Positions 1 through 59,455 of a DNA stretch of 59,455 nt are shown piece by piece. The stretch lies in NCBI GenBank assembly GCA_041576015.1, contig JBFGLT010000002.1, positions 1 through 59,455 of the forward strand, read 5' to 3'. The position numbers were made by a program, and so were the translations under genes. Source of the stretch: Acidimicrobiales bacterium (lineage in GTDB: Bacteria > Actinomycetota > Acidimicrobiia > Acidimicrobiales > SZUA-35). How positions within the stretch are numbered: the first letter of the stretch is position 1; each line of letters begins with the position of its first letter. Under the pieces are notes generated by a model. The model had not been told where the DNA came from, did no database searches, and was given only the letters and a program-made list of their open reading frames with translations.

Positions 1-755
1 GGCGGTGTATTGGCGATGATGAACTCGGTGAGATCGGCGATCGAGGTGTCCCACTCGTCGACCTTGGCCTGCCAGTCGGCCACCCGTTGTTCGTACTCGG
101 CCTTGAGTTCGGTCGACTCGGTCTGGTCGGCCTCGAGCCCGGCGAGGACCCCGGCCAGCTGGGCCTCCAACTCGATCGTCGCCTGTGCTGCATCGGTCAC
201 GGCCGCTTCGGCGAGGCGCCCCTCCTCCTGCACCCGACGCATCTCGTCGAGGAGCTCGGCCGGTTCGGCATTTGCCTCCCGGATCAGCGAGTCCTGCCGG
301 TGAGCGTCGGCGATGGACCCGGCGCTGAAGAACGCCTCCTCCTTCCGGGTGGAGCGGACGAACCCGGCCACGGCGATCGTGGCGATCTCCTCTTTGAGCC
401 GGGCGGTTTCGTCCCTGGCGTCCTGTTGGGTCTGACGGGCCTGAGCCAGTTCGGCCTCGACCACCACGAGTTCGCTGCGTAGTCGGGCGACGGCCAGTTC
501 GGTGGTGGCGATCTCGGTGTTCAGCCAGATGATCAGATCGGCCAGTTCCTCGTCGGCCAGCTTGGCCGACTCCAGCTCCCGCAATGCCTTGGCTCGGTCC
601 TCGCGCAGCTCGTCCCGTTCTTTGCGGGCCTCCTCCAGCGAGTCCTGCGCGCCGGCCAGCGACGCCACAGCCGCCGTCGCGCACAGCATCGCTGCGCACG
701 CGAGGAGCAGTCGCCTTCCCCTCCCTCTGACCGGTGTGTGCGCCTGTTCCAACAC
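1..755 (-). CDS. Secreted or lipoprotein-like coiled-coil protein, N-terminal part (3' end runs off the window). It may be the coiled-coil N-domain of a cell-wall hydrolase-type protein, but the catalytic part is not visible.
   Basis: Absent from the ORF track because it has no in-window stop. Hand translation of the reverse strand from GTG at 755 gives VLEQAHTPVRGRGRRLLLACAAMLCATAAVASLAGAQDSLEEARKERDELRE...AEYEQRVADWQAKVDEWDTSIADLTEFIIANTP. I checked the frame in 60-nt blocks from about position 600 down to base 1 and found no stop; the first ~50 codons were read once, not block-checked. A signal-peptide-like segment is followed by heptad-rich E/A/L/R sequence. Confidence 0.6.
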   Translation of the reverse strand, partial: MLEQAHTPVRGRGRRLLLACAAMLCATAAVASLAGAQDSLEEARKERDELREDRAKALRELESAKLADEELADLIIWLNTEIATTELAVARLRSELVVVEAELAQARQTQQDARDETARLKEEIATIAVAGFVRSTRKEEAFFSAGSIADAHRQDSLIREANAEPAELLDEMRRVQEEGRLAEAAVTDAAQATIELEAQLAGVLAGLEADQTESTELKAEYEQRVADWQAKVDEWDTSIADLTEFIIANTP

Positions 756-958
756 CCTCGACCTCGACGGTAGGTGGGGTACATCCCCTCGACGACCGCC
801 CAATGCTAACCCTTCGCTTCAGGTTCCGCTCACCTCCACGGCCTGTGCCCTTCGGGCACGTTGCGTGAATGCACTTTCGACGTGGGTGGCCGCCGCCTAT
901 CGTGGTAGGAACGTCCCCCGATGAGGGGGCGTGTGCGCACCCACCAAGAGAGGAACAC

Positions 959-2248
959 ATGACCAAGTCGATCGTGAGTGGCGGCGTTGTCCTGGGGGCG
1001 GTCGTGGTCATCGTGTTGGGCCTGATCGGCGTCTACGATCTCAACGACTCGGGCCTGCTCAGCTGGGGAGCCGTCGGTCTGGTGGCGACGATCCTGTTCG
1101 CCTCCTTCGGAGGGTTCAAGCCGTTCTTCGCCCTCTCCGACCGAAGCCTCCGCCAACCCGGGTGGGAGGCCGATTCGGCCGAGGATCGAGAGGAAGAGCC
1201 GGCAGTGAATGGTGAGTCGGAGGTGGCCAACCCGGCTGCCCGTCGGCTGATCTCGGTGGGGGCCGACCCCGAATCCCCGCCCCGCCGACCGCTTTTCGAA
1301 GCTCGTCCCCTCGTCGTTCACCCCCCCGAGACCGAATCCGACGCCGCTGAACCCACCACACTGCGACAACGACCACCTCGCCGGCCCCTGTTCGGTGAGG
1401 CCCTGGGCGAACGCCTGGCCGAGGAGCGTCCCGCAACCGATCGGGCCGACCAGGAGGGATCAGAGGACGGGGAGGTCCCCGACACCGAACCCGAGAGCGA
1501 GGATTCGGCGGCCGAAACGCCGCCCACCGCCGAGGGTGGCGAGCGGCGTGAAGAGGATCCGGTCGACACGCTCGACGAACCGGCTGCGGGCATTGTGGTC
1601 GACACCGATCCCGATTGGGTCAGCGCCGGCGAGGAGGACACCGGACCAGCGACGCCCGACGATGGTGAAGGCGACCAGCAGCACCAGACCGTATCCCACG
1701 TCGAACCCGAAGCCGAGGCCGAGGTCGAAGCTGAACAAGAGGTCGAACTCGAGGTTGAGCCCGACACCGAAGGCGAAGCTGAGCCGGCCGGCGAATCGGA
1801 GGACCTGACGGACGAGCTCACCGAAGAGCTCCCCGAGGAGAGAGAAGAGGAGGCGCCGGCAGAACCAGCCGGTGAGCTCGACTCCGAGGTCGTCGCGGAG
1901 ATCTCGACCGACGACGCCGATCGGACCGATCCCGCGCGCGACGGTGAGGAACCATTCGAGACGACCGAGCTGCCGGTTGCGCTGACCGCACCGGGCGCCA
2001 TCGATCTGCATCGCTACTCCGCAGGCGAGGTCATGAGCATCGTCAAAGCCCAGGAGGGCGATCTGGTCGAGAGCCTGATCAGCGAGGGACTGTTGACGAC
2101 CGACGGACCGATCACCGATCGCGATGTCCGCACGATGATCTTCGTGGCGGTGTCGAGCAGCGAACTCATCGAGGTCCTGACGAGCGCCTTCGACGAGGCC
2201 GCCGGCTCCGGACCCCCCGAACTGACGGACCCGAGCCACGACGACTGA
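959..2248 (+). CDS. Membrane-anchored protein with two N-terminal TM helices, a long highly acidic low-complexity region and a small C-terminal globular domain; function unknown
   Basis: Track ORF 869..2248, trimmed to ATG 959 (MTKSIVSGGVVLGAVVVIVLGLIGV...) behind the SD-like GAGAGGA. D/E/P-rich middle (EAEAEVEAEQEVELEVEPDTEGEAE). C-terminal segment IDLHRYSAGEVMSIVKAQEGDLVESLISEGLL looks folded. Confidence 0.6.
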   Translation: MTKSIVSGGVVLGAVVVIVLGLIGVYDLNDSGLLSWGAVGLVATILFASFGGFKPFFALSDRSLRQPGWEADSAEDREEEPAVNGESEVANPAARRLISVGADPESPPRRPLFEARPLVVHPPETESDAAEPTTLRQRPPRRPLFGEALGERLAEERPATDRADQEGSEDGEVPDTEPESEDSAAETPPTAEGGERREEDPVDTLDEPAAGIVVDTDPDWVSAGEEDTGPATPDDGEGDQQHQTVSHVEPEAEAEVEAEQEVELEVEPDTEGEAEPAGESEDLTDELTEELPEEREEEAPAEPAGELDSEVVAEISTDDADRTDPARDGEEPFETTELPVALTAPGAIDLHRYSAGEVMSIVKAQEGDLVESLISEGLLTTDGPITDRDVRTMIFVAVSSSELIEVLTSAFDEAAGSGPPELTDPSHDD

Positions 2249-2295
2249 GGCAGACACGGCGCCGCCCACTAGGTTGCGCTCCAGCCGATCAGGAG

Positions 2296-3780
2296 GTGTT
2301 GAACGTGGGAGTCGTCGTTGCACTCGATGCCGGGACCACCGGAGTTCGGGCGCTGGCCATCGATGAGGGATCCAGGGTCAAGGGAATCGCCTACACCGAG
2401 TTCACACAGTTCTTCCCGCAGCCGGGATGGGTGGAGCACGATGCGGCCGAGATCTGGTTGTCGATCCAGCGGGTGATCGCCGACCTGGTGGATCGGATCG
2501 ACGAACCGGTGGTCGCCATCGGCATCACCGATCAGCGAGAGACGGTCGTGGCCTGGGACCGTCGCACCGGAGCGCCGCTGCACCGGGCGATCGTCTGGCA
2601 GGACCGACGCACCGCCGCCTATTGCGACCAATTACGCGAACAAGGTCACCTCGAGCTGGTGAGAACCACGACCGGTCTGGTGCTCGACCCGTACTTCTCG
2701 GGCACCAAGTACCGGTGGCTGTTGAACGACGGCGGCGTTGAGACCGATGAGAACCTCGCCCTCGGAACGATCGACTCGTGGCTGTTGTGGAAGCTCACCG
2801 GAGGCGCCGTCCACGCCACCGAACCATCCAATGCCAGCCGAACACTCCTCCTGGACATCGAGGCGCTCGCCTGGTCGCCGGACATGTGCGAGCTCCTCGG
2901 GGTCCCGATGACGGCCCTTCCCGCGGTCCGACCGACCAGCGGCCGGTTCGGTGTCACCGCCGACACCACAGCGCTGGGCGCCGGAATCCCCATCAGCGGC
3001 ATGGCCGGTGACCAGCAGTCCGCGCTGTTTGGCCAGGCCTGCTTCGAGCCGGGCATGACGAAGAACACGTACGGAACGGGAAGCTTCGTCCTCATGAACG
3101 TCGGTGACTCCAAGCCGGTGACGGTCGACGGTCTGCTGAGCACGGTCGCTTGGCAACTCGGGGACGACGCGACGCCCACCTACGCCTACGAAGGGTCCGT
3201 GTTCGTGACCGGTTCAGCCATCCAGTGGCTGCGCGACGGGCTCGGCATCATCGGCGAAGCGGCCGAGATCGGGCCACTCGCCGCCTCGGTGCCCTCGACC
3301 GGCGACGTCTACGTCGTTCCTGCGTTCACGGGACTGGGGAGCCCCTATTGGGATCCATACGCACGCGGAACGATCGTCGGGATCACCAGAGGGACCGGGC
3401 GCGCCGAGCTGGCCCGGGCGGTCGTCGAGGCCATCGCCTACAGCGTGCGGGACGTCGTCGATGCCATGACCGCCGGGTCGGGCCAGGCCCCTGCCGAACT
3501 TCGAGTGGACGGTGGAGCGAGCGTGATGGACCTCCTGCTGCAGTTGCAGGCCGATCAGTTGAACGTGCCCGTGACCCGGCCGGCCAACATGGAGGCGACC
3601 GCGATGGGAGCGGCCTATCTAGCCGGGCTGGCCGAGGGGTACTGGGGCGACCCGACCGACGTCGTCGACTCCTGGACCATCGACGCCCGGTTCGAGCCAG
3701 TTGACGACCGCACCCACGCCGACGAGCTTTACCATCGGTGGACCCAGGCGGTGGAACGGTCCCGCGGTTGGGCCGGCTGA
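2296..3780 (+). CDS. glpK: Glycerol kinase (FGGY carbohydrate kinase family)
   Basis: 494 aa. GTG start behind AGGAGG. Motifs ALDAGTTGVRA, DQRETVVAWDRRTGAPLHRAIVWQDRRT, FTGLGSPYWDPYARG and VDGGAS are typical of GlpK. Confidence 0.9.
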   Translation: MLNVGVVVALDAGTTGVRALAIDEGSRVKGIAYTEFTQFFPQPGWVEHDAAEIWLSIQRVIADLVDRIDEPVVAIGITDQRETVVAWDRRTGAPLHRAIVWQDRRTAAYCDQLREQGHLELVRTTTGLVLDPYFSGTKYRWLLNDGGVETDENLALGTIDSWLLWKLTGGAVHATEPSNASRTLLLDIEALAWSPDMCELLGVPMTALPAVRPTSGRFGVTADTTALGAGIPISGMAGDQQSALFGQACFEPGMTKNTYGTGSFVLMNVGDSKPVTVDGLLSTVAWQLGDDATPTYAYEGSVFVTGSAIQWLRDGLGIIGEAAEIGPLAASVPSTGDVYVVPAFTGLGSPYWDPYARGTIVGITRGTGRAELARAVVEAIAYSVRDVVDAMTAGSGQAPAELRVDGGASVMDLLLQLQADQLNVPVTRPANMEATAMGAAYLAGLAEGYWGDPTDVVDSWTIDARFEPVDDRTHADELYHRWTQAVERSRGWAG

Positions 3781-3802
3781 CAACCACCGGAGCGGTTGCC
3801 CA

Positions 3803-3818
3803 TTGACCGTGCGGTCAA
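3803..3818. promoter_or_regulatory. Perfect 7-2-7 palindrome TTGACCG-TG-CGGTCAA, candidate operator of the adjacent TetR-family repressor
   Basis: Read directly from the sequence. It lies between the glpK stop (3780) and the plausible TetR starts (3841/3847). Palindromes of this size are typical TetR-family operators. Confidence 0.45.
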
Positions 3819-3840
3819 GAAACCCTCTACCCTGGGTCGG

Positions 3841-4485
3841 GTGTCCGTGGCCCCCGACGATCGGAAGCTGACCTCGCGTGGCCAGGAACGTCGTGACGAA
3901 CTGATCCAATTCGCCGTCACCCGATTCGCCGAGCAGGGCTACCACCCGACGTCGGTGGCCGAAATCGTCGATGGGGTCGGCGTCGGCAAGGGGGTCTTCT
4001 ACTGGTACTTCTCGTCCAAAGAAGATCTCCTGCGGGAGATCCTCAGCGACGGCCTCCTCCAGATCCGCCGCCACCAGCAGGCGGCCATCCGCGACGAGCC
4101 GAATCCCCTCCACCGGATCGAGAAGGGGGTTCGGGCCTCGCTGGAATGGCTGTCCGACCACACCGAGGTCATGCTCCTGTTCGACTTCGCATGGACCGAA
4201 AAGACCTTCGCCGCAGATCTTCACAAGGGCTTGGAGATCTCGCTAGAGGACACCGCTCGACATCTCCGCGAGGCGATGCGGGCCGGCCTGATCCCGAGCG
4301 GTGATGCCAAGACGATCGCCATCGCCATTCGGGGAACCACCGAAGAGGTGGCCCGAGTGAGCGCAGCCGGGTTCGGCGAGGTCAACGTCGACGCCGTGGT
4401 CGACATGGTCATGGGCGGTGTGCTCGGTCCAGAACGGGGCCGGGACCGCCTCACCGTCCCCCGAAGAACAGATCCCGAGCGCTGA
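3841..4485 (+). CDS. TetR/AcrR family transcriptional regulator
   Basis: Track ORF 3796..4485. N-terminal HTH signature [48 protein letters not shown]. Start uncertain: TTG 3796 would cover the palindrome, so GTG 3841 or 3847 is preferred. Confidence 0.85.
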
Positions 4486-5425
4486 CGGCGGCACCGATCG
4501 CTCCGGCCTCGGCGCCGAGGCGCGCCGGCACGATCGGCACCTCCGGCCGGTACGCCGCCCCCATCACAGTCTCGTTCATTCGCTCCTGGACGTCGCTGAT
4601 GAAATGCCGGTTGATCGCCGTGAGACCGCCGCCCAGGACGATGAGCTCCGGGTCGAGAATGGCAACCAGGCTGGCCAGGCCCTCGGCGATCCACCCGGCG
4701 AAGCGGTCCAGCACCACTCCGGCGCCGGGATCGTTTTCGGCCATGGCGGCCGACACGTGCTCGCCGCGAATGTCGGCCGGATCGCCGCCAGCCAGTTGCA
4801 CGATTCGCTGGCCCCGCCCTTCGGCCACGACCTCCCGCGCGATGTTGGCCAGACCCGCTCCCGACGCCACAGCCTCCCAACAGCCGCGTTTCCCGCAGGC
4901 ACACACCGGGCCGTTGGCGTTGATCATCATGTGGCCAGGTTCGCCGGCGAAGCCGTTGGCGCCGCGATGAATGCGCCCGCCGATGATGATGCCACCGGCG
5001 ATTCCGGTGCCCTGGTTCACCACGACCGCCGTCATGGCTCCCCGGGCCGCCCCGAGGCGGTGCTCGGCAAGGGCGGCACAGGTGGCGTCGTTCTCCGCCA
5101 CCGTCGGGATCCCGAACGCCAGGCGGAGGTCGCCCGCCATGTCCAAACCGATCACGCCGGGAACATTGGGCCCGTAGTGCAGGACCCCCTGATGGTCGAC
5201 CAGACCGGGTACACCGACGCCGATCGCCACCGGGCGCCCAGCCGCCTCGATGAGTTCGGTAACGACCCGGTTGATGGCGACCGGCAGCTCGGCTGGGTCG
5301 GTCTTGGGCGTGGACGCCTTGCGGCGCACCTGGATCTCCCCGGTGGTCGGGTCGGCGACCACGCCCATGATCTTGGTGCCACCGACATCGATGCCGACGA
5401 ACCGGTTGCGTGGTTCGATGCTCAT
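4451..5425 (-). CDS. ROK family glucokinase / sugar kinase
   Basis: C-terminal 324 aa of track ORF 4451..6457, starting [23 protein letters not shown] behind GGAGGG. ROK zinc motif [22 protein letters not shown]. The upstream 344 aa of the track ORF is antisense to the aminotransferase and has non-protein-like composition. Confidence 0.85.
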
Positions 5426-5458
5426 AGACCCTCCAGTATGAGGGGTAGGCTTGCCGGG

Positions 5459-6775
5459 ATGGAGTTCCGCCGGATCAATCATCTCCCGCCCTATGTGCTC
5501 GGGGTCATCAACGAACTCAAGATGACCGCTCGGCGGGACGGTATCGATGTGATCGATTTCGGATTCGGAAACCCGGATCTCCCGTCGCCCGAGGTGGCGG
5601 TGAACAAGCTCACCGAGGCCGCCGGGAAGGAGCGGAACCATCGCTATTCGGCCAGTCGCGGCATCCCGAAGCTGCGGCTGGCGGCCGCCGACCTCTACCA
5701 ACGGCGTTTCGGCGTCCCGATCGATCCCGACACCGAGGTGATCAGCACGATCGGGGCCAAGGAGGGATTCACCCACCTGATGTGGGTTCTGCTCCAGCCC
5801 GGCGACGCGGCCCTCGTCCCGGCACCGAGCTACCCAATCCACATTTGGGGGCCGATCTTCGCCGGTGCCGCCATCCGGGAGGTCGCCCTCGCCGAGGGGG
5901 ACCAGTTCATCGCCAACCTGGAGCGGGCCTGGGAGTACTCCTGGCCGAAACCCAGAACGCTGGTGATCAGCTTCCCGCACAATCCGACGACGATCTGCGT
6001 CGATCTGGACTTCTTCGTCAAGGTGGTCGACTTTGCTCGCCGGCGGGATCTGATCGTCGTCCACGACAACGCATACGCCGAGTTGGGCTTCGACGGCTAC
6101 CAGCCGCCGTCGATCCTCGAGGTCCCCGGGGCCAAGGACCACTGTGTCGAGCTGTACTCGCTGACGAAGAGCTTCAGCATGGCCGGGTGGCGCGTGAGCT
6201 TTCTGCTCGGGAACCCCGCTGTGGTCGCCGCCCTCGGCAAGCTGAAGAGCTACCTCGACTACGGAACCTTTCAGCCGATCCAGATCGCCGCCACCGTCAC
6301 CTTGAACGAGGCGTCCGAACACCCAAAGCTCGTTCGAGACATCTATCAGAAGCGCCGCGATGTGCTGTGTGAGGGCCTCGGTCGCATCGGCTGGCCGATC
6401 GAGAAGCCCCGCGGCACGATGTTCGTCTGGGCTCCGATCCCCGAGCCGTATCGACATCTCACCTCGCTCGAATTCGCCAGCTTCCTGGTCCGGGAGGCTG
6501 GCGTGGCGACCTCACCGGGCGAAGGATTCGGTCCGGGGGGCGAGGGTTTCGTCCGCTTCGCCCTGATCGAGAACGAACAACGGACCCAGCAGGCGATCCG
6601 CAACCTCAAAAAGGCGCTCCCCGCCCTCGACGGCGGAGCCGACTTCGGCCGAGCGAGGCTAGACGGAGCTGGCGCGTTCGAGACCAACCTCGGTGGCCCA
6701 CGACAGAGCCCGGGACCTCTCGGTCACCACGATCAGCTGGAAATGCTCGGTGAAAGCCTCCAGGCTGAAGAGTAG
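5459..6775 (+). CDS. Class I/II PLP-dependent aminotransferase (AspC/AlaA-like)
   Basis: C-terminal 438 aa of track ORF 4418..6775, starting [21 protein letters not shown]. Motifs NPDLPSP, SFPHNPT and the PLP-lysine motif [14 protein letters not shown]. An alternative ATG lies at 5438. Confidence 0.85.
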
Positions 6776-8317
6776 ATCTTCCACTTCGTCGTCGGTGAGC
6801 TGACCGAAGTGACCGGTCAGAACGACCGGCACCGACGATGTCCCGGCGCTCGCATTGATGCGCTCGAGGTGGGGAAGGAGGTTGTCCAGCGCTTCAGCGG
6901 CGGTCGCCCGCCCCGGCTGTTGGGACCGAGCGATCTGGAGTTGGAGACGCTGGGCCGTGCGGGCGGTGTGCTCGGCCGCTGCTTCCATCTGATCGATCCG
7001 AGCCATGGCCTTGGCGTGCCTCTCGAGCGCCTTCTCGGCCGAAGCGATCTGGTCTTCGATGTCGTCGGGTGCGATCCCGGCCTTCTCCCGAGCGGTTCGT
7101 TCGGTGATCTCGATCCATTCTTCGGCCCACTGGCAGAGGTCACCGGGTTCCATGTTCTGGGGGATGCCGGCGCCGACGGCGGCGAGGGCGTCGTACAGCT
7201 TCTTCAGCCCTTCGATCCAGAGCGGGTTCTCGCGTTCGATCACATGGGTCTCGAGCGCAGCGCCGAGGTCCTCGGGAAGGACCTCACCGAGGTGGGGTTT
7301 GGCCGCCTCGGTGACGGCAGCCCGGTCGTACTCGAGCTCCCGGATGATCGGGTCCAGCGACCGCTGAGCCCGGGCCTCCTCCAGTTCGGCCTGACACCGC
7401 GCCAGGGCGGCGCTGGCAGCGTGGAGAGCGGCCTGCTTGTCCGGGGGTGCCTGCGGGTTCAGGCGGTGCATGGCGTAGGCCGTGTAGGTGGGAACGCCGA
7501 CCTTGGCTAGCAGTACCTCGAGCTCGGCATCCTCGGCGGCCGTGCGATCCCGGGGCCGCTTCTTGCCCCGCTTCTCCACGATCGGATTGGCCAGGTCGTC
7601 CAGCCGTCGTTCGTCCTCGGCGGGCAGGACGATCGGTTTGGCGTCGGCCCGGGCGGCGGCCAGATCGAACTCGGCGGCCTCGACGGCGGCGATGGCGTCC
7701 TCGATCCTGGTTTCGAGTTTGGTGACGTGCGACGCGTGCTTGCGTCGCAGGGCGTCGTAGGTTCGCCACTGGTCGATGAGATCGTCCATCCCGGCGGCTG
7801 ATTCGATCAGCGTCGGCGGCTGCTCCATCACCGTCGACAGCGCGTGGGCGACGGCATTGAGCTTGGCGACGACGCGGGGATCCATCATCTCCCCCGACTC
7901 ACCGGCGAGGTACGTGCGGAGATGCTGCAGGCGGGCGGCGGCCGCCGGGTCGAGGTCGGCCCGAATCATCTCGACGGCGACGGCATCGATCGTCGCCCGG
8001 CGCTGGAGCTGGTCGAGCTCGGCCTGCAAGGCGCTGGGGGCGGTGTCGCCGCCGGCCACGTCGTCGGTGTCGATCACGATGTCTTCGGTCGTCACGGGGC
8101 ATCGGAGCGCCGGCGACGCCGAACCATCGAGTTCGATCAGTCCCTGAGGCGTCTCGACCAACCCGTACACCCCGGAACCGTCACCGTTGGCAAGGGACCG
8201 GGCGGCGTTGATGACGGGCTGGCGGTCGTCGACACCTCGTCGCTGCATCACGGTGAGGAACGGATGCAGGTTCAACGAGCCCGATTGACCACCGAGGTCC
8301 AGACGGAGCAGGCGCAT
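6659..8317 (-). CDS. Coiled-coil protein with SMC/YhaN-like end segments but no Walker A or Walker B motif; function unknown
   Basis: Track ORF 6659..8356. Preferred ATG is 8317 ([24 protein letters not shown]); TTG 8356 is possible. Long A/E/L/R-rich helical middle. C-terminal [40 protein letters not shown] resembles a degenerate Walker B/D-loop region. Confidence 0.6.
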
Positions 8318-8362
8318 GTGGATCCCATCGACCCGATCGCCGGGCGGGTGTAGCAAAACGGG

Positions 8363-8842
8363 TCAGGGATTTCGCTCCGCCTGGGCGGCTCGCCTGGTCA
8401 CCTCTCTGCTGAACCGGTCCAGGGCCGCTCTCATCAGGATGTCCTCGGCGCGGCGGCGAACAAATCCGGGGACGGGAATGACCAGTTCGACCTCGAGTTG
8501 ATAGATCACGTCGGTTCGGTCGGGCTCATCGAGCGATGGGGCAAAGCGGTAGCTGCCGTCGAGCGTCCGGACGAGATCACCGCGTTCGAGCGACCAGGAG
8601 AACTCGTGGGGCAGATGGACGGTGTGGTAGAGAAGCTCGTAGCTCACGGAGCGTCCATGGGCGGACGCGGTGAACTTCGCCCGTTTCACCAGACCGTCCT
8701 CGTCGTGCTCGGTGACCTCGGCGGTGCTGACCCCCTCGGCCCAGCTCGGATAGGACGCGATGTCCAGCACGACCTCGAGGCATTGCTCGACGGTGGCGTC
8801 GACCGTCCGCCGCACGAGTCGCTGGTCCCTGCGCGCCGACAT
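8363..8842 (-). CDS. SRPBCC superfamily protein (polyketide cyclase/dehydrase-like lipid-binding fold)
   Basis: Last 159 aa of track ORF 8363..9226, starting MSARRDQRLVRRTVDATVEQCLEVVLDIASYPSWAEGV. Pattern and size are typical of SRPBCC. The upstream part of the ORF is R/P-rich junk. Confidence 0.75.
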   Translation of the reverse strand: MSARRDQRLVRRTVDATVEQCLEVVLDIASYPSWAEGVSTAEVTEHDEDGLVKRAKFTASAHGRSVSYELLYHTVHLPHEFSWSLERGDLVRTLDGSYRFAPSLDEPDRTDVIYQLEVELVIPVPGFVRRRAEDILMRAALDRFSREVTRRAAQAERNP

Positions 8843-8898
8843 CACCTCCGAGGGTAGTCGCACGACCGGCGCCGGCTTCGCACCTCCGTGGGTGCCGT

Positions 8899-10035
8899 TC
8901 AACTGCGCACGGCCCGGCAGATCTCCTCCAGTCCGGCGTGGAGACGCCCGGCGAGGAGGTCGTAGTCGAACGCGGCGATCGCCCGGTCGCGTGCGGCCCG
9001 GCCCATCTCCCGGCGACGGTGGGGGTCGGCGAGCAGGGGTCCGATGGCTCCAGCCACGTGGCGAACCGACCGGGGATGCTCGACGATCACGCCGGTCCGG
9101 CCGTCGACCACCGCCTCCTGGGCTCCGCCGCTGCGCCCGGCGACCTGCGGGATGCCGGCGGCGGCCGCTTCGAGGAACACGATTCCGAACCCCTCCTGTT
9201 CGAGGCCCCACCAGCGCTCGTGACACAGCATGGCCATCAGGTCCGAGGCCCCGTAGAGCAACGGGATGTCGCCGTCTGGGAGCCGCCCGAGCAGCTCGGC
9301 GGGCGCCTCGAGCTCCTCGATGAGGGTTGCGATGCGATCCTCGTGGCGACCGCGCCCGCCGATGAGCACCCGCAGGTCGGGGTGGTCCCGCTTCAGCACG
9401 ACCGACGCTCGGACGAGCACGTCCAGGCCCTTACGGGGAACGAGGCGGTTGACCGACGAGATGACGAGAGCATCGGGATCGATCCCGAAGTGCCGTCGGG
9501 CCTCGATCCGGGCTCGAGGTTCCAGGGGGTGGAACCGGTCGGTGTCCACCCCGGGGGGAACGACGATGGAGCGAAGCGGCTGCCCGGCGCAGCGCTCGGC
9601 CTCGACGAGCGCGTACTCGCCGGCCGACACGACGACGTCGGCGCTGCGCAGGACCCGACCGAGAACGGACCGGGTCAGCGGGATCCGTCCGGGGATGGTC
9701 ACCTCGGCACCGTGCAGGATGACGCCATAGGGATGGTCGAGGAAGGGCCCGATGGCGCCGAGCGGCACGGCCGGATCGAGCAGCACCAGATCGGCATCGA
9801 GGCGCTCGGCCAGCTGGTCGATTCGCCGGGGCAGCCACGGATACGGGATGAGCACCGGCTCGGGCGACCGTTCGATCCAATACTCCTGCTCGGAGTCGAA
9901 CTGGGCAGCGCCGTCGTAGGGCGTGCAGTAGACGGCGGTGGACTCGGGTGGGAGTCGGCGCCACAACTCCCAAAGGTAGTTCTGGATGCCGCCGACCTTG
10001 GGCGGATAATCGTTCGTGACCAGGAGGTGCCTCAT
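8899..10035 (-). CDS. GT-B fold glycosyltransferase, family 4 (PimB/mannosyltransferase-like)
   Basis: Last 378 aa of track ORF 8899..10647, starting MRHLLVTNDYPPKVGGIQNYLWEL. Contains EQEGFGIVFLEAAAAGIPQVAGRSGGAQEAVVDGRTG (E-x7-E region). The start overlaps the queG stop by 4 nt. Confidence 0.85.
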   Translation of the reverse strand: MRHLLVTNDYPPKVGGIQNYLWELWRRLPPESTAVYCTPYDGAAQFDSEQEYWIERSPEPVLIPYPWLPRRIDQLAERLDADLVLLDPAVPLGAIGPFLDHPYGVILHGAEVTIPGRIPLTRSVLGRVLRSADVVVSAGEYALVEAERCAGQPLRSIVVPPGVDTDRFHPLEPRARIEARRHFGIDPDALVISSVNRLVPRKGLDVLVRASVVLKRDHPDLRVLIGGRGRHEDRIATLIEELEAPAELLGRLPDGDIPLLYGASDLMAMLCHERWWGLEQEGFGIVFLEAAAAGIPQVAGRSGGAQEAVVDGRTGVIVEHPRSVRHVAGAIGPLLADPHRRREMGRAARDRAIAAFDYDLLAGRLHAGLEEICRAVRS

Positions 10036-11102
10036 GGCGGGGACGTGGCCAGGTGCGCGGCCCGGCGGTCGAGGCGATCCATCGCCCATCGGGCGTGTTC
10101 GGCCAGGACCGGGTCCGGATCGCCGACATAGCGGGCGAGGATCGCCCGGCTGGTGCGATCGGCCGGGTCGGCGGTGTTGCCCAGGACGATGAGCGCGGTG
10201 CGGCGGAGAACGTCGGGGTCCCGGTTGGCGAGGTAGAACCGACCGAGCCGGTCGAGCAGTTCGGCGTCGCCGGCTCGCAGGAGCCAGTGGAGATCGACGC
10301 TCGGCTCCGAGCCCGGGTCCGCCACCGGCCCATCGTCGAATCGGGCCGGCGGACACACGTCCTGGCAGTCGTCGCAGCCGTACAATCGATCCCCCAGCGC
10401 TTCGCGGAACTCGAGCGGGATCGGATCGGGCCCCTGGACCAGCCATGCGAGACACCGCCGGGCGTCGACGACGCCCGGTGCGACGATCGCGCCGGTCGGG
10501 CAGCCATCGAAGCAGCGCCTGCAGGTACCGCATCCGTCGGCGATCGGGACCGGGTTGGGGACGAGCGGCGCGTCGGTCACGATGGCGCCGAGCACAACCC
10601 AGCTCCCGATTCCGGGAACGAGGAGGTTGGCGTTCTTGCCGTACCACCCGAGACCGGCGCGCCAGGCGACGTTTCGGTCGACGAGGGCGTTGTCGTCTGC
10701 CTTGACGACCGTGCGATAGCCGGCGGCCCGCAACACCTCGCCGGTCTGCTCGAGCGCAGCTCGGAGGTCCGCATAGTGATCGTGCCAGGCATACCGGGCG
10801 ATCCGCCCCCGCGGTGGGCCCGTCCGGGCCGGGTCCAGTCCCCGCCGGCGGTAGTCCCAGGCGCCGGCGACCATGGAACGGGCCGACCCGAGGCTGGAGA
10901 CGACCGGGTCGGTGCTGCGTTCGGGATTTCGGTAGGTGAACTGCATCGAGGCGGACAGTCCGGCCGTGCTGCGCAAGGGAAGGACCGACCGCGCCGGCTC
11001 GAGCGGTGCAGCGGTCGTGATGCCGACCGCTGCCAACCCCGCCGACCGACCGGCCCGGAGGACTGCGTCGGTCAGTTCGGCGTCCACCGGTTCCTGGCTC
11101 AC
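10032..11102 (-). CDS. queG: tRNA epoxyqueuosine(34) reductase
   Basis: 356 aa. Contains GLGWYGKNANLLVPGIGSWVVLG and two ferredoxin-type clusters (CGTCRRCFDGCPTGA, LYGCDDCQDVCPP). 4-nt overlaps on both sides. Confidence 0.85.
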   Translation of the reverse strand: MSQEPVDAELTDAVLRAGRSAGLAAVGITTAAPLEPARSVLPLRSTAGLSASMQFTYRNPERSTDPVVSSLGSARSMVAGAWDYRRRGLDPARTGPPRGRIARYAWHDHYADLRAALEQTGEVLRAAGYRTVVKADDNALVDRNVAWRAGLGWYGKNANLLVPGIGSWVVLGAIVTDAPLVPNPVPIADGCGTCRRCFDGCPTGAIVAPGVVDARRCLAWLVQGPDPIPLEFREALGDRLYGCDDCQDVCPPARFDDGPVADPGSEPSVDLHWLLRAGDAELLDRLGRFYLANRDPDVLRRTALIVLGNTADPADRTSRAILARYVGDPDPVLAEHARWAMDRLDRRAAHLATSPP

Positions 11103-12262
11103 CGGAGGTCGAAGCAGATCTTGACCGCGCCCCTCCGCCCGGCGTTCACGGCATGGTCGAGAGCGTCGGCGAAGTCCTCGAGCCGGTAGGTCTGGGTCAC
11201 GAGACGCTCAAGCTCTGCGGACTCCGCCAGTTCTGTGGCGAGGTCGAAGGTGCGAACGATCGACCCGTCGGACCGTGTCTCGGTGCCATAGGTGTACGCA
11301 CCGACCAGCTCGGTCTCCCGATGCCACAACGCAGTCAAGTGCAGCTGAGGCGATCCGGGCATCCCGACGAGGACCACCCTGCCCCGGGGCCGCGTCATGC
11401 CGATCGCCTGGTTGATCGACGAGGCCGACCCGACGGCGTCGATCGTGACGTCGACTCCACCACTGAGGTCGGACCCGACGGAGAAGCTGCCGGTGGTTCG
11501 GCGTACCGCCCGTCCGAGTTCGTCGGGCTGTACGACCGTCGTTGCGCCGAGCTCACCGGCCAGGTCCCGCTGTTCTGGGTACTTGGCCGCCGCGATGATC
11601 TGGCCCGCTTCGGTGAACGCCCGTAGTGCGGCGATCGTGACCAGGCCCATCGTCCCGGCACCGATCACGGCGACCGAGTCGCCCGGGCGCACCTGGGCCC
11701 GCATTGCGCCGTGCACACCGACGGCGGCCGGCTCGATCATCACCGCCGCCTCGTCGCTCAGTCGGTCGGGCACGGCGTGGAGCTGGGAGCTGTGAGCGAC
11801 GAACTCGGTCGACCAGCCGCCGCCGGTCGAGGCACAGTAGCCGGTCTGGATCCCGGGCTCGAGATGACCGCCGACGATGTGCCGGTAGTCGTTTCCGTCG
11901 CCGGGTGCAGCTCCCTCGAACGGCGGGCTGAACCCTCGGGCCTCGTGTCCGAGCACCGGTTCGACGACCACCCGCCGCCCGGAATCATCGACACCGACGA
12001 CCTCGTGACCCAGCACGAACGGGAAGGACACCCACGGCTCGAAGTAGCGAGCCGAGCGTCCCTCGACCGTCGCCAGATCGCTGCCGCAGATCCCGGTGAT
12101 CAGGGTCCGTACCCGATGCCACCCGTCGGCGGGAAGGGGCAGGGGCCTCCGCTCCACCAACTGCAACGGGGACCGGCGAGCTGCGCTCCCGGGGCGGATT
12201 CGCGAGGCCACGGCCGCCGCCGCATAGCGAGCCTCGGACCGGGAGAACTCCAGCGCCTTCAC
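11099..12262 (-). CDS. Zinc-type medium-chain dehydrogenase/reductase (alcohol/threonine dehydrogenase-like)
   Basis: 387 aa. Contains ITGICGSDL...GHEVVG (catalytic Zn region) and the Rossmann motif VIGAGTMGL. First gene of a minus-strand run with short gaps or overlaps from 12262 down to 6659. Confidence 0.8.
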   Translation of the reverse strand: MKALEFSRSEARYAAAAVASRIRPGSAARRSPLQLVERRPLPLPADGWHRVRTLITGICGSDLATVEGRSARYFEPWVSFPFVLGHEVVGVDDSGRRVVVEPVLGHEARGFSPPFEGAAPGDGNDYRHIVGGHLEPGIQTGYCASTGGGWSTEFVAHSSQLHAVPDRLSDEAAVMIEPAAVGVHGAMRAQVRPGDSVAVIGAGTMGLVTIAALRAFTEAGQIIAAAKYPEQRDLAGELGATTVVQPDELGRAVRRTTGSFSVGSDLSGGVDVTIDAVGSASSINQAIGMTRPRGRVVLVGMPGSPQLHLTALWHRETELVGAYTYGTETRSDGSIVRTFDLATELAESAELERLVTQTYRLEDFADALDHAVNAGRRGAVKICFDLR

Positions 12263-12320
12263 CGGCGCGAGCCTAACAGGGGCCGAGCGAGTCCCGAGGC
12301 GAGCAATGCGCCGGCCGGCC

Positions 12321-12326
12321 TACACT
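12321..12326 (+). promoter_or_regulatory. -10-like hexamer TACACT placed for a leaderless mftA transcript
   Basis: It matches the TANNNT pattern and ends 6 nt before the mftA ATG (12333). No SD is visible. This spacing is the usual actinobacterial leaderless arrangement. Confidence 0.3.
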
Positions 12327-12332
12327 CGGCCC

Positions 12333-12467
12333 ATGGAGACAGTGACCGACGACGGCACCACCCACGAGCTGGCGACCGGAGAACCGGTGGACGAGACGGA
12401 AAACTTCGTAGAAGAAGAACTGCTGGTCGAGGAGATCTCCATCGACGGCATGTGCGGTGTCTACTGA
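12333..12467 (+). CDS. mftA: Mycofactocin precursor peptide
   Basis: Too short for the ORF track; found by reading the sequence. It encodes METVTDDGTTHELATGEPVDETENFVEEELLVEEISIDGMCGVY (44 aa). The C-terminal IDGMCGVY is the canonical MftA signature, and the gene sits directly upstream of mftB/mftC. Confidence 0.85.
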   Translation: METVTDDGTTHELATGEPVDETENFVEEELLVEEISIDGMCGVY

Positions 12468-12759
12468 AGGGCCGACCGACGCACCTGCGGCCGGTGAGTT
12501 CGACACGAGCCGGCGGTGGCGACTGCACCGGCGGGTTGCGCTGCGTCCCGAGCCGTTCGGCGCGATGGCCTACCACTACGACAACCGGCGGCTGAACTTC
12601 ATCCGGTCTCCGGAACTGGTGCAGCTCGTGGAACGACTGAGCGAGTTCGAGACCGCCGATGCAGCACTCGCCGGCCTCGCCCCGACGCGCCGTTCCATTT
12701 TCGCCCGAGCCCTCGGCCGGCTGGCCGCCGGCGACTTCCTCGAACCGGACAGCCAGTGA
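12457..12759 (+). CDS. mftB: Mycofactocin biosynthesis chaperone (PqqD/RRE-type peptide-binding protein)
   Basis: 100 aa. WRLHRRVALRPEPFGAMAYHYDNRRLNFIRSPELVQLVERL is the typical MftB pattern. GTG start overlaps the mftA end by 11 nt, and the stop overlaps the mftC GTG. Confidence 0.8.
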   Translation: MSTEGPTDAPAAGEFDTSRRWRLHRRVALRPEPFGAMAYHYDNRRLNFIRSPELVQLVERLSEFETADAALAGLAPTRRSIFARALGRLAAGDFLEPDSQ

Positions 12760-13874
12760 CCCTCATCGACGACCTGAAGGGCGGACTCGGCGCGCCGATC
12801 TGCTTGACCTGGGAACTCACCTACGCCTGCAATCTGGCCTGCACCCACTGCCTCAGCTCGTCAGGCCGCCGCGATCCCGACGAGCTGACGACCGCAGAGG
12901 CGATCGCCGTCATCGACGAGATGCGCGACATGCAGGTCTTCTACGTGAATCTGGGCGGTGGGGAACCAACTCTGCGGCCCGACTTCTTCGAGTTGGTCGA
13001 GTACGCGACGAGCAGCGGGGTCGGTGTCAAGTTCAGCACCAACGGCAGCCGGATCGGCCCCACCGTGGCAACCAGGTTGGCAGCGATGGACTATCTCGAC
13101 GTCCAGATCTCCCTCGACGGCACCGACGCCGCCACGAACGACAGCGTGCGAGGGTCGGGCTCCTTCGACGACGCCACCGCGGCCATGGAACACCTCGCCA
13201 CGGCTGGCTTCGAACGGTTCAAGATCAGCGTCGTCGTCACCCGTCACAACGTCAGCCAGCTCGACGACTTCCGCTCACTCGCCGATCGGTTCGGTGCCCA
13301 GTTGAGGCTCACCCGGCTGCGACCATCTGGACGTGGTGTCGATTCCTGGCCTGACCTCCACCCCACCCAGGACCAGCAGCGCACGCTGTATCGCTGGCTG
13401 CTCGACCATCCCGACACTCTGACCGGGGACTCGTTCTTCCACCTGAACGCCCTCGGTCCTGAGCGGCTGCCGGGACTGAACCTGTGCGGAGCGGGCCGGG
13501 TCGTGTGCCTCATCGACCCGGTCGGCGACGTGTATGCGTGCCCGTTCGTGCTCCACGAGGCGTTCAAGGCCGGCAACATCCGCCAGCCAGGCGGCTTCGG
13601 AACTATCTGGCGGACGAGCGAGCTCTTCCTCGACCTGCGCCGGCCCGACACCGAGGGGGCCTGCACCGCCTGCGGTCACTACGACGCCTGCCAGGGCGGC
13701 TGCATGGCCGCCAAGTTCTTCACCGGGATCCCGCTCGACCAGCCCGATCCCGAATGCGTCAGCGGACACGGCTCCGCCCTCCTCGCCGGTGTCGAGCCCG
13801 GATCGGTGCCGACGAGCACCAGCGACCACTCGAGACCCGGAGCCGTGCCCGTGCTCCTCAGCGCCCGGCGCTGA
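12756..13874 (+). CDS. mftC: Mycofactocin radical SAM maturase (radical SAM/SPASM)
   Basis: In frame with track ORF 12516..13874, starting at GTG 12756 (VTLIDDLKGGLGAPICLTWELTYACNLACTHCLSS). CxxxCxxC radical SAM motif plus a SPASM Cys cluster (CGAG...CPF...CTACGHYDACQGGCMA). Confidence 0.9.
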   Translation: MTLIDDLKGGLGAPICLTWELTYACNLACTHCLSSSGRRDPDELTTAEAIAVIDEMRDMQVFYVNLGGGEPTLRPDFFELVEYATSSGVGVKFSTNGSRIGPTVATRLAAMDYLDVQISLDGTDAATNDSVRGSGSFDDATAAMEHLATAGFERFKISVVVTRHNVSQLDDFRSLADRFGAQLRLTRLRPSGRGVDSWPDLHPTQDQQRTLYRWLLDHPDTLTGDSFFHLNALGPERLPGLNLCGAGRVVCLIDPVGDVYACPFVLHEAFKAGNIRQPGGFGTIWRTSELFLDLRRPDTEGACTACGHYDACQGGCMAAKFFTGIPLDQPDPECVSGHGSALLAGVEPGSVPTSTSDHSRPGAVPVLLSARR

Positions 13875-13938
13875 CCCCGGGGGTGGGAGGACCTACCCAA
13901 TCGCTCAACCGATTGCTCGCCGCCGCCGAAACGGGGCC

Positions 13939-14364
13939 ATGGATCGCTTCGACCAACGCCGACGGAGCCAGGTGGCCCTCGCCGCGCTTGCGGTGCTCGC
14001 CGTCGCCCTGGGCGGGCTGTTCGTGCCGCTGGTGACATCGGCGAGCGGTCTGACGACTCTGGACCGGGTCGTCACCGCCACCTTGGACGTCGGGCTGGTG
14101 GGGTTCGCCATCCTGCTGGCGAGGAACAGCCCCCTGACGATCGTCCACTGGCTGATCGGCTTCGCCGGTGCGCTCGCCCACATCCTGCCCGTGCCGACGG
14201 CGATCGGACCAGTCGTGGTGGCCACGTGGGACGGCGGCGGACCGGCGGTCACCTACGTCGAATCGGTGGTCGGTCTGGTCGTGGCGCTCGGCTGCCTGGC
14301 CGGGTTGTCCATCCACCGGCATCGACACATCGAAGATCCGACGACGCCTCCGACCATCGCCTGA
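13939..14364 (+). CDS. Small integral membrane protein (about 4 TM helices), function unknown
   Basis: Residue 136 onward of track ORF 13534..14364: MDRFDQRRRSQVALAALAVLAVALGGLFVPLV..., hydrophobic throughout. The upstream part of the ORF overlaps mftC out of frame. Confidence 0.55.
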   Translation: MDRFDQRRRSQVALAALAVLAVALGGLFVPLVTSASGLTTLDRVVTATLDVGLVGFAILLARNSPLTIVHWLIGFAGALAHILPVPTAIGPVVVATWDGGGPAVTYVESVVGLVVALGCLAGLSIHRHRHIEDPTTPPTIA

Positions 14365-14409
14365 ACCCGGGGCCCCGGCTGCGAGGCGTTTCCTATCGGG
14401 CGCAATACC

Positions 14410-15411
14410 GTGTCGGCGGTGGACTCGATGATCTCGGTACGGGGAGTCTCGGTGCACTTCGGGTCCCTCCGAGCCGTGGACGGCGTCGACTTGGAGATCC
14501 CTCGCAACGAGGTTCGGGGTCTGCTCGGCCCGAACGGAGCCGGCAAGACGACGCTGGTCCGGGTGATCGCCACCCTTCTCAAACCCACGGCGGGGACGGT
14601 CAGCGTCGGCGGGTTCTCAATCGATCGTCAGCCGAGGCAGGTTCGCACCATGATCGGGTTGGCCGGCCAGTACGCCGCCGTCGATGATCTGCTCACCGGC
14701 CGCGAGAACCTCGAGATCGTCGGCAGTCTCTACCAGCTCCCCCGGGCCGAGGCCCGACGGCGCGCCGATGAAGCCCTCGAGCGACTGTCGCTGACCGACG
14801 CCGCCGATCGACTGGTTCGCACCTACTCGGGGGGCATGCGTCGCCGGCTCGATCTCGGCGCCAGCCTGGTCGGCCGACCCGAGGTCTTGATCCTCGACGA
14901 GCCCACCACCGGGCTCGACCCGCGCACGCGACTCGATCTCTGGGCGGTCCTCCGGGATTTGGTCCGGGAAGGTGCCACCGTGCTGTTGACCACCCAGTAC
15001 CTGGAGGAGGCCGACGAGCTCGCCGACCGCATCACCGTGATCGACCACGGGCGGATCATCGCCGATGGCACCGCCGACGAGCTCAAGGCGCGAGTCGGCG
15101 GAGATCTGGTGATGGCCTCGCCGGCCCGGCGCGCCGATCTCCCCCGGGTCGGGGAAATCCTGGAACGGGTCGGCTCAGGGTCGGTCCGGATCGATGAGAC
15201 GCAACTGACGGTGGCCGTCCCGGTCGACTCCCGGGTCGACGCGCTCGTCCGCGCCGCGCAAGCCCTCGACGAGGCGGCGATCGAGCTTTCCGACCTCGGC
15301 GTCCAGCGCCCCTCGCTCGACGACGTGTTCCTGGCCATCACCGGCACCATCGGCACCTCCGACGATCCATCCGGCAGCGACCGGCCCCGCCGCCGCAGAG
15401 GGCGGCGATGA
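14410..15411 (+). CDS. ABC transporter ATP-binding protein (DrrA-like, ABC-2 exporter type)
   Basis: Walker A GPNGAGKTT, signature YSGGMRRRL, Walker B LILDEPTTGLD. Alternative start at M7 (14428). Confidence 0.9.
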   Translation: MSAVDSMISVRGVSVHFGSLRAVDGVDLEIPRNEVRGLLGPNGAGKTTLVRVIATLLKPTAGTVSVGGFSIDRQPRQVRTMIGLAGQYAAVDDLLTGRENLEIVGSLYQLPRAEARRRADEALERLSLTDAADRLVRTYSGGMRRRLDLGASLVGRPEVLILDEPTTGLDPRTRLDLWAVLRDLVREGATVLLTTQYLEEADELADRITVIDHGRIIADGTADELKARVGGDLVMASPARRADLPRVGEILERVGSGSVRIDETQLTVAVPVDSRVDALVRAAQALDEAAIELSDLGVQRPSLDDVFLAITGTIGTSDDPSGSDRPRRRRGRR

Positions 15412-16226
15412 CCGGCACGACGGTCGACCGGACCGACGTTGCCTCTCTCGGGCCGGCCCATCGCAGCAGCGCCGGCGGGTTGGTGAACGACACGGTCGCC
15501 ATGACCCGCCGCAACCTGTTGCGGTTGTCGCGTACCCCGCAAGTGATCGTGTTCGCCACGATCCAGCCGGTGATCTTCGTGCTGTTGTTCAACTTCGTCT
15601 TCGGCGGGTCGATCGACTTCGCCCCCGGAGTCGACTACATCGACTTCCTGATCCCCGGGATCCTGGTGCAGACATCCCTGTTCTCGTCGGGCAACACCGC
15701 CATCGGCCTCACCGACGACCTCCAGAAGGGCGCCATCGACCGGTTCCGCTCGCTGCCGATGCATCACATCGCCGTGCTGATCGGTCGCACCAACGCCGAT
15801 GCACTCCGGGCCGCGTTGACCATGACGATCATCTGCCTGGTCGGTTTCGTCGTCGGGTTCCGGACCGATCACTACGGCGGGCTGGTGATGGGCGTCGGCC
15901 TGGCCATCCTGTTCGCCTATGCCTTCAACTGGGTGTTCGCCGCATTCGCTCTCTACGTGCGAGACCCCGAGGCTGCCCAGGCCGGTGCCTTCCTTCCCGT
16001 GTTCCCCCTCGTCTTCGCCGCCTCGACGTTCGCGCCGGTAGAAAACATGCCCGGCTGGCTCCAACCCTTCGCCGACAACCAGCCGGTCACGGTGACCGTC
16101 GACGCAATCCGTGCCCTCACCCAGGGAGATCCGGCCGGGTCAAGGGTCCTCGAGTCCCTCGCCTACTCGCTCGCCATCTTGGCCCTCGCCATCCCGGTCG
16201 CAGCTCGCAAGTTCCGCCGTTCCTGA
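15408..16226 (+). CDS. ABC-2 type transporter permease (DrrB-like)
   Basis: 272 aa, six hydrophobic segments. 4-nt overlap with the ATPase gene. Confidence 0.85.
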   Translation: MTGTTVDRTDVASLGPAHRSSAGGLVNDTVAMTRRNLLRLSRTPQVIVFATIQPVIFVLLFNFVFGGSIDFAPGVDYIDFLIPGILVQTSLFSSGNTAIGLTDDLQKGAIDRFRSLPMHHIAVLIGRTNADALRAALTMTIICLVGFVVGFRTDHYGGLVMGVGLAILFAYAFNWVFAAFALYVRDPEAAQAGAFLPVFPLVFAASTFAPVENMPGWLQPFADNQPVTVTVDAIRALTQGDPAGSRVLESLAYSLAILALAIPVAARKFRRS

Positions 16227-16247
16227 ACCGACCGACCGGCGGGACTG

Positions 16248-16418
16248 TTAGGCCTGCGCCGCGGCGACGAGGAATCCGGCGCCGAAGGTCGCCGCCAGCA
16301 GGCTGAACAGAATTGCCAGCTTGACCACACGCTTGGCGAAGAAGAGCACCGCCAAGCCGACGAGCGCAATTGTGGTGAGGCCGTACTGGGCGATGTTGTC
16401 CTGGATCCATTCGATCAC
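16248..16418 (-). CDS. Possible small two-TM membrane protein
   Basis: C-terminal part of track ORF 16248..16523, from GTG 16418 ([57 protein letters not shown]). Start uncertain and no clear SD. Confidence 0.3.
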
Positions 16419-16507
16419 AAGGTTCGATACTACGAAATGACCGCCATGGAGTGGTGGCGCGCCGATCCCAAGTGTCGCCGGCTCAGATTTTCGGCTACAC
16501 CGAGCCC

Positions 16508-16978
16508 ATGACGACGCGACCATTTCGGGTGCTGGGAGTCCAGCAGATCGCCATCGGAGGACCGGACAAGACAGCGCTGTCGGCCCTGTGGACGGGGCTG
16601 TTCGGCGTCGACAAGGTCAGCGACTACCGGTCGGACTCCGAAAACGTCGACGAGGACGTGCTTCGGTTGGGTTCGGGTCCTCACGCCGTGGAGATCGATC
16701 TGATGCAGCCGCTCGACCCCGATCGTTCACCCAAGGTCCACGTACCCCCGCTGAATCACCTCGGGTTGTGGGTTGACGATCTTCGGGCGGCGGTGGCGTG
16801 GCTCACCGACCAGGGCGTTCGGTTCACCCCGGGAGGGATCCGTCGTGGCGCTTCTGGACACGACGTGTGCTTCATTCACCCAAAACCGAACGATTCGTTT
16901 CCGCACAGCGGCGAAGGCGTCCTCATCGAGTTGGTTCAGGCACCACCGTCGGTGGTGGAGGCGCTCGGTTCAAGATGA
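16508..16978 (+). CDS. VOC (glyoxalase/bleomycin resistance/dioxygenase) family protein, methylmalonyl-CoA epimerase-like
   Basis: Track ORF 16451..16978 trimmed to ATG 16508 ([17 protein letters not shown]...[11 protein letters not shown]...VLIELVQ), a typical paired beta-alpha-beta-beta-beta pattern. Confidence 0.75.
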
Positions 16979-17108
16979 ACATGATCGCCTCACGGGATAC
17001 ATTCGGAGGCAACGAACCAAACGAGTGCGTCACCAGGCACAACGGAGTGCTCCTCGCCCCGCCCGGGGGTTTCAATGGTTACGCGCCGAGACAACGAGGA
17101 GCCCCGAC

Positions 17109-18380
17109 GTGACCGAGTCCGTCACCATTACCGACAACCGCACCGGCGAGACCGCCGAAATCCCGATCGTCGACGGCGGGATCAGCGCCAAGGAGTTCGC
17201 CAAACTGCTGCCGGGCGTGTGGTTCTTCGACCCGGCTTTCGGTGCCACGGCCAGTACCGCATCGGCGGTCACGGACCTCGACGGAGCCAACGGAGTTCTG
17301 CGCTACCGGGGCTATCCCATCGAGCAACTGGCCGAGCACTCGACGTTCCTGGAGGTCTGCTACCTGTTGCTCTTCGGCGAGCTTCCCACCAAGGACCAGA
17401 TGGACAACTGGGTGCACGACGTCACCTACCACACCTTCATTCACGAGAACATGCGGAAGCGGTTCATGGAGGGGTTCCATCACGACGCTCACCCGATGGG
17501 CATGCTCGTGTCGGCGATCGCCGCACTGAGCACCTTCTACCCCGAGGCCAAGGACATCCACGATCCACACATCCGCTACAAGCAGATCAACCGGCTGATC
17601 TCCAAGGTCCCGACGCTGGCGGCGATGGCCTACCGGGCCAGTGTCGGGATGCCCTTCGTCTACCCGGACAACGACCTGGACTATTCGGAGAACTTCCTCT
17701 CGATGATGTGGCGAGTGGCCGAGCCTCACTACAAGGCGAACCCCGTCCTCTCCCGGGCGCTGGACATCTTGTTCATCCTCCACGCCGACCACGAGCAGAA
17801 CTGCTCCACGACCACCATGCGGATCGTCGGTTCGAGCCATGCCGATCCCTATTCCGCTGCGGCGGCCGCCACTGCCGCGCTCTACGGCCCACGCCACGGT
17901 GGGGCAAACGAGGCGGTGATCCACATGCTCACCGACATCGGGTCCTACGAGAACATCGAACCCTTCATCAACGACGTCAAAGCCGGGCAAGGCCGGCTGA
18001 TGGGCTTCGGGCATCGGGTCTACAAGGCCTATGACCCCCGCGCCCGCATCGTCAAGGAGCAGGCCGATGCGGTGTTCGAGGTGACGGGGAGGAGCCCCCT
18101 GCTCGACATCGCCCTCAAACTGGAGGAGATCGCCCTCAACGACGATTACTTCAAGAGCCGCAACCTCTACCCGAACGTCGACTTCTACACGGGTCTCATC
18201 TATCAGGCGATGAACTTCCCGCTGGACATGTTCACCGTGCTGTTCACGATCGGCCGGATGCCCGGCTGGCTCAGCCACTGGCAGGAGATGCTCGAACAAG
18301 ATCAGCGAATCGCCCGCCCCCGCCAGCTCTACGTCGGCCCCGACGCCAGGGACTACGTCCCGCTCGACCAGCGGGGATAG
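17109..18380 (+). CDS. gltA: Citrate synthase (type II)
   Basis: Track ORF 16773..18380 trimmed to GTG 17109 behind AGGAG (VTESVTITDNRTGETAEIPIVDG...). Motifs LRYRGYPIEQL, LHADHEQNCSTTT and GFGHRVYKAYDPRA. Confidence 0.9.
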   Translation: MTESVTITDNRTGETAEIPIVDGGISAKEFAKLLPGVWFFDPAFGATASTASAVTDLDGANGVLRYRGYPIEQLAEHSTFLEVCYLLLFGELPTKDQMDNWVHDVTYHTFIHENMRKRFMEGFHHDAHPMGMLVSAIAALSTFYPEAKDIHDPHIRYKQINRLISKVPTLAAMAYRASVGMPFVYPDNDLDYSENFLSMMWRVAEPHYKANPVLSRALDILFILHADHEQNCSTTTMRIVGSSHADPYSAAAAATAALYGPRHGGANEAVIHMLTDIGSYENIEPFINDVKAGQGRLMGFGHRVYKAYDPRARIVKEQADAVFEVTGRSPLLDIALKLEEIALNDDYFKSRNLYPNVDFYTGLIYQAMNFPLDMFTVLFTIGRMPGWLSHWQEMLEQDQRIARPRQLYVGPDARDYVPLDQRG

Positions 18381-18468
18381 TCTCGCCAAGCGAGTCCCGC
18401 AACGCTGCGGGTCGCGCCAGCACCGGTAGCCAACTGCACCGTGAGCCGATTGCCGAGCGGAGCGGCAA

Positions 18469-21075
18469 CTACACGGTCCTGACCCCGGCCAGGGGGTTGG
18501 CCGGCCAGCGGCGAAGGGTTGCCCCAGCTTCGACGGCGATCACCCCGTCGTCGGTGCACAGGAGCGGGTTGAGATCGACGCGGGCGAGATCGGGGACGCA
18601 CGCCGCCAGCTCCGAGAGTCGTTCACACAGCGGGCGGATCACCTCGGGATCCACACCGCCGAGAAGGCCATGGACGCTCGGCTGCGAAAGCAGCTCATCG
18701 AGGTCGGCGCGGTCGGCGGGTACGACAAGTTGGGCGATGTCGGGCAGGTTGGACCGGCTCAGCCCGCCAATGCCGAGGAAGACGTGTGAACCGATCGCCG
18801 GATTCTGTTCCAAGCGGAGGCGAACGTGCGCTCCGGTCGTCTGCATCGACTGGACGATCATCGGCCGGTCGTCGCCACCACCCATCCGATTGAAGGCCCT
18901 CCGGAGATGCTGCCGGTGGCGGATGTCGAGGACGGTGCCGCCCGCTTCCCCGGCGAGCCGGCTGACACGCCAGCTCGCTTTCAGGGCAATCGGAAAGCCC
19001 AGCTCCTCGGCGGCGGCGGTGGCCTCCTTGGTCGACCGGACGACGATCGCGTCGGCAACCGGGATCCCCAAGGCCTCGAAGAACCGGCCGCCGTCCTCAT
19101 CGGACAGATCGACCTCTCGTTCGTCCTCCTCGCCGAGCAACCCGTCCACCACCCCGGCCAACGGCTCACACAAATCCTCGCCGTAGGTGGGCACCGGTTC
19201 GGTGTGGGCCCTCCGCCAGGCGGCGTAGGTTGTCATACGGCCCAGGGCGTTGGCTGCCTGTTCGGGGAAGGCGAACGTCGGTGGGTTGGCGTTGTGGGTG
19301 AGGTCACCGACCAGGTTGACGGCGACGACCGGCTTGTCGACAGCTCGGTCCACGTCGCTCACGATCCGGTGGAGCTCCGATGGCGGCAGGGTCAGCGTCG
19401 GGACGAGTGCCAGGAACACCGAGTCGACCGACTCGGACACGGCGGCCGCCACCACCGCACGCTCGAACGCCTGGGGCTCGGCGTCAGGGGCGATCGAAAG
19501 TGTGTGACCGTCGGAGGTGAGGACCGAGCGATCGCCCGAGAGCGCTCCCTGCTCGGTGAGGGCCGACGGGGCAACGACGTCGAGTCCCGCGCGCTGACAG
19601 GCAGCTCGGGCCAGGGTGGCCACCGAGGCTGCATTCGAGACGATCACCACTCGCTTCCCGCCTGGGAGGGGCTGCTCGCTGAGCAACTGAACCTGATCGA
19701 CGAGGTCGGCGACCTGATCGACCAGTACCACTCCCCCGGCCTTGGCCACCGACGCCAGATTCCCGTCGGCGGGAGCGACGGCGACCACCGGTTTGATGGC
19801 GCTGATCTGGCGGGCGACCTTGACGAAGTTGCGCGGGTTTCCAAAGTTCTCCAGATAGAGGGCGACCGTGGTCGTCCGCTGATCCCCGAGCCAGTACTGG
19901 AGCACGTCGTAGGCGGAGACGTCGGCCCTGGTGCCCACGGAGAGAAACGTGCTGACACCGAGGTTCTCGACCGAGAACTGGTTGAGGAGGGCAGCGCCGA
20001 GCGGACCGGACTGTGAGAGCAGCCCGATCGAGCCGGCGGGGATGTCGACGGGGAGGAAATGGGCGTTGAGCGACACCTCAGGATCGGTGTTGACCAGGCC
20101 GTAGCTGAGCGGGCCGACCAGGCGAATGCCACAGCTCCGGACGAGATCGACGAGCTCGGTGAGCCGCTCGGCGCCTTCGGCCCCCGCCTCGGTGAATCCG
20201 GCCGCCACGACCAGGATCGCCTTGACTCCGGCCTCACCGCACTGCTGGACCGCATCGAGGACCCCTTCGGCAGGAATGCAGACGATGGCCAGCTCGGCGC
20301 CGTCGGGCACGTCGCCGATCCGCTTGAATGTCGGCACGCCGAGGATGTCTTTTCGGGCCCGCCGGTTGATGGCCGACAGTCGCCCGGTGTAGCCCCCGTC
20401 GAGAATGGACTTCAGCACCTCGTGGCCGGCCGATCCGGGCGTGCGAGATGCGCCGATCACCGCCACCGAGGATGGTCGAAAGAAACGAGCCACAGCCGAG
20501 CTCCGGGCCCGCTGCTCACGAGCGTCGATGGCGGCCTGGGCGGTCGACCCGACGGCGATGGACATCGTCACGGCGATGGCGCCGTCCTCGAAGCGGGTGG
20601 AGACGTTGAAGCCGGCGTTCTTGAAGACCCCGAGCATGCGGTAGTTCTCCGGGAGCACGGTGGCGGTGAAGGTGGTGATGCCGCGGTCGCGCGCCCGCTG
20701 GGCGAGGTACTCGAGCATCAGCGTGGCCAGCCCTCGATCGTGGTGCTGGTCGTCGACGAAAAAGGCCACTTCGGCGGCCGATCCGCCCTCGCCCTCGTAC
20801 CGTGAGACGGCCACCATTTCGTCACCGATCAAGGCGACGAACGCCATCCGCTCCTCGTAGTCAACGTTCGTGAAGTAGGCGACCTCCTTGTCGCTCAACT
20901 CCGGCCGGTACCGGAAGTAGCGGAAGTAGATGCTTTCCTGTGACTGCCGGTTGTGGAACCGCACCAGCCGGTCTGCGTCCTCGGGCCGGATGGGGCGGAC
21001 CCGTACGGTCGCCCCATCCTTGAGCAGAGCGTCGGTTTCCCACTGCGACGGGTAACCATCGGGCAACTGGGTCAC
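18469..21075 (-). CDS. Bifunctional GNAT acetyltransferase / ADP-forming acyl-CoA synthetase-like protein (Pat-type protein lysine acetyltransferase architecture)
   Basis: 868 aa. N-terminal GNAT (AFFVDDQHHDRGLATLMLEYL), then a CoA-binding domain (FFRPSSVAVIGASRTPGSAGHEV), succinyl-CoA-synthetase-like and ATP-grasp-like regions. Confidence 0.85.
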   Translation of the reverse strand: MTQLPDGYPSQWETDALLKDGATVRVRPIRPEDADRLVRFHNRQSQESIYFRYFRYRPELSDKEVAYFTNVDYEERMAFVALIGDEMVAVSRYEGEGGSAAEVAFFVDDQHHDRGLATLMLEYLAQRARDRGITTFTATVLPENYRMLGVFKNAGFNVSTRFEDGAIAVTMSIAVGSTAQAAIDAREQRARSSAVARFFRPSSVAVIGASRTPGSAGHEVLKSILDGGYTGRLSAINRRARKDILGVPTFKRIGDVPDGAELAIVCIPAEGVLDAVQQCGEAGVKAILVVAAGFTEAGAEGAERLTELVDLVRSCGIRLVGPLSYGLVNTDPEVSLNAHFLPVDIPAGSIGLLSQSGPLGAALLNQFSVENLGVSTFLSVGTRADVSAYDVLQYWLGDQRTTTVALYLENFGNPRNFVKVARQISAIKPVVAVAPADGNLASVAKAGGVVLVDQVADLVDQVQLLSEQPLPGGKRVVIVSNAASVATLARAACQRAGLDVVAPSALTEQGALSGDRSVLTSDGHTLSIAPDAEPQAFERAVVAAAVSESVDSVFLALVPTLTLPPSELHRIVSDVDRAVDKPVVAVNLVGDLTHNANPPTFAFPEQAANALGRMTTYAAWRRAHTEPVPTYGEDLCEPLAGVVDGLLGEEDEREVDLSDEDGGRFFEALGIPVADAIVVRSTKEATAAAEELGFPIALKASWRVSRLAGEAGGTVLDIRHRQHLRRAFNRMGGGDDRPMIVQSMQTTGAHVRLRLEQNPAIGSHVFLGIGGLSRSNLPDIAQLVVPADRADLDELLSQPSVHGLLGGVDPEVIRPLCERLSELAACVPDLARVDLNPLLCTDDGVIAVEAGATLRRWPANPLAGVRTV

Positions 21076-21129
21076 CGGGCCACCCTACCGCTCGGTCAGA
21101 TCGCGGCCCGGTGCCACCGGCCACACCGG

Positions 21130-22962
21130 CTAGGGGTGGTCGAGCAGCCTGCTCAGACCGGTGGCGCGACGGATGGGTGTGCGGATGGCCGACGCGACCG
21201 CTTGCTCGGTTGCGACCAGGGTGACCTCCCGGCGGGCTCTGGTGACGCCGGTGTAGAGCAGTTCCCGAGTGAGAATCGCCGACCCCTGTTCGGGCAGGCA
21301 GACGATGGCATGATCAAACTCCGATCCCTGGCTCTTGTGGATCGTCATCGCCCACCAGGTGTCGACGTTGTCGAGGAGCTGGGGCGGAAGGCCTTCGGGA
21401 TTCGCCGATCCGGGAAAGAAGAGCCGCCGCTGGCGGTCCTCGAGGGCCACGATGCCCGTGTCACCGTTGAACAGGTTGAGCAGGTAGTCATTGACGGTCA
21501 CGATCAGTGGCCGGCCGACGTACCAGCGACCCCGGTGCACCCTGTCGGTCGTGGCCGACAGGACCCCGGTCTCGATCTGGTGCTGCCAGCGGTCCCGACC
21601 ATTGGGTCCTCGTCGGAGGGCGCACAGGACCTTGAGTCCGCCGGCCAGATCAGCGGCCGCCACGACGTTTCCCCTCCTCGCCTCGGCGAGTGCCGCCCGG
21701 CCCTGTTCGACCGCTGTGGCCAGCACATCGCCGGCCCGATCGGGGTCGACCAGGCGCACGTCAGGATGGACCGTCCCGTGGAGCAGGTCGAGCGCACTGT
21801 CCACCTGGCCGCGCCGGATGGCCTCGGCGAGCGCGTGGATGCCCGAATCGACCGCGAAGCGGCGTGCATCGGTGAGCGTCGTCACCGAGCCGACCAGCGA
21901 GCCCGCGGTGGAAGTGACATCACCGAGCACCGCCCCGGCCTCGACGCTGGCGAGCTGGTTCGGATCGCCGACGAGAAGGAGCCGGCCGTCGGGCTTGATC
22001 GCTCGGAGCAGGCGGGACATGAGCGGCAGGGACACCATCGAGACCTCGTCGACGATCACGACATCGTGCGGCAGCGGATGGTTGTCGTCGTGGCGGAACC
22101 GGATGCCGTCGCCGACGCCGAGCAGGCGGTGCACGGTTGAGGTCTCGAGCGAGGTGACCCGGTCGGCGAGGTCGTCCGACAAATCGCCGGCAGCCTCGAT
22201 CATGGCTGCCTTCATGCGACTGGCAGCCTTGCCGGTGGGTGCAGCGAGGGCGACGGTGGAATCCGGTCGAGCGCGCAGCAGGGCGACGAGGAACCTGGTG
22301 AGGGTGAAGGTCTTGCCCGTTCCGGGTCCGCCGGCCAGGATCGAGAGTCGGTGCCCGAGCGCGTGTGCGACTGCGCTCCGCTGGAGCCCCGGCCCTTCGA
22401 AGAGGTGCTCGGCGGCCCCTGACGAGATCGGGTCGGCGAGCGGGATGTCCATCGCCCGCAACCTCTGGGCGACGTCGCACTCGTACCGGAAGTACCGATC
22501 GAGGTAGAGGAGGCCGTCTCGGTACAACAACGGTGGGGAGTCGCCGGTGACGTTGAGGACCGGCTCGGCTGGTGCGACGATCCCGGCGAGTGCCTTGGCC
22601 CCGGAGCCGCCGACGACGTCGACGGACCGGAACAGGCGGCACCAGGCCTCGGGGTCGGGCCAATCCAGTTCGTCGACCGACGGGCCGCCGGTCTCGCCGA
22701 CCGGCTGGGTCACGTCCACCGTCGCCGTGGCCGCCACCGACCGGAGATCGACCGCCACATGGCCGCGTTGAGGAGCACGGGAGGCCAGGGCAGCGGCGAG
22801 AACGATCCACCGGCGCGCCCGAGTGGTGAGGCCCGGTCCCAAGAGCGCCTCGACGAACGCGCCGAACGCGACATCGACCGCCGAGAGCACGCCGGCGTCG
22901 ACGAAGGGACCGAGGTGGTCGACCTCGGGAGGAACCTCGGGTATGAGGTGGAGGCGGGGCAT
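21130..22962 (-). CDS. recD: Exodeoxyribonuclease V alpha subunit
   Basis: Residue 150 onward of track ORF 21130..23409 (MPRLHLIPEV...). Walker A LAGGPGTGKTF, VVIVDEVSMVS, C-terminal AMTIHKSQGSEFD...LLYTGVTRAR. The ATG overlaps the recB stop (ATGA). Confidence 0.85.
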   Translation of the reverse strand: MPRLHLIPEVPPEVDHLGPFVDAGVLSAVDVAFGAFVEALLGPGLTTRARRWIVLAAALASRAPQRGHVAVDLRSVAATATVDVTQPVGETGGPSVDELDWPDPEAWCRLFRSVDVVGGSGAKALAGIVAPAEPVLNVTGDSPPLLYRDGLLYLDRYFRYECDVAQRLRAMDIPLADPISSGAAEHLFEGPGLQRSAVAHALGHRLSILAGGPGTGKTFTLTRFLVALLRARPDSTVALAAPTGKAASRMKAAMIEAAGDLSDDLADRVTSLETSTVHRLLGVGDGIRFRHDDNHPLPHDVVIVDEVSMVSLPLMSRLLRAIKPDGRLLLVGDPNQLASVEAGAVLGDVTSTAGSLVGSVTTLTDARRFAVDSGIHALAEAIRRGQVDSALDLLHGTVHPDVRLVDPDRAGDVLATAVEQGRAALAEARRGNVVAAADLAGGLKVLCALRRGPNGRDRWQHQIETGVLSATTDRVHRGRWYVGRPLIVTVNDYLLNLFNGDTGIVALEDRQRRLFFPGSANPEGLPPQLLDNVDTWWAMTIHKSQGSEFDHAIVCLPEQGSAILTRELLYTGVTRARREVTLVATEQAVASAIRTPIRRATGLSRLLDHP

Positions 22963-25900
22963 CAGACCACTCCCCTGTGCAGCAGATCCGAGAGGGCTGT
23001 GATCAGCGCAGGCGGAACCGCCCAGGTGAAGACGCCGGGCGAGCCGTCGTCGAGTTGGGGTGCGTTCGCACCGGTCATGCCACGTACGAACAGGTAGGCG
23101 GCGCCGCCGAGCTGTGAGTCGGGCCGGTAGTCCGGGCCGAGGCGCCAACGTAGGTAGCGGTGGAGGGCGACGAGATAGAGCAGGGCCTGGAGGGGATAGT
23201 CGTGGTGGATCATGGTGGAGACGAGCGCCTCCGGTCGGTAGTCCTCGACGGTGAGCGGGACACCGAACGTGCCGAGACGATTGGTCTTGTAGTCGACCAC
23301 GACGAAGCGCTGATCGGCTGAGCCCACCCGGAGGAGCGCGTCGATCGAGCCGGTCAGGTGACCGGCCAGGCGAGTGGTCATGGCGCCACCGGCGAGATCG
23401 GTGGCCCACGGACGCAGCGGGTCGGATGGGTCGAGGTGGTCGAGGGCCAGCCGGCCGATGTCGCTCGGGGTGGGACGGGATCCCGGTGCCAATCCGGGCG
23501 CCAAGGGGATCTCGAAGGACAGCTCGTCGAGGCGATCGACGAGCGTGAAGGATCGCAGTGCGCGCCCATCGAACATCGATCCGAGTGGCGTGTCCAGGGC
23601 CGCAGTGAGCCCGGCGACCAACCGGGTTCGGTCAGTGGCCCAGCTGGACCAGCTCACCGCATCGCCAACCTGTCGGTCGAGCTCGGCGGACAGCTCCGGG
23701 TGTGCGAAGTCGGCGTGTTCGAGGATCCTGTGCACCATGGTGCCGAACGCTGCGCCCCCGGGGAGGTCGCCGAGGGGAAGGGGTGATCCCTCGACATCGC
23801 TCTCGTCGACGGTGAACCCGTCAGGCGTCGCCTCGTCGGCGGCGCCGGGACCGGGCTGGGTCTCCTGCAGCAGCACCGACGCACCCTCTTCGACATAGCC
23901 CTGCGGCTGGACGCGCATGCCGCTGATCCGGGTGAACGACCATCGACGGGCCAGCCGGTCGAACGACCGGTCGATCGTGGCGATTGCCAGGTCGACCGGT
24001 TCGGGGCCGGAGCGCCGCTCCCACCGACGCTCCACGGTCGACGCAGGGTAGGGCACCGAGCGGAGCACACCACCGGACCGGGCGCCGGCGGTCACGAGCC
24101 GGGACGGGGGGCCACCGTCGGACGGCGCGTTCGGGGATCCATACAGCAGTTCGGCGGTCGGTCCGGCGACCCCTGGGCCGCAGTAGAGGACGCAGAGGTG
24201 CACCGCACGAGTCACCGCGACGTACACGAGACGGCGCAGCTCGCCCGCCTCGGCCGCTTCCGCCCGCTCGCTCCACTTCGACGGGCCTCCCATCGCCTTC
24301 TTGGAGGCGAAGTCGACCACCCGCTCGTGGCTGGGGACGTCGATCGCGTACGGCGCCCGGACGGTGGGTTTGGTGTGCACACCGAGCACGAACACGATGG
24401 GAAACTCGAGTCCCTTGGACCGGTGAATCGACATGAGCTGCACGGCGTCGTCGTCGGAGTCGGTCCGCCGCTCCGCTGCTTCGGCATCGCCGTCGTCGCT
24501 GCTCTCGGTCATCGATCGTTCGAGCTGTTCGATGAGGCCGTGGATGTTGCGAACCTGGCCGCCACTCTCGAGGAGCTCGCGAAGGTGGTCGAGGTCGGTG
24601 AGGTTCCGCTCCCCGGTCGATCCCATCAAGAGCTTCTCAACCAGCCCGCCATCGTGCCACACGCGGTCGAAGAAGGCGCTCACTCCGCTGGTGGCCAGCA
24701 CGTCGGCCCATGCGCTCAACTTCATCTGCAGGGCGGCGAGATCAAAAGACGAATCGGCCGACCGGTAGATGTCGACGGTGGACCAGTCGAGCCCGAGGAA
24801 CCACCCGACGGCGGCCGCCCGGACCCGGCGTAGACTGGCCGGACCGGCGACTGCCCGCAAGAGGGTGAGCAGTTGCGACGCCGCCTCGGTCAGGTAGACC
24901 GACCCGACGCTCGACGTGACGACCGGAACGTTCGCCCGCCGGAGCAAACGCTCGACCGGCGCTGCGTACGTGTAGCTGCGGACCAGCACCGCGATGTCAC
25001 CGGGCCGCACGGGACGCCGCCCACCAGCCGGGTCGGGAAGGCTGCCGGCGGTGAGCAGTTCCACGATCTGGTCGACGAGGTCAGCCGCCATCGAGGAGCG
25101 GTCAGACTCGGCCGACTTGCCGGAATCGCCTGCGTACCGGACTTCGACGCCGGATGCGACCATCTCCGTTCGCTCGAGGGGTTCTGGCGGAGCGGGACTG
25201 GGCTGGACCCGGTGGAAGGCGATCCGCTCGTCGCCGAACGTGAACCCGTCGAACAGCGCATCGGCAGCGCGAAGAAACAGAGGATCGCTGCGGAAGTTCG
25301 TTCCGAGGGTGTACCGCGCGGCTCCGGTCAACGAGTCGAGGTAGCTGTTGATGTCCGCACCCCGGAACCGGTAGATGGACTGCTTCGGGTCCCCGACGGT
25401 GATGAGCGTGCAGCCGGGAGCGTCGAACAGCCGCCGGAGCATCCCCCACTGGACCGCATCGGTGTCCTGGAACTCGTCGATCAACGCAACCCGGATCCGG
25501 CTGCGGACCGCCTCCACCGCCGGCGGCCCCAGAACGGGATCGGCAACGAGCCGTTCGGCTTCGATCAGCAGATCATCGAACCCCAGCACCGAGTTTCGAC
25601 GCCGGGTCGAGCGCACGCGGTCGACGACCCCCTCGATGACCTCGGCGGTCTCCTCGAGGTCGCGCCGGCTGTCGTGGCTCAGCTCGGCCAGTTCGGCCGG
25701 GTCGGGGAACAGCCGGACACGCGGTTTTTGCAGCATGAGCCGGGCCGCCGTGGTGACGGTGGTCGCCGACACCTCGGACCCACCGCTCAGCATGTGCGCA
25801 GTGATGACGTCGGCCACGGCGTCGGCGAGGGGGCGTTCGAGATCCTCGGCGAGCTCGGCATCGGGATCGGTGAAGGCGGCGAGTCCCTGCTCGGCCAGCA

Positions 25901-26303
25901 GGGCCTGCGCATAGGAGTGGATCGTCCCGATCGTGGCAGTGTCGAACTCGGCGAGGGCGGTCTCGACCCTGGCGAGCCAACGCTGGGCGGTCGCCGGATC
26001 ACGCCGGTCCAACGAGCTGAGGAAGGGGTCGTCGGACGGACCGGGGGTGCGACCGGCGACGATCGACGTGAGCCGGTGCTCGAGCTCGGTCAACCGGGAA
26101 CGGATGCGATCGCGCAGTTCGGCGGCCGCCGACTTGGTGAAGGTAACGACGAGGAATCCGCTCATCGGGACGTCGTTCTCGACAACGTAGCGGACCACGA
26201 GGGCGGCGATGGTGTAGGTCTTGCCGGTCCCGGCGCTGGCCTCCAGCGCCACCCGACCGGTCGGCAGGGGGGCGGTCGGATCGAAGATCCCGGCGACGGT
26301 CAC
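22962..26303 (-). CDS. recB: Exodeoxyribonuclease V beta subunit (UvrD-type helicase plus PD-(D/E)XK nuclease)
   Basis: Residue 154 onward of track ORF 22962..26762 (VTVAGIFDPTAPLPTGRVALEASAGTGKTYTIA). Helicase motifs present. C-terminal nuclease motif VVDYKTNRLG. The GTG overlaps the recC stop (GTGA). Confidence 0.9.
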   Translation of the reverse strand: MTVAGIFDPTAPLPTGRVALEASAGTGKTYTIAALVVRYVVENDVPMSGFLVVTFTKSAAAELRDRIRSRLTELEHRLTSIVAGRTPGPSDDPFLSSLDRRDPATAQRWLARVETALAEFDTATIGTIHSYAQALLAEQGLAAFTDPDAELAEDLERPLADAVADVITAHMLSGGSEVSATTVTTAARLMLQKPRVRLFPDPAELAELSHDSRRDLEETAEVIEGVVDRVRSTRRRNSVLGFDDLLIEAERLVADPVLGPPAVEAVRSRIRVALIDEFQDTDAVQWGMLRRLFDAPGCTLITVGDPKQSIYRFRGADINSYLDSLTGAARYTLGTNFRSDPLFLRAADALFDGFTFGDERIAFHRVQPSPAPPEPLERTEMVASGVEVRYAGDSGKSAESDRSSMAADLVDQIVELLTAGSLPDPAGGRRPVRPGDIAVLVRSYTYAAPVERLLRRANVPVVTSSVGSVYLTEAASQLLTLLRAVAGPASLRRVRAAAVGWFLGLDWSTVDIYRSADSSFDLAALQMKLSAWADVLATSGVSAFFDRVWHDGGLVEKLLMGSTGERNLTDLDHLRELLESGGQVRNIHGLIEQLERSMTESSDDGDAEAAERRTDSDDDAVQLMSIHRSKGLEFPIVFVLGVHTKPTVRAPYAIDVPSHERVVDFASKKAMGGPSKWSERAEAAEAGELRRLVYVAVTRAVHLCVLYCGPGVAGPTAELLYGSPNAPSDGGPPSRLVTAGARSGGVLRSVPYPASTVERRWERRSGPEPVDLAIATIDRSFDRLARRWSFTRISGMRVQPQGYVEEGASVLLQETQPGPGAADEATPDGFTVDESDVEGSPLPLGDLPGGAAFGTMVHRILEHADFAHPELSAELDRQVGDAVSWSSWATDRTRLVAGLTAALDTPLGSMFDGRALRSFTLVDRLDELSFEIPLAPGLAPGSRPTPSDIGRLALDHLDPSDPLRPWATDLAGGAMTTRLAGHLTGSIDALLRVGSADQRFVVVDYKTNRLGTFGVPLTVEDYRPEALVSTMIHHDYPLQALLYLVALHRYLRWRLGPDYRPDSQLGGAAYLFVRGMTGANAPQLDDGSPGVFTWAVPPALITALSDLLHRGVV

Positions 26304-29300
26304 CCGAGGTCCTTCTCGTCGTCCACCGATTGCCGGAACAACTCGTCGAGCGCTCCCTCGAGCCGGAGGAAACGAGACGGTTGGTCCGGGTCTCCGGGGT
26401 CGCCGGAATGGGCCGGGATGCCGAGCAGCGCCTCTTCGCTCAGGCGGCCATGGGTCAACAGGACATACGGATCGGTCGCCAAACCGGTGATCGCATTCGA
26501 CCATCCGGTCGGGTAGCCGTTCTTGGAGGTCACCTTGGCGAATACCGGCAGGGGTTCGCAGATACCGGTGCGGGCCAGCTGGAGCAGCGCTGCGGCGACC
26601 GTGCCCGCCGTGCGGGCCCGATCGGCCCCGTGCCGGCCTCGGACGGTCATCCGGTGCCACTCGACCGTGACCCCCTTCCTCGTCGACTTCGTCCTGGCCA
26701 CCGCCAAGCCCATCCATGCCGTGTCCGGGTGCTGGAGGGTGAGGAGGCACAGGTCGACCCACAGCCGGATGCGTAGCCGTTTGTCGTACTTGCTGGCTGA
26801 GAGATGGATGGGTCCCGTGGCTGACCGCGGGACGGTGTGGGCGATGTGTCCGGTGATCCTCGCCCCGTCGAGCTCGACGGCCAACGACACCGGCTCACCG
26901 GAGCCGCCACCCGCAACGCTGTGAACGACCTGATGCATGCGGTTGGCGAGTTCTGAGAGCTCGGTCATCTTGGCTACGCCCACGGCGGCGGGCGGGTAGA
27001 GGCCCCTCGCCCGCAAGACCGATCCGAGGTGCTCGATCGTCTGACCGTCGCGCACCGCCTCGATGAATGCCGAGAGCGTCGACCAGTCCTGGAGGTGGTC
27101 ACCGCCCACGGGCAGCCGGTCGCTTGGCCCCTCCGACGCCGAGCCGACCGTGGCGTCGAGGCGCCGCCTGAGAAAGAACTTCGGGCCGTGCAGCAGCAAC
27201 TCGACCAGATCATCGCGGGTGACCTCGATCCCTGCCGGCGGGGCGAGAGCAGGTGGCTGTTCCTCGACCGAGGTCACCGCTCGCGCCCGTGCTCGAGCGG
27301 CCCGCAGCGCTCTCGGGTCGAAGCTGACGGGCCGCTGCCCGTCGAAGTTGGCGGGATGGTGCGCATGCCGGGTGTGGTCGATCTCGACCAAGTCGTGCAG
27401 CGCCGGCCGGTCGGCGACGGCGACGAGTTCGTCGAGCTCGCCGAGCAGCTCGGACACTGCCACCCCGCGTGGCACCGTGGCGTTGGTGCGGAGATCGCTT
27501 CCGGTGCGGGTGATCACCAACCGCTCGCCGGCCGACAGCACCAGCTCGAGCAACGCCTGGCGTTGATCCGCACGCGGGTCCGGGTCCCCAAACTCTGGTT
27601 GGGAGGCGACGAGATCGTCGCCGCTCGGCGACACCGAGACCATCGACGCATCGTCGAGCCCGAGGATGCAGACCATTCGATGGGGTACCCACCGCAACGG
27701 ACGAAGCGACGTGATGGTGATCCCCCCATCGAAGAACCGGGGTCGGGCCGCCCGCTCGGTGAGCGCTTCTGTGAGGATCTGCCGGATTTCGTGGATGGTG
27801 ACCGGCGTCTGGCTCCCCCCGCCCAGGACGGCGTCGTCGACAACGGCGGCGATGGCCGCTCGAGCCCGCTCGAGCTGCCACCGCTCCTGGACCGGGACAT
27901 CGAACAGCTGGCCGACCGCGCCGCTGAGCCGCCGGTTCCACTCGGCCGGGGTCGCCGGTTGAAGCCACTCGGCCTCGATCGCTTCGAGGCGCCGGACCAC
28001 GGCGATCAGCCGATTGAGCGTGTCGACCCCACCGCCCTCGACCCCCCAGGCCGGCGTGTGGGCGGGTCCCATCATCGGCTCGTCGTCGTCGATCGCCATG
28101 CCGACGACGAGTTGCTGCAATCCGAAGCTCCACGTGTTGGTGGCCAGATCGGGGAGGTCGTTGTGGATGCGGTTGCCCTCGTTGAGGCCCCATCGCACCG
28201 CTGTGTTCTCGACCCACCCGGTGATCCGATCCAGTGCGTCGTCGTCGAAGCCGAAGGCCCCCCGGACCGGGGTGACCCCCAGGAAGTCGAGGAGCCCCGA
28301 CGCCGGATAGCGGCCCCCGACGAGATGCGCGAGGGCGATCAGAGCCGAACCGACGGTGTCGTCCTGCCGGAGCCCCCGGTCCGAGACCGCATACCGCAGA
28401 CGGGGAGGGCCGTCCCAGGCTACGCCGACGATCTCCGCCGACGGACCGAACACACCAGGGACGAGCGGGGCAAACGTCGCCAGGTCGGGGCAGACGATCA
28501 AGATGTCGGCCTCCCCGAGGGTCGGATCGTCCCGGAGGCCGGCGAGCACCGCATCCCGAAGCACCTCCAGCTGACGGAGGGGCCCGGCACAGCCGTGGAT
28601 CCGGATCGACTCGTCCGGCCCCTCGACGGGTTCGGGGTCGGGCGCTGCGTCGCTGCGCAGGTGGCGCTGCAGCCGGCCGAGCAGGTGATCCGGCCGGCTG
28701 CCGGGGCCGGAATCGGCGCCCGCCGGCGGCGCCGGTCCGACCGGCTCGGGCGCCGGCAGTCCATACCGTCGCAGCGCCAGCTGTGCCTCTCGAGCCGGCC
28801 GGCCCCAGCTCCGAAGGAGCGGCTGGCGGACCCGAGCGGTCGAGCCGTCCTCGGCCCGGAACAGCGAGCCGGATCCGAAGCCCTCGTCGATCAACCGATC
28901 GGTGGTCCGGTGGGCCGGGTCGAGGAGGTAGAGGGAAACGTCGTGACGGGTGCCGAAGGCCACGAGGAGGTCGCCGAAGGCGGCGCCGCCGGGCAGGGTC
29001 GAGAGCCCGAAGAACCCGAATCGGGGTGGGAGGTCGACCGAGATTCGCCCATCGGCCACTCCGCGGAGCAGATCGGGCAGTCGCTCCGCGGGCGACGGCG
29101 ATCCGATCGCCTCCCGGAGCAGGCCGAAGAGGTGCGGCTGCCAGCGGTCCTGGACGGCGAGGGAGGCCCCAGCCGGTCCGATCGGGCGGGACTCCAGCCA
29201 CGCCCGGAGCATGGCCGGTCGGCGAACCGCATACCGATCGAACAGGTCGGCGATGCGCCGGGCTCGCCCGTACCAGGTGGCGGACTCGGGCAGCCGGGCA

Positions 29301-29650
29301 ATCGACGCGAGCTGGGGATCGCCGATCCGATCGATGAGGACCCGGTGGAGCGTCCACGCCATCGGACGAATCGCCCACGGATCGCTCGCCGGATCGGCGT
29401 CCCCAGCGAGCAGGCGCGACCTGAGCACCCCGGGAAACGGCATGTCGATGTTGGCTGCCACCCCATCGCCGGCCCCGTCGAGCGCGCCGAGGGTGGACGC
29501 CAGCCGGAGTTTGAGCCATCGTTGGAGGCCCACAGAAGGGACCGCCACCAGCTCGGGTTGCATCGGATCGTCGAGCGGCCGGCTCAGCCGATCAGCCAGC
29601 CGGTCGGCCAGCGGTTCCAGCGAATCGCTGACGAAGATCGCCAGCGTCAA
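26300..29650 (-). CDS. recC: Exodeoxyribonuclease V gamma subunit
   Basis: 1116 aa with a TTG start. N-terminal LAIFVSDSLEPLADRLADRL...LQRWLKLRLA matches the RecC N-terminal pattern. Sits at the head of the recCBD order. Confidence 0.85.
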   Translation of the reverse strand: MTLAIFVSDSLEPLADRLADRLSRPLDDPMQPELVAVPSVGLQRWLKLRLASTLGALDGAGDGVAANIDMPFPGVLRSRLLAGDADPASDPWAIRPMAWTLHRVLIDRIGDPQLASIARLPESATWYGRARRIADLFDRYAVRRPAMLRAWLESRPIGPAGASLAVQDRWQPHLFGLLREAIGSPSPAERLPDLLRGVADGRISVDLPPRFGFFGLSTLPGGAAFGDLLVAFGTRHDVSLYLLDPAHRTTDRLIDEGFGSGSLFRAEDGSTARVRQPLLRSWGRPAREAQLALRRYGLPAPEPVGPAPPAGADSGPGSRPDHLLGRLQRHLRSDAAPDPEPVEGPDESIRIHGCAGPLRQLEVLRDAVLAGLRDDPTLGEADILIVCPDLATFAPLVPGVFGPSAEIVGVAWDGPPRLRYAVSDRGLRQDDTVGSALIALAHLVGGRYPASGLLDFLGVTPVRGAFGFDDDALDRITGWVENTAVRWGLNEGNRIHNDLPDLATNTWSFGLQQLVVGMAIDDDEPMMGPAHTPAWGVEGGGVDTLNRLIAVVRRLEAIEAEWLQPATPAEWNRRLSGAVGQLFDVPVQERWQLERARAAIAAVVDDAVLGGGSQTPVTIHEIRQILTEALTERAARPRFFDGGITITSLRPLRWVPHRMVCILGLDDASMVSVSPSGDDLVASQPEFGDPDPRADQRQALLELVLSAGERLVITRTGSDLRTNATVPRGVAVSELLGELDELVAVADRPALHDLVEIDHTRHAHHPANFDGQRPVSFDPRALRAARARARAVTSVEEQPPALAPPAGIEVTRDDLVELLLHGPKFFLRRRLDATVGSASEGPSDRLPVGGDHLQDWSTLSAFIEAVRDGQTIEHLGSVLRARGLYPPAAVGVAKMTELSELANRMHQVVHSVAGGGSGEPVSLAVELDGARITGHIAHTVPRSATGPIHLSASKYDKRLRIRLWVDLCLLTLQHPDTAWMGLAVARTKSTRKGVTVEWHRMTVRGRHGADRARTAGTVAAALLQLARTGICEPLPVFAKVTSKNGYPTGWSNAITGLATDPYVLLTHGRLSEEALLGIPAHSGDPGDPDQPSRFLRLEGALDELFRQSVDDEKDLG

Positions 29651-29754
29651 CGCCGGGTCCGTCCCATCAACTCCATCGTGGACAACCGTAGCCAGGCGAT
29701 GCGACAGATTCGGCGGACCTTCCGCCTGCCGCCGAGGTCCCTTCGCTCAGCCGC

Positions 29755-30108
29755 TCAGCTCAGCAACTCCCGAACCCGGTCCTTGGGTCGCCCGATGATC
29801 GCCCTGTCCTCGGTGACCACCACGGGGCGCTGGAGCAGCTGTTTGTGGGCGACGAGCACCTCGACGATCTGGTCGACGGTTGCCACGTCGGCGTCGGTGA
29901 GGCCCAATTTTTTGAACTTGGCGTCGCGGCGCACGAGCGCGGTCGGCGGGTCCTCCAACTTGGCGATGAGCTCCCGAAGCTCGGCAGCGTCGGGAGGATC
30001 CTTGATGTAGTTGATCTCTTCGAACTCGACGCCCAGTTCTTCGGCAATGCGCACGGCATTGACCGAGGAATTTCAATGTCGATTGTGATAGATCTTCACG
30101 TCGGCCAT
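29755..30108 (-). CDS. ArsC-family (PF03960-type, glutaredoxin-dependent arsenate reductase-like) protein with in-frame TGA at codon 12; predicted selenocysteine protein (alternative: nonsense pseudogene)
   Basis: Track ORF 29755..30054 (MRIAEELGVEFEEINYIKDPP...) lacks the catalytic N-terminus. In the same frame, 7 codons upstream, is TGA (30075..30073), preceded by ATG GCC GAC GTG AAG ATC TAT CAC AAT CGA CAT. Joined product: MADVKIYHNRH-U-NSSVNAVRIAEELG..., 117 aa. The TGA aligns with Cys12 of E. coli R773 ArsC (as I recall it, ITIYHNPACGTSRNTL). The three conserved Arg positions are kept (LVRR, LQRPVV, IGRPKD). Confidence 0.6.
30037..30070 (-). promoter_or_regulatory. Candidate bacterial SECIS stem-loop directly 3' of the in-frame UGA
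   Basis: mRNA: UGA-AA-UUCCUCGG-U-CAAUGC-[CGUGC]-GCAUUG-CCGA-A-GAA. 6-bp upper stem, bulged U in the 5' arm, GG/CC pairs below, lower stem UUCCUC/GA-A-GAA, and GU in the 5-nt apical loop about 17 nt after UGA. As I recall it, the E. coli fdhF SECIS has the same layout (GG-U-UGCA[GGUC]UGCA-CC). Folded by eye only. Confidence 0.5.
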
Positions 30109-30156
30109 GCCTCGACCGTATCGGAGGCCGGCGCGACCAGCGAGTAGCCTGATCCA

Positions 30157-31311
30157 GTGCACCCCGAGCGACCCGGTCCTCCGTCGTCGCCGCCGCCGGC
30201 TCCATCGGTGCCCCGCACGCCGGCGGGCTGGTATCAGGATCCGTGGGGGCTGGCGCAGTGGCGATGGTGGGATGGTTGGGCGTGGACGGGTCATATCTCG
30301 GTGAACCAGGAGCGCAAGCCGATGCTGGCCGGGTGGCTATCGTGGCCGGTCGTGGCCGGCGGGCTCTTCGCGGTGCCGGCGGCGATCGTGCTCAGCTTCT
30401 CCAGCCCACTGGCAATCGCCCTCGCCTTCGTCCCGCTCCTGATCGTGGGACCGGTGCTCGGCTGGCTCGACCGGGTCGAACCCGAACCGCGCCAAGCCAG
30501 AGTGCACGCGTTTCTCTGGGGGGCGACGATCTCGGGCGTCGTCGCCGGCACGATCAACAGCATCGTCTTCGCCGCCTTCAGTGAGACGTGGGCGGCGGTG
30601 GTGTCGGCCCCGATCACCGAGGAGATCATGAAGACGGCCGGGATCGTGTGGGCCCTGCGCCGCGGCGAGATCGACGGGGTCATGGACGGGGTCGTCTACG
30701 CCGGTTGGGTGGCGCTCGGCTTCGCGGTCGTCGAGAACTTCCTGTACTTCGCCGAGGCCGACAACCAGGATCTGCTGTGGCAGACCTTCGTCGCCCGCGC
30801 TCTGGTGACCCCGTTCGCCCACCCGTTGTTCACCGTGTGGGCCGGTCTGGCGATCGGTCGGGCCGTCGCCCGGCAGGTGTCCGTCCTCTTCCAGCTTGGC
30901 TGGGCACTGCCGCTCGCCGTCCTCAGCCATGCCGCCTGGAACGGGTCGCTGACCTTGGCCGAGGATGACGAAGTGGCACTGATCGTGGCCGTTCCCGCCT
31001 TCTTCGCCCTGTTCGTGGCGGCCGGGCTGACGGTCACGATCGTCCGGCGAAACGAGCAGGCGCACTTCGTCCGGCTCGTGCCGACGATCGCCCGGCGCTA
31101 TGGGCTCAGCGCAGAGGAGGTCGCCATCTTCGGCGACTGGCGTTCGATGCTCCGCACCCGCCGCCGCCTGCCCCGCAAACGGCGGGCCGCCTTCGATGCG
31201 GTGCACAGGAACCTGGCCCGCCTGGCCGCCCTCCATCATCGACCGGGCAGCTTCGATTCGGCCGCCGAGGCCGTGCTCGTCAACCGCCTCCAACGAGCCC
31301 GCGCCGGCTGA
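30157..31311 (+). CDS. PrsW-family intramembrane metalloprotease with N-terminal DUF2510-like motif
   Basis: PAGWYQDPWGLAQWRWWDGWAWTG (DUF2510 pattern), then multiple TM helices with EEIMKTAG and FAVVENFLYF, typical of PrsW. Start uncertain (GTG 30208 possible). Confidence 0.8.
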   Translation: MHPERPGPPSSPPPAPSVPRTPAGWYQDPWGLAQWRWWDGWAWTGHISVNQERKPMLAGWLSWPVVAGGLFAVPAAIVLSFSSPLAIALAFVPLLIVGPVLGWLDRVEPEPRQARVHAFLWGATISGVVAGTINSIVFAAFSETWAAVVSAPITEEIMKTAGIVWALRRGEIDGVMDGVVYAGWVALGFAVVENFLYFAEADNQDLLWQTFVARALVTPFAHPLFTVWAGLAIGRAVARQVSVLFQLGWALPLAVLSHAAWNGSLTLAEDDEVALIVAVPAFFALFVAAGLTVTIVRRNEQAHFVRLVPTIARRYGLSAEEVAIFGDWRSMLRTRRRLPRKRRAAFDAVHRNLARLAALHHRPGSFDSAAEAVLVNRLQRARAG

Positions 31312-31661
31312 TGGCCATCCGCCCGATCCCCGTCCCCGCCTTCGAGTCCCTCGTCGACGACGCCATCGACTCGCTGCCCGAGGACATCCTCGCCATGCTC
31401 GACAACGTGGCCATCCACGTGCAGGACGACCATCCAGAGGGTCTGCTCGGCCTCTACGAGGGTACGCCGCTCACCGAACGGGAGGCCTACGGGTACGGGA
31501 TGGAGCTGCCCGATGTCGTCACGCTCTACCGGCTCCCGTTGTGCGGGTTCGTCGCCAGCATCGACGAGCTTCGCCACGAGGTGCGGGTGACGCTGATCCA
31601 CGAGCTGGCCCACCATCTCGGCATCGACGACGACCGGCTCCACGAGCTGGGGTGGGCGTGA
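31311..31661 (+). CDS. Small zinc metallopeptidase-like protein (DUF1025/zincin-like, HExxH)
   Basis: 116 aa. IHELAHHLGIDDDRLHELG contains HExxH. The ATG overlaps the PrsW stop (TGATG). Confidence 0.75.
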   Translation: MAIRPIPVPAFESLVDDAIDSLPEDILAMLDNVAIHVQDDHPEGLLGLYEGTPLTEREAYGYGMELPDVVTLYRLPLCGFVASIDELRHEVRVTLIHELAHHLGIDDDRLHELGWA

Positions 31662-31739
31662 GGCCCGGGGCACGGTCCGCCGCCGCCGACCCGCACCGCC
31701 ATCCACGATCCTGTCACACCTCGCAGTCATGCTGGACCC

Positions 31740-32948
31740 ATGAGGTTCGTGCATACATCGGACTGGCATCTCGGCCGGTCGTTCGGCACCTATGGACTGC
31801 TGCCCGACCAGGGGCGGTTCCTCGACTGGTTCGTCGAGCTCGCCGCCGGCGTCGGAGCCGACCTCGTTGTCATCGCCGGCGACATCTACGACCGCTCGAG
31901 CCCGCCGGCCGAAGCGATTGCGCTGTTCGACGACGCCGTCGCCCGCCTCCACCGAACCGGGATCGAGGTCGTGGCGATCGCTGGAAACCACGACAATCCC
32001 GAGCGGTTGGCCCTCTACTCCGCCATCACCGAGCACCACGGTGTGATCTTGCGCGGCGGGTACCGCGCAGCCGGCTCGGTCGTGGTGCGAGACTACTCCG
32101 ATGGGCCGCTGGCGATCGCGCCCATCCCGTTCCTCGATCCTCGGCTGGTCCCCGCCTCGACATCGCTGTTCCCGGATCCAGCGGGACCCTACACCCACCA
32201 CTCGGTCACGGACCGGGCCGCCGCTGCCGCCCGGGCTGCGGTTCCCGCCGGCATGCGCTCGCTCGCCGTCGCCCACGGCTTCGTCGCCGGCGGTCAGGGC
32301 AGCGACTCCGAGAAGCTCATCGTCGGCTCGGTCGGCGGCACCGACCACGTCGGTCGCGCCTGCTTCGCTGCCTTCGATTACACGGCGCTGGGCCACCTCC
32401 ACAAGCCGCAACGCGTCGCCGGCTCGGAGACGATTCGCTACTCCGGTTCGCCACTCCCCTACTCCTTCAGCGAACGAGACGCCAAGAACATCCTGGTCGT
32501 CGATATGGATCGGAGTGGCCGCTGCGATGTCGACGCCATCGAGATCCCGATCGGGCGGCGCGTCCGCACGATCCGGGGCAGCTTCGACAACCTGATCGGC
32601 GGCGACAGCGATCGCCACAACCTCGTGCGGATCGAGCTGACCGACGCGTCGCTGGTCCGGGACGCCAAGCGGCGGCTGGAGGCGCGCTTCCCTCATCTGA
32701 TCGAGCTCACCCTGGCCCCGCTGTCGGGTCGATCGGCGGAGCTCGATCCATCATCGGTTTCGGGCCTCACGCGCACGCTGGCTGGAGATGTCGCCAGGTT
32801 CTTGCAGGTCGTGTCGGGCGAGGATCTGGCGATCGATGATTTCGACGCGATCCTCGAGGCCCTGGCCGCCGAGGGCATGGACCTCGGGGACCTCGAGGCC
32901 GCACGAGCGCTGCTGGACGAACGACCCGGCGGGGGGATCGCCGCCTGA
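31740..32948 (+). CDS. sbcD: Exonuclease SbcCD subunit D (Mre11-type phosphoesterase)
   Basis: MRFVHTSDWHLGR, VVIAGDIYD and IAGNHDNPERL are calcineurin-like phosphoesterase motifs in SbcD order. Confidence 0.85.
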   Translation: MRFVHTSDWHLGRSFGTYGLLPDQGRFLDWFVELAAGVGADLVVIAGDIYDRSSPPAEAIALFDDAVARLHRTGIEVVAIAGNHDNPERLALYSAITEHHGVILRGGYRAAGSVVVRDYSDGPLAIAPIPFLDPRLVPASTSLFPDPAGPYTHHSVTDRAAAAARAAVPAGMRSLAVAHGFVAGGQGSDSEKLIVGSVGGTDHVGRACFAAFDYTALGHLHKPQRVAGSETIRYSGSPLPYSFSERDAKNILVVDMDRSGRCDVDAIEIPIGRRVRTIRGSFDNLIGGDSDRHNLVRIELTDASLVRDAKRRLEARFPHLIELTLAPLSGRSAELDPSSVSGLTRTLAGDVARFLQVVSGEDLAIDDFDAILEALAAEGMDLGDLEAARALLDERPGGGIAA

Positions 32949-35900
32949 TGCGCCTCGAACATCTCACCATCACCGGGTTCGGCCCCTACGCCGACGGTCA
33001 GGAGATCGATTTCGCGCAGTTGCACGCGTCGGGCCTGTTCAGCGTCACCGGCCCGACCGGTTCGGGCAAGACGACGATCTTCGATGCGCTGACCTACGCC
33101 CTGTATGGAACGGTGCCCGGTGCCAGGAGCGAGGCGGCCGGTTCGATTCGCTCCCACCATGTGCCCCCGGGCGTCAAGACCGAGGTGGCACTCGAGTTCA
33201 CCACGAACGAGGGCCGCTGGCGGGTGCGGCGCTCGCCCGAGTACGAGAGGCCCAAGAGCCGCGGCACCGGCACGACCCTCCAGCGGGCGGCGGTCTCGCT
33301 GCATCGATGCACGGAGACGGGCTGGCAGCCGATCAGCGGGAACCGGCATGAGATCGACAATCGGCTCGCCGAACTCGTCGGACTCCGGCGGGATCAGTTC
33401 GAACGGGTCGTCCTGCTTCCGCAGGGCGAGTTCCGCCGGCTGCTCCACGCCCGATCACGCGAGCGGCGGGAGCTGTTCCGTACCCTCTTCGGCACCGAGG
33501 CGATCGAGCGGGCCGTTCAGGGTCTCCGACGACACGCCAGGCAGGCGGCGGAGGCGGCGGCCGCCCAGGTCGTGATCGTCGACGAACAGAGATCGGAGGC
33601 AGAGGAGCTGCTCGGAGCAATCGAGGAGGCCGTCGCCGCCCATCCGGACGATTCGGTACGGATGTTGCCCGTCAGCTGTTCGGGCCCCGGGGATGCTGGA
33701 GACCCTCATGCACTCGGAGCCTCTCTCCGACGGTTGGAGGTCGGACACGTCGAGCTCAGCCGGCGCGTGCTGCCAGCGCTCCGGGCTGTCGAGCAACGGT
33801 TCCGTGCCGAGGCGGCTACGGCCAGTTCGGCCCGCGATCGCGCTGTCGACCAGGCCGAGGCGATCCAGCGTCGGAGCGACCTGGCCGCCGAGATCGCCCA
33901 GGTCGAGCTGGCTCTGATCCCGGCAGAACAGGATGCGGCGCGAGCCGAGCTCGCTCGCCGAGCACAGCCGGTGATCGCCATCGAACGGCGACGCCAGAAG
34001 GCAGCCACCGACTTCGACGCTGCCACAACCGAGGCCGGGTCGGCGCATGCAGACCTGTGCGCAGCCGCCGCCGATGCCGGCGAGGCGATCGATCTGGCCG
34101 GTCCGGGTCCGCTGCGCGACCGGACCCAGCGACGCCTCCAGGAACTCGAGGACCTGGCCACCGCCGCCGAGCACTTGACCGTCGAGCGACGCCGCCTGGC
34201 CGACAATCGCAGGCACATCGACCTCATGTCCGAGCGGATCCACCAGACCGAACGAGCACTCCAGCAAGCGGAGACCGACCGGGCAGCCAGCGCCCGCGCC
34301 GTCCAGGAAGCGGCCGCCGCCGGCGAGCGCATGGCCGAACTCGACGCCGGGCTGGCTCACATCGAGCGACATCTCGCTGTCGCCCGCCGGCGGGATGCGG
34401 CACGCCGCAGGATGGCAGACGCCGATGCGGCGATCACCGGCCTCGACGCCGAGATCCTCCAGGGCGAAGACCAGATCGCCTCCTTGATCAGCGAACGAGA
34501 CGCGCTCGCGCCGATGGCGACCCTGAAGCACGACCGGCAGGCAGCGCTGGACACTGCCCGCCGCACGCTGAAGGAGGCGTCGAAGCGAGACGCGCTCGAG
34601 CTCGAGATCGATGGACGCACCCGGCAGGTCTCCGAAGCCGCCCAACGCGTCGTGGATCTCACCGACCGCTACATCGCCGGGGTTGCGCCCCGCCTGGCCG
34701 GCGAGCTCAGCGAGGGTGCTCCGTGCCCGGTGTGCGGCTCCTGTACCCACCCCAACCCCCCCCCAACCGGTGACGGTTCCCCCCCCGTCGAGGAGTACGA
34801 GCTCGACCGGGCCGCACGAGACCACCTGACCGCAACCGCCGCGCTGGCGGCGCTGCGGGCAACGCTCGACGAGGTGACCCTCCCCGGAGAGCGCACGGTG
34901 GACGCCTGCGAGACAGCCGTGCGAGCCGCCGAGACCGAACTCGTCGAGAGCCAGGCCGCCGCAGCCCGAACCGCCGACATCGAAGTCGCCCTCGAGCAGG
35001 TCCGCTCCCGGGTGGACTCGCTCGGCAGGCGGCGCGGCGAGGCCGCCACGGCACTGGCCATCGAGGCCCGCCGCGTCGACGATGCGACCGAGGCGCTCAG
35101 CGAGCGGGTCGAGTGCGACGTCAGCGGTCTCGACGATGAGCTCACCCGGCTACGAACCGAACGTGACCACGTCCTCACCCTCCAACAGCAGGCCGTCCCA
35201 GCCAAGAGGGCGGTCGAGCGGCACGATGAGGACATCGATCGTTGGGAGACCAGCCTCGCCGCCACCCGCGAAGAGCGCGCTGCCGCGCTCGCCGCCTCCG
35301 AAGAGATCAGCCGTACCGTCCAGCAACTGTCGAACCGGCTGACCCCCCTGGGGTCGCAGACGCCGGCCGAGCGCAGCAGCGTGCTGACCCGCCTGCTCGA
35401 GTCCCTCCAGATCGCCGCCGCCGCCGACGGCAGGCTCGCCGAGGCCGGTGGGGAGGTCGCACGCCTGGTGGCCGAGCGGGATCGAATCCTCGCCGGCAGC
35501 GGGATCCCGTCGATCGACGAGGCGCTCGCCGCCGCCCTCCCCCCCGACGAAATCGAGGAACTGGAGGCTGTTCACGCCGAGCTGCGGACACGTCTCACCG
35601 AGGGACGATCGGCGTTGGACCAACTCGACCGCATGGACATTCCGGCCGACCCGCCCGACCTCGAGACGCTGTCCGCACTGGCCGAGGACGCCGGTCGGGC
35701 GGCTCAGCGGGCCACCGAGGAGCGGATCCGGGTCGAGCAGCTCGAGGCTCGGGCTCGCGCCGGCGCCGAGCGGTTGGGCCGGCACGTCGAAGCGCTCGAC
35801 GATATCCGAGCCGCTGCGGATCGCGCCCAGCGCGTGGCCAGCCTGTGTGAAGGCAAGGGTGCGGCCCGGATCGGCCTGGAGGCCTACGTCCTGCGAACCC

Positions 35901-36358
35901 ACCTCGATCAGGTCGTCCAGTTCGCCAATCTGCGTCTGGATTCGATCAGCGCCGGTCGCTACCGGCTCCGGCTGGCCGACGCCGCCCTCGATGGTCGGAA
36001 CGAATGGGGACTCGACCTGTTGATCGGCGACGCCCACACCGGCGCCGAGCGCGACGTCCGGTCCTTGTCCGGCGGTGAGACCTTCTACACGTCGCTGACC
36101 CTCGCCTTGGGGTTGAGCGACGTCCTGAGCAACCGCGGCGCCACCGCCGTCGACTCCGTTTTCATCGATGAGGGGTTCGGGTCACTCGATCCCGACGTCA
36201 TCGATCTCACGATCGACGTCCTCCACCAGCTCCAGGGCGACGGCGTCACGGTCGGGGTCATCACCCACGTCGAAGCCGTGCGGGACGCTCTCCGAGCCGG
36301 TCTCGTCGTCGAACGGCGGCCGGGCGGCGACTCCCGGGTGACTCAGCGGATCGCCTGA
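32948..36358 (+). CDS. sbcC: Exonuclease SbcCD subunit C (Rad50/SMC-like ATPase)
   Basis: MRLEHLTITGFGPY...VTGPTGSGKTTIFDALTYALYG (Walker A), a long coiled coil with zinc hook CPVCGS, then C-terminal LSGGETFYTSLTLALGL...VFIDEGFGSLD. Confidence 0.85.
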   Translation: MRLEHLTITGFGPYADGQEIDFAQLHASGLFSVTGPTGSGKTTIFDALTYALYGTVPGARSEAAGSIRSHHVPPGVKTEVALEFTTNEGRWRVRRSPEYERPKSRGTGTTLQRAAVSLHRCTETGWQPISGNRHEIDNRLAELVGLRRDQFERVVLLPQGEFRRLLHARSRERRELFRTLFGTEAIERAVQGLRRHARQAAEAAAAQVVIVDEQRSEAEELLGAIEEAVAAHPDDSVRMLPVSCSGPGDAGDPHALGASLRRLEVGHVELSRRVLPALRAVEQRFRAEAATASSARDRAVDQAEAIQRRSDLAAEIAQVELALIPAEQDAARAELARRAQPVIAIERRRQKAATDFDAATTEAGSAHADLCAAAADAGEAIDLAGPGPLRDRTQRRLQELEDLATAAEHLTVERRRLADNRRHIDLMSERIHQTERALQQAETDRAASARAVQEAAAAGERMAELDAGLAHIERHLAVARRRDAARRRMADADAAITGLDAEILQGEDQIASLISERDALAPMATLKHDRQAALDTARRTLKEASKRDALELEIDGRTRQVSEAAQRVVDLTDRYIAGVAPRLAGELSEGAPCPVCGSCTHPNPPPTGDGSPPVEEYELDRAARDHLTATAALAALRATLDEVTLPGERTVDACETAVRAAETELVESQAAAARTADIEVALEQVRSRVDSLGRRRGEAATALAIEARRVDDATEALSERVECDVSGLDDELTRLRTERDHVLTLQQQAVPAKRAVERHDEDIDRWETSLAATREERAAALAASEEISRTVQQLSNRLTPLGSQTPAERSSVLTRLLESLQIAAAADGRLAEAGGEVARLVAERDRILAGSGIPSIDEALAAALPPDEIEELEAVHAELRTRLTEGRSALDQLDRMDIPADPPDLETLSALAEDAGRAAQRATEERIRVEQLEARARAGAERLGRHVEALDDIRAAADRAQRVASLCEGKGAARIGLEAYVLRTHLDQVVQFANLRLDSISAGRYRLRLADAALDGRNEWGLDLLIGDAHTGAERDVRSLSGGETFYTSLTLALGLSDVLSNRGATAVDSVFIDEGFGSLDPDVIDLTIDVLHQLQGDGVTVGVITHVEAVRDALRAGLVVERRPGGDSRVTQRIA

Positions 36359-36361
36359 GGA

Positions 36362-38794
36362 TCAACCGGCCCAGGCGACGAGGTGGCTGGCAGCGTTCAG
36401 CCACGTTCGATCCACTCGAGCCCGGACTCGCGGTGTGAAACGATCAGCGTCGGACCCCCGTGACAGCAGTGCCTCGTAGCGGATTCCGCCAAACGGATCC
36501 GAGCCGCTCACCGGTGTCATCGGCACGACCTCGTGAGGAATGGCCACCAACTCGACAATCAGGTCCTCGACCAGGAGGGCGCCGGGAGTGACGTGCACAG
36601 ACACGATGTCGCATCCATCACCCCGATCGAACCCGACCGAGTGGATCCGCACCGAGGACCAGCCGGCGGCGATCCGTCGCACCCGATCACGCCGGTCGTG
36701 CTGGTCGTCGCCGTCTGGACGCCACGCGTCGGCGAGGGGCAGGTAGTACCGCTCGGTGTACTGTCGCACCGTACGGTCCGCGGAGTACTGGGCGGTCAAC
36801 TTGAGACTGGATCGAACACGGGACAGCCAGCCGGACGGGATGTCTGCATCGTTGCGCTCATAGAAGAGCGGCACGACCTCCTGCTCGAGAATGCGGTAGA
36901 GATCCTCGGCGTCGGTTCGGTCATCGACGCCCTCGCCGATGACCCACCCGACGGTCGAGTGGTCCACCTCGGCCCACCATCCGTCGGCCACGCCCACGTT
37001 CAGCCCGCCGTTCGGGAGCGCTTTCATCCCCGACGTCCCGCTGGCCTCGTGGGGTTTGAGCGGCGTGTTCAACCATACGTCCACGCCGCCGATCAGCTCG
37101 CGGGTGACCAGCATGTCGTAATCGGTGAGAAAGGCGACCCGCCCGGACAGGTCCGTACGCCGGGCGAAGGCCACCCAGCGTTGCAGCAACAACCTGCCCG
37201 CAGCGTCAGCGGGATGGGCCTTGCCGGCAACCAGCAACTGAACCGGCTGTTCGGCGTTCAGCAACAGCCGGGCCAACCGCTCCGGGTCGCGGAGCAGCAG
37301 GTGAGCCCGTTTGTACGTGGCGAACCGCCGGGCGAAACCGATGGTCAGAATCTCCGGATCGAGAACCGCAGCGGAGCCATCGGGCAGGGGCGATTCCACC
37401 AGTTCGCGGGTCGACCGTTCGACGACGAAATCGCACAACTCCGCCCGGCTGCGTCGACGCATCGCCCAGATCGCCGCATCCTCGAGGGCGTCGACCGCCC
37501 GCTCGACGTCGCTGGGCTCGCTCCGGCCATCGAAGCGGACGGGCAACACCGAGTCCCACAGCTCCGACGCCGCCGGCGAGGTCCATGTGTCCATGTGGAT
37601 GCCGTTGGTGACCGATCCGACCGGCACCTCCTCGGGCGGCGTTCGCGGAAAGGCGCCGCCGATGATCGATCGGCTCACCAAACCGTGGAGCTCGCTGACT
37701 CCGTTGACCGCTCCGGAGGCGCGGACGGCGAGGGCCGACGGCATGAACGATCCGCCGTCGACTCGGCCCAGCTCCACCAGTTCCTGCGGCGAGATTCCCA
37801 GGTCCTCGGTTGCGTACCGGCCCAGGTACCGCTCGACGAGCGAGACGTCGAATTGGTCAAAGCCGGCAGCCACCGGCGTGTGAGTGGTGAAGAGCGTTCC
37901 GGTCCGAAGGTCTTCGAGCGCATCGCCGAGGTGACACCCGGTCGCCGCCACCCGCTGCCGGGCCCGCTCCAGGACGACGAGAGCGGCATGACCCTCGTTG
38001 AGGTGGACGACCGAAGGATCGATGCCGAGATGTTGCAGGACCTGGGCACCGCCGATCCCCAGCACGATCTCCTGAGCCAGTCGAACCTTGATGCCGCCGC
38101 CGTAGAGTTCCGAGGTGATCGTCCGGCGATACCCGGGGTTGGCGTAGTCGTTGGTGTCGAGCAGGATCAGCTCACATCGCCCGACCGTCGCCCGCCAGGC
38201 ACGCACGACCACATCGTCGGTCGAGATCTTCACCGACATGCGCAGGATGCCACCGGTCGCGTCCCGCACCGGCTCGACTGGCATCTGGCCCGGATCGTTG
38301 AACGGGTGCAGTGCGACCTGCTGACCATCCTCACCGATGATCTGCTGGAAGTAGCCCTGCTGGTACAGCAGGCCGATTCCGGTGACCGGTACGCCGAGGT
38401 CGCTGGCCGCCTTCAGCTGGTCGCCGGCGACATTGCCCAATCCTCCAGAGTAGATGGGCAGGCTCTCCGAGAGCATGTACTCCATCGAGAAGTAGGCGAC
38501 TGCGAACCCTGCCCGTTGCTCCAACCCATCGAACCACGTGGACCGACGACCCTCGTTGTCCCGGGCGGTCACCAACCGTTCGAGCCGGCGCCGACCGTCT
38601 GGATCGTCGATGAGATGGGCGATCGCAGCGTCGGATGCGGCCGCTGCCACGACCCATCGATTGTGGGTCGCTCGCCACAGGTCGGCATCGAGCCGGCCCC
38701 AGATCTCGTCAGGGTGGTGAGCGAAGGTCGGCCGCAGATCTCGGGCAAGTCTCAACAGGGCTCGGCGGGCGGCCGGGACCGTCGTCAACTCCAT
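36362..38794 (-). CDS. glgP: Alpha-glucan (glycogen/maltodextrin) phosphorylase
   Basis: Track ORF 36362..38830. ATG 38794 preferred, GTG 38830 possible. Motifs YFSMEYMLSESLPIYSGGLGNVAGD, HLNEGHAALV and the PLP lysine region TPLKPHEASGTSGMKALPNG. Confidence 0.85.
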   Translation of the reverse strand: MELTTVPAARRALLRLARDLRPTFAHHPDEIWGRLDADLWRATHNRWVVAAAASDAAIAHLIDDPDGRRRLERLVTARDNEGRRSTWFDGLEQRAGFAVAYFSMEYMLSESLPIYSGGLGNVAGDQLKAASDLGVPVTGIGLLYQQGYFQQIIGEDGQQVALHPFNDPGQMPVEPVRDATGGILRMSVKISTDDVVVRAWRATVGRCELILLDTNDYANPGYRRTITSELYGGGIKVRLAQEIVLGIGGAQVLQHLGIDPSVVHLNEGHAALVVLERARQRVAATGCHLGDALEDLRTGTLFTTHTPVAAGFDQFDVSLVERYLGRYATEDLGISPQELVELGRVDGGSFMPSALAVRASGAVNGVSELHGLVSRSIIGGAFPRTPPEEVPVGSVTNGIHMDTWTSPAASELWDSVLPVRFDGRSEPSDVERAVDALEDAAIWAMRRRSRAELCDFVVERSTRELVESPLPDGSAAVLDPEILTIGFARRFATYKRAHLLLRDPERLARLLLNAEQPVQLLVAGKAHPADAAGRLLLQRWVAFARRTDLSGRVAFLTDYDMLVTRELIGGVDVWLNTPLKPHEASGTSGMKALPNGGLNVGVADGWWAEVDHSTVGWVIGEGVDDRTDAEDLYRILEQEVVPLFYERNDADIPSGWLSRVRSSLKLTAQYSADRTVRQYTERYYLPLADAWRPDGDDQHDRRDRVRRIAAGWSSVRIHSVGFDRGDGCDIVSVHVTPGALLVEDLIVELVAIPHEVVPMTPVSGSDPFGGIRYEALLSRGSDADRFTPRVRARVDRTWLNAASHLVAWAG

Positions 38795-38875
38795 GCCCCA
38801 TACTTTGGTCTGCGTCACCGACCGGAGCACAAAACGAGTCGGTGGCCAGCCTGTGAACGGCCGGTGAGCGACAGG

Positions 38876-39298
38876 TCAGGATTCGAGGAAGTCCGGCGGC
38901 ATGGCCCGGAGCGACCGGATGATCATGCCCAACCCGGCAGCGAAGCCACCCAGCATGATCAAGAAGTGCGAGAGTTTGAGGTCGAACCAGAACGTGATCC
39001 GGCTCAGGATCTCGACAGCGAGGACCGTCACACCGACGGCAAACAGCGCCCATGGCCACTTCTTGCGGGCGTCGACGAAGAGCCCGACGATGGCCACGAA
39101 GAGCGGGAGGAACACGATTCCGGCCGATCCGGTACTCCCCCCGAAGGCATTGGAGATCCAGCCGAATCCCCGGCTCGAGACCCGAACCGAATCGACGAAG
39201 AACCAGGCAGAGATCGCCGACAGCGCAGCACCAGCGAGGAACGTGCCGAATCCGCCGGTGGTCCCGCCGACGCTGATGTCCTTACCCGGGGTGTCCAT
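38876..39298 (-). CDS. Integral membrane protein (about 4 TM helices), function unknown
   Basis: Residue 28 onward of track ORF 38876..39379 (MDTPGKDISVGGTTGGFGTFLAGAALSAISAWFFV...). Confidence 0.5.
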   Translation of the reverse strand: MDTPGKDISVGGTTGGFGTFLAGAALSAISAWFFVDSVRVSSRGFGWISNAFGGSTGSAGIVFLPLFVAIVGLFVDARKKWPWALFAVGVTVLAVEILSRITFWFDLKLSHFLIMLGGFAAGLGMIIRSLRAMPPDFLES

Positions 39299-39393
39299 GG
39301 TGCTCCTTGTCGGCAGACGTGAGCAGAGTTTCACCTGGAGCGGCGTGATCGTCCCCCGGCAGGCCGGCCGCCCCGGCAACTACTGTCGCGCCC

Positions 39394-40623
39394 ATGACCC
39401 ATCACCTTGTCGCCGACGTGTTGATCCCGGGCCGAGGGGAACCGATCGAGGGTGGAGCCGTGGTGCTCGACGGGCACGAGATCGTGTACGCCGACTCGGC
39501 GGCGGGCGCACCATCACGCCAGAGCGGGGACACGATCACCGAGGTGCCCGTCGCGCTCCCGGGACTGTGGGACTGCCACGCCCACTTCGCCGGCCTGTCG
39601 CGACCTGATCTCGAGGTGCTGGCGAGGACCAGCGTCGTCACCGCAGCGGCCCGGTCGGTGCCCGATTGCGCCGCCATGCTCGACGGCGGCGTCACCAGCG
39701 TCCGCGATGTCGGTGGACTTGGGCTCAAACTTGCCCCGGCAGTCGAGGAGGGAACGATCCGAGGCCCTCGAATCCATGCCGCCGGTCGCATCCTGTCGAC
39801 GACAGGCGGCCACGGCGACATCCATGCGCTCCCGCTCGATTTCGTTCACCAGGTGACCTGCACCACCGGCTTCAGCATCCTGTGCGACGGCGTACCCGAG
39901 GTTCTTCGGGCCGTGCGAATGAACCTCCGCGACAACGCCAGGCTGATCAAGATCTGCGCATCCGGCGGGGTGATGTCCGAGGTCGATCATCCGATCCATC
40001 AGCAGTTCAGCGATGAGGAACTCGGCGCCATCGTCGGGGAGGCGGCCCGGGCCGAACGAATCGTCGCCGCCCATTGTCACGGCAAGCCGGGGATCATGGC
40101 CGCCCTTCGCGCCGGATGCCACACCATCGAACACGGCAGCTTCCTCGACGAGGAGGCGGCCGACACGATGGTGGAACAGGGGACGATGTACGTCCCGACC
40201 CGCTTCGTGGTTGCCGAGCTTCTGCACCAAGTGGACATGTTGCCCCGGTACGCCTACGAGAAGGGGATGATGGTCGCCAGCGCTCACGAGCAAGCGATGA
40301 AGATCGCTGTGGCCAAAGGGGTCAAGATCGCCGTCGGGTGCGACATCTTCGTCTCCGGACAGATGTACGGCGAGTCGAGCCGGGAGATCCAGCATCTCGT
40401 CAACGCCGGCATGACCGACCTCGAGGCGATCGAGGCAGCTACCGCCAACGGACCAGAGACCCTCGGTCCTCAGGCACCGCTGTCGGGCCAGCTGAAGGCC
40501 GGCTACGACGCCGACGTGATCGCCCTGGACACCAACCCCCTCGATGATCGCTCGGTCTGGGGAGTGCCCGACCGAGTGACCCACGTGTGGCAACGGGGCC
40601 GGCTGGTGAAGGCACCCGTCTGA
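39394..40623 (+). CDS. Amidohydrolase superfamily metal-dependent hydrolase
   Basis: 409 aa. N-terminal beta-sandwich plus GLWDCHAHF (HxH metal motif), IKICASGG, AAHCHG, IEHGSF and VGCDIF. Confidence 0.8.
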   Translation: MTHHLVADVLIPGRGEPIEGGAVVLDGHEIVYADSAAGAPSRQSGDTITEVPVALPGLWDCHAHFAGLSRPDLEVLARTSVVTAAARSVPDCAAMLDGGVTSVRDVGGLGLKLAPAVEEGTIRGPRIHAAGRILSTTGGHGDIHALPLDFVHQVTCTTGFSILCDGVPEVLRAVRMNLRDNARLIKICASGGVMSEVDHPIHQQFSDEELGAIVGEAARAERIVAAHCHGKPGIMAALRAGCHTIEHGSFLDEEAADTMVEQGTMYVPTRFVVAELLHQVDMLPRYAYEKGMMVASAHEQAMKIAVAKGVKIAVGCDIFVSGQMYGESSREIQHLVNAGMTDLEAIEAATANGPETLGPQAPLSGQLKAGYDADVIALDTNPLDDRSVWGVPDRVTHVWQRGRLVKAPV

Positions 40624-40733
40624 GCCAGCGACATGATCCGCGGCAGCGGGCTTCCACAACATCTGGCGACCCCGATTGAAGGCGGCCGGGTACATGTCTA
40701 TCGTGCGAAGAACGGCGTTTCGGGAAGGAATCA

Positions 40734-41099
40734 ATGATGAGTTCGCTGCTGGTGCACGTCACCCATGGTCCGGAGGCGCCGACTCGCGCCGCTCTCGCCT
40801 GCCTCGTCGCGCAAGCGGCAATGGATGAGGGCCACGACGTCTCGTTGTTCTTCGCCGGTGATGGTGCGCAGCTCCTACGTGACGCATCGCTCGAGTCCGT
40901 CCAGGGGGTGGGAACCGGGTCCCTGGGATCGGCCCTTCGTGCCCTGGTCGCCGCTGGCGTTCCGATCTACGTCTCCGGCATGTCGGCGAAGGCGCGCGGT
41001 GTCAAGGAATCCGATCTGGAGAACAAGGGTGCCTCCTTCGCCATGCCGGCGAAGCTGGTCGAACTGACCTTCGCAGCCGACCGGGTTCTCTGCTACTGA
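40734..41099 (+). CDS. DsrE/DsrF-like family protein
   Basis: 121 aa. LLVHVTHGPEAPTRAALACLVAQAAMDEGHDVSLFFAGDG...IYVSGMSAKARGV. The position usually held by the active Cys is Ser here. Confidence 0.65.
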   Translation: MMSSLLVHVTHGPEAPTRAALACLVAQAAMDEGHDVSLFFAGDGAQLLRDASLESVQGVGTGSLGSALRALVAAGVPIYVSGMSAKARGVKESDLENKGASFAMPAKLVELTFAADRVLCY

Positions 41100-41143
41100 C
41101 CGATCGGTTTGCCGGTCGAACGTTCAGGGACGAGGCCACCGTC

Positions 41144-41217
41144 ATGTAACGCGCATGCACCTAGCAATCCGTTACCACTGATGTAACGCCCTCTAGGTGA
41201 TTCATGCGTTACCGTGG
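41144..41217. promoter_or_regulatory. Two tandem 37-bp units, each ATGTAACGC-N18-GTTACC (inverted GTAAC/GTTAC half-sites); candidate operator pair
   Basis: Unit 1, 41144-41180: atgtaacgcgcatgcacctagcaatccgttaccactg. Unit 2, 41181-41217: atgtaacgccctctaggtgattcatgcgttaccgtgg. Unit 2 covers the ATG (41204) of the CGNR gene. The region is locally GC-poor. Confidence 0.3.
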
Positions 41218-41734
41218 AGCCGTGATCGACGTTGTGTCCCTCCCCCACGACGAGATCGTTGCGCTGGTCAACGAGTTCTCGGGCCCGACGAGACGGGCGG
41301 CCGATCGCCCTCGAGCAACGACCGCTGTAACGCGGGGCCGGCCGTGGCCCACCGTCGACGTCGAACGAGCGGCCGACCAGTTGTTCGGAGTCTTTCGCGC
41401 CGCCCCTGTGCAGCGGGAAGTCGCCCGCCGCCTCGACCGGATAATCCAGGCAGCGACGGTCTACCTGTCGGTCGAGGTCATCGACGGTCGAGTAGACCGC
41501 CGGCACACGACACCGTCGACCGAAGCCGTTCCCGCCGTCGCAGGTGCCCTCGGACTGCTCGAGATCATCGAAGCGATCGGTACCGAGCGGCTCGGCTGTT
41601 GCGCAGCGGCGAACTGCACCGACGTCTTCATCGATCGCTCGCCCCGGGGCAACCGTCGGTTCTGCTCGCCCACCTGCCACACGCGGGAGCGGGTTGCCCG
41701 GCACCGACGACACCACCGCGCACCGGTCAGATGA
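41204..41734 (+). CDS. CGNR zinc-finger domain protein (ABATE N-domain plus zf-CGNR)
   Basis: C-terminal CCAAANCTDVFIDRSPRGNRRFCSPTCHTRERVARHR matches the CGNR zinc-finger pattern. Confidence 0.8.
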   Translation: MRYRGAVIDVVSLPHDEIVALVNEFSGPTRRAADRPRATTAVTRGRPWPTVDVERAADQLFGVFRAAPVQREVARRLDRIIQAATVYLSVEVIDGRVDRRHTTPSTEAVPAVAGALGLLEIIEAIGTERLGCCAAANCTDVFIDRSPRGNRRFCSPTCHTRERVARHRRHHRAPVR

Positions 41735-41795
41735 GCGGTGGCGTCGGTGATGATCAGGAGCATCTCGATGTCGAATACGCGATACCGTCTCTGCT

Positions 41796-42032
41796 ATGAC
41801 CAGACATCGAGAGTCGCCGGCCGCCGACGAGTTGATTCGCCAGCTCGTCGCCCTGCGTCAGATCCGGGGGCTGTCCCAGACCAAAGTGGCAGCCCGTATG
41901 GGGACTTCGCAGTCGGCCCTCGCCCGGCTCGAGTCCGGCCGGACCGACGTTCGGCTCTCGACGCTCACCCGGTTCGCTGACGCGCTCGAGGCCGATATCG
42001 GCTTTGCCGTGCGCCACCGCGGGAAGACCTGA
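41796..42032 (+). CDS. XRE-family helix-turn-helix transcriptional regulator
   Basis: 78 aa. LRQIRGLSQTKVAARMGTSQSALARLESGRTDVRLSTLTRFADAL is a classic Cro/C1 HTH. Confidence 0.75.
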   Translation: MTRHRESPAADELIRQLVALRQIRGLSQTKVAARMGTSQSALARLESGRTDVRLSTLTRFADALEADIGFAVRHRGKT

Positions 42033-42034
42033 GC

Positions 42035-42994
42035 ATGCGGGCGACGATCGTCGGGGCCGGGGTGTCCGGACTGACCACCGCCGTGGTCTTCGGCGAAGCG
42101 GGCTGGGACGTGCTCGTGGTTGCCAGCGAGACGCACGAGTCGACGGTGTCGGCGGTCGCCGCCGCCGTGTGGACGATGGTCGACAGCGAGCCGCTCAGGT
42201 CCACCCGGCGCTGGGCCATGACGAGCCGGGAGCGCTTCGCCACGGCCACCGCCGAACCGGCGGCGGGTGTGGTTCCGCTCCGCCAGCGAGAGCTCGAGCG
42301 GGTGGACCCCGGGCCGATCTGGTGGGAGCGCACGCCCTTCGTGCGGCGGCTCACCGCCGAGGAGACACCAGCGGGGTACGCCACCGGCTTCGAGATCGAC
42401 GGGTTCATGATCGAGCCACCGCTCTATCTTCCGTGGTTGACCGACCGGTTGAAGCAGCTCGGCGTGCTGGTGACCCATCGCTCCGTCGACCGGCTCGACG
42501 GTCTCGATGGCGACGTCGTTGTCAATTGTTCCGGTCTGGGCGCTGGTGCGCTGACCGGCGACGATTCCCTCTATCCGATTCGTGGTCAGGTCGTCGTGGT
42601 AGCGAACCCGGGGATCGGCGATGGGGTTTCGGATGAGTCGGTTCCCGATCGGATCGCCTATGTCTACCCTCGCTCCCGCGAGGTCATCCTCGGCGGGCTA
42701 CGGGAAACGAGCTCGGCGGAACTGGCGGCCGATCCGTTGGTGAGCGAACGAATCCTGGCCGATTGCGCCCTGCTCGATCCGAGGGTCGCCGGACTCGACC
42801 CGATCGACGTACGGGTGGGACTCCGGCCAGGACGGCCAAGCGTGCGACTCGAGACCGAGTACCGGTCGAATGGGCCGGTGATGGTCCACAACTACGGCCA
42901 CGGAGGCGCCGGATACATCCTCTCGTGGGGCGCCGCCGAGGAGGCCTTGGCCATGGCGACGGCGGCCGCCGATGGCCGGAGCGGGTCCCGCTAG
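42035..42994 (+). CDS. FAD-dependent D-amino-acid oxidase-like oxidoreductase
   Basis: MRATIVGAGVSGLTTA (dinucleotide fold), PIRGQVVVV and C-terminal HNYGHGGAGYILSWG (DAAO signature region). Starts 2 nt after the XRE gene stop. Confidence 0.8.
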   Translation: MRATIVGAGVSGLTTAVVFGEAGWDVLVVASETHESTVSAVAAAVWTMVDSEPLRSTRRWAMTSRERFATATAEPAAGVVPLRQRELERVDPGPIWWERTPFVRRLTAEETPAGYATGFEIDGFMIEPPLYLPWLTDRLKQLGVLVTHRSVDRLDGLDGDVVVNCSGLGAGALTGDDSLYPIRGQVVVVANPGIGDGVSDESVPDRIAYVYPRSREVILGGLRETSSAELAADPLVSERILADCALLDPRVAGLDPIDVRVGLRPGRPSVRLETEYRSNGPVMVHNYGHGGAGYILSWGAAEEALAMATAAADGRSGSR

Positions 42995-43614
42995 TCGCGA
43001 CTTCGCATCACTGCCACACCGTCGCCGCTCAAGCTATCGAGCGCCGCCTTCCGGCCGGTCATCGCCAGGGTCAGATGCTGAGCGGTTCCCTCGACCAGTG
43101 GTCCTTCGCCATGGACCCAATCTGCGTCGGTGGCCCTCAGCTCGAGCCCCTCGATGCGCTTCCGGCAGCCGAGTGCCGGTTGGACGTTCTTCAGATAGTC
43201 GAGTCCGGCGGTGTAGTGGTCGGCGGGGAAGGCGAGCGGACGCCCCACTCCCTCGGAGATGTCACCGGAGTGCACGAGAACCTCTGACAGCACACCCATC
43301 GGCTTGAGTCCCGGAGGAACATTGCGGGAGCCGGCCTCCTTGCGCAGCGTCTCAGCGATCTCCTCCGGCGACTTCTCGCCGGCGATTTTGTCGACCATCC
43401 TGGCCGAGAATCGGTCCAGATTGAACCCGGACAACAAGAAGTTGAGCAGAACCTGGCTCTTTGGCATCGTCGGTACCACGAGCATGTGGGCGGCGGCCTC
43501 CTTGACCGTCCAGTCGGCGCACAGCGACTGCTTCTTCCAATCGTCGTCTGACAGCCCCGACAGATAGTCCGCCAGTTCGATTCGATCGGCTTCGATCATT
43601 GGCCAGGGATCCAT
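42991..43614 (-). CDS. Mycothiol-dependent maleylpyruvate isomerase-family (DinB-fold) protein
   Basis: 207 aa. N-terminal ELADYLSGLSDDDWKKQSLCADWTVKEAAAHM is the pattern of the actinobacterial TIGR03083-type family. Confidence 0.75.
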   Translation of the reverse strand: MDPWPMIEADRIELADYLSGLSDDDWKKQSLCADWTVKEAAAHMLVVPTMPKSQVLLNFLLSGFNLDRFSARMVDKIAGEKSPEEIAETLRKEAGSRNVPPGLKPMGVLSEVLVHSGDISEGVGRPLAFPADHYTAGLDYLKNVQPALGCRKRIEGLELRATDADWVHGEGPLVEGTAQHLTLAMTGRKAALDSLSGDGVAVMRSRD

Positions 43615-43776
43615 GGCAACTCCTCACGTCCATCGCAACCCTAATCGACTGCTTCCAGTGCGTCATCCGGTGCGCATGCCTGCCGGCTGTGGGCCACACG
43701 GACACATCGACCATCGAAGTGGCAAAGAGCCCTCAAGGCGGCGAACATTGGTTCATCGGCTTCTGCTCAGCTCCGA

Positions 43777-43798
43777 CCCGATGCTTCGCACCATCGGG
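43777..43798 (-). terminator. Hairpin (7-bp stem CCCGATG/CATCGGG, 8-nt loop) just downstream of the GNAT gene
   Basis: Read from the sequence, 12 nt after the stop at 43810. No U-tract, which is common in high-GC actinobacteria. Confidence 0.3.
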
Positions 43799-43809
43799 TC
43801 TTGGGTCTC

Positions 43810-44319
43810 TCAGAGATCGCGGTACATGATGTGGAGCGGCACCAACCCCTCGACAGGATGGCGGAACGCCCTGGGGACGGTGCCCACGATCGCGAAGTCC
43901 AGGGACTCCCACAGTCCGATGGCGGGCGTGTTGGTGGCGACGACAGCGTTGAACTGCATCCCCAGGTATCCCAGTCGACGGGCTTCGCCGATCACGAATT
44001 CGGCGAGTGCCCGACCGATACCTCGACCGGCGGCCGAGGGGGCGACCATCCACCCGGCATTGGCGACATGATCACCGAGCCCCGGCTGGTTCGGTTTGAG
44101 GTAGGCGGTCGCCAGCACCTCACCGTTCACCGATGCGACATACGTCGCCGACCGCTCCGCCCCGGTCACCATCCAGATCGATCGAGCATCACCCTCGGCT
44201 ATGGCGGGATCGTAGGTGTAGGTATCGCCGCGTTTGATCACATCGGACAAGATCGGCCAGATGACGTCCCAGTCCTGGTCGGCGGCGACCCGACAGATCA
44301 CTCCGGCGGGGTCGTGCAT
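43810..44319 (-). CDS. GNAT family N-acetyltransferase
   Basis: Last 169 aa of track ORF 43810..44466 (MHDPAGVICRVAADQDWD...). Acetyl-CoA site MVAPSAAGRGIGRALAEFVI. The ATG lies 4 nt after the stop of the upstream GT2 gene. Confidence 0.8.
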   Translation of the reverse strand: MHDPAGVICRVAADQDWDVIWPILSDVIKRGDTYTYDPAIAEGDARSIWMVTGAERSATYVASVNGEVLATAYLKPNQPGLGDHVANAGWMVAPSAAGRGIGRALAEFVIGEARRLGYLGMQFNAVVATNTPAIGLWESLDFAIVGTVPRAFRHPVEGLVPLHIMYRDL

Positions 44320-44323
44320 CCCC

Positions 44324-45571
44324 CTACCGTAGGAGGCCGACCTCGCGTTCCAGCCACGAACGCAGACGGGCCGGCGACATGATGTCGGGATCGCCGAGAC
44401 GGTCGTCGGCGATGCCCTCGAGTTCCGGTGGCACGCGCTGGACGACGTGCTCGAGAACCGGAGCATGTCCGTAGTCGTCGATGACCGACGCCATCTCCTC
44501 GTCGTGGTCCACTCCCCGGGACCGGGCGGCCGCCACCAAACCTTGAAGGAGCGACTCCCAGGTCGTCATCGGACCCTGGGTGATCGAGGCGGACTCCTCG
44601 AAGGAATCGATGAAGGCGAACGGAACTCTCTCGATCGTGTGGCCCCCGGCCACTGCGCCGTACAGCCAGTCCGAGTCGAATGCGAATCCAAACGTCGACG
44701 GTGCGGCGAGGATGTCGTCGAGTGCCGGCCTTCCGTACAGCTTGAAGGCGGCCTGGGTATCCCGCAGACCCCGCTCGAACAGCGCCCTGCCCACCATTCG
44801 CTGCATGTGTCGCAGAACCACGATGCCAGGGCCCCAGCGGGCCTCGGCCTTGATCAAGATGGCCTCGGGGTGTTTGCGGTCGCCGATCACGACGTCGGCG
44901 CCCCGTGCATGGGCGGCGATGAGCAGACCAACCTGACCCAGATTCACCGAATTGTCGGCATCGGTCATCACCACGGCATCGCAGCCGTCGGCCATTGCGG
45001 CGGCGGCGCCGTGAATGATCGCTCCGCCCTTGCGGGACTCATCGACGTGGCCGAGCCCGGCCAGCGGCCCGGTCGTGTCAGCGACCCCATCGGCCAGCCG
45101 CAGTACACGCACCCGGTCCCCGCGGTCGTGGAGCAACGCTCGTTCCTCGGCGACGGCGGCGCTGTCATCGGGGTCGCCGTCGTCGACGGGGTAGATCAGC
45201 CAGTCGATGTCGTTGCTGTCGAGGAGCCAGTCGAGCTGATCGAGCTTGACGTGCAGAGCGTCCTCGCCTGTGGGGTTGAGGTCGCCTCGAGGCCGGAGGC
45301 GGCGCTGCTCGCCCCACATTGCAAAGACCACCGCGATCCGGCCAGTCCACGCCACCTGGCCGAGCTGCCGCTTCGATCGTGCCAGCGTGGCGCCCAACCG
45401 CAGATCGATGGGGCGGTCGATGCCGATACTGATAGCGGTCAGATCGTCGTCGGAGGGATCGGCGGCCAGCAGGCCATCGGCCAGGTCGCGTAGACGCCGG
45501 TGATCATCCGTCGACGAGATGTCGAACGCACCACGTGCCGCCTGCGTGAGAAATACCTCGAGTTCGCTCAT
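44324..45571 (-). CDS. Family 2 (GT-A) glycosyltransferase with extended N- and C-terminal regions
   Basis: Residue 25 onward of track ORF 44324..45643 (MSELEVFLTQ...) behind GGGAAGGA. Contains VVMTDADNS (DxD region) and RDTQAAFKLY, typical of GT2 enzymes. Confidence 0.7.
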   Translation of the reverse strand: MSELEVFLTQAARGAFDISSTDDHRRLRDLADGLLAADPSDDDLTAISIGIDRPIDLRLGATLARSKRQLGQVAWTGRIAVVFAMWGEQRRLRPRGDLNPTGEDALHVKLDQLDWLLDSNDIDWLIYPVDDGDPDDSAAVAEERALLHDRGDRVRVLRLADGVADTTGPLAGLGHVDESRKGGAIIHGAAAAMADGCDAVVMTDADNSVNLGQVGLLIAAHARGADVVIGDRKHPEAILIKAEARWGPGIVVLRHMQRMVGRALFERGLRDTQAAFKLYGRPALDDILAAPSTFGFAFDSDWLYGAVAGGHTIERVPFAFIDSFEESASITQGPMTTWESLLQGLVAAARSRGVDHDEEMASVIDDYGHAPVLEHVVQRVPPELEGIADDRLGDPDIMSPARLRSWLEREVGLLR

Positions 45572-45615
45572 GATGGTGTCCTTCCCGAGACCGGGTTGCA
45601 ACCTACATCGAACGC

Positions 45616-45647
45616 GCTGGTGGGGCGCCGATTGGCGCCCCACCAGC
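45616..45647 (-). terminator. Perfect 14-bp-stem hairpin (GCTGGTGGGGCGCC-GATT-GGCGCCCCACCAGC), likely intrinsic terminator of furA-katG
   Basis: Read from the sequence, 27 nt downstream of the katG stop (45674) and upstream of the next gene start (45571). No U-tract. Confidence 0.55.
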
Positions 45648-45673
45648 TTCTCCGTTGTGGGTCCTTCTCTCTC

Positions 45674-47857
45674 TCAGTCGAGATCGAAGCGGTCGTTCTC
45701 CATGACCTTCACCCAACCGGAAACCAACTTGTCGAGGAACAGCTCGTCGCCTCCGTTGGCGGCGTATTCCTCAGCGATGGCCCGGAGCTGGCTGTTGGAC
45801 CCGAATACGAGATCGACCCGAGTTCCGGTCCACTTCAGGTCACCGGTGGCCCGGTCGCGTCCGTCGAACACATCCTCGGCTTCGCCCACGGCGGTCCAGC
45901 GCGTGCTCATGTCGAGCAGGTTGGTGAAGAAGTCGGTCGTCAGTTGACCGGGACGATGCGTCAGCACACCGTGACCCTCGGGGCCGGCGTTGGCGCCCAG
46001 CGCCCGAAACCCACCGACGAGGGCCGTCATCTCCGGCGCCGACAGGTTCAACATGAACGCCTTGTCGATCAGCAGATGTTCGGCCGGGACGGCGTCCTGC
46101 TTGCCGAGGTAGTTCCGGAACCCGTCGGCCTTCGGTTCGAGGTAGGCGAACGACTCGACGTCGGTGCTGTCCTGGTCGGCATCGGTCCGACCCGGCGTGA
46201 ACGGCACGCTGATGTCGTAGCCGGCGGCCTTGGCGGCGCTTTCGAGGGCCGCCGAACCGCCGAGGACGATGAGATCGGCCAGCGAGACCTGCGGACCGCC
46301 CTTGCCGTTGAACTCGCTGCGGATCTCCTCCAGCTTGGCGATCACCGAGCCGACCCCGGCTTGGATGTTCACGTCCCAGCTCGCCTGAGGCTCGAGGCGG
46401 ATTCGTGCGCCGTTGGCACCGCCGCGGAAGTCCGTGCGACGGTAGGTCGATGCCGACGCCCACGCCGTGTTGACCAACCGCTCGACGGTGAGGCCGGAGT
46501 CCAGAACGAGCGACTTCAGCTCGGCGATCTCGGCATCACCGATCATCGGTCCCTCGTGGGCCGGAACGTTGTCCTGCCAGACGAGTTCCTCGTCGGGGAC
46601 CTGGGGACCGACGTAGCGAATGGCCGGCCCCATGTCACGGTGCAGGAGCTTGAACCAGGCCCGGGCGAACGCGTCGGCGAGCTGATCGGGGTTCTCCCGG
46701 AATCGCTTGGAGATCTCCAAGTAGGCCGGATCGGTGATCATCGCCATGTCGGCGGTGGACATCGTGGGCTTGGTCTCGGGCGCCCCGGGCTCCACCGGTG
46801 GCACCATGAAACCGTCCTTGACCTCGCGCGGCTGCCACTGCTTGGCGCCGGCGGGCGACTCGACGACCTCCCATTCGTGGGAGAAGAGGGTTTCGAGGTA
46901 CTTGTTGTCCCACTGGGTGGGGGTCGGTGTCCAGGCGCCTTCGAGGCCGGAGGTCACGGTGTACTGTCCGAGGCCGGTCTCGTGGGTGTTGACCCAACCG
47001 AGACCCTGCTCGGACAGGCCGGCACCCTCGGGCTCCGAGCCGACCAGCTCGGCGGGACCGTTGCCGTGCATCTTTCCGAACGTGTGACCGCCGATGGTGA
47101 GCGCGACGGTCTCCTCGTCGTTCATCGCCATGCGCCCGAATGTCTCGCGGATGTCCTGCGCCGATGCCAGCGCATCCGGAATGCCGTTGGGGCCCTCGGG
47201 ATTGACGTAGATGAGACCCATCTGGACAGCGGCGAGCGGGTTGGCCAGCTCGCGTTCTCCGGAGTAGCGCTGGTCGCCGAGCCACTCGTTCTCGGGGCCC
47301 CAGTAGATGTCGTCCTCGGGCGCCCAGATGTCGGGCCGCCCGAACGAGAACCCGAACGTCCTGAAGCCCATGGTCTCGAGTGCCCGGTTCCCGGCGAACA
47401 CGAGGAGGTCGGCCCACGAAATGGCTTTGCCGTACTTCTGCTTGATCGGCAGGAGGAGGCGGCGGGCCTTGTCGAGGTTGCCGTTGTCAGGCCAGGAATT
47501 CAGCGGGGCGAAGCGCTGCGCGCCGGTCCCGGCACCGCCACGGCCATCGGTGACACGGTACGTGCCGGCGGCATGCCAGCTCATCCGGATCATGAAGCCG
47601 CCGTAGTGGCCCCAGTCAGCCGGCCACCAATCCTTGGAATCGGTCATGAGGGCGTCGACGTCGCGGGTCAGTTCGTCGATGTCGATCCCGGCAACCGCGC
47701 TGCGATAGTCGAAATCCGGCTCGAACGGGGTGGAACTCGGATGGTTCTGGTGGAGGATCCGCAGGTTGAGCTGATTCGGCCACCACTTTTCGTTTGACTG
47801 AGCCTCGCCGGAGGTGAGCGAGCCCCATTCGGGGGTGCGGGTTGAACTGTCGGTCAT
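45674..47857 (-). CDS. katG: Catalase-peroxidase
   Basis: Residue 59 onward of track ORF 45674..48031 ([12 protein letters not shown]...) behind AGGAGA. Contains [13 protein letters not shown] (distal His/Trp) and [12 protein letters not shown] (proximal His). Two-domain length of 727 aa. Confidence 0.92.
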
Positions 47858-47934
47858 GGTTCTCCTGTGGTTGATTCTCGGTCGGTTGGGTGGGGTTTCT
47901 GGTGAGCGAGGGCCTCGGTGAGGAGTCCCTGGGC

Positions 47935-48357
47935 TCAGGTGTCCGAGGCCCGGCACTCGGGACAGGTGCCCCAGTAGATCACCTCGGCCTCGTGAACATC
48001 GAACTGCCAGTCCTCGGCCGGTGTCAGACAAGGAGTCTCGCCGACCGCGCAGTCGACGTCGACCAGACGGTCGCAGCTCTGGCAGATGAGATGATGGTGG
48101 TTGTCGCCAACCCGGCCTTCGTACCGGGTCGGCGAACCCGCCGGCTGAATGCGCCGGATGATGTCGTGCTCGGCGAGAACGGTCAACGTGTCGTACACCG
48201 ACTGCTGAGAGATCGCCCCGATCTCGGACCGGACCGCGTGGGCGACCTCGTTGGCAGTGCTGTGGGGATGGGCGTTGACTGCTCGGAAGACGGCGAGCCG
48301 CTGGGCCGTGACTTGGACGGCGTGGTCGCGGAGCACCGTTGCGGGGTCGACGGGCAC
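47935..48357 (-). CDS. furA: Fur-family transcriptional regulator (FurA/PerR-like), upstream of katG
   Basis: Track ORF 47935..48483 trimmed to GTG 48357, giving 140 aa. Winged helix ([11 protein letters not shown]...STANEV), [17 protein letters not shown]...CPEC metal sites. furA-katG order as in mycobacteria. Confidence 0.8.
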
Positions 48358-48694
48358 GAACGCAGTCTTGTACCGATTCTGGACTGAGTCAAATCCTGTG
48401 CATCGACCAGCGAGCACGTCTCGGCTCTCGCGCAAGCCCCCTACGAGCGCACTGTCCAACCGGGAGATGCCCGAGCAGGCCACCGGATGACCCAGCCATG
48501 CACCCGCACTCGTTCGGCATCATCGACGGCAAATCGAGATTCGGTTGCAGGTCGATCACGGCAACCTCCGATGCCGGGTACGCCCGGGAGTAGTAGCCAA
48601 CGGATCGGGCCGATCGACGAGCCAGACCGGCGCTGGAGTGAGAAGAGGGTGCGGGGGTACGCTCGGTTCGTCCACGATCTCAGGAGAGTCAGAC

Positions 48695-49414
48695 ATGCCG
48701 AAGCTGGTTGGGTACCACCGCCCGAGCTCGGCTGCGGAGGCGATCTCCCTCCTCGGCAGCTCGCGGCGGATCGCGCTCGCCGGTGGCACCACAGTCCGCC
48801 ACGACGTCGGAGGTGAGCCCGTCGAACTGGTCGACCTCCAGACACTCGGTCTGAGCGCCGTCGCCGCCGAGAGGGGTCGCTGGACCCTCGGAGCGATGCT
48901 CCGGCTCGACCAGATCGTCGACGATTCCGCGCTCCCCGATCTGATCCGCTGGGCGGCCCGCCGCGAGCTGCCGAGCACACTGCGGACGTTGGCCACCGTC
49001 GGCGGAACGGTCGGCGCCGCCGATCCCGAGAGTGTGCTGCTCGCCGCCCTGCTGGTCCATGACGCAGTGGTGCGGTTCGCCGACGACACGTCCCGTCCGC
49101 TCGCCGACGTGCTCGATTCCGGTGTCGGCGACGCAGAGCTGATCGTGGCGGTCGAGATCGACGGCTCCGGGCGAAGCGCGCACGCTGTGACGGGGCGAAC
49201 CCCGGCCGACACGCCCATCGTGGCCGCCCTCGGGAGGACGGGGGCCGACGGTGCACTCACGCTTGCGCTCACCGGCGTCTCCACGAAGCCGGTACTGGTT
49301 GATCCCGACGCGATGCACAACCTGAGCCCGCCGAGCGACTATCGGGGATCGTCCGCCTACCGACGCCATCTGGCGGTGGTGCTGTCCACCAGGGTTCGTG
49401 AGGAGTTGGCGTGA
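48695..49414 (+). CDS. FAD-binding subunit of a xanthine dehydrogenase-family molybdenum hydroxylase (YgfM/CoxM-like)
   Basis: Residue 51 onward of track ORF 48545..49414 (MPKLVGYHRPSSAAEAISLL...ALAGGTTV...) behind AGGAGAG. C-terminal YRGSSAYRRHLAVVL is typical of the flavoprotein C-domain. Confidence 0.8.
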   Translation: MPKLVGYHRPSSAAEAISLLGSSRRIALAGGTTVRHDVGGEPVELVDLQTLGLSAVAAERGRWTLGAMLRLDQIVDDSALPDLIRWAARRELPSTLRTLATVGGTVGAADPESVLLAALLVHDAVVRFADDTSRPLADVLDSGVGDAELIVAVEIDGSGRSAHAVTGRTPADTPIVAALGRTGADGALTLALTGVSTKPVLVDPDAMHNLSPPSDYRGSSAYRRHLAVVLSTRVREELA

Positions 49415-52359
49415 TCACCATCGCCATCGAGCTGAACGGCGATGCCGTCGACGTCGAGGTCGCGCCTCACGAGTCACTCGCGGTCGTCCTCCGGCGGCTG
49501 GGCATGTTCAGCGTGAAGTACGGGTCGGACACCGGAGAGACCGGGGCGGCGGCGGTCCTGCTCGACGGCCGGCTGGTGTCATCGGACGTCATGCGGGCTG
49601 CGCAGGCCGACGGGCATGTGATCACCACCGTCGAGGCGCTCGACACCGAACGCGGCCTTCACGACCCGATCCAGGTCGCATTCGCCGCGACAGGAGCGCT
49701 GCAGTCGGGCTACTCGGCCGGGGCGATGGTGCTCGGCGCGCATGCGCTCTTGGCAAGGGATCCCGATCCGTCCGAGGAAGCGATTCGCGACATGCTGTCG
49801 GGCATTCTCGACCGAGAGACCGGCTACGTGAAGCCGGTCGAGGCCATCAAGCGGGCGGCCGCTGCCCTCCGCCGCCAGGCCGTTCCACCCTTCGAGCCGA
49901 TCGCCGTCACCTCGCTCACCGATGGTAGGCACCCCGCCGAGGTGGATCCCGCCGACCGGCCCCCGGACGGCTCCCCTGCAATCCCTCGTGTGGTGCCATC
50001 GCGGGACGTACCGGCGACTGCTGTCGTCGGCAAGCCCGAGGTCAAGGTCGACGCGCTCAAGCTGGCCAAGGGCAACCCGGCGTTCACCGACGACATCGAG
50101 TTGCGCGGAATGCTCTTCGCCAAGGTGCTGCACAGCCCGCACGCCCACGCCCGGATCGTCGCCATCGACGACGCACGGGCTCGGGCGCTGCCGGGGGTCC
50201 ACGCCGTGCTCCACCACGGCAACACCCCGCGGGTCAAGTACGCCTCGGGCGGGCAGTCGTGGCCGAATCCACATCCCTACGATCAGGTGAGCTTCGATGA
50301 CAAGGTGCGACATGTCGGTGACCGTGTCGCCGCCGTCGCCGCCGAAACCGTCGAGATCGCCGAGGAGGCCATCGGGCTGATCGATGTCACCTACGAGGTG
50401 TTGCCGGCGGTGTTCGACGAACTGGAGGCAATCTCTCCCGGCGCCCCGGTGATCCACGACGAAGACGACACCACCGAGATCTACGATCGCGATCGCAACA
50501 TCGTTCACCGATTCCACGCCGAGCGCGGCGACGTCGAGGCGGCGCTGGCCGGGGCCGCTCACGTTCACCAGAGCACCCACCGGGTGCACCAGGTGCAGCA
50601 GGTGCCGATCGAGCCACACGTGTCGATCGCCTGGCTGGATTCCGACGAACGGATGGTCGTTCGCACGGCCACCCAAGTCCCGTTCCACACCCGCCGGATG
50701 CTGGCGCCACTGATCGGGATGGACGTGAAGGACATTCGGGTTATCAAGCCACGGATCGGCGGCGGCTTCGGGGCGAAGCAGGAGATGTTGATCGAAGACA
50801 TCGTCGCCCATCTGGCACTGGCCACCCGCCGCCCCGTCCGGCTGGAGCTCACTCGCGAGGAGGAGTTCTGGGCGAGCCGCACACGACACCCGCAGACGAT
50901 CACGTTTCGCACCGGCGTCGACGAGGATGGCAACCTCGTGGCCCAGCACATGCATGTGGTCGGGAACACCGGCGCCTACGGCACACACGGTTACACCGTC
51001 CAGGCGGTCAGCGGCCTGCGGGGTCTGACCTCGTACAACTGCCCGAACAAGCGCTTCGACTGCGACGTCGCGTATAGCAACATCCCCGTCCCCGGCGCCT
51101 ACCGCGGCTACGGCGCCCCGCAGGGGCTCTTCGCCCTCGAGGTCCACCTCGAGGATCTCGCCCACCGGCTGGGGCGCGACCCGCTCGAGTTCAAGCGTCA
51201 GAACTGGGTGACGCTCGGCGACGAGCTGAACATCGCCCCCCACATCGGCGAACGGGCGACCGATGAGGATCTCGTGCTCGACGAGTACCCCAAGGTCACC
51301 TCCACCGGCATCGAGGAATGCGTCGCCCAAGGGCAGCGCGCCATCGGCTGGCATCGCCGTCTCGACCCCGCCTGGCGAGAGCCGGTCGACCGGCCGAACA
51401 TCCGGCGCGGACTCGGATTCGCCTTCTGCATGCACGGTTCGGGCATCCCGTTTCTCGACATGGGTGGATGCAGCATCAAACTCAACGACGACGGATCGTT
51501 CAACCTCCTGATCGGGGCGACCGACCTCGGGACCGGTGCCGACACGGTGCTCGGTCAGATCGCCGCCGAGGTGCTCGGAGTACGTCTCGAGGATGTCATC
51601 GTGTACTCCTCAGACACCGACATCACGCCGTTCGACACCGGCGCCTATGCCTCGTCGACGACATACATCTCGGGTACGGCGGTGTTGCGGGCCGCCGAGG
51701 CGGTCCGCTCCCGCATCAAGGAGCGGGCCGCCGAGATGCTCGGAGTCAGCGAGCCGTGCACGATCGAGTTGCGGGGCCGCCGGGCGTGGGCGCCTGACGG
51801 CCGGTCGGTGACGTTGGAGGAGCTTGCTCATCACACCCTGCACTGGGAGGACCAGGAGCAAATCATGGCGAGCGCGTCCTACATGTCCCCTGAGTGCCCA
51901 CCGCCGTTCGCCGCCCAGTTCGTCGAGGCCGAAGTCGACATCGACACCGGCCAGGTGGAGGTGACAAAGCTGGTCATGGCGGTCGACTGCGGTGTTGCGA
52001 TCAATCCCGTCACCGCCTCGGGCCAGGTCGAGGGCGGCATGACCCAGGCGCTCGGGTACGCCCACTGCGAGGAGATGGTCTACGACGCTGCGGGGCGGAT
52101 GCTGAACGACCGGCTCGGCCCGTACAAGATCTACCGCGCCGACGAGATGCCGGCCACCGCCGTGTTTCTCGTACAGACGATGGAGGATTCCGGGCCCTTC
52201 GGCGCCAAAGCGGTCGCCGAGATCCCCAAGGATGGCGTTGCTCCGGCGATGCGCAACGCCATCCTCAACGCCACCGGCGTGCCGATCGACGATCTGCCCT
52301 TCACCCCCGAGCGGGTGTGGACTGCACTGCAGGCGGCACAACGCTCGGTGACGACCTGA
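49411..52359 (+). CDS. XdhD-like fused subunit: cysteine-less 2Fe-2S-like module plus molybdopterin-binding catalytic domain
   Basis: 982 aa. The GTG overlaps the upstream stop (GTGA). Aldehyde oxidase/xanthine dehydrogenase a/b-hammerhead and MoCo-binding motifs (IGGGFGAKQE, GAYRGYGAPQG, TGADTVL, GPFGAKAVAE). The N-terminal ~160 aa align to the 2Fe-2S subunit but contain no Cys. Confidence 0.85.
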   Translation: MITIAIELNGDAVDVEVAPHESLAVVLRRLGMFSVKYGSDTGETGAAAVLLDGRLVSSDVMRAAQADGHVITTVEALDTERGLHDPIQVAFAATGALQSGYSAGAMVLGAHALLARDPDPSEEAIRDMLSGILDRETGYVKPVEAIKRAAAALRRQAVPPFEPIAVTSLTDGRHPAEVDPADRPPDGSPAIPRVVPSRDVPATAVVGKPEVKVDALKLAKGNPAFTDDIELRGMLFAKVLHSPHAHARIVAIDDARARALPGVHAVLHHGNTPRVKYASGGQSWPNPHPYDQVSFDDKVRHVGDRVAAVAAETVEIAEEAIGLIDVTYEVLPAVFDELEAISPGAPVIHDEDDTTEIYDRDRNIVHRFHAERGDVEAALAGAAHVHQSTHRVHQVQQVPIEPHVSIAWLDSDERMVVRTATQVPFHTRRMLAPLIGMDVKDIRVIKPRIGGGFGAKQEMLIEDIVAHLALATRRPVRLELTREEEFWASRTRHPQTITFRTGVDEDGNLVAQHMHVVGNTGAYGTHGYTVQAVSGLRGLTSYNCPNKRFDCDVAYSNIPVPGAYRGYGAPQGLFALEVHLEDLAHRLGRDPLEFKRQNWVTLGDELNIAPHIGERATDEDLVLDEYPKVTSTGIEECVAQGQRAIGWHRRLDPAWREPVDRPNIRRGLGFAFCMHGSGIPFLDMGGCSIKLNDDGSFNLLIGATDLGTGADTVLGQIAAEVLGVRLEDVIVYSSDTDITPFDTGAYASSTTYISGTAVLRAAEAVRSRIKERAAEMLGVSEPCTIELRGRRAWAPDGRSVTLEELAHHTLHWEDQEQIMASASYMSPECPPPFAAQFVEAEVDIDTGQVEVTKLVMAVDCGVAINPVTASGQVEGGMTQALGYAHCEEMVYDAAGRMLNDRLGPYKIYRADEMPATAVFLVQTMEDSGPFGAKAVAEIPKDGVAPAMRNAILNATGVPIDDLPFTPERVWTALQAAQRSVTT

Positions 52360-52369
52360 GCAGGCCGGC

Positions 52370-53152
52370 GTGGTGACCGACGGCGACCTTCTCCACGCCG
52401 TCGTCGATGCGATCGACGACGGCGTTCCGGTGGCGGTGGCGACGGTCGTGCGCACTCGCCGGTCCGTCCCCCGTCGCGCCGGCGCAAAGATGCTCGTGTT
52501 CGACGACGGGCGACAGCTCGGCACCGTCGGCGGTGGTGAGCTCGAACAGCGAGTCGCCGGCGCAGCGCGCCACGCGTTGATGACCGGCCGCCCTGTCATG
52601 CTCGACATCGATCTCGTCGATCCGGCTCGCGGCGATGCGGGTGTCTGCGGCGGGTCGGTTTCTGTTTATGTGGAGCCCATCATGCCCCGTCCCCATGTCG
52701 TCGTCATCGGCTGCGGCCACGTCGGAGTCGCGGTCGTGCAGCTCGCTCACTGGCTTGGCTGTCGAGTCACGGCGATCGACGACCGCGAGGACGTCGCGGA
52801 CCCCGCCCGTCTGGGCGATGCCGACGTCGTTCTCGCCGGCCCACTCGTCGAGTCAGTGGCGAAAGCCGGGATCGACAGGCGGAGCCACGTCGTGCTCGTG
52901 ACACGTAACGTCAGCCTCGACGTCGAGGTTCTCGCCGACGTCCTCCAGACCCCGGCGCGTACGATCGGGGTGATGGGCAGCGCCCGCCGCTGGGCCACGG
53001 CTCGTGCCCAGCTCGCCGAGCTCGGGGTGAGCGAGGAGCACCTGGCGCGAGTCGCCTCGCCCATCGGTCTCGAGATCGACGCCGAAACCCCCGAGGAGAT
53101 CGCGCTGTCGATCTTGGCTGAGATCGTCGAGGGGTGGCGAGAACAGAGATGA
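52370..53152 (+). CDS. XdhC/CoxI-family molybdenum hydroxylase accessory protein
   Basis: 260 aa. VATVVRTRRSVPRRAGAKMLV...GTVGGGELE and the Rossmann-like VVVIGCGHVGVAV are typical of XdhC. Confidence 0.8.
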   Translation: MVTDGDLLHAVVDAIDDGVPVAVATVVRTRRSVPRRAGAKMLVFDDGRQLGTVGGGELEQRVAGAARHALMTGRPVMLDIDLVDPARGDAGVCGGSVSVYVEPIMPRPHVVVIGCGHVGVAVVQLAHWLGCRVTAIDDREDVADPARLGDADVVLAGPLVESVAKAGIDRRSHVVLVTRNVSLDVEVLADVLQTPARTIGVMGSARRWATARAQLAELGVSEEHLARVASPIGLEIDAETPEEIALSILAEIVEGWREQR

Positions 53153-53967
53153 CGGCGCCCTGGGTGCGACCCGAGCTGTGCGTCCTGCGCGGCGGCGGAG
53201 ACCTGGCAACCGGGGTGGCGTGGCGACTCACCCGGGCCGGCTGGCCGGTCGTCGTGTGCGAGCTGCCGGCACCGCTCACCGTTCGCCGAACGGTCGCAGT
53301 GTCGACCGCAGTGCTCGACGGCGAGGTGGACGTCGAGGGAATGCGAGCGGTACGCGTCGAGCAGGTCGACGACGCACCGGCGGTCGCCCGAAGCGGCCTG
53401 GTGGCCGTGGTGGTGGCGACGGCGCTGCCGCCATTCGAGGCCGATGTCGTCGTCGACGCCCGGGTCGCCAAGCGGAACCTCGACACGCGGATCGACGATG
53501 CGCCGATGGTCGTGGCCCTCGGACCCGGATTCGTAGCCGGGGTCGACTGTCACGCGGTGGTCGAAACGAAGCGGGGGCCACACCTCGGCCGAGTGTTCTG
53601 GACCGGTGCCGCGGCGCCCGACACGGGCACACCAGGCGTTGTCGAGGGCAGAGGTGCCGTGCGGGTTCTGCGTGCCCCGGTCGCCGGCCGGGCGCGGTGG
53701 CACGCTGCGATCGGCGATCTCGTAGCTGCCGGAGTTGCGCTCGGGGAGGTCGATGGCGTCCCAGTTCGAGCCCCTTTCGATGGGACCGTTCGCGGGCTGA
53801 TCAGCGAGGCGGTCCAGTTGACGCCCGGGCTCAAGATCGGCGACATCGATCCACGGCGCGCCGGCGTCGCGTCCGACGAGATCTCCGACAAAGCCTTGGC
53901 GGTCGGCGGAGGCGTGGTGGAGGCGGTTCACGCATGGCTCCGCCAAACGGTGGAGGAGCATGCTTGA
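53149..53967 (+). CDS. yqeB: YqeB-family (EF2563-type) selenium-dependent molybdenum hydroxylase system protein
   Basis: ATG 53149 overlaps the xdhC stop (ATGA). LCVLRGGGDLATGVAWRLTRAGWPVVVCELPAPLTVRRTVAVSTAV...DKALAVGGGVVEAV matches my recollection of the TIGR03309 family pattern. XdhC plus this ORF together correspond in size to E. coli YqeB. Confidence 0.7.
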   Translation: MTAPWVRPELCVLRGGGDLATGVAWRLTRAGWPVVVCELPAPLTVRRTVAVSTAVLDGEVDVEGMRAVRVEQVDDAPAVARSGLVAVVVATALPPFEADVVVDARVAKRNLDTRIDDAPMVVALGPGFVAGVDCHAVVETKRGPHLGRVFWTGAAAPDTGTPGVVEGRGAVRVLRAPVAGRARWHAAIGDLVAAGVALGEVDGVPVRAPFDGTVRGLISEAVQLTPGLKIGDIDPRRAGVASDEISDKALAVGGGVVEAVHAWLRQTVEEHA

Positions 53968-54670
53968 CCCGTCCCCGATCACAGAGGTGGCGAACCGCCT
54001 CGGGCTCGGCTCCCACGAGCTGATCGCACTGGTCGGGGGCGGCGGCAAGACGACGATGCTGTTCGCCCTCGGGCACCAGCTGGCGGGCAAGGTCGTAATG
54101 ACGACGACGACCAAGATGGGTCGCGACCGAACCGGTGGCTACCCAGTTCTGGTACAACCAACCGACGATGAGCTGGCAGAGGCGCTCGCTGAGCATCGCC
54201 GGATGCTGGTGTGGGGTGCCGTCGCAGTACACAAGGTCGCAGGCGTAACCCCCGACCGTTGCGACCGCTGGTTCGATGTCGTCGATCATGTCGTCGTCGA
54301 AGCAGACGGATCCCGCCAGCTACCGTGCAAGGCACCCGGACCCTTCGAGCCGGTGATGCCGAGTCGCACGACAACAGCGATCGTCTGCGTCGGCGCAGGT
54401 GCTTTCGGACGGGTGATCGCCGACTGCTGCCACCGCCCGCTGCGGGTTGCAGCGCTGGCCGGTTGCTCGCCCTACGAGCGGCTCACACCAATCCGCCTGG
54501 CTCGGGTACTGCTCAGTCGGCGAGGGGGCCGCAAGGGTGTACCGCCGGGCGCGCGATTCACCATCGTGCTCACCCAAGTGGCGGCCGCCGAGCGTCCGTT
54601 TGTCGAAGAGTTCGTCCAGACGGTCGACGGAGCCGCGACCGTGGTCGCCGTCGAACCCTCGTTCGTGTAG
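53960..54670 (+). CDS. yqeC: YqeC-family selenium cofactor/hydroxylase accessory protein
   Basis: 236 aa behind GGAGGAG. LIALVGGGGKTTMLFALGHQLAGKVVMTTTTKM and VVEADGSRQLPCKAPGPFEPVMP match my recollection of the TIGR03172 pattern. 8-nt overlap with yqeB. Confidence 0.7.
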   Translation: MLDPSPITEVANRLGLGSHELIALVGGGGKTTMLFALGHQLAGKVVMTTTTKMGRDRTGGYPVLVQPTDDELAEALAEHRRMLVWGAVAVHKVAGVTPDRCDRWFDVVDHVVVEADGSRQLPCKAPGPFEPVMPSRTTTAIVCVGAGAFGRVIADCCHRPLRVAALAGCSPYERLTPIRLARVLLSRRGGRKGVPPGARFTIVLTQVAAAERPFVEEFVQTVDGAATVVAVEPSFV

Positions 54671-54813
54671 GAGCGGACTTCCTCAGCCACCACGGTGCGA
54701 ACGCCTCGAGTACCTCGGCCCACCGAGCATGGCGATGGGTTACCAGAAGATGAACTGTGGCGTGTACCCATTCGAGCGGCTGCGTTCTACCATCGACTTC
54801 GACCACGAAGGGG

Positions 54814-55317
54814 GTGTTCTTGGATTCGGACTCGCTGCGCGCGACCCAGGCTCCACTGAAGCAGAGGTATCGCGACGATCCGGACGCAGCGGTCATCACG
54901 CTGTCGGCTTCAGGGTCGGTCGATGACGGCGCGATCTCCTGCAACGTCGACACTGGACGGGCGCTCGTCACCGCTGGGCTGCATCCGGCGACCGGGGGTT
55001 CTGGACTCGAGGCGTGTTCGGGAGACATGTTGCTCGAGGCGCTCGTCGCGTGCGCCGGCGTCACACTCAAGGCGGTGGCGACTTCGATCGGCGTCCAGCT
55101 CAAAGCAGCGGAAGTACGGGCCGAGGGAGACCTCGATGTTCGGGGCACGCTGGCTGTCGATCGCGACGCACCCGTCGGGTTTCGAGAGATACGGCTTTCG
55201 TTCGACATCAACAGTGACGCCGACCAGGAGCAGCTCGATCGACTGCTGACCCTGACCGAACGCTACTGCGTGGTCTTGCAGACGTTGCGTCGAGCCCCGG
55301 ACGTCGCTCTGTCGTAG
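54814..55317 (+). CDS. OsmC-family peroxiredoxin-like protein
   Basis: Track ORF 54757..55317. Start likely GTG 54814 or TTG 54820 (…DSDSLRATQAPLKQRYRDDP). Both conserved Cys are present (LEACSGDML, TERYCVVLQTL). Confidence 0.7.
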   Translation: MFLDSDSLRATQAPLKQRYRDDPDAAVITLSASGSVDDGAISCNVDTGRALVTAGLHPATGGSGLEACSGDMLLEALVACAGVTLKAVATSIGVQLKAAEVRAEGDLDVRGTLAVDRDAPVGFREIRLSFDINSDADQEQLDRLLTLTERYCVVLQTLRRAPDVALS

Positions 55318-55327
55318 GACGCGGTGG

Positions 55328-55693
55328 GTGTCACCTCTCCCCCATATCGGACGCACCGTCGTCGCCGACACCGAACTAGCCGGACACCGCTTTCGAGCCG
55401 GTGAGCTGGTCTCGCTCGGCTTCGCCGCCGCAAACCGCGATCCCCGGGTCTTCGAAACGCCCGAGCATGTGTCCTCGAGCGGACCCCCAACCGGCATGTC
55501 GCCTTCGGCCACGGGCCCCACACCTGCATCGGTGCGCCCCTGGCTCGCATGGAGCTCGCCGTCGTGCTCGAGCGTTTCGCCGACCAAGGTCACCGATTGC
55601 GACCTCATCGATCGAGACGCCCGGGTAGATGAGCCACCCGTCGCGATTGCCACTGCAGTACTCGCCGAACCGGTGACCCTCCGGATCTCCTGA
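55328..55693 (+). pseudogene. Cytochrome P450 3' remnant (C-terminal ~120 codons only) with two frameshifts
   Basis: Frame A: [40 protein letters not shown]. The +2 frame from about 55470: [38 protein letters not shown], the heme-thiolate FGxGxHxCxG motif. Back to frame A from about 55588: [34 protein letters not shown]. No N-terminal ~280 codons exist upstream, because the OsmC gene ends at 55317. Confidence 0.65.
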
Positions 55694-55720
55694 GGGTTAT
55701 CGCCGACCGCTGCCGTCGGG

Positions 55721-57046
55721 TCAGAAAGGCTCGGCGAGTTCTCGTGCCCGCCGATACTCGGCGAGATCGTGTTGTCGTCGTCGTTCGCGCTCTCGGGCTT
55801 CGGTCTTGGCTCGGTGGTGCAAGGGGCACAAGGGCTCTCCGTTGTCGGAGTCGGTGTGGCCACCGTCCTGCCATTCGGTTCGGTGGTCGATGGCACACCA
55901 CCGGGCCGGTCTTCGACACCCTGGTGCCTGGCAGTGCCTGTCCCGCCAGATGACCGCGTCGCGGGCAGCGCCGCCGAACAACCGCTGAGTTCGACCCAGA
56001 TCGACCCGTCTCGACGGGCTGTGGATCACGCACCGTGCGATCCTGTGATCCAGTGCGATCCGGAACGCCTGCTCGCGGCCGACCGGGTCACCGTCGAGGG
56101 TCTCGCAGGTGTGCCCGGGCCGGAACACCGGATCGGGCCCACCCGACAACTCGCCATGAGCCCAACGGTCCTTCTCGGCAGTGAAGGTCACCGAATCCAT
56201 CAACACGACCAGCAGGGGTTCGGGGGTCTTGCCGGCCTCGGGAACGACCAGGGCCCGTTCGGCCAGATGGGAGATCGCTCGGGCCATGAAGTAGCGGTGC
56301 CCCCGTCGCAGGACCGGACGCAACGTGTACTCGCTGATCGTGTAGTCGAAGCGATCCCCGTCGGCATCGACACCCGGATCGACCACGCCATCTTCACCTG
56401 AGCCGCCGCCAGCCTCCCGGCGTTCTTGCTCCCTGAGTTGATCCGCTATTCGATGCAAGGCCTCTTTGAACACGAGCGCATCGGTTGTCGGGACCAACCC
56501 GGTGAGCGACGTGGTCCCATCGAGATGCTCGGTGAAGTCGATCCCCAGATCTTTGTCCTCGGGGGCTTTCGCATGCGGGTCTGCGTCGTCGCAGAGCAGC
56601 ACCCAGGCCCGGCACAACTTGATCCAGTCGTCATAATCATGTTCTCGAGCCAGCTGAACCAACCCATGGTGATGAGCGTCGAACATCTCTGCCCTGTGGA
56701 CCGTCCGCCGGGCTGGGACCATCCTGGCCAGCATGTCGAGATGATCGGTGGTCAAGGTGTGGTCTTCCACGCCCTCTGCGATCCCGGCAAATCGGTCGAT
56801 CAGCCGGGCGCGTCGCACCGTCCGCGTGACAGAGCCCTTCGCTCGATTCGACTCGGCCGCCAGCCATGACGCCGGATTATGGAATCGGGTGTCGCCCAAT
56901 CCCCCGCTGTCGGCCAGTTCCATGGTCAGGGTGCCGATCAAGCAATCGAGCTGATCGCGAATCGAGCACAACTCGACGATCTGTTTCGGCACGTCGAGAT
57001 GGGCCGACCGCTCGAGTCGATCTCGGATCTTTTCGATGACCGCCAT
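55721..57046 (-). CDS. DUF222 / HNH endonuclease-signature protein (REP13E12-like family)
   Basis: 441 aa. N-terminal DUF222-like region. C-terminal RDRHCQAPGCRRPARWCAIDHRTEWQDGGHTDSDNGEPLCPLHHRAK is the HNH motif typical of the actinobacterial 13E12 repeat family. Confidence 0.8.
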   Translation of the reverse strand: MAVIEKIRDRLERSAHLDVPKQIVELCSIRDQLDCLIGTLTMELADSGGLGDTRFHNPASWLAAESNRAKGSVTRTVRRARLIDRFAGIAEGVEDHTLTTDHLDMLARMVPARRTVHRAEMFDAHHHGLVQLAREHDYDDWIKLCRAWVLLCDDADPHAKAPEDKDLGIDFTEHLDGTTSLTGLVPTTDALVFKEALHRIADQLREQERREAGGGSGEDGVVDPGVDADGDRFDYTISEYTLRPVLRRGHRYFMARAISHLAERALVVPEAGKTPEPLLVVLMDSVTFTAEKDRWAHGELSGGPDPVFRPGHTCETLDGDPVGREQAFRIALDHRIARCVIHSPSRRVDLGRTQRLFGGAARDAVIWRDRHCQAPGCRRPARWCAIDHRTEWQDGGHTDSDNGEPLCPLHHRAKTEARERERRRQHDLAEYRRARELAEPF

Positions 57047-57059
57047 GTATCCATTGTAG

Positions 57060-57073
57060 CGAACATATGTTCG
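57060..57073. promoter_or_regulatory. LexA SOS (Cheo) box CGAAC-ATAT-GTTCG
   Basis: Perfect match to the Gram-positive/mycobacterial core GAAC-N4-GTTC, extended to CGAAC-N4-GTTCG. It lies 14 nt upstream of the HNH gene ATG (57046) in a locally AT-rich stretch. Confidence 0.55.
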
Positions 57074-57283
57074 TCATGCAATAGATTGTTGTGGATTTTG
57101 TATCGATATGTCACGGTTCGAGCGGCGTATATTCCGTCGTCGATCAGCGAGTCCCGCAGGTGACAGCTCGGACGCAACGACCGCAGTCGCCACCATGTGG
57201 CGAGGCCGGCCGGACTTCGTCCATACTGTCGACATGCGTCGGCATCCCGCCGAGCAACGTCTCATCGCTCCGTGTCAACGCGC

Positions 57284-58216
57284 ATGTCCGGCGACGTGAA
57301 CGCGTTTCGGAGAGCCGAGAGCGCACTCTGGGAGGCGATCGGGGCCCATCCGATCGAGCGGTTCGTGAGACTGAGAACCGGTGGCCGAGTTCGAGTCCAG
57401 GAGCTCGGCGACGGGCCTGCCGTCGTGTTCATCCACGGCGTCAACGTCGCCGGTTCGTCGTGGTGCCTTCTCGCTGCCGCACTCACGGGATTCCGTTGCC
57501 TCCTGGTCGACCGGCCCGGCTGTGGCCTGAGCGATCCAGTGCCCGGCGGGTCGCTCCCCAATGTCGAAGCCGTCCTGGGGTACACCGACGATCTCCTTCG
57601 AGATCTCCTCGACGCGCTGCAACTCGACCGGGCCCACGTGGCGGCAACCTCCTACGGTGGGCTGTTCGCGTTGCGGGGCGCCGCCAGCCATCCCGAACGC
57701 GTCGAACGCATGGTCCTCTACAGCTGGCCGATGGGCGCCCCGATGGACCGGGTGGCCGTCTCGATGCGCCTCGCAGCAATCGCCGGAATTGGGGCGTTGA
57801 GCGCCCGGATGCCGATCACTCCGAGACTGGTGAAATCCCTTCTCTCGCAAGTCGGACTGAAACGCGCCATCGACTCCGGGGCGTTCACCGACGAGATGCT
57901 GGAGTGGACGGTGTCACTTCTGCGGGAAACGGACACCCTGCGAAACGAGTTGCGGGCTTCGCCACGGGTCGTGACGCCGATCAGAGGTCTCAACCCGGAG
58001 ATCCTCCTCACCGATGACACGCTCGCTTGCGTCACTGCGCCGACTCTGTTTCTCTGGGGCGGCGAGGACCCCAACGGCGGAAGAACGATCGCCGAACGCT
58101 TCGTGCAACGCCTCCCCGACGCCGAGCTCGACCTCATCCCGCAGGCCGGCCACGCCCCGTGGATCGACCAGCTCGACCACTGCGCCACCCGAACCGCCGA
58201 GTTTCTACTCGCCTGA
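57284..58216 (+). CDS. Alpha/beta hydrolase fold protein
   Basis: Residue 30 onward of track ORF 57197..58216 (MSGDVNAFRRAE...). PAVVFIHG (oxyanion HG), nucleophile elbow ATSYGG, C-terminal GHAPW. Confidence 0.8.
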   Translation: MSGDVNAFRRAESALWEAIGAHPIERFVRLRTGGRVRVQELGDGPAVVFIHGVNVAGSSWCLLAAALTGFRCLLVDRPGCGLSDPVPGGSLPNVEAVLGYTDDLLRDLLDALQLDRAHVAATSYGGLFALRGAASHPERVERMVLYSWPMGAPMDRVAVSMRLAAIAGIGALSARMPITPRLVKSLLSQVGLKRAIDSGAFTDEMLEWTVSLLRETDTLRNELRASPRVVTPIRGLNPEILLTDDTLACVTAPTLFLWGGEDPNGGRTIAERFVQRLPDAELDLIPQAGHAPWIDQLDHCATRTAEFLLA

Positions 58217-58269
58217 AAGCCGGCGACCGACGTGGTCGTCGCACCGCGTTCGAAACCTACGCTACTCGC

Positions 58270-59082
58270 GTGCAAAGGGAACAACGAGACTGGCGCGAAC
58301 GCCTCCGCCACATCATTTTCGACCACAACACGCGGGAGTCCCGAGCCTTCGACATCGGCTTGCTGGCGCTGATCGCCTTCAGTGTGTTGCTCGTCATGGT
58401 CGAGACGGTCGAGGAGATCGAGGCCCGATACGACACGCTGCTCTTCGGTCTCGAATGGATCATCACGATCCTGTTCACGATCGAATACGGGGCCCGCCTC
58501 ATCGCCGTCGACAACCGACGCCGATATGCCCGCAGCTTCTTCGGCGTCGTCGACCTGATGTCGATCCTCCCGGTGTATCTGAGCCTCGTCCTGCCGGGAG
58601 CGCAATCCCTGCTCGTCGTCCGGTCACTGCGCCTGTTGCGCGTGTTTCGGGTGCTGAAGATGGTGCAGTTCATCGGCGAGGCGGATTTCCTCGTCCGGGC
58701 CATCCGAGCCAGCTCACGCAAGATCATCGTGTTCTTGATCGTCGTCGTCCTCACCAACGTGATCGTCGGGTCGACGATGTACCTCATCGAGGGTCCCGAA
58801 CACGGGTACGACTCGATGTTCCGCGGGGTCTACTGGTCGATCGTCACCATGAGCACGGTCGGCTTCGGCGACATTGCGCCTTCCACTCCTCTTGGCCAAG
58901 TCCTGGCGGCGATGCTGATGATCGTCGGGTACAGCGTCATCGCCGTCCCAACCGGCATCGTGTCGGCTGAAGTGGCTAGCGCCCGCCGTCCGCGCCAGGA
59001 ATCCTGCCGCAACTGCGGATCAGCGGCCCACGCAGAGAACGCTCGTTTCTGTGACGCCTGCGGGTTCCCCCTGCCGGCGTGA
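58270..59082 (+). CDS. Voltage-gated K+ channel (6TM Kv type) with C-terminal zinc-ribbon
   Basis: Residue 82 onward of track ORF 58027..59082 (GTG 58270; start uncertain). S4 RSLRLLRVFRVLK, selectivity filter TMSTVGFGD, C-terminal CRNCGSAAHAENARFCDACGFPL. Confidence 0.8.
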   Translation: MQREQRDWRERLRHIIFDHNTRESRAFDIGLLALIAFSVLLVMVETVEEIEARYDTLLFGLEWIITILFTIEYGARLIAVDNRRRYARSFFGVVDLMSILPVYLSLVLPGAQSLLVVRSLRLLRVFRVLKMVQFIGEADFLVRAIRASSRKIIVFLIVVVLTNVIVGSTMYLIEGPEHGYDSMFRGVYWSIVTMSTVGFGDIAPSTPLGQVLAAMLMIVGYSVIAVPTGIVSAEVASARRPRQESCRNCGSAAHAENARFCDACGFPLPA

Positions 59083-59330
59083 GATCGTGCTCCTTTGCGG
59101 ACGTCGAATCCGAAGCCGCCCCGGAGGACCACGACTCAGGAGTCGGTGATGTGACGTCGGCGGCGGCGCGATCCCGGCTGACCCCTTCACGGACCCAAGT
59201 CGCGCCCGACTCCCAGATTCGCCGGACCGCCGGACCCGCTAGCTGGTCGAAGTCAGCGCTGGTGGCATCATGTCGGAAGATGGCGGCCGCGAAATCCGTC
59301 GTGTGGACCTGTTCAGAGCAACGACCTAGC

Positions 59331-59455
59331 TCAGACGAGTTGGGCGTCCACGGTGATCTCGACGTTGCCGGCGAGCGCCTGTGACACCGGACAGCCGACC
59401 TTGGCGTCCATCGCCGCCTGCTCGAAGGCGTCGCCATCCATCCCCGGGACCTCAC
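59331..59455 (-). CDS. OsmC/Ohr-family protein, C-terminal 41 codons (5' end off-window)
   Basis: Hand translation of the reverse strand gives ...EVPGMDGDAFEQAAMDAKVGCPVSQALAGNVEITVDAQLV-stop (TGA at 59333..59331). GCPVS plus a C-terminal beta strand is the OsmC/Ohr pattern. Not in the track because it is partial. Confidence 0.6.
   Translation of the reverse strand, partial: EVPGMDGDAFEQAAMDAKVGCPVSQALAGNVEITVDAQLV

Follow-up and report, generated by a model that had tools for sequence, protein, structure and literature searches.

An in-frame UGA at the catalytic cysteine codon of an ArsC-fold gene from an Acidimicrobiales bacterium: a predicted member of a selenoprotein family described since 2005

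Does a TGA codon that falls on the catalytic cysteine of a small reductase gene mark the end of a broken reading frame, or is it read as selenocysteine (Sec)? The question is raised by a locus near the middle of a 59,455-nt stretch of an Acidimicrobiales genome (assembly GCA_041576015.1, contig JBFGLT010000002.1, positions 1 to 59,455), which was analysed as a whole and is called the window below. An ORF finder places two separate ORFs at this locus, and a preliminary description of the sequence had joined them across the TGA into one selenoprotein of the ArsC family. The best explanation, which we hold to be very probably correct, is that 30108..29755 on the minus strand is one gene, encoding a 117-residue ArsC-fold selenoprotein in which UGA-encoded Sec replaces the nucleophilic Cys12.

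A single reading frame for an ArsC-fold protein

The features on which the argument turns are as follows.

30108..29755, minus strand: complete coding sequence of the predicted selenoprotein, 117 codons plus a TGA stop (ATG at 30108..30106, stop TGA at 29757..29755)
30075..30073, minus strand: in-frame UGA, predicted Sec at residue 12, in the column of the catalytic Cys12 of R773 ArsC
29755..30054, minus strand: ORF of 99 aa, the shortened call, its start being an internal GTG that lies within the hairpin
30073..30294, minus strand: upstream ORF of 73 aa, with the C-terminal end ...MADVKIYHNRH
30037..30070, minus strand: SECIS-like hairpin (predicted fold), nt +6 to +39 from the U of the UGA
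30045..30061, minus strand: 17-nt hairpin core CAAUGCCGUGCGCAUUG, comprising the upper stem and the loop that holds G22 and U23

Translation of 30108..29755 on the minus strand gives MADVKIYHNRH, a stop, then NSSVNAVRIAEELG...LLS and the terminal stop, the TGA at 30075..30073 being the lone internal one. The arrangement originally described, two ORFs in one frame separated by a TGA and six sense codons, is therefore present in full; the six codons between the TGA and the GTG start chosen by the ORF finder read NSSVNA, and the active-site motif of the 117-residue product is U-N-S-S. UGA is the stop codon in 23 of the 26 family-identified ORFs of the window, this gene included, and because it serves as an ordinary stop there the recoding must be local. 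A scan for promoters and terminators around the ArsC gene found none.

That a sequencing or assembly error turned TGC or TGT into TGA is vanishingly improbable. Two assemblies of this species made independently (GCA_041610795.1 and the Logan assembly of SRR25158358) have the identical codon, and over 150 other sequences likewise have TGA.

With Cys put in place of Sec, the product scores 52.9 bits (cut-off 24) for PF03960 (ArsC) over residues 7-114. Its best-scoring family is TIGR00014, where the score of 96.3 bits lies under the trusted cut-off of 106.05; residues 4-116 fall on profile positions 1-114 of 114, a full-length match. R773 ArsC, the glutaredoxin-coupled enzyme from an E. coli plasmid, has the same fold, length and nucleophile position 12, and its structures (1I9D, 1JZW) align end to end with residues 1-116. 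The UGA had been assigned to the R773 nucleophile, and this alignment does put it on Cys12; in the same column all of 49 full-length homologues have Cys, and the UGA-form relatives have TGA. The Ser at +3 and the three arsenate-binding Arg that were said to be retained are all kept in the alignment to 1JZW and 1I9D, namely Ser15, Arg60 (ALVR), Arg94 (LLQR) and Arg107 (IIGRP). The two proteins differ in that Sec is predicted here for Cys (HNRH-U-NSS here, HNPA-C-GTS in R773), and no arsRBC-type operon surrounds the gene of the window.

Public annotations record the locus differently. As had been foreseen for standard pipelines, public assemblies carry a 99-aa fragment instead of the whole gene: the product is annotated as 99 residues in NCBI assembly GCA_041610795.1, and shortened calls of 99-102 aa make up about 27 clusters within the best 120 matches. 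Together with the output of the ORF finder, these annotations would favour a true product of 99 aa made from the internal GTG (30054), the upstream 11 codons belonging to an unrelated small ORF or leader. We regard this as very improbable. Such a protein would have neither the opening beta-strand of the ArsC fold nor its nucleophile, every relative keeps the upstream IYHN motif in frame, and the internal GTG is a Val codon in the frozen hairpin that is not conserved as a start, gene callers choosing starts that give products of 99, 100 or 102 aa. In the protein P0003, which was called under another genetic code, the UGA column holds W.

Conservation of the UGA and of its flanking codons

Of 80 related loci taken from species-representative genomes, 79 have the same in-frame UGA, as do 78 of the 79 metagenome loci that could be classified. 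Most of the genome loci belong to Acidimicrobiia, including the cultured strain Ilumatobacter nonamiensis YM16-303 (locus L071), and the others come from Vicinamibacteria, one Planctomycetota MAG and two Gammaproteobacteria MAGs. The metagenome scan was seeded with Cys forms and was meant to supply Cys-form controls; it gave 78 UGA forms and 1 Cys form, and the Cys-form control sequences were fetched one by one. In a neighbour-joining tree the Sec and Cys forms are interleaved, and 117 aa offer too little resolution to count switches between Sec and Cys.

How the codons around the UGA have evolved was followed at synonymous sites in 153 distinct UGA-form genes. Over the 10 codons upstream of the UGA the amino acids are kept (I in 99%, H in 100% and N in 100%) while the codons vary, which means that this segment is translated in this frame. 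The picture changes downstream, where codons +5 to +9 are frozen (AAT 145/145, GCC 153/153, GTG 153/153, CGC 150/150 and ATT 152/153). Synonymous entropy is zero or near zero only at these codons and at codon -1 (CAT 144:1), against 1-2 bits in the flanking codons, and these sites otherwise vary freely. The same amino acid can accordingly be compared at two positions: Asn is written AAC 139:12 at +1 and AAT 145:0 at +5, and Ile is ATT 152:1 at +9 and ATC elsewhere. In seven distinct Cys forms the same N-A-V-R-I is written with AAC, GCS, GTB, CGS/AGG and ATC instead. On this comparison the hairpin core is frozen at synonymous sites only in the UGA forms, and UGA and core together are conserved far beyond chance.

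These patterns bear directly on whether the locus is a decaying pseudogene, or the result of a recent nonsense mutation, in which translation would end at the UGA without yielding a functional product. That standard callers split the locus into ORFs of 73 and 99 aa, and that one related locus (L059) has lost its N-terminal segment, could be read in this way. We nonetheless find the idea extremely improbable: more than 150 distinct sequences, drawn from several phyla, have the UGA at this very codon, amino acids are conserved with synonymous change on both sides of it and no other disruptions are seen, the UGA forms are free of frameshifts with dN/dS not near 1, and the Ser and Arg residues of the catalytic site are preserved. 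The preliminary description had argued from the retained residues against decay, and the 153 distinct genes support it in this, since both flanks of the UGA are under purifying selection in one frame, a pattern that excludes a pseudogene.

A SECIS-like hairpin and the source of selenium

If the gene is a single translated frame, what would allow the ribosome to pass the UGA? The hairpin proposed in the preliminary description does emerge as the minimum free energy structure of the 42 nt from the UGA (-14.9 kcal/mol, z = -4.2, with 0 of 200 shuffles as stable); longer stretches give the same fold with weaker z values of -2.0 (45 nt) and -1.2 (61 nt). It has a lower helix (UUC.CUCGG / CCGA.GAA), then a bulged U, an upper stem of 6 bp (CAAUGC/GCAUUG) and the apical loop CGUGC. 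The nucleotides of the 17-nt core are nearly invariant across the UGA forms, and the window has a single copy of this core. Among 73 sequences, 85% of cells are paired, compared with 23-52% when the partner is slid, and G22, U23 and G24 of the loop do not vary.

The preliminary description had also proposed to see whether the hairpin co-varies among orthologues, and no such signal emerged. Neither RNAalifold nor explicit pair counting detected compensatory covariation in the 73 sequences, where conservation is instead by invariance. Pairs of the upper stem are invariant or changed on one side only. The rare substitutions are for the most part compatible with wobble pairing (G for A opposite U, U for C opposite G), with one A·C mismatch in L073, and in the lower helix the wobble pairs show no gain over shuffles (covariation score 0.042 vs 0.041). 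Because no covariation was detected, the evidence for the RNA rests on invariance, by way of the synonymous-site analysis given above. Folding energy is a poor guide in this respect: one of two Cys forms that were folded (L173) has a hairpin at the same place that is more stable (-18.8 kcal/mol), so that a stable fold is not in itself diagnostic. An Rfam scan of 29700..30300 at E values up to 10 returned no SECIS family and only a chance miRNA match.

Comparison with the SECIS element of E. coli fdhF, which had been put forward as the model for this hairpin, gives a mixed result. Both are hairpins within a coding sequence that start a few nt past the UGA, their 45-mers fold with the same energy (-14.9 kcal/mol), and both have an unpaired U on the 5' arm below the upper stem. 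The apical-loop G and U, at +22/+23 here and +23/+24 in fdhF, agree within 1 nt and are invariant, and this part of the proposed likeness stands. The bulged U fits less well, lying 7 nt before the loop here and 4-5 nt before it in fdhF, and in about 20% of the family it is missing altogether (codon +4 being ACC, AGC or other, not GTC/ATC). The upper stem has 6 bp here as against 3-4 bp in fdhF, the apical loop is CGUGC rather than (A)GGUC(U), and the two elements have no primary-sequence similarity.

The window also carries signs that selenium is used. The selenium-dependent molybdenum hydroxylase operon reported at first reading is there: YqeB (TIGR03309, 288 bits, cut-off 220) and YqeC (TIGR03172, 159 bits, cut-off 73) adjoin an XDH-family molybdenum hydroxylase and XdhC. 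The joint presence of YqeB with YqeC is a signature of the SelD-dependent Se-cofactor trait (PMC5029168), and the pair here indicates selenophosphate use and implies SelD. The 59-kb window itself contains no selA, selB, selD or tRNA-Sec, and no tRNA gene by ARAGORN. In approximately 670 kb of related loci, tblastn with E. coli queries gave no match to SelA, SelB or SelD, a weak negative given the limited span covered, and ARAGORN reported no tRNA of any kind, fewer than expected, which makes the run itself suspect. As for literature on Sec machinery in Ilumatobacter or Acidimicrobiia, our search returned only one 2026 preprint, on Actinomarinales, another Acidimicrobiia order in which the machinery is universal (bioRxiv 10.64898/2026.04.03.716425).

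Two further ORFs of the window were considered as a second selenoprotein and rejected. The OsmC-like ORF at 54757-55317, with a weak match to 'OsmC-related (seleno)protein', and the DsrE/TusC-like ORF at 40734-41099 are both uninterrupted Cys forms.

Natural cases in which Cys replaces Sec at the UGA codons of selenoproteins have been described in some bacteria. Recoding of the UGA to Cys or Trp, through a tRNA that reads UGA or through near-cognate read-through, has accordingly to be weighed against Sec. The comparative data demonstrate read-through and a need for the hairpin but not the amino acid inserted, and the failure to find Sec machinery in the window or in the approximately 670 kb of related loci would fit such recoding. 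Against it, the frozen hairpin with its loop G/U at +22/+23, placed like G23/U24 of fdhF, is a SelB-type signal, YqeB and YqeC point to the use of selenophosphate, and the universality of the Sec machinery in Actinomarinales speaks the same way. Furthermore, TGC or TGT would be simpler for Cys, and the Cys forms do lose the hairpin constraint. On balance, recoding to Cys or Trp is improbable.

Sec is thus the reading that we prefer, and a plausible mechanism can be outlined. The mRNA hairpin, 5 nt past the UGA, would present its apical stem-loop (CAAUGC-CGUGC-GCAUUG, with G22 and U23) to SelB, which would bring Sec-tRNA(Sec) to the UGA so that translation goes on without termination. The selenolate at residue 12, together with Ser15, Arg60, Arg94 and Arg107, might then attack an oxyanion substrate, with recycling of the product by a thiol- or glutaredoxin-type partner. 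Dependence on SelB and tRNA-Sec, and the actual incorporation of selenium, are what we infer from the way Sec is known to be inserted in bacteria.

Family membership, substrate and genomic context

The preliminary description had ArsC-like selenoproteins as known from metagenome-scale surveys, and the literature agrees. The family 'Arsenate reductase (ArsC) 1', with the motif UxxS and the assignments pfam03960/COG1393/TIGR00014, was described from the Sargasso Sea (Zhang, Fomenko & Gladyshev 2005; PMC1088965), found again in the GOS survey (Zhang & Gladyshev 2008; PMC2398784) and listed in reviews of 2022 and 2026 (PMC9312934, PMC13188914), with MBT3519430.1 as its representative. The gene of the window, which belongs to PF03960 and has U-N-S-S (UxxS) at its active site, is a further member of this selenoprotein family described since 2005. 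It shares with the family Sec at the catalytic Cys, the UxxS motif, a G in a small apical loop after the UGA and an abundance of Cys-containing homologues, and nothing essential differs; the likeness was drawn through family, motif and hairpin descriptions. 'Arsenate reductase 2 / arsenate reductase-like protein' (cd03032/NF041106) is likewise an ArsC/Spx-superfamily selenoprotein from marine metagenomes (PMC13188914, PMC2398784), but it has UxxC and represents a different subfamily, whereas the window protein has UxxS and no match to NF041106.

No new principle follows from this locus, since the family, its UxxS motif and a SECIS-like hairpin were all published in 2005. The published ArsC 1 sequences are anonymous marine reads or MAG proteins, whereas here there is a 59-kb Acidimicrobiia context, and what we add is that the family is traced to 79 species-level genomes, a cultured strain and Vicinamibacteria included, and that the constraint on its RNA is quantified. 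The 99-aa mis-annotation in public assemblies is systematic, so that counts of selenoproteins in Acidimicrobiia and Vicinamibacteria fall short. As a very specific DNA signature, the frozen 17-nt core offers a means to find and correct these genes. According to the 2026 review, almost all such selenoprotein families are bioinformatic predictions with largely uncharacterized functions (PMC13188914); I. nonamiensis YM16-303, being cultured, is tractable for a first biochemistry of Sec-ArsC.

The oxyanion attacked by the predicted selenolate would most likely be arsenate. In five genomic contexts, however, a search for arsR and arsB/ACR3 revealed no ars genes beside the ArsC gene, which leaves arsenate as a candidate substrate only. 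The neighbours in these contexts encode a PrsW protease, RecBCD, SbcCD, a NUDIX protein, an AhpC-like protein, DUF6265 and TonB receptors. A more speculative reading, which we put forward tentatively and think doubtful, is that Sec-ArsC is a stand-alone housekeeping selenol reductase rather than an arsenic detoxification enzyme, and that the gene, together with its frozen 17-nt core, has passed at least between Actinomycetota and Acidobacteriota, with Planctomycetota and Gammaproteobacteria perhaps involved as well. Were this so, one apical hairpin would be read by the SelB proteins of very different phyla.

In the Acidimicrobiia, the Sec-ArsC gene lies repeatedly beside recBCD, sbcCD and PrsW.

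A continuous reading frame through the UGA

The gene studied here, Sec-ArsC, lies at 30108..29755 (-). It begins ATG GCC GAC GTG AAG ATC TAT CAC AAT CGA CAT TGA AAT TCC TCG GTC AAT GCC GTG CGC ATT GCC GAA GAA and ends AGC TGA, and in a single frame it translates as MADVKIYHNRH*NSSVNAVRIAEELGVEFEEINYIKDPP...RVRELLS*. The ORF list holds it as two pieces:

29755..30054 (-): downstream piece, 99 aa, GTG start
30073..30294 (-): upstream piece, 73 aa, ends MADVKIYHNRH

Sequence, translation and ORF list all agree with the preliminary description on the coordinates, on the six sense codons from the TGA to the called start and on the total of 117 codons. Once Cys is substituted for the stop, Pfam ArsC PF03960 recognises the product at 52.9 bits (cut-off 24), and its best NCBIfam model is TIGR00014, arsenate reductase (glutaredoxin), matched over the full length at 96.3 bits, which is below the curated cut-off of 106. 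Residues 1-116 align with structures 1I9D and 1JZW of R773 ArsC, the E. coli plasmid glutaredoxin-coupled arsenate reductase (E ~3e-14), and structure 3RDW also aligns (E = 1e-17). The structure-sequence alignment places catalytic Cys12 of R773 ArsC on residue 12, the UGA codon (IYHNPACGTSRN vs IYHNRH-U-NSSVN), with Ser15, Arg60, Arg94 and Arg107 kept, and the UGA column is an invariant Cys in 49 full-length protein-database homologues. Judged from these active-site residues, the likely substrate is arsenate or an oxyanion like it; whether the physiological substrate is arsenate itself we judge to be an even question.

An interrupted frame of this kind might belong to a pseudogene, or the 99-aa piece might be a separate product. 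Across 153 distinct UGA-form coding sequences (homologues with TGA at the nucleophile column), the ten codons 5′ of the UGA vary synonymously (ATC/ATT/ATA, CAC/CAT, AAC/AAT) but encode conserved amino acids (Ile 99%, His 100%, Asn 100%), and the 105 codons 3′ of it follow the same pattern. Purifying selection has therefore acted on one continuous frame across the UGA, which rules out both alternatives. Because UGA is also the stop of 23 of the 26 family-identified ORFs in the window, Sec-ArsC included, there is no genome-wide reassignment of this codon and the recoding must be local. We consider it highly probable that 30108..29755 (-) is a genuine selenocysteine-encoding gene.

The hairpin downstream of the UGA

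The 42 nt from the UGA fold as UUC.CUCGG-U-CAAUGC[CGUGC]GCAUUG-CCGA.GAA (-14.9 kcal/mol, z = -4.2; 0/200 shuffles as stable), which is the fold that had been proposed from the sequence; the z-score weakens when longer stretches are folded. One of two Cys forms folded (Cys codon at the nucleophile column) could form a different, even more stable hairpin at the same place, and the lower helix follows simply from coding for Ser-Ser ... Ala-Glu-Glu, so stability alone is no evidence. Among 73 distinct sequences, 85% of cells are paired in the structure vs 23-52% with the 3′ partner shifted along. The preliminary description had looked to co-variation among orthologues, and this set shows no detectable compensatory covariation: the upper stem hardly varies at all, and the lower-helix pairs at wobble positions pair no better than shuffled columns. 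The rare upper-stem changes are mostly wobble-compatible (AAT to AGT giving G·U, GTC to GTT giving U·G), with an A·C mismatch in one sequence. No Rfam family matches the region; bacterial SECIS elements are poorly covered by the Rfam SECIS models (also noted in bioRxiv 10.64898/2026.04.03.716425).

The decisive evidence for the predicted hairpin is instead the pattern at synonymous sites.

Codon use in UGA-form genes (n=153), numbered from the UGA
-1 His, 30078-30076 (-): CAT 144:1
+1 Asn: AAC 139, AAT 12
+5 Asn: AAT 145/145
+6 Ala: GCC 153/153
+7 Val: GTG 153/153
+8 Arg: CGC 150/150
+9 Ile: ATT 152/153
Ile elsewhere: about 85-90% ATC
Neighbouring Ser, Ala, Glu, Leu and Gly codons: synonymous entropy 1-2 bits

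The same N-A-V-R-I is written in seven distinct Cys forms as AAC, GCC/GCG, GTT/GTC/GTG, CGG/CGC/AGG and ATC. Outside the hairpin, the -1 CAT codon leaves a conserved U immediately 5′ of the UGA; the other His codons of UGA-form genes are CAC (145:8 and 150:2).

For comparison, the E. coli fdhF SECIS sequence was checked against 5,419 E. coli genomes and folded, giving an equal stability of -14.9 kcal/mol. The apical-loop G and U, at +22/+23, lie within 1 nt of their fdhF position (+23/+24). The upper stem differs, being 6 bp rather than the 3-4 bp of fdhF. The unpaired U is further from the loop than in fdhF, and about 20% of family members lack it, since their codon +4 is neither GTC nor ATC.

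Distribution, gene context and relation to known selenoproteins

Homologue searches returned full-length Cys forms of 117-120 aa and many calls of 99-102 aa that start exactly 3′ of the UGA, as the preliminary description had anticipated of standard pipelines. One further call, protein cluster P0003 (ENA contigs, 121 aa, full length, 16 member sequences; FHNKYWNSSVNAV), carries Trp at the Sec column; evidently its contig was translated under a genetic code that reads UGA as Trp, another type of mis-annotation of this gene. Contigs of NCBI GCA_041610795.1 and of a Logan assembly that encode the window's own 99-aa product share the TGA, and low-GC contigs with TonB-receptor neighbours have it at the same codon. 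It was found in 79/80 loci of a scan with one genome per species and in 78 of 79 classifiable loci (one TGC) of a metagenome scan that used Cys forms as seeds, although both scans rank by query similarity and the Sec:Cys abundance is not readable from these figures; the GOS survey counted 77 Sec vs 784 Cys arsenate reductase sequences (PMC2398784). The sole genome locus without the UGA (Vicinamibacterales CBDAOD010000003.1, around 2980-3300) has the hairpin core and downstream ORF whole, with the N-terminal IFHN..U segment swapped for unrelated sequence, and is probably a 5′-truncated remnant.

Hosts of the UGA-form genome loci are Acidimicrobiales, Ilumatobacteraceae (including the cultured Ilumatobacter nonamiensis YM16-303), Microthrixaceae, Vicinamibacteria (including complete chromosomes), one Planctomycetota MAG and two Gammaproteobacteria MAGs. 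In a tree of Sec and Cys forms, the copies from Vicinamibacteria group in a separate clade; their codon usage is host-like and low-GC. The gammaproteobacterial copies nest within the Ilumatobacter clade and the planctomycete copy falls beside the Acidobacteriota clade, placements that point to binning contamination or recent horizontal transfer. Sec and Cys forms are interleaved in this tree, which is of low resolution. Acidimicrobiia neighbours are a PrsW protease, recC-recB-recD and sbcCD in varying arrangement, and on Vicinamibacteria-like contigs the gene adjoins DUF6265 and TonB-dependent receptors; no ars genes were seen in the neighbourhoods examined in these two groups, nor in those of Cys forms.

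A 2005 Sargasso Sea study listed 'Arsenate reductase' (COG1393, UxxS; 14 sequences, SECIS predicted) among 15 new selenoprotein families (PMC1088965). Reviews from 2022 and 2026 tabulate the family (representative MBT3519430.1, TIGR00014; PMC9312934, PMC13188914), the 2026 BSepDB database paper uses it as an example, and according to the 2026 review almost every family of this sort is known from bioinformatics only (PMC13188914). The window gene shares its motif (U-N-S-S) and family assignment and is thus a further member of an already known family, the original observation and its interpretation both being right. Our analysis adds the quantified RNA-level constraint on the 17-nt core (30045..30061 (-), upper stem and apical loop), a taxonomic spread that takes in a cultured strain, the absence of an ars-operon setting and the Sec/Cys interleaving, though at low tree resolution. 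It also confirms that public pipelines call the gene too short.

Selenium use and other genes in the window

The 59,455-nt window contains no tRNA, and SelA, SelB and SelD are absent among the ORFs scanned in it. By its gene content, 48545-54670 (+) is a predicted selenium-cofactor trait cluster, with no adjoining selD:

48545-49414 (+): XDH-family molybdenum hydroxylase, FAD subunit
49411-52359 (+): XDH-family molybdenum hydroxylase, fused Fe-S/Mo subunit
52370-53152 (+): XdhC
53134-53967 (+): YqeB (TIGR03309, 288 bits, cut-off 220)
53960-54670 (+): YqeC (TIGR03172, 159 bits, cut-off 73)

The earlier argument from a selenium-dependent hydroxylase operon is borne out by YqeB and YqeC; the hydroxylase subunits themselves score under the cut-offs of selenium-specific models. 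As context only for the window organism, selA, selB, selC and selD are reported from 84/84 complete genomes of Actinomarinales, another Acidimicrobiia order (bioRxiv 10.64898/2026.04.03.716425). An OsmC-like ORF at 54757-55317 (+) weakly matches NCBIfam 'OsmC-related (seleno)protein' (43 bits, cut-off 95); it is an uninterrupted Cys form (LEACSGD, ERYCVV) and was rejected as a second selenoprotein.

Two long ORFs of high GC3, at 6659-8356 (-) (565 aa) and 55721-57046 (-) (441 aa), match nothing in Pfam or NCBIfam at E <= 1e-5. The mycofactocin radical-SAM maturase MftC is encoded at 12516-13874 (+) (TIGR03962, 596 bits). In the 45674-48483 (-) region, a KatG catalase-peroxidase gene (1164 bits) sits immediately 3′ of a gene for a Fur/PerR-family regulator (47935-48483), and this pair adjoins the molybdenum hydroxylase cluster.
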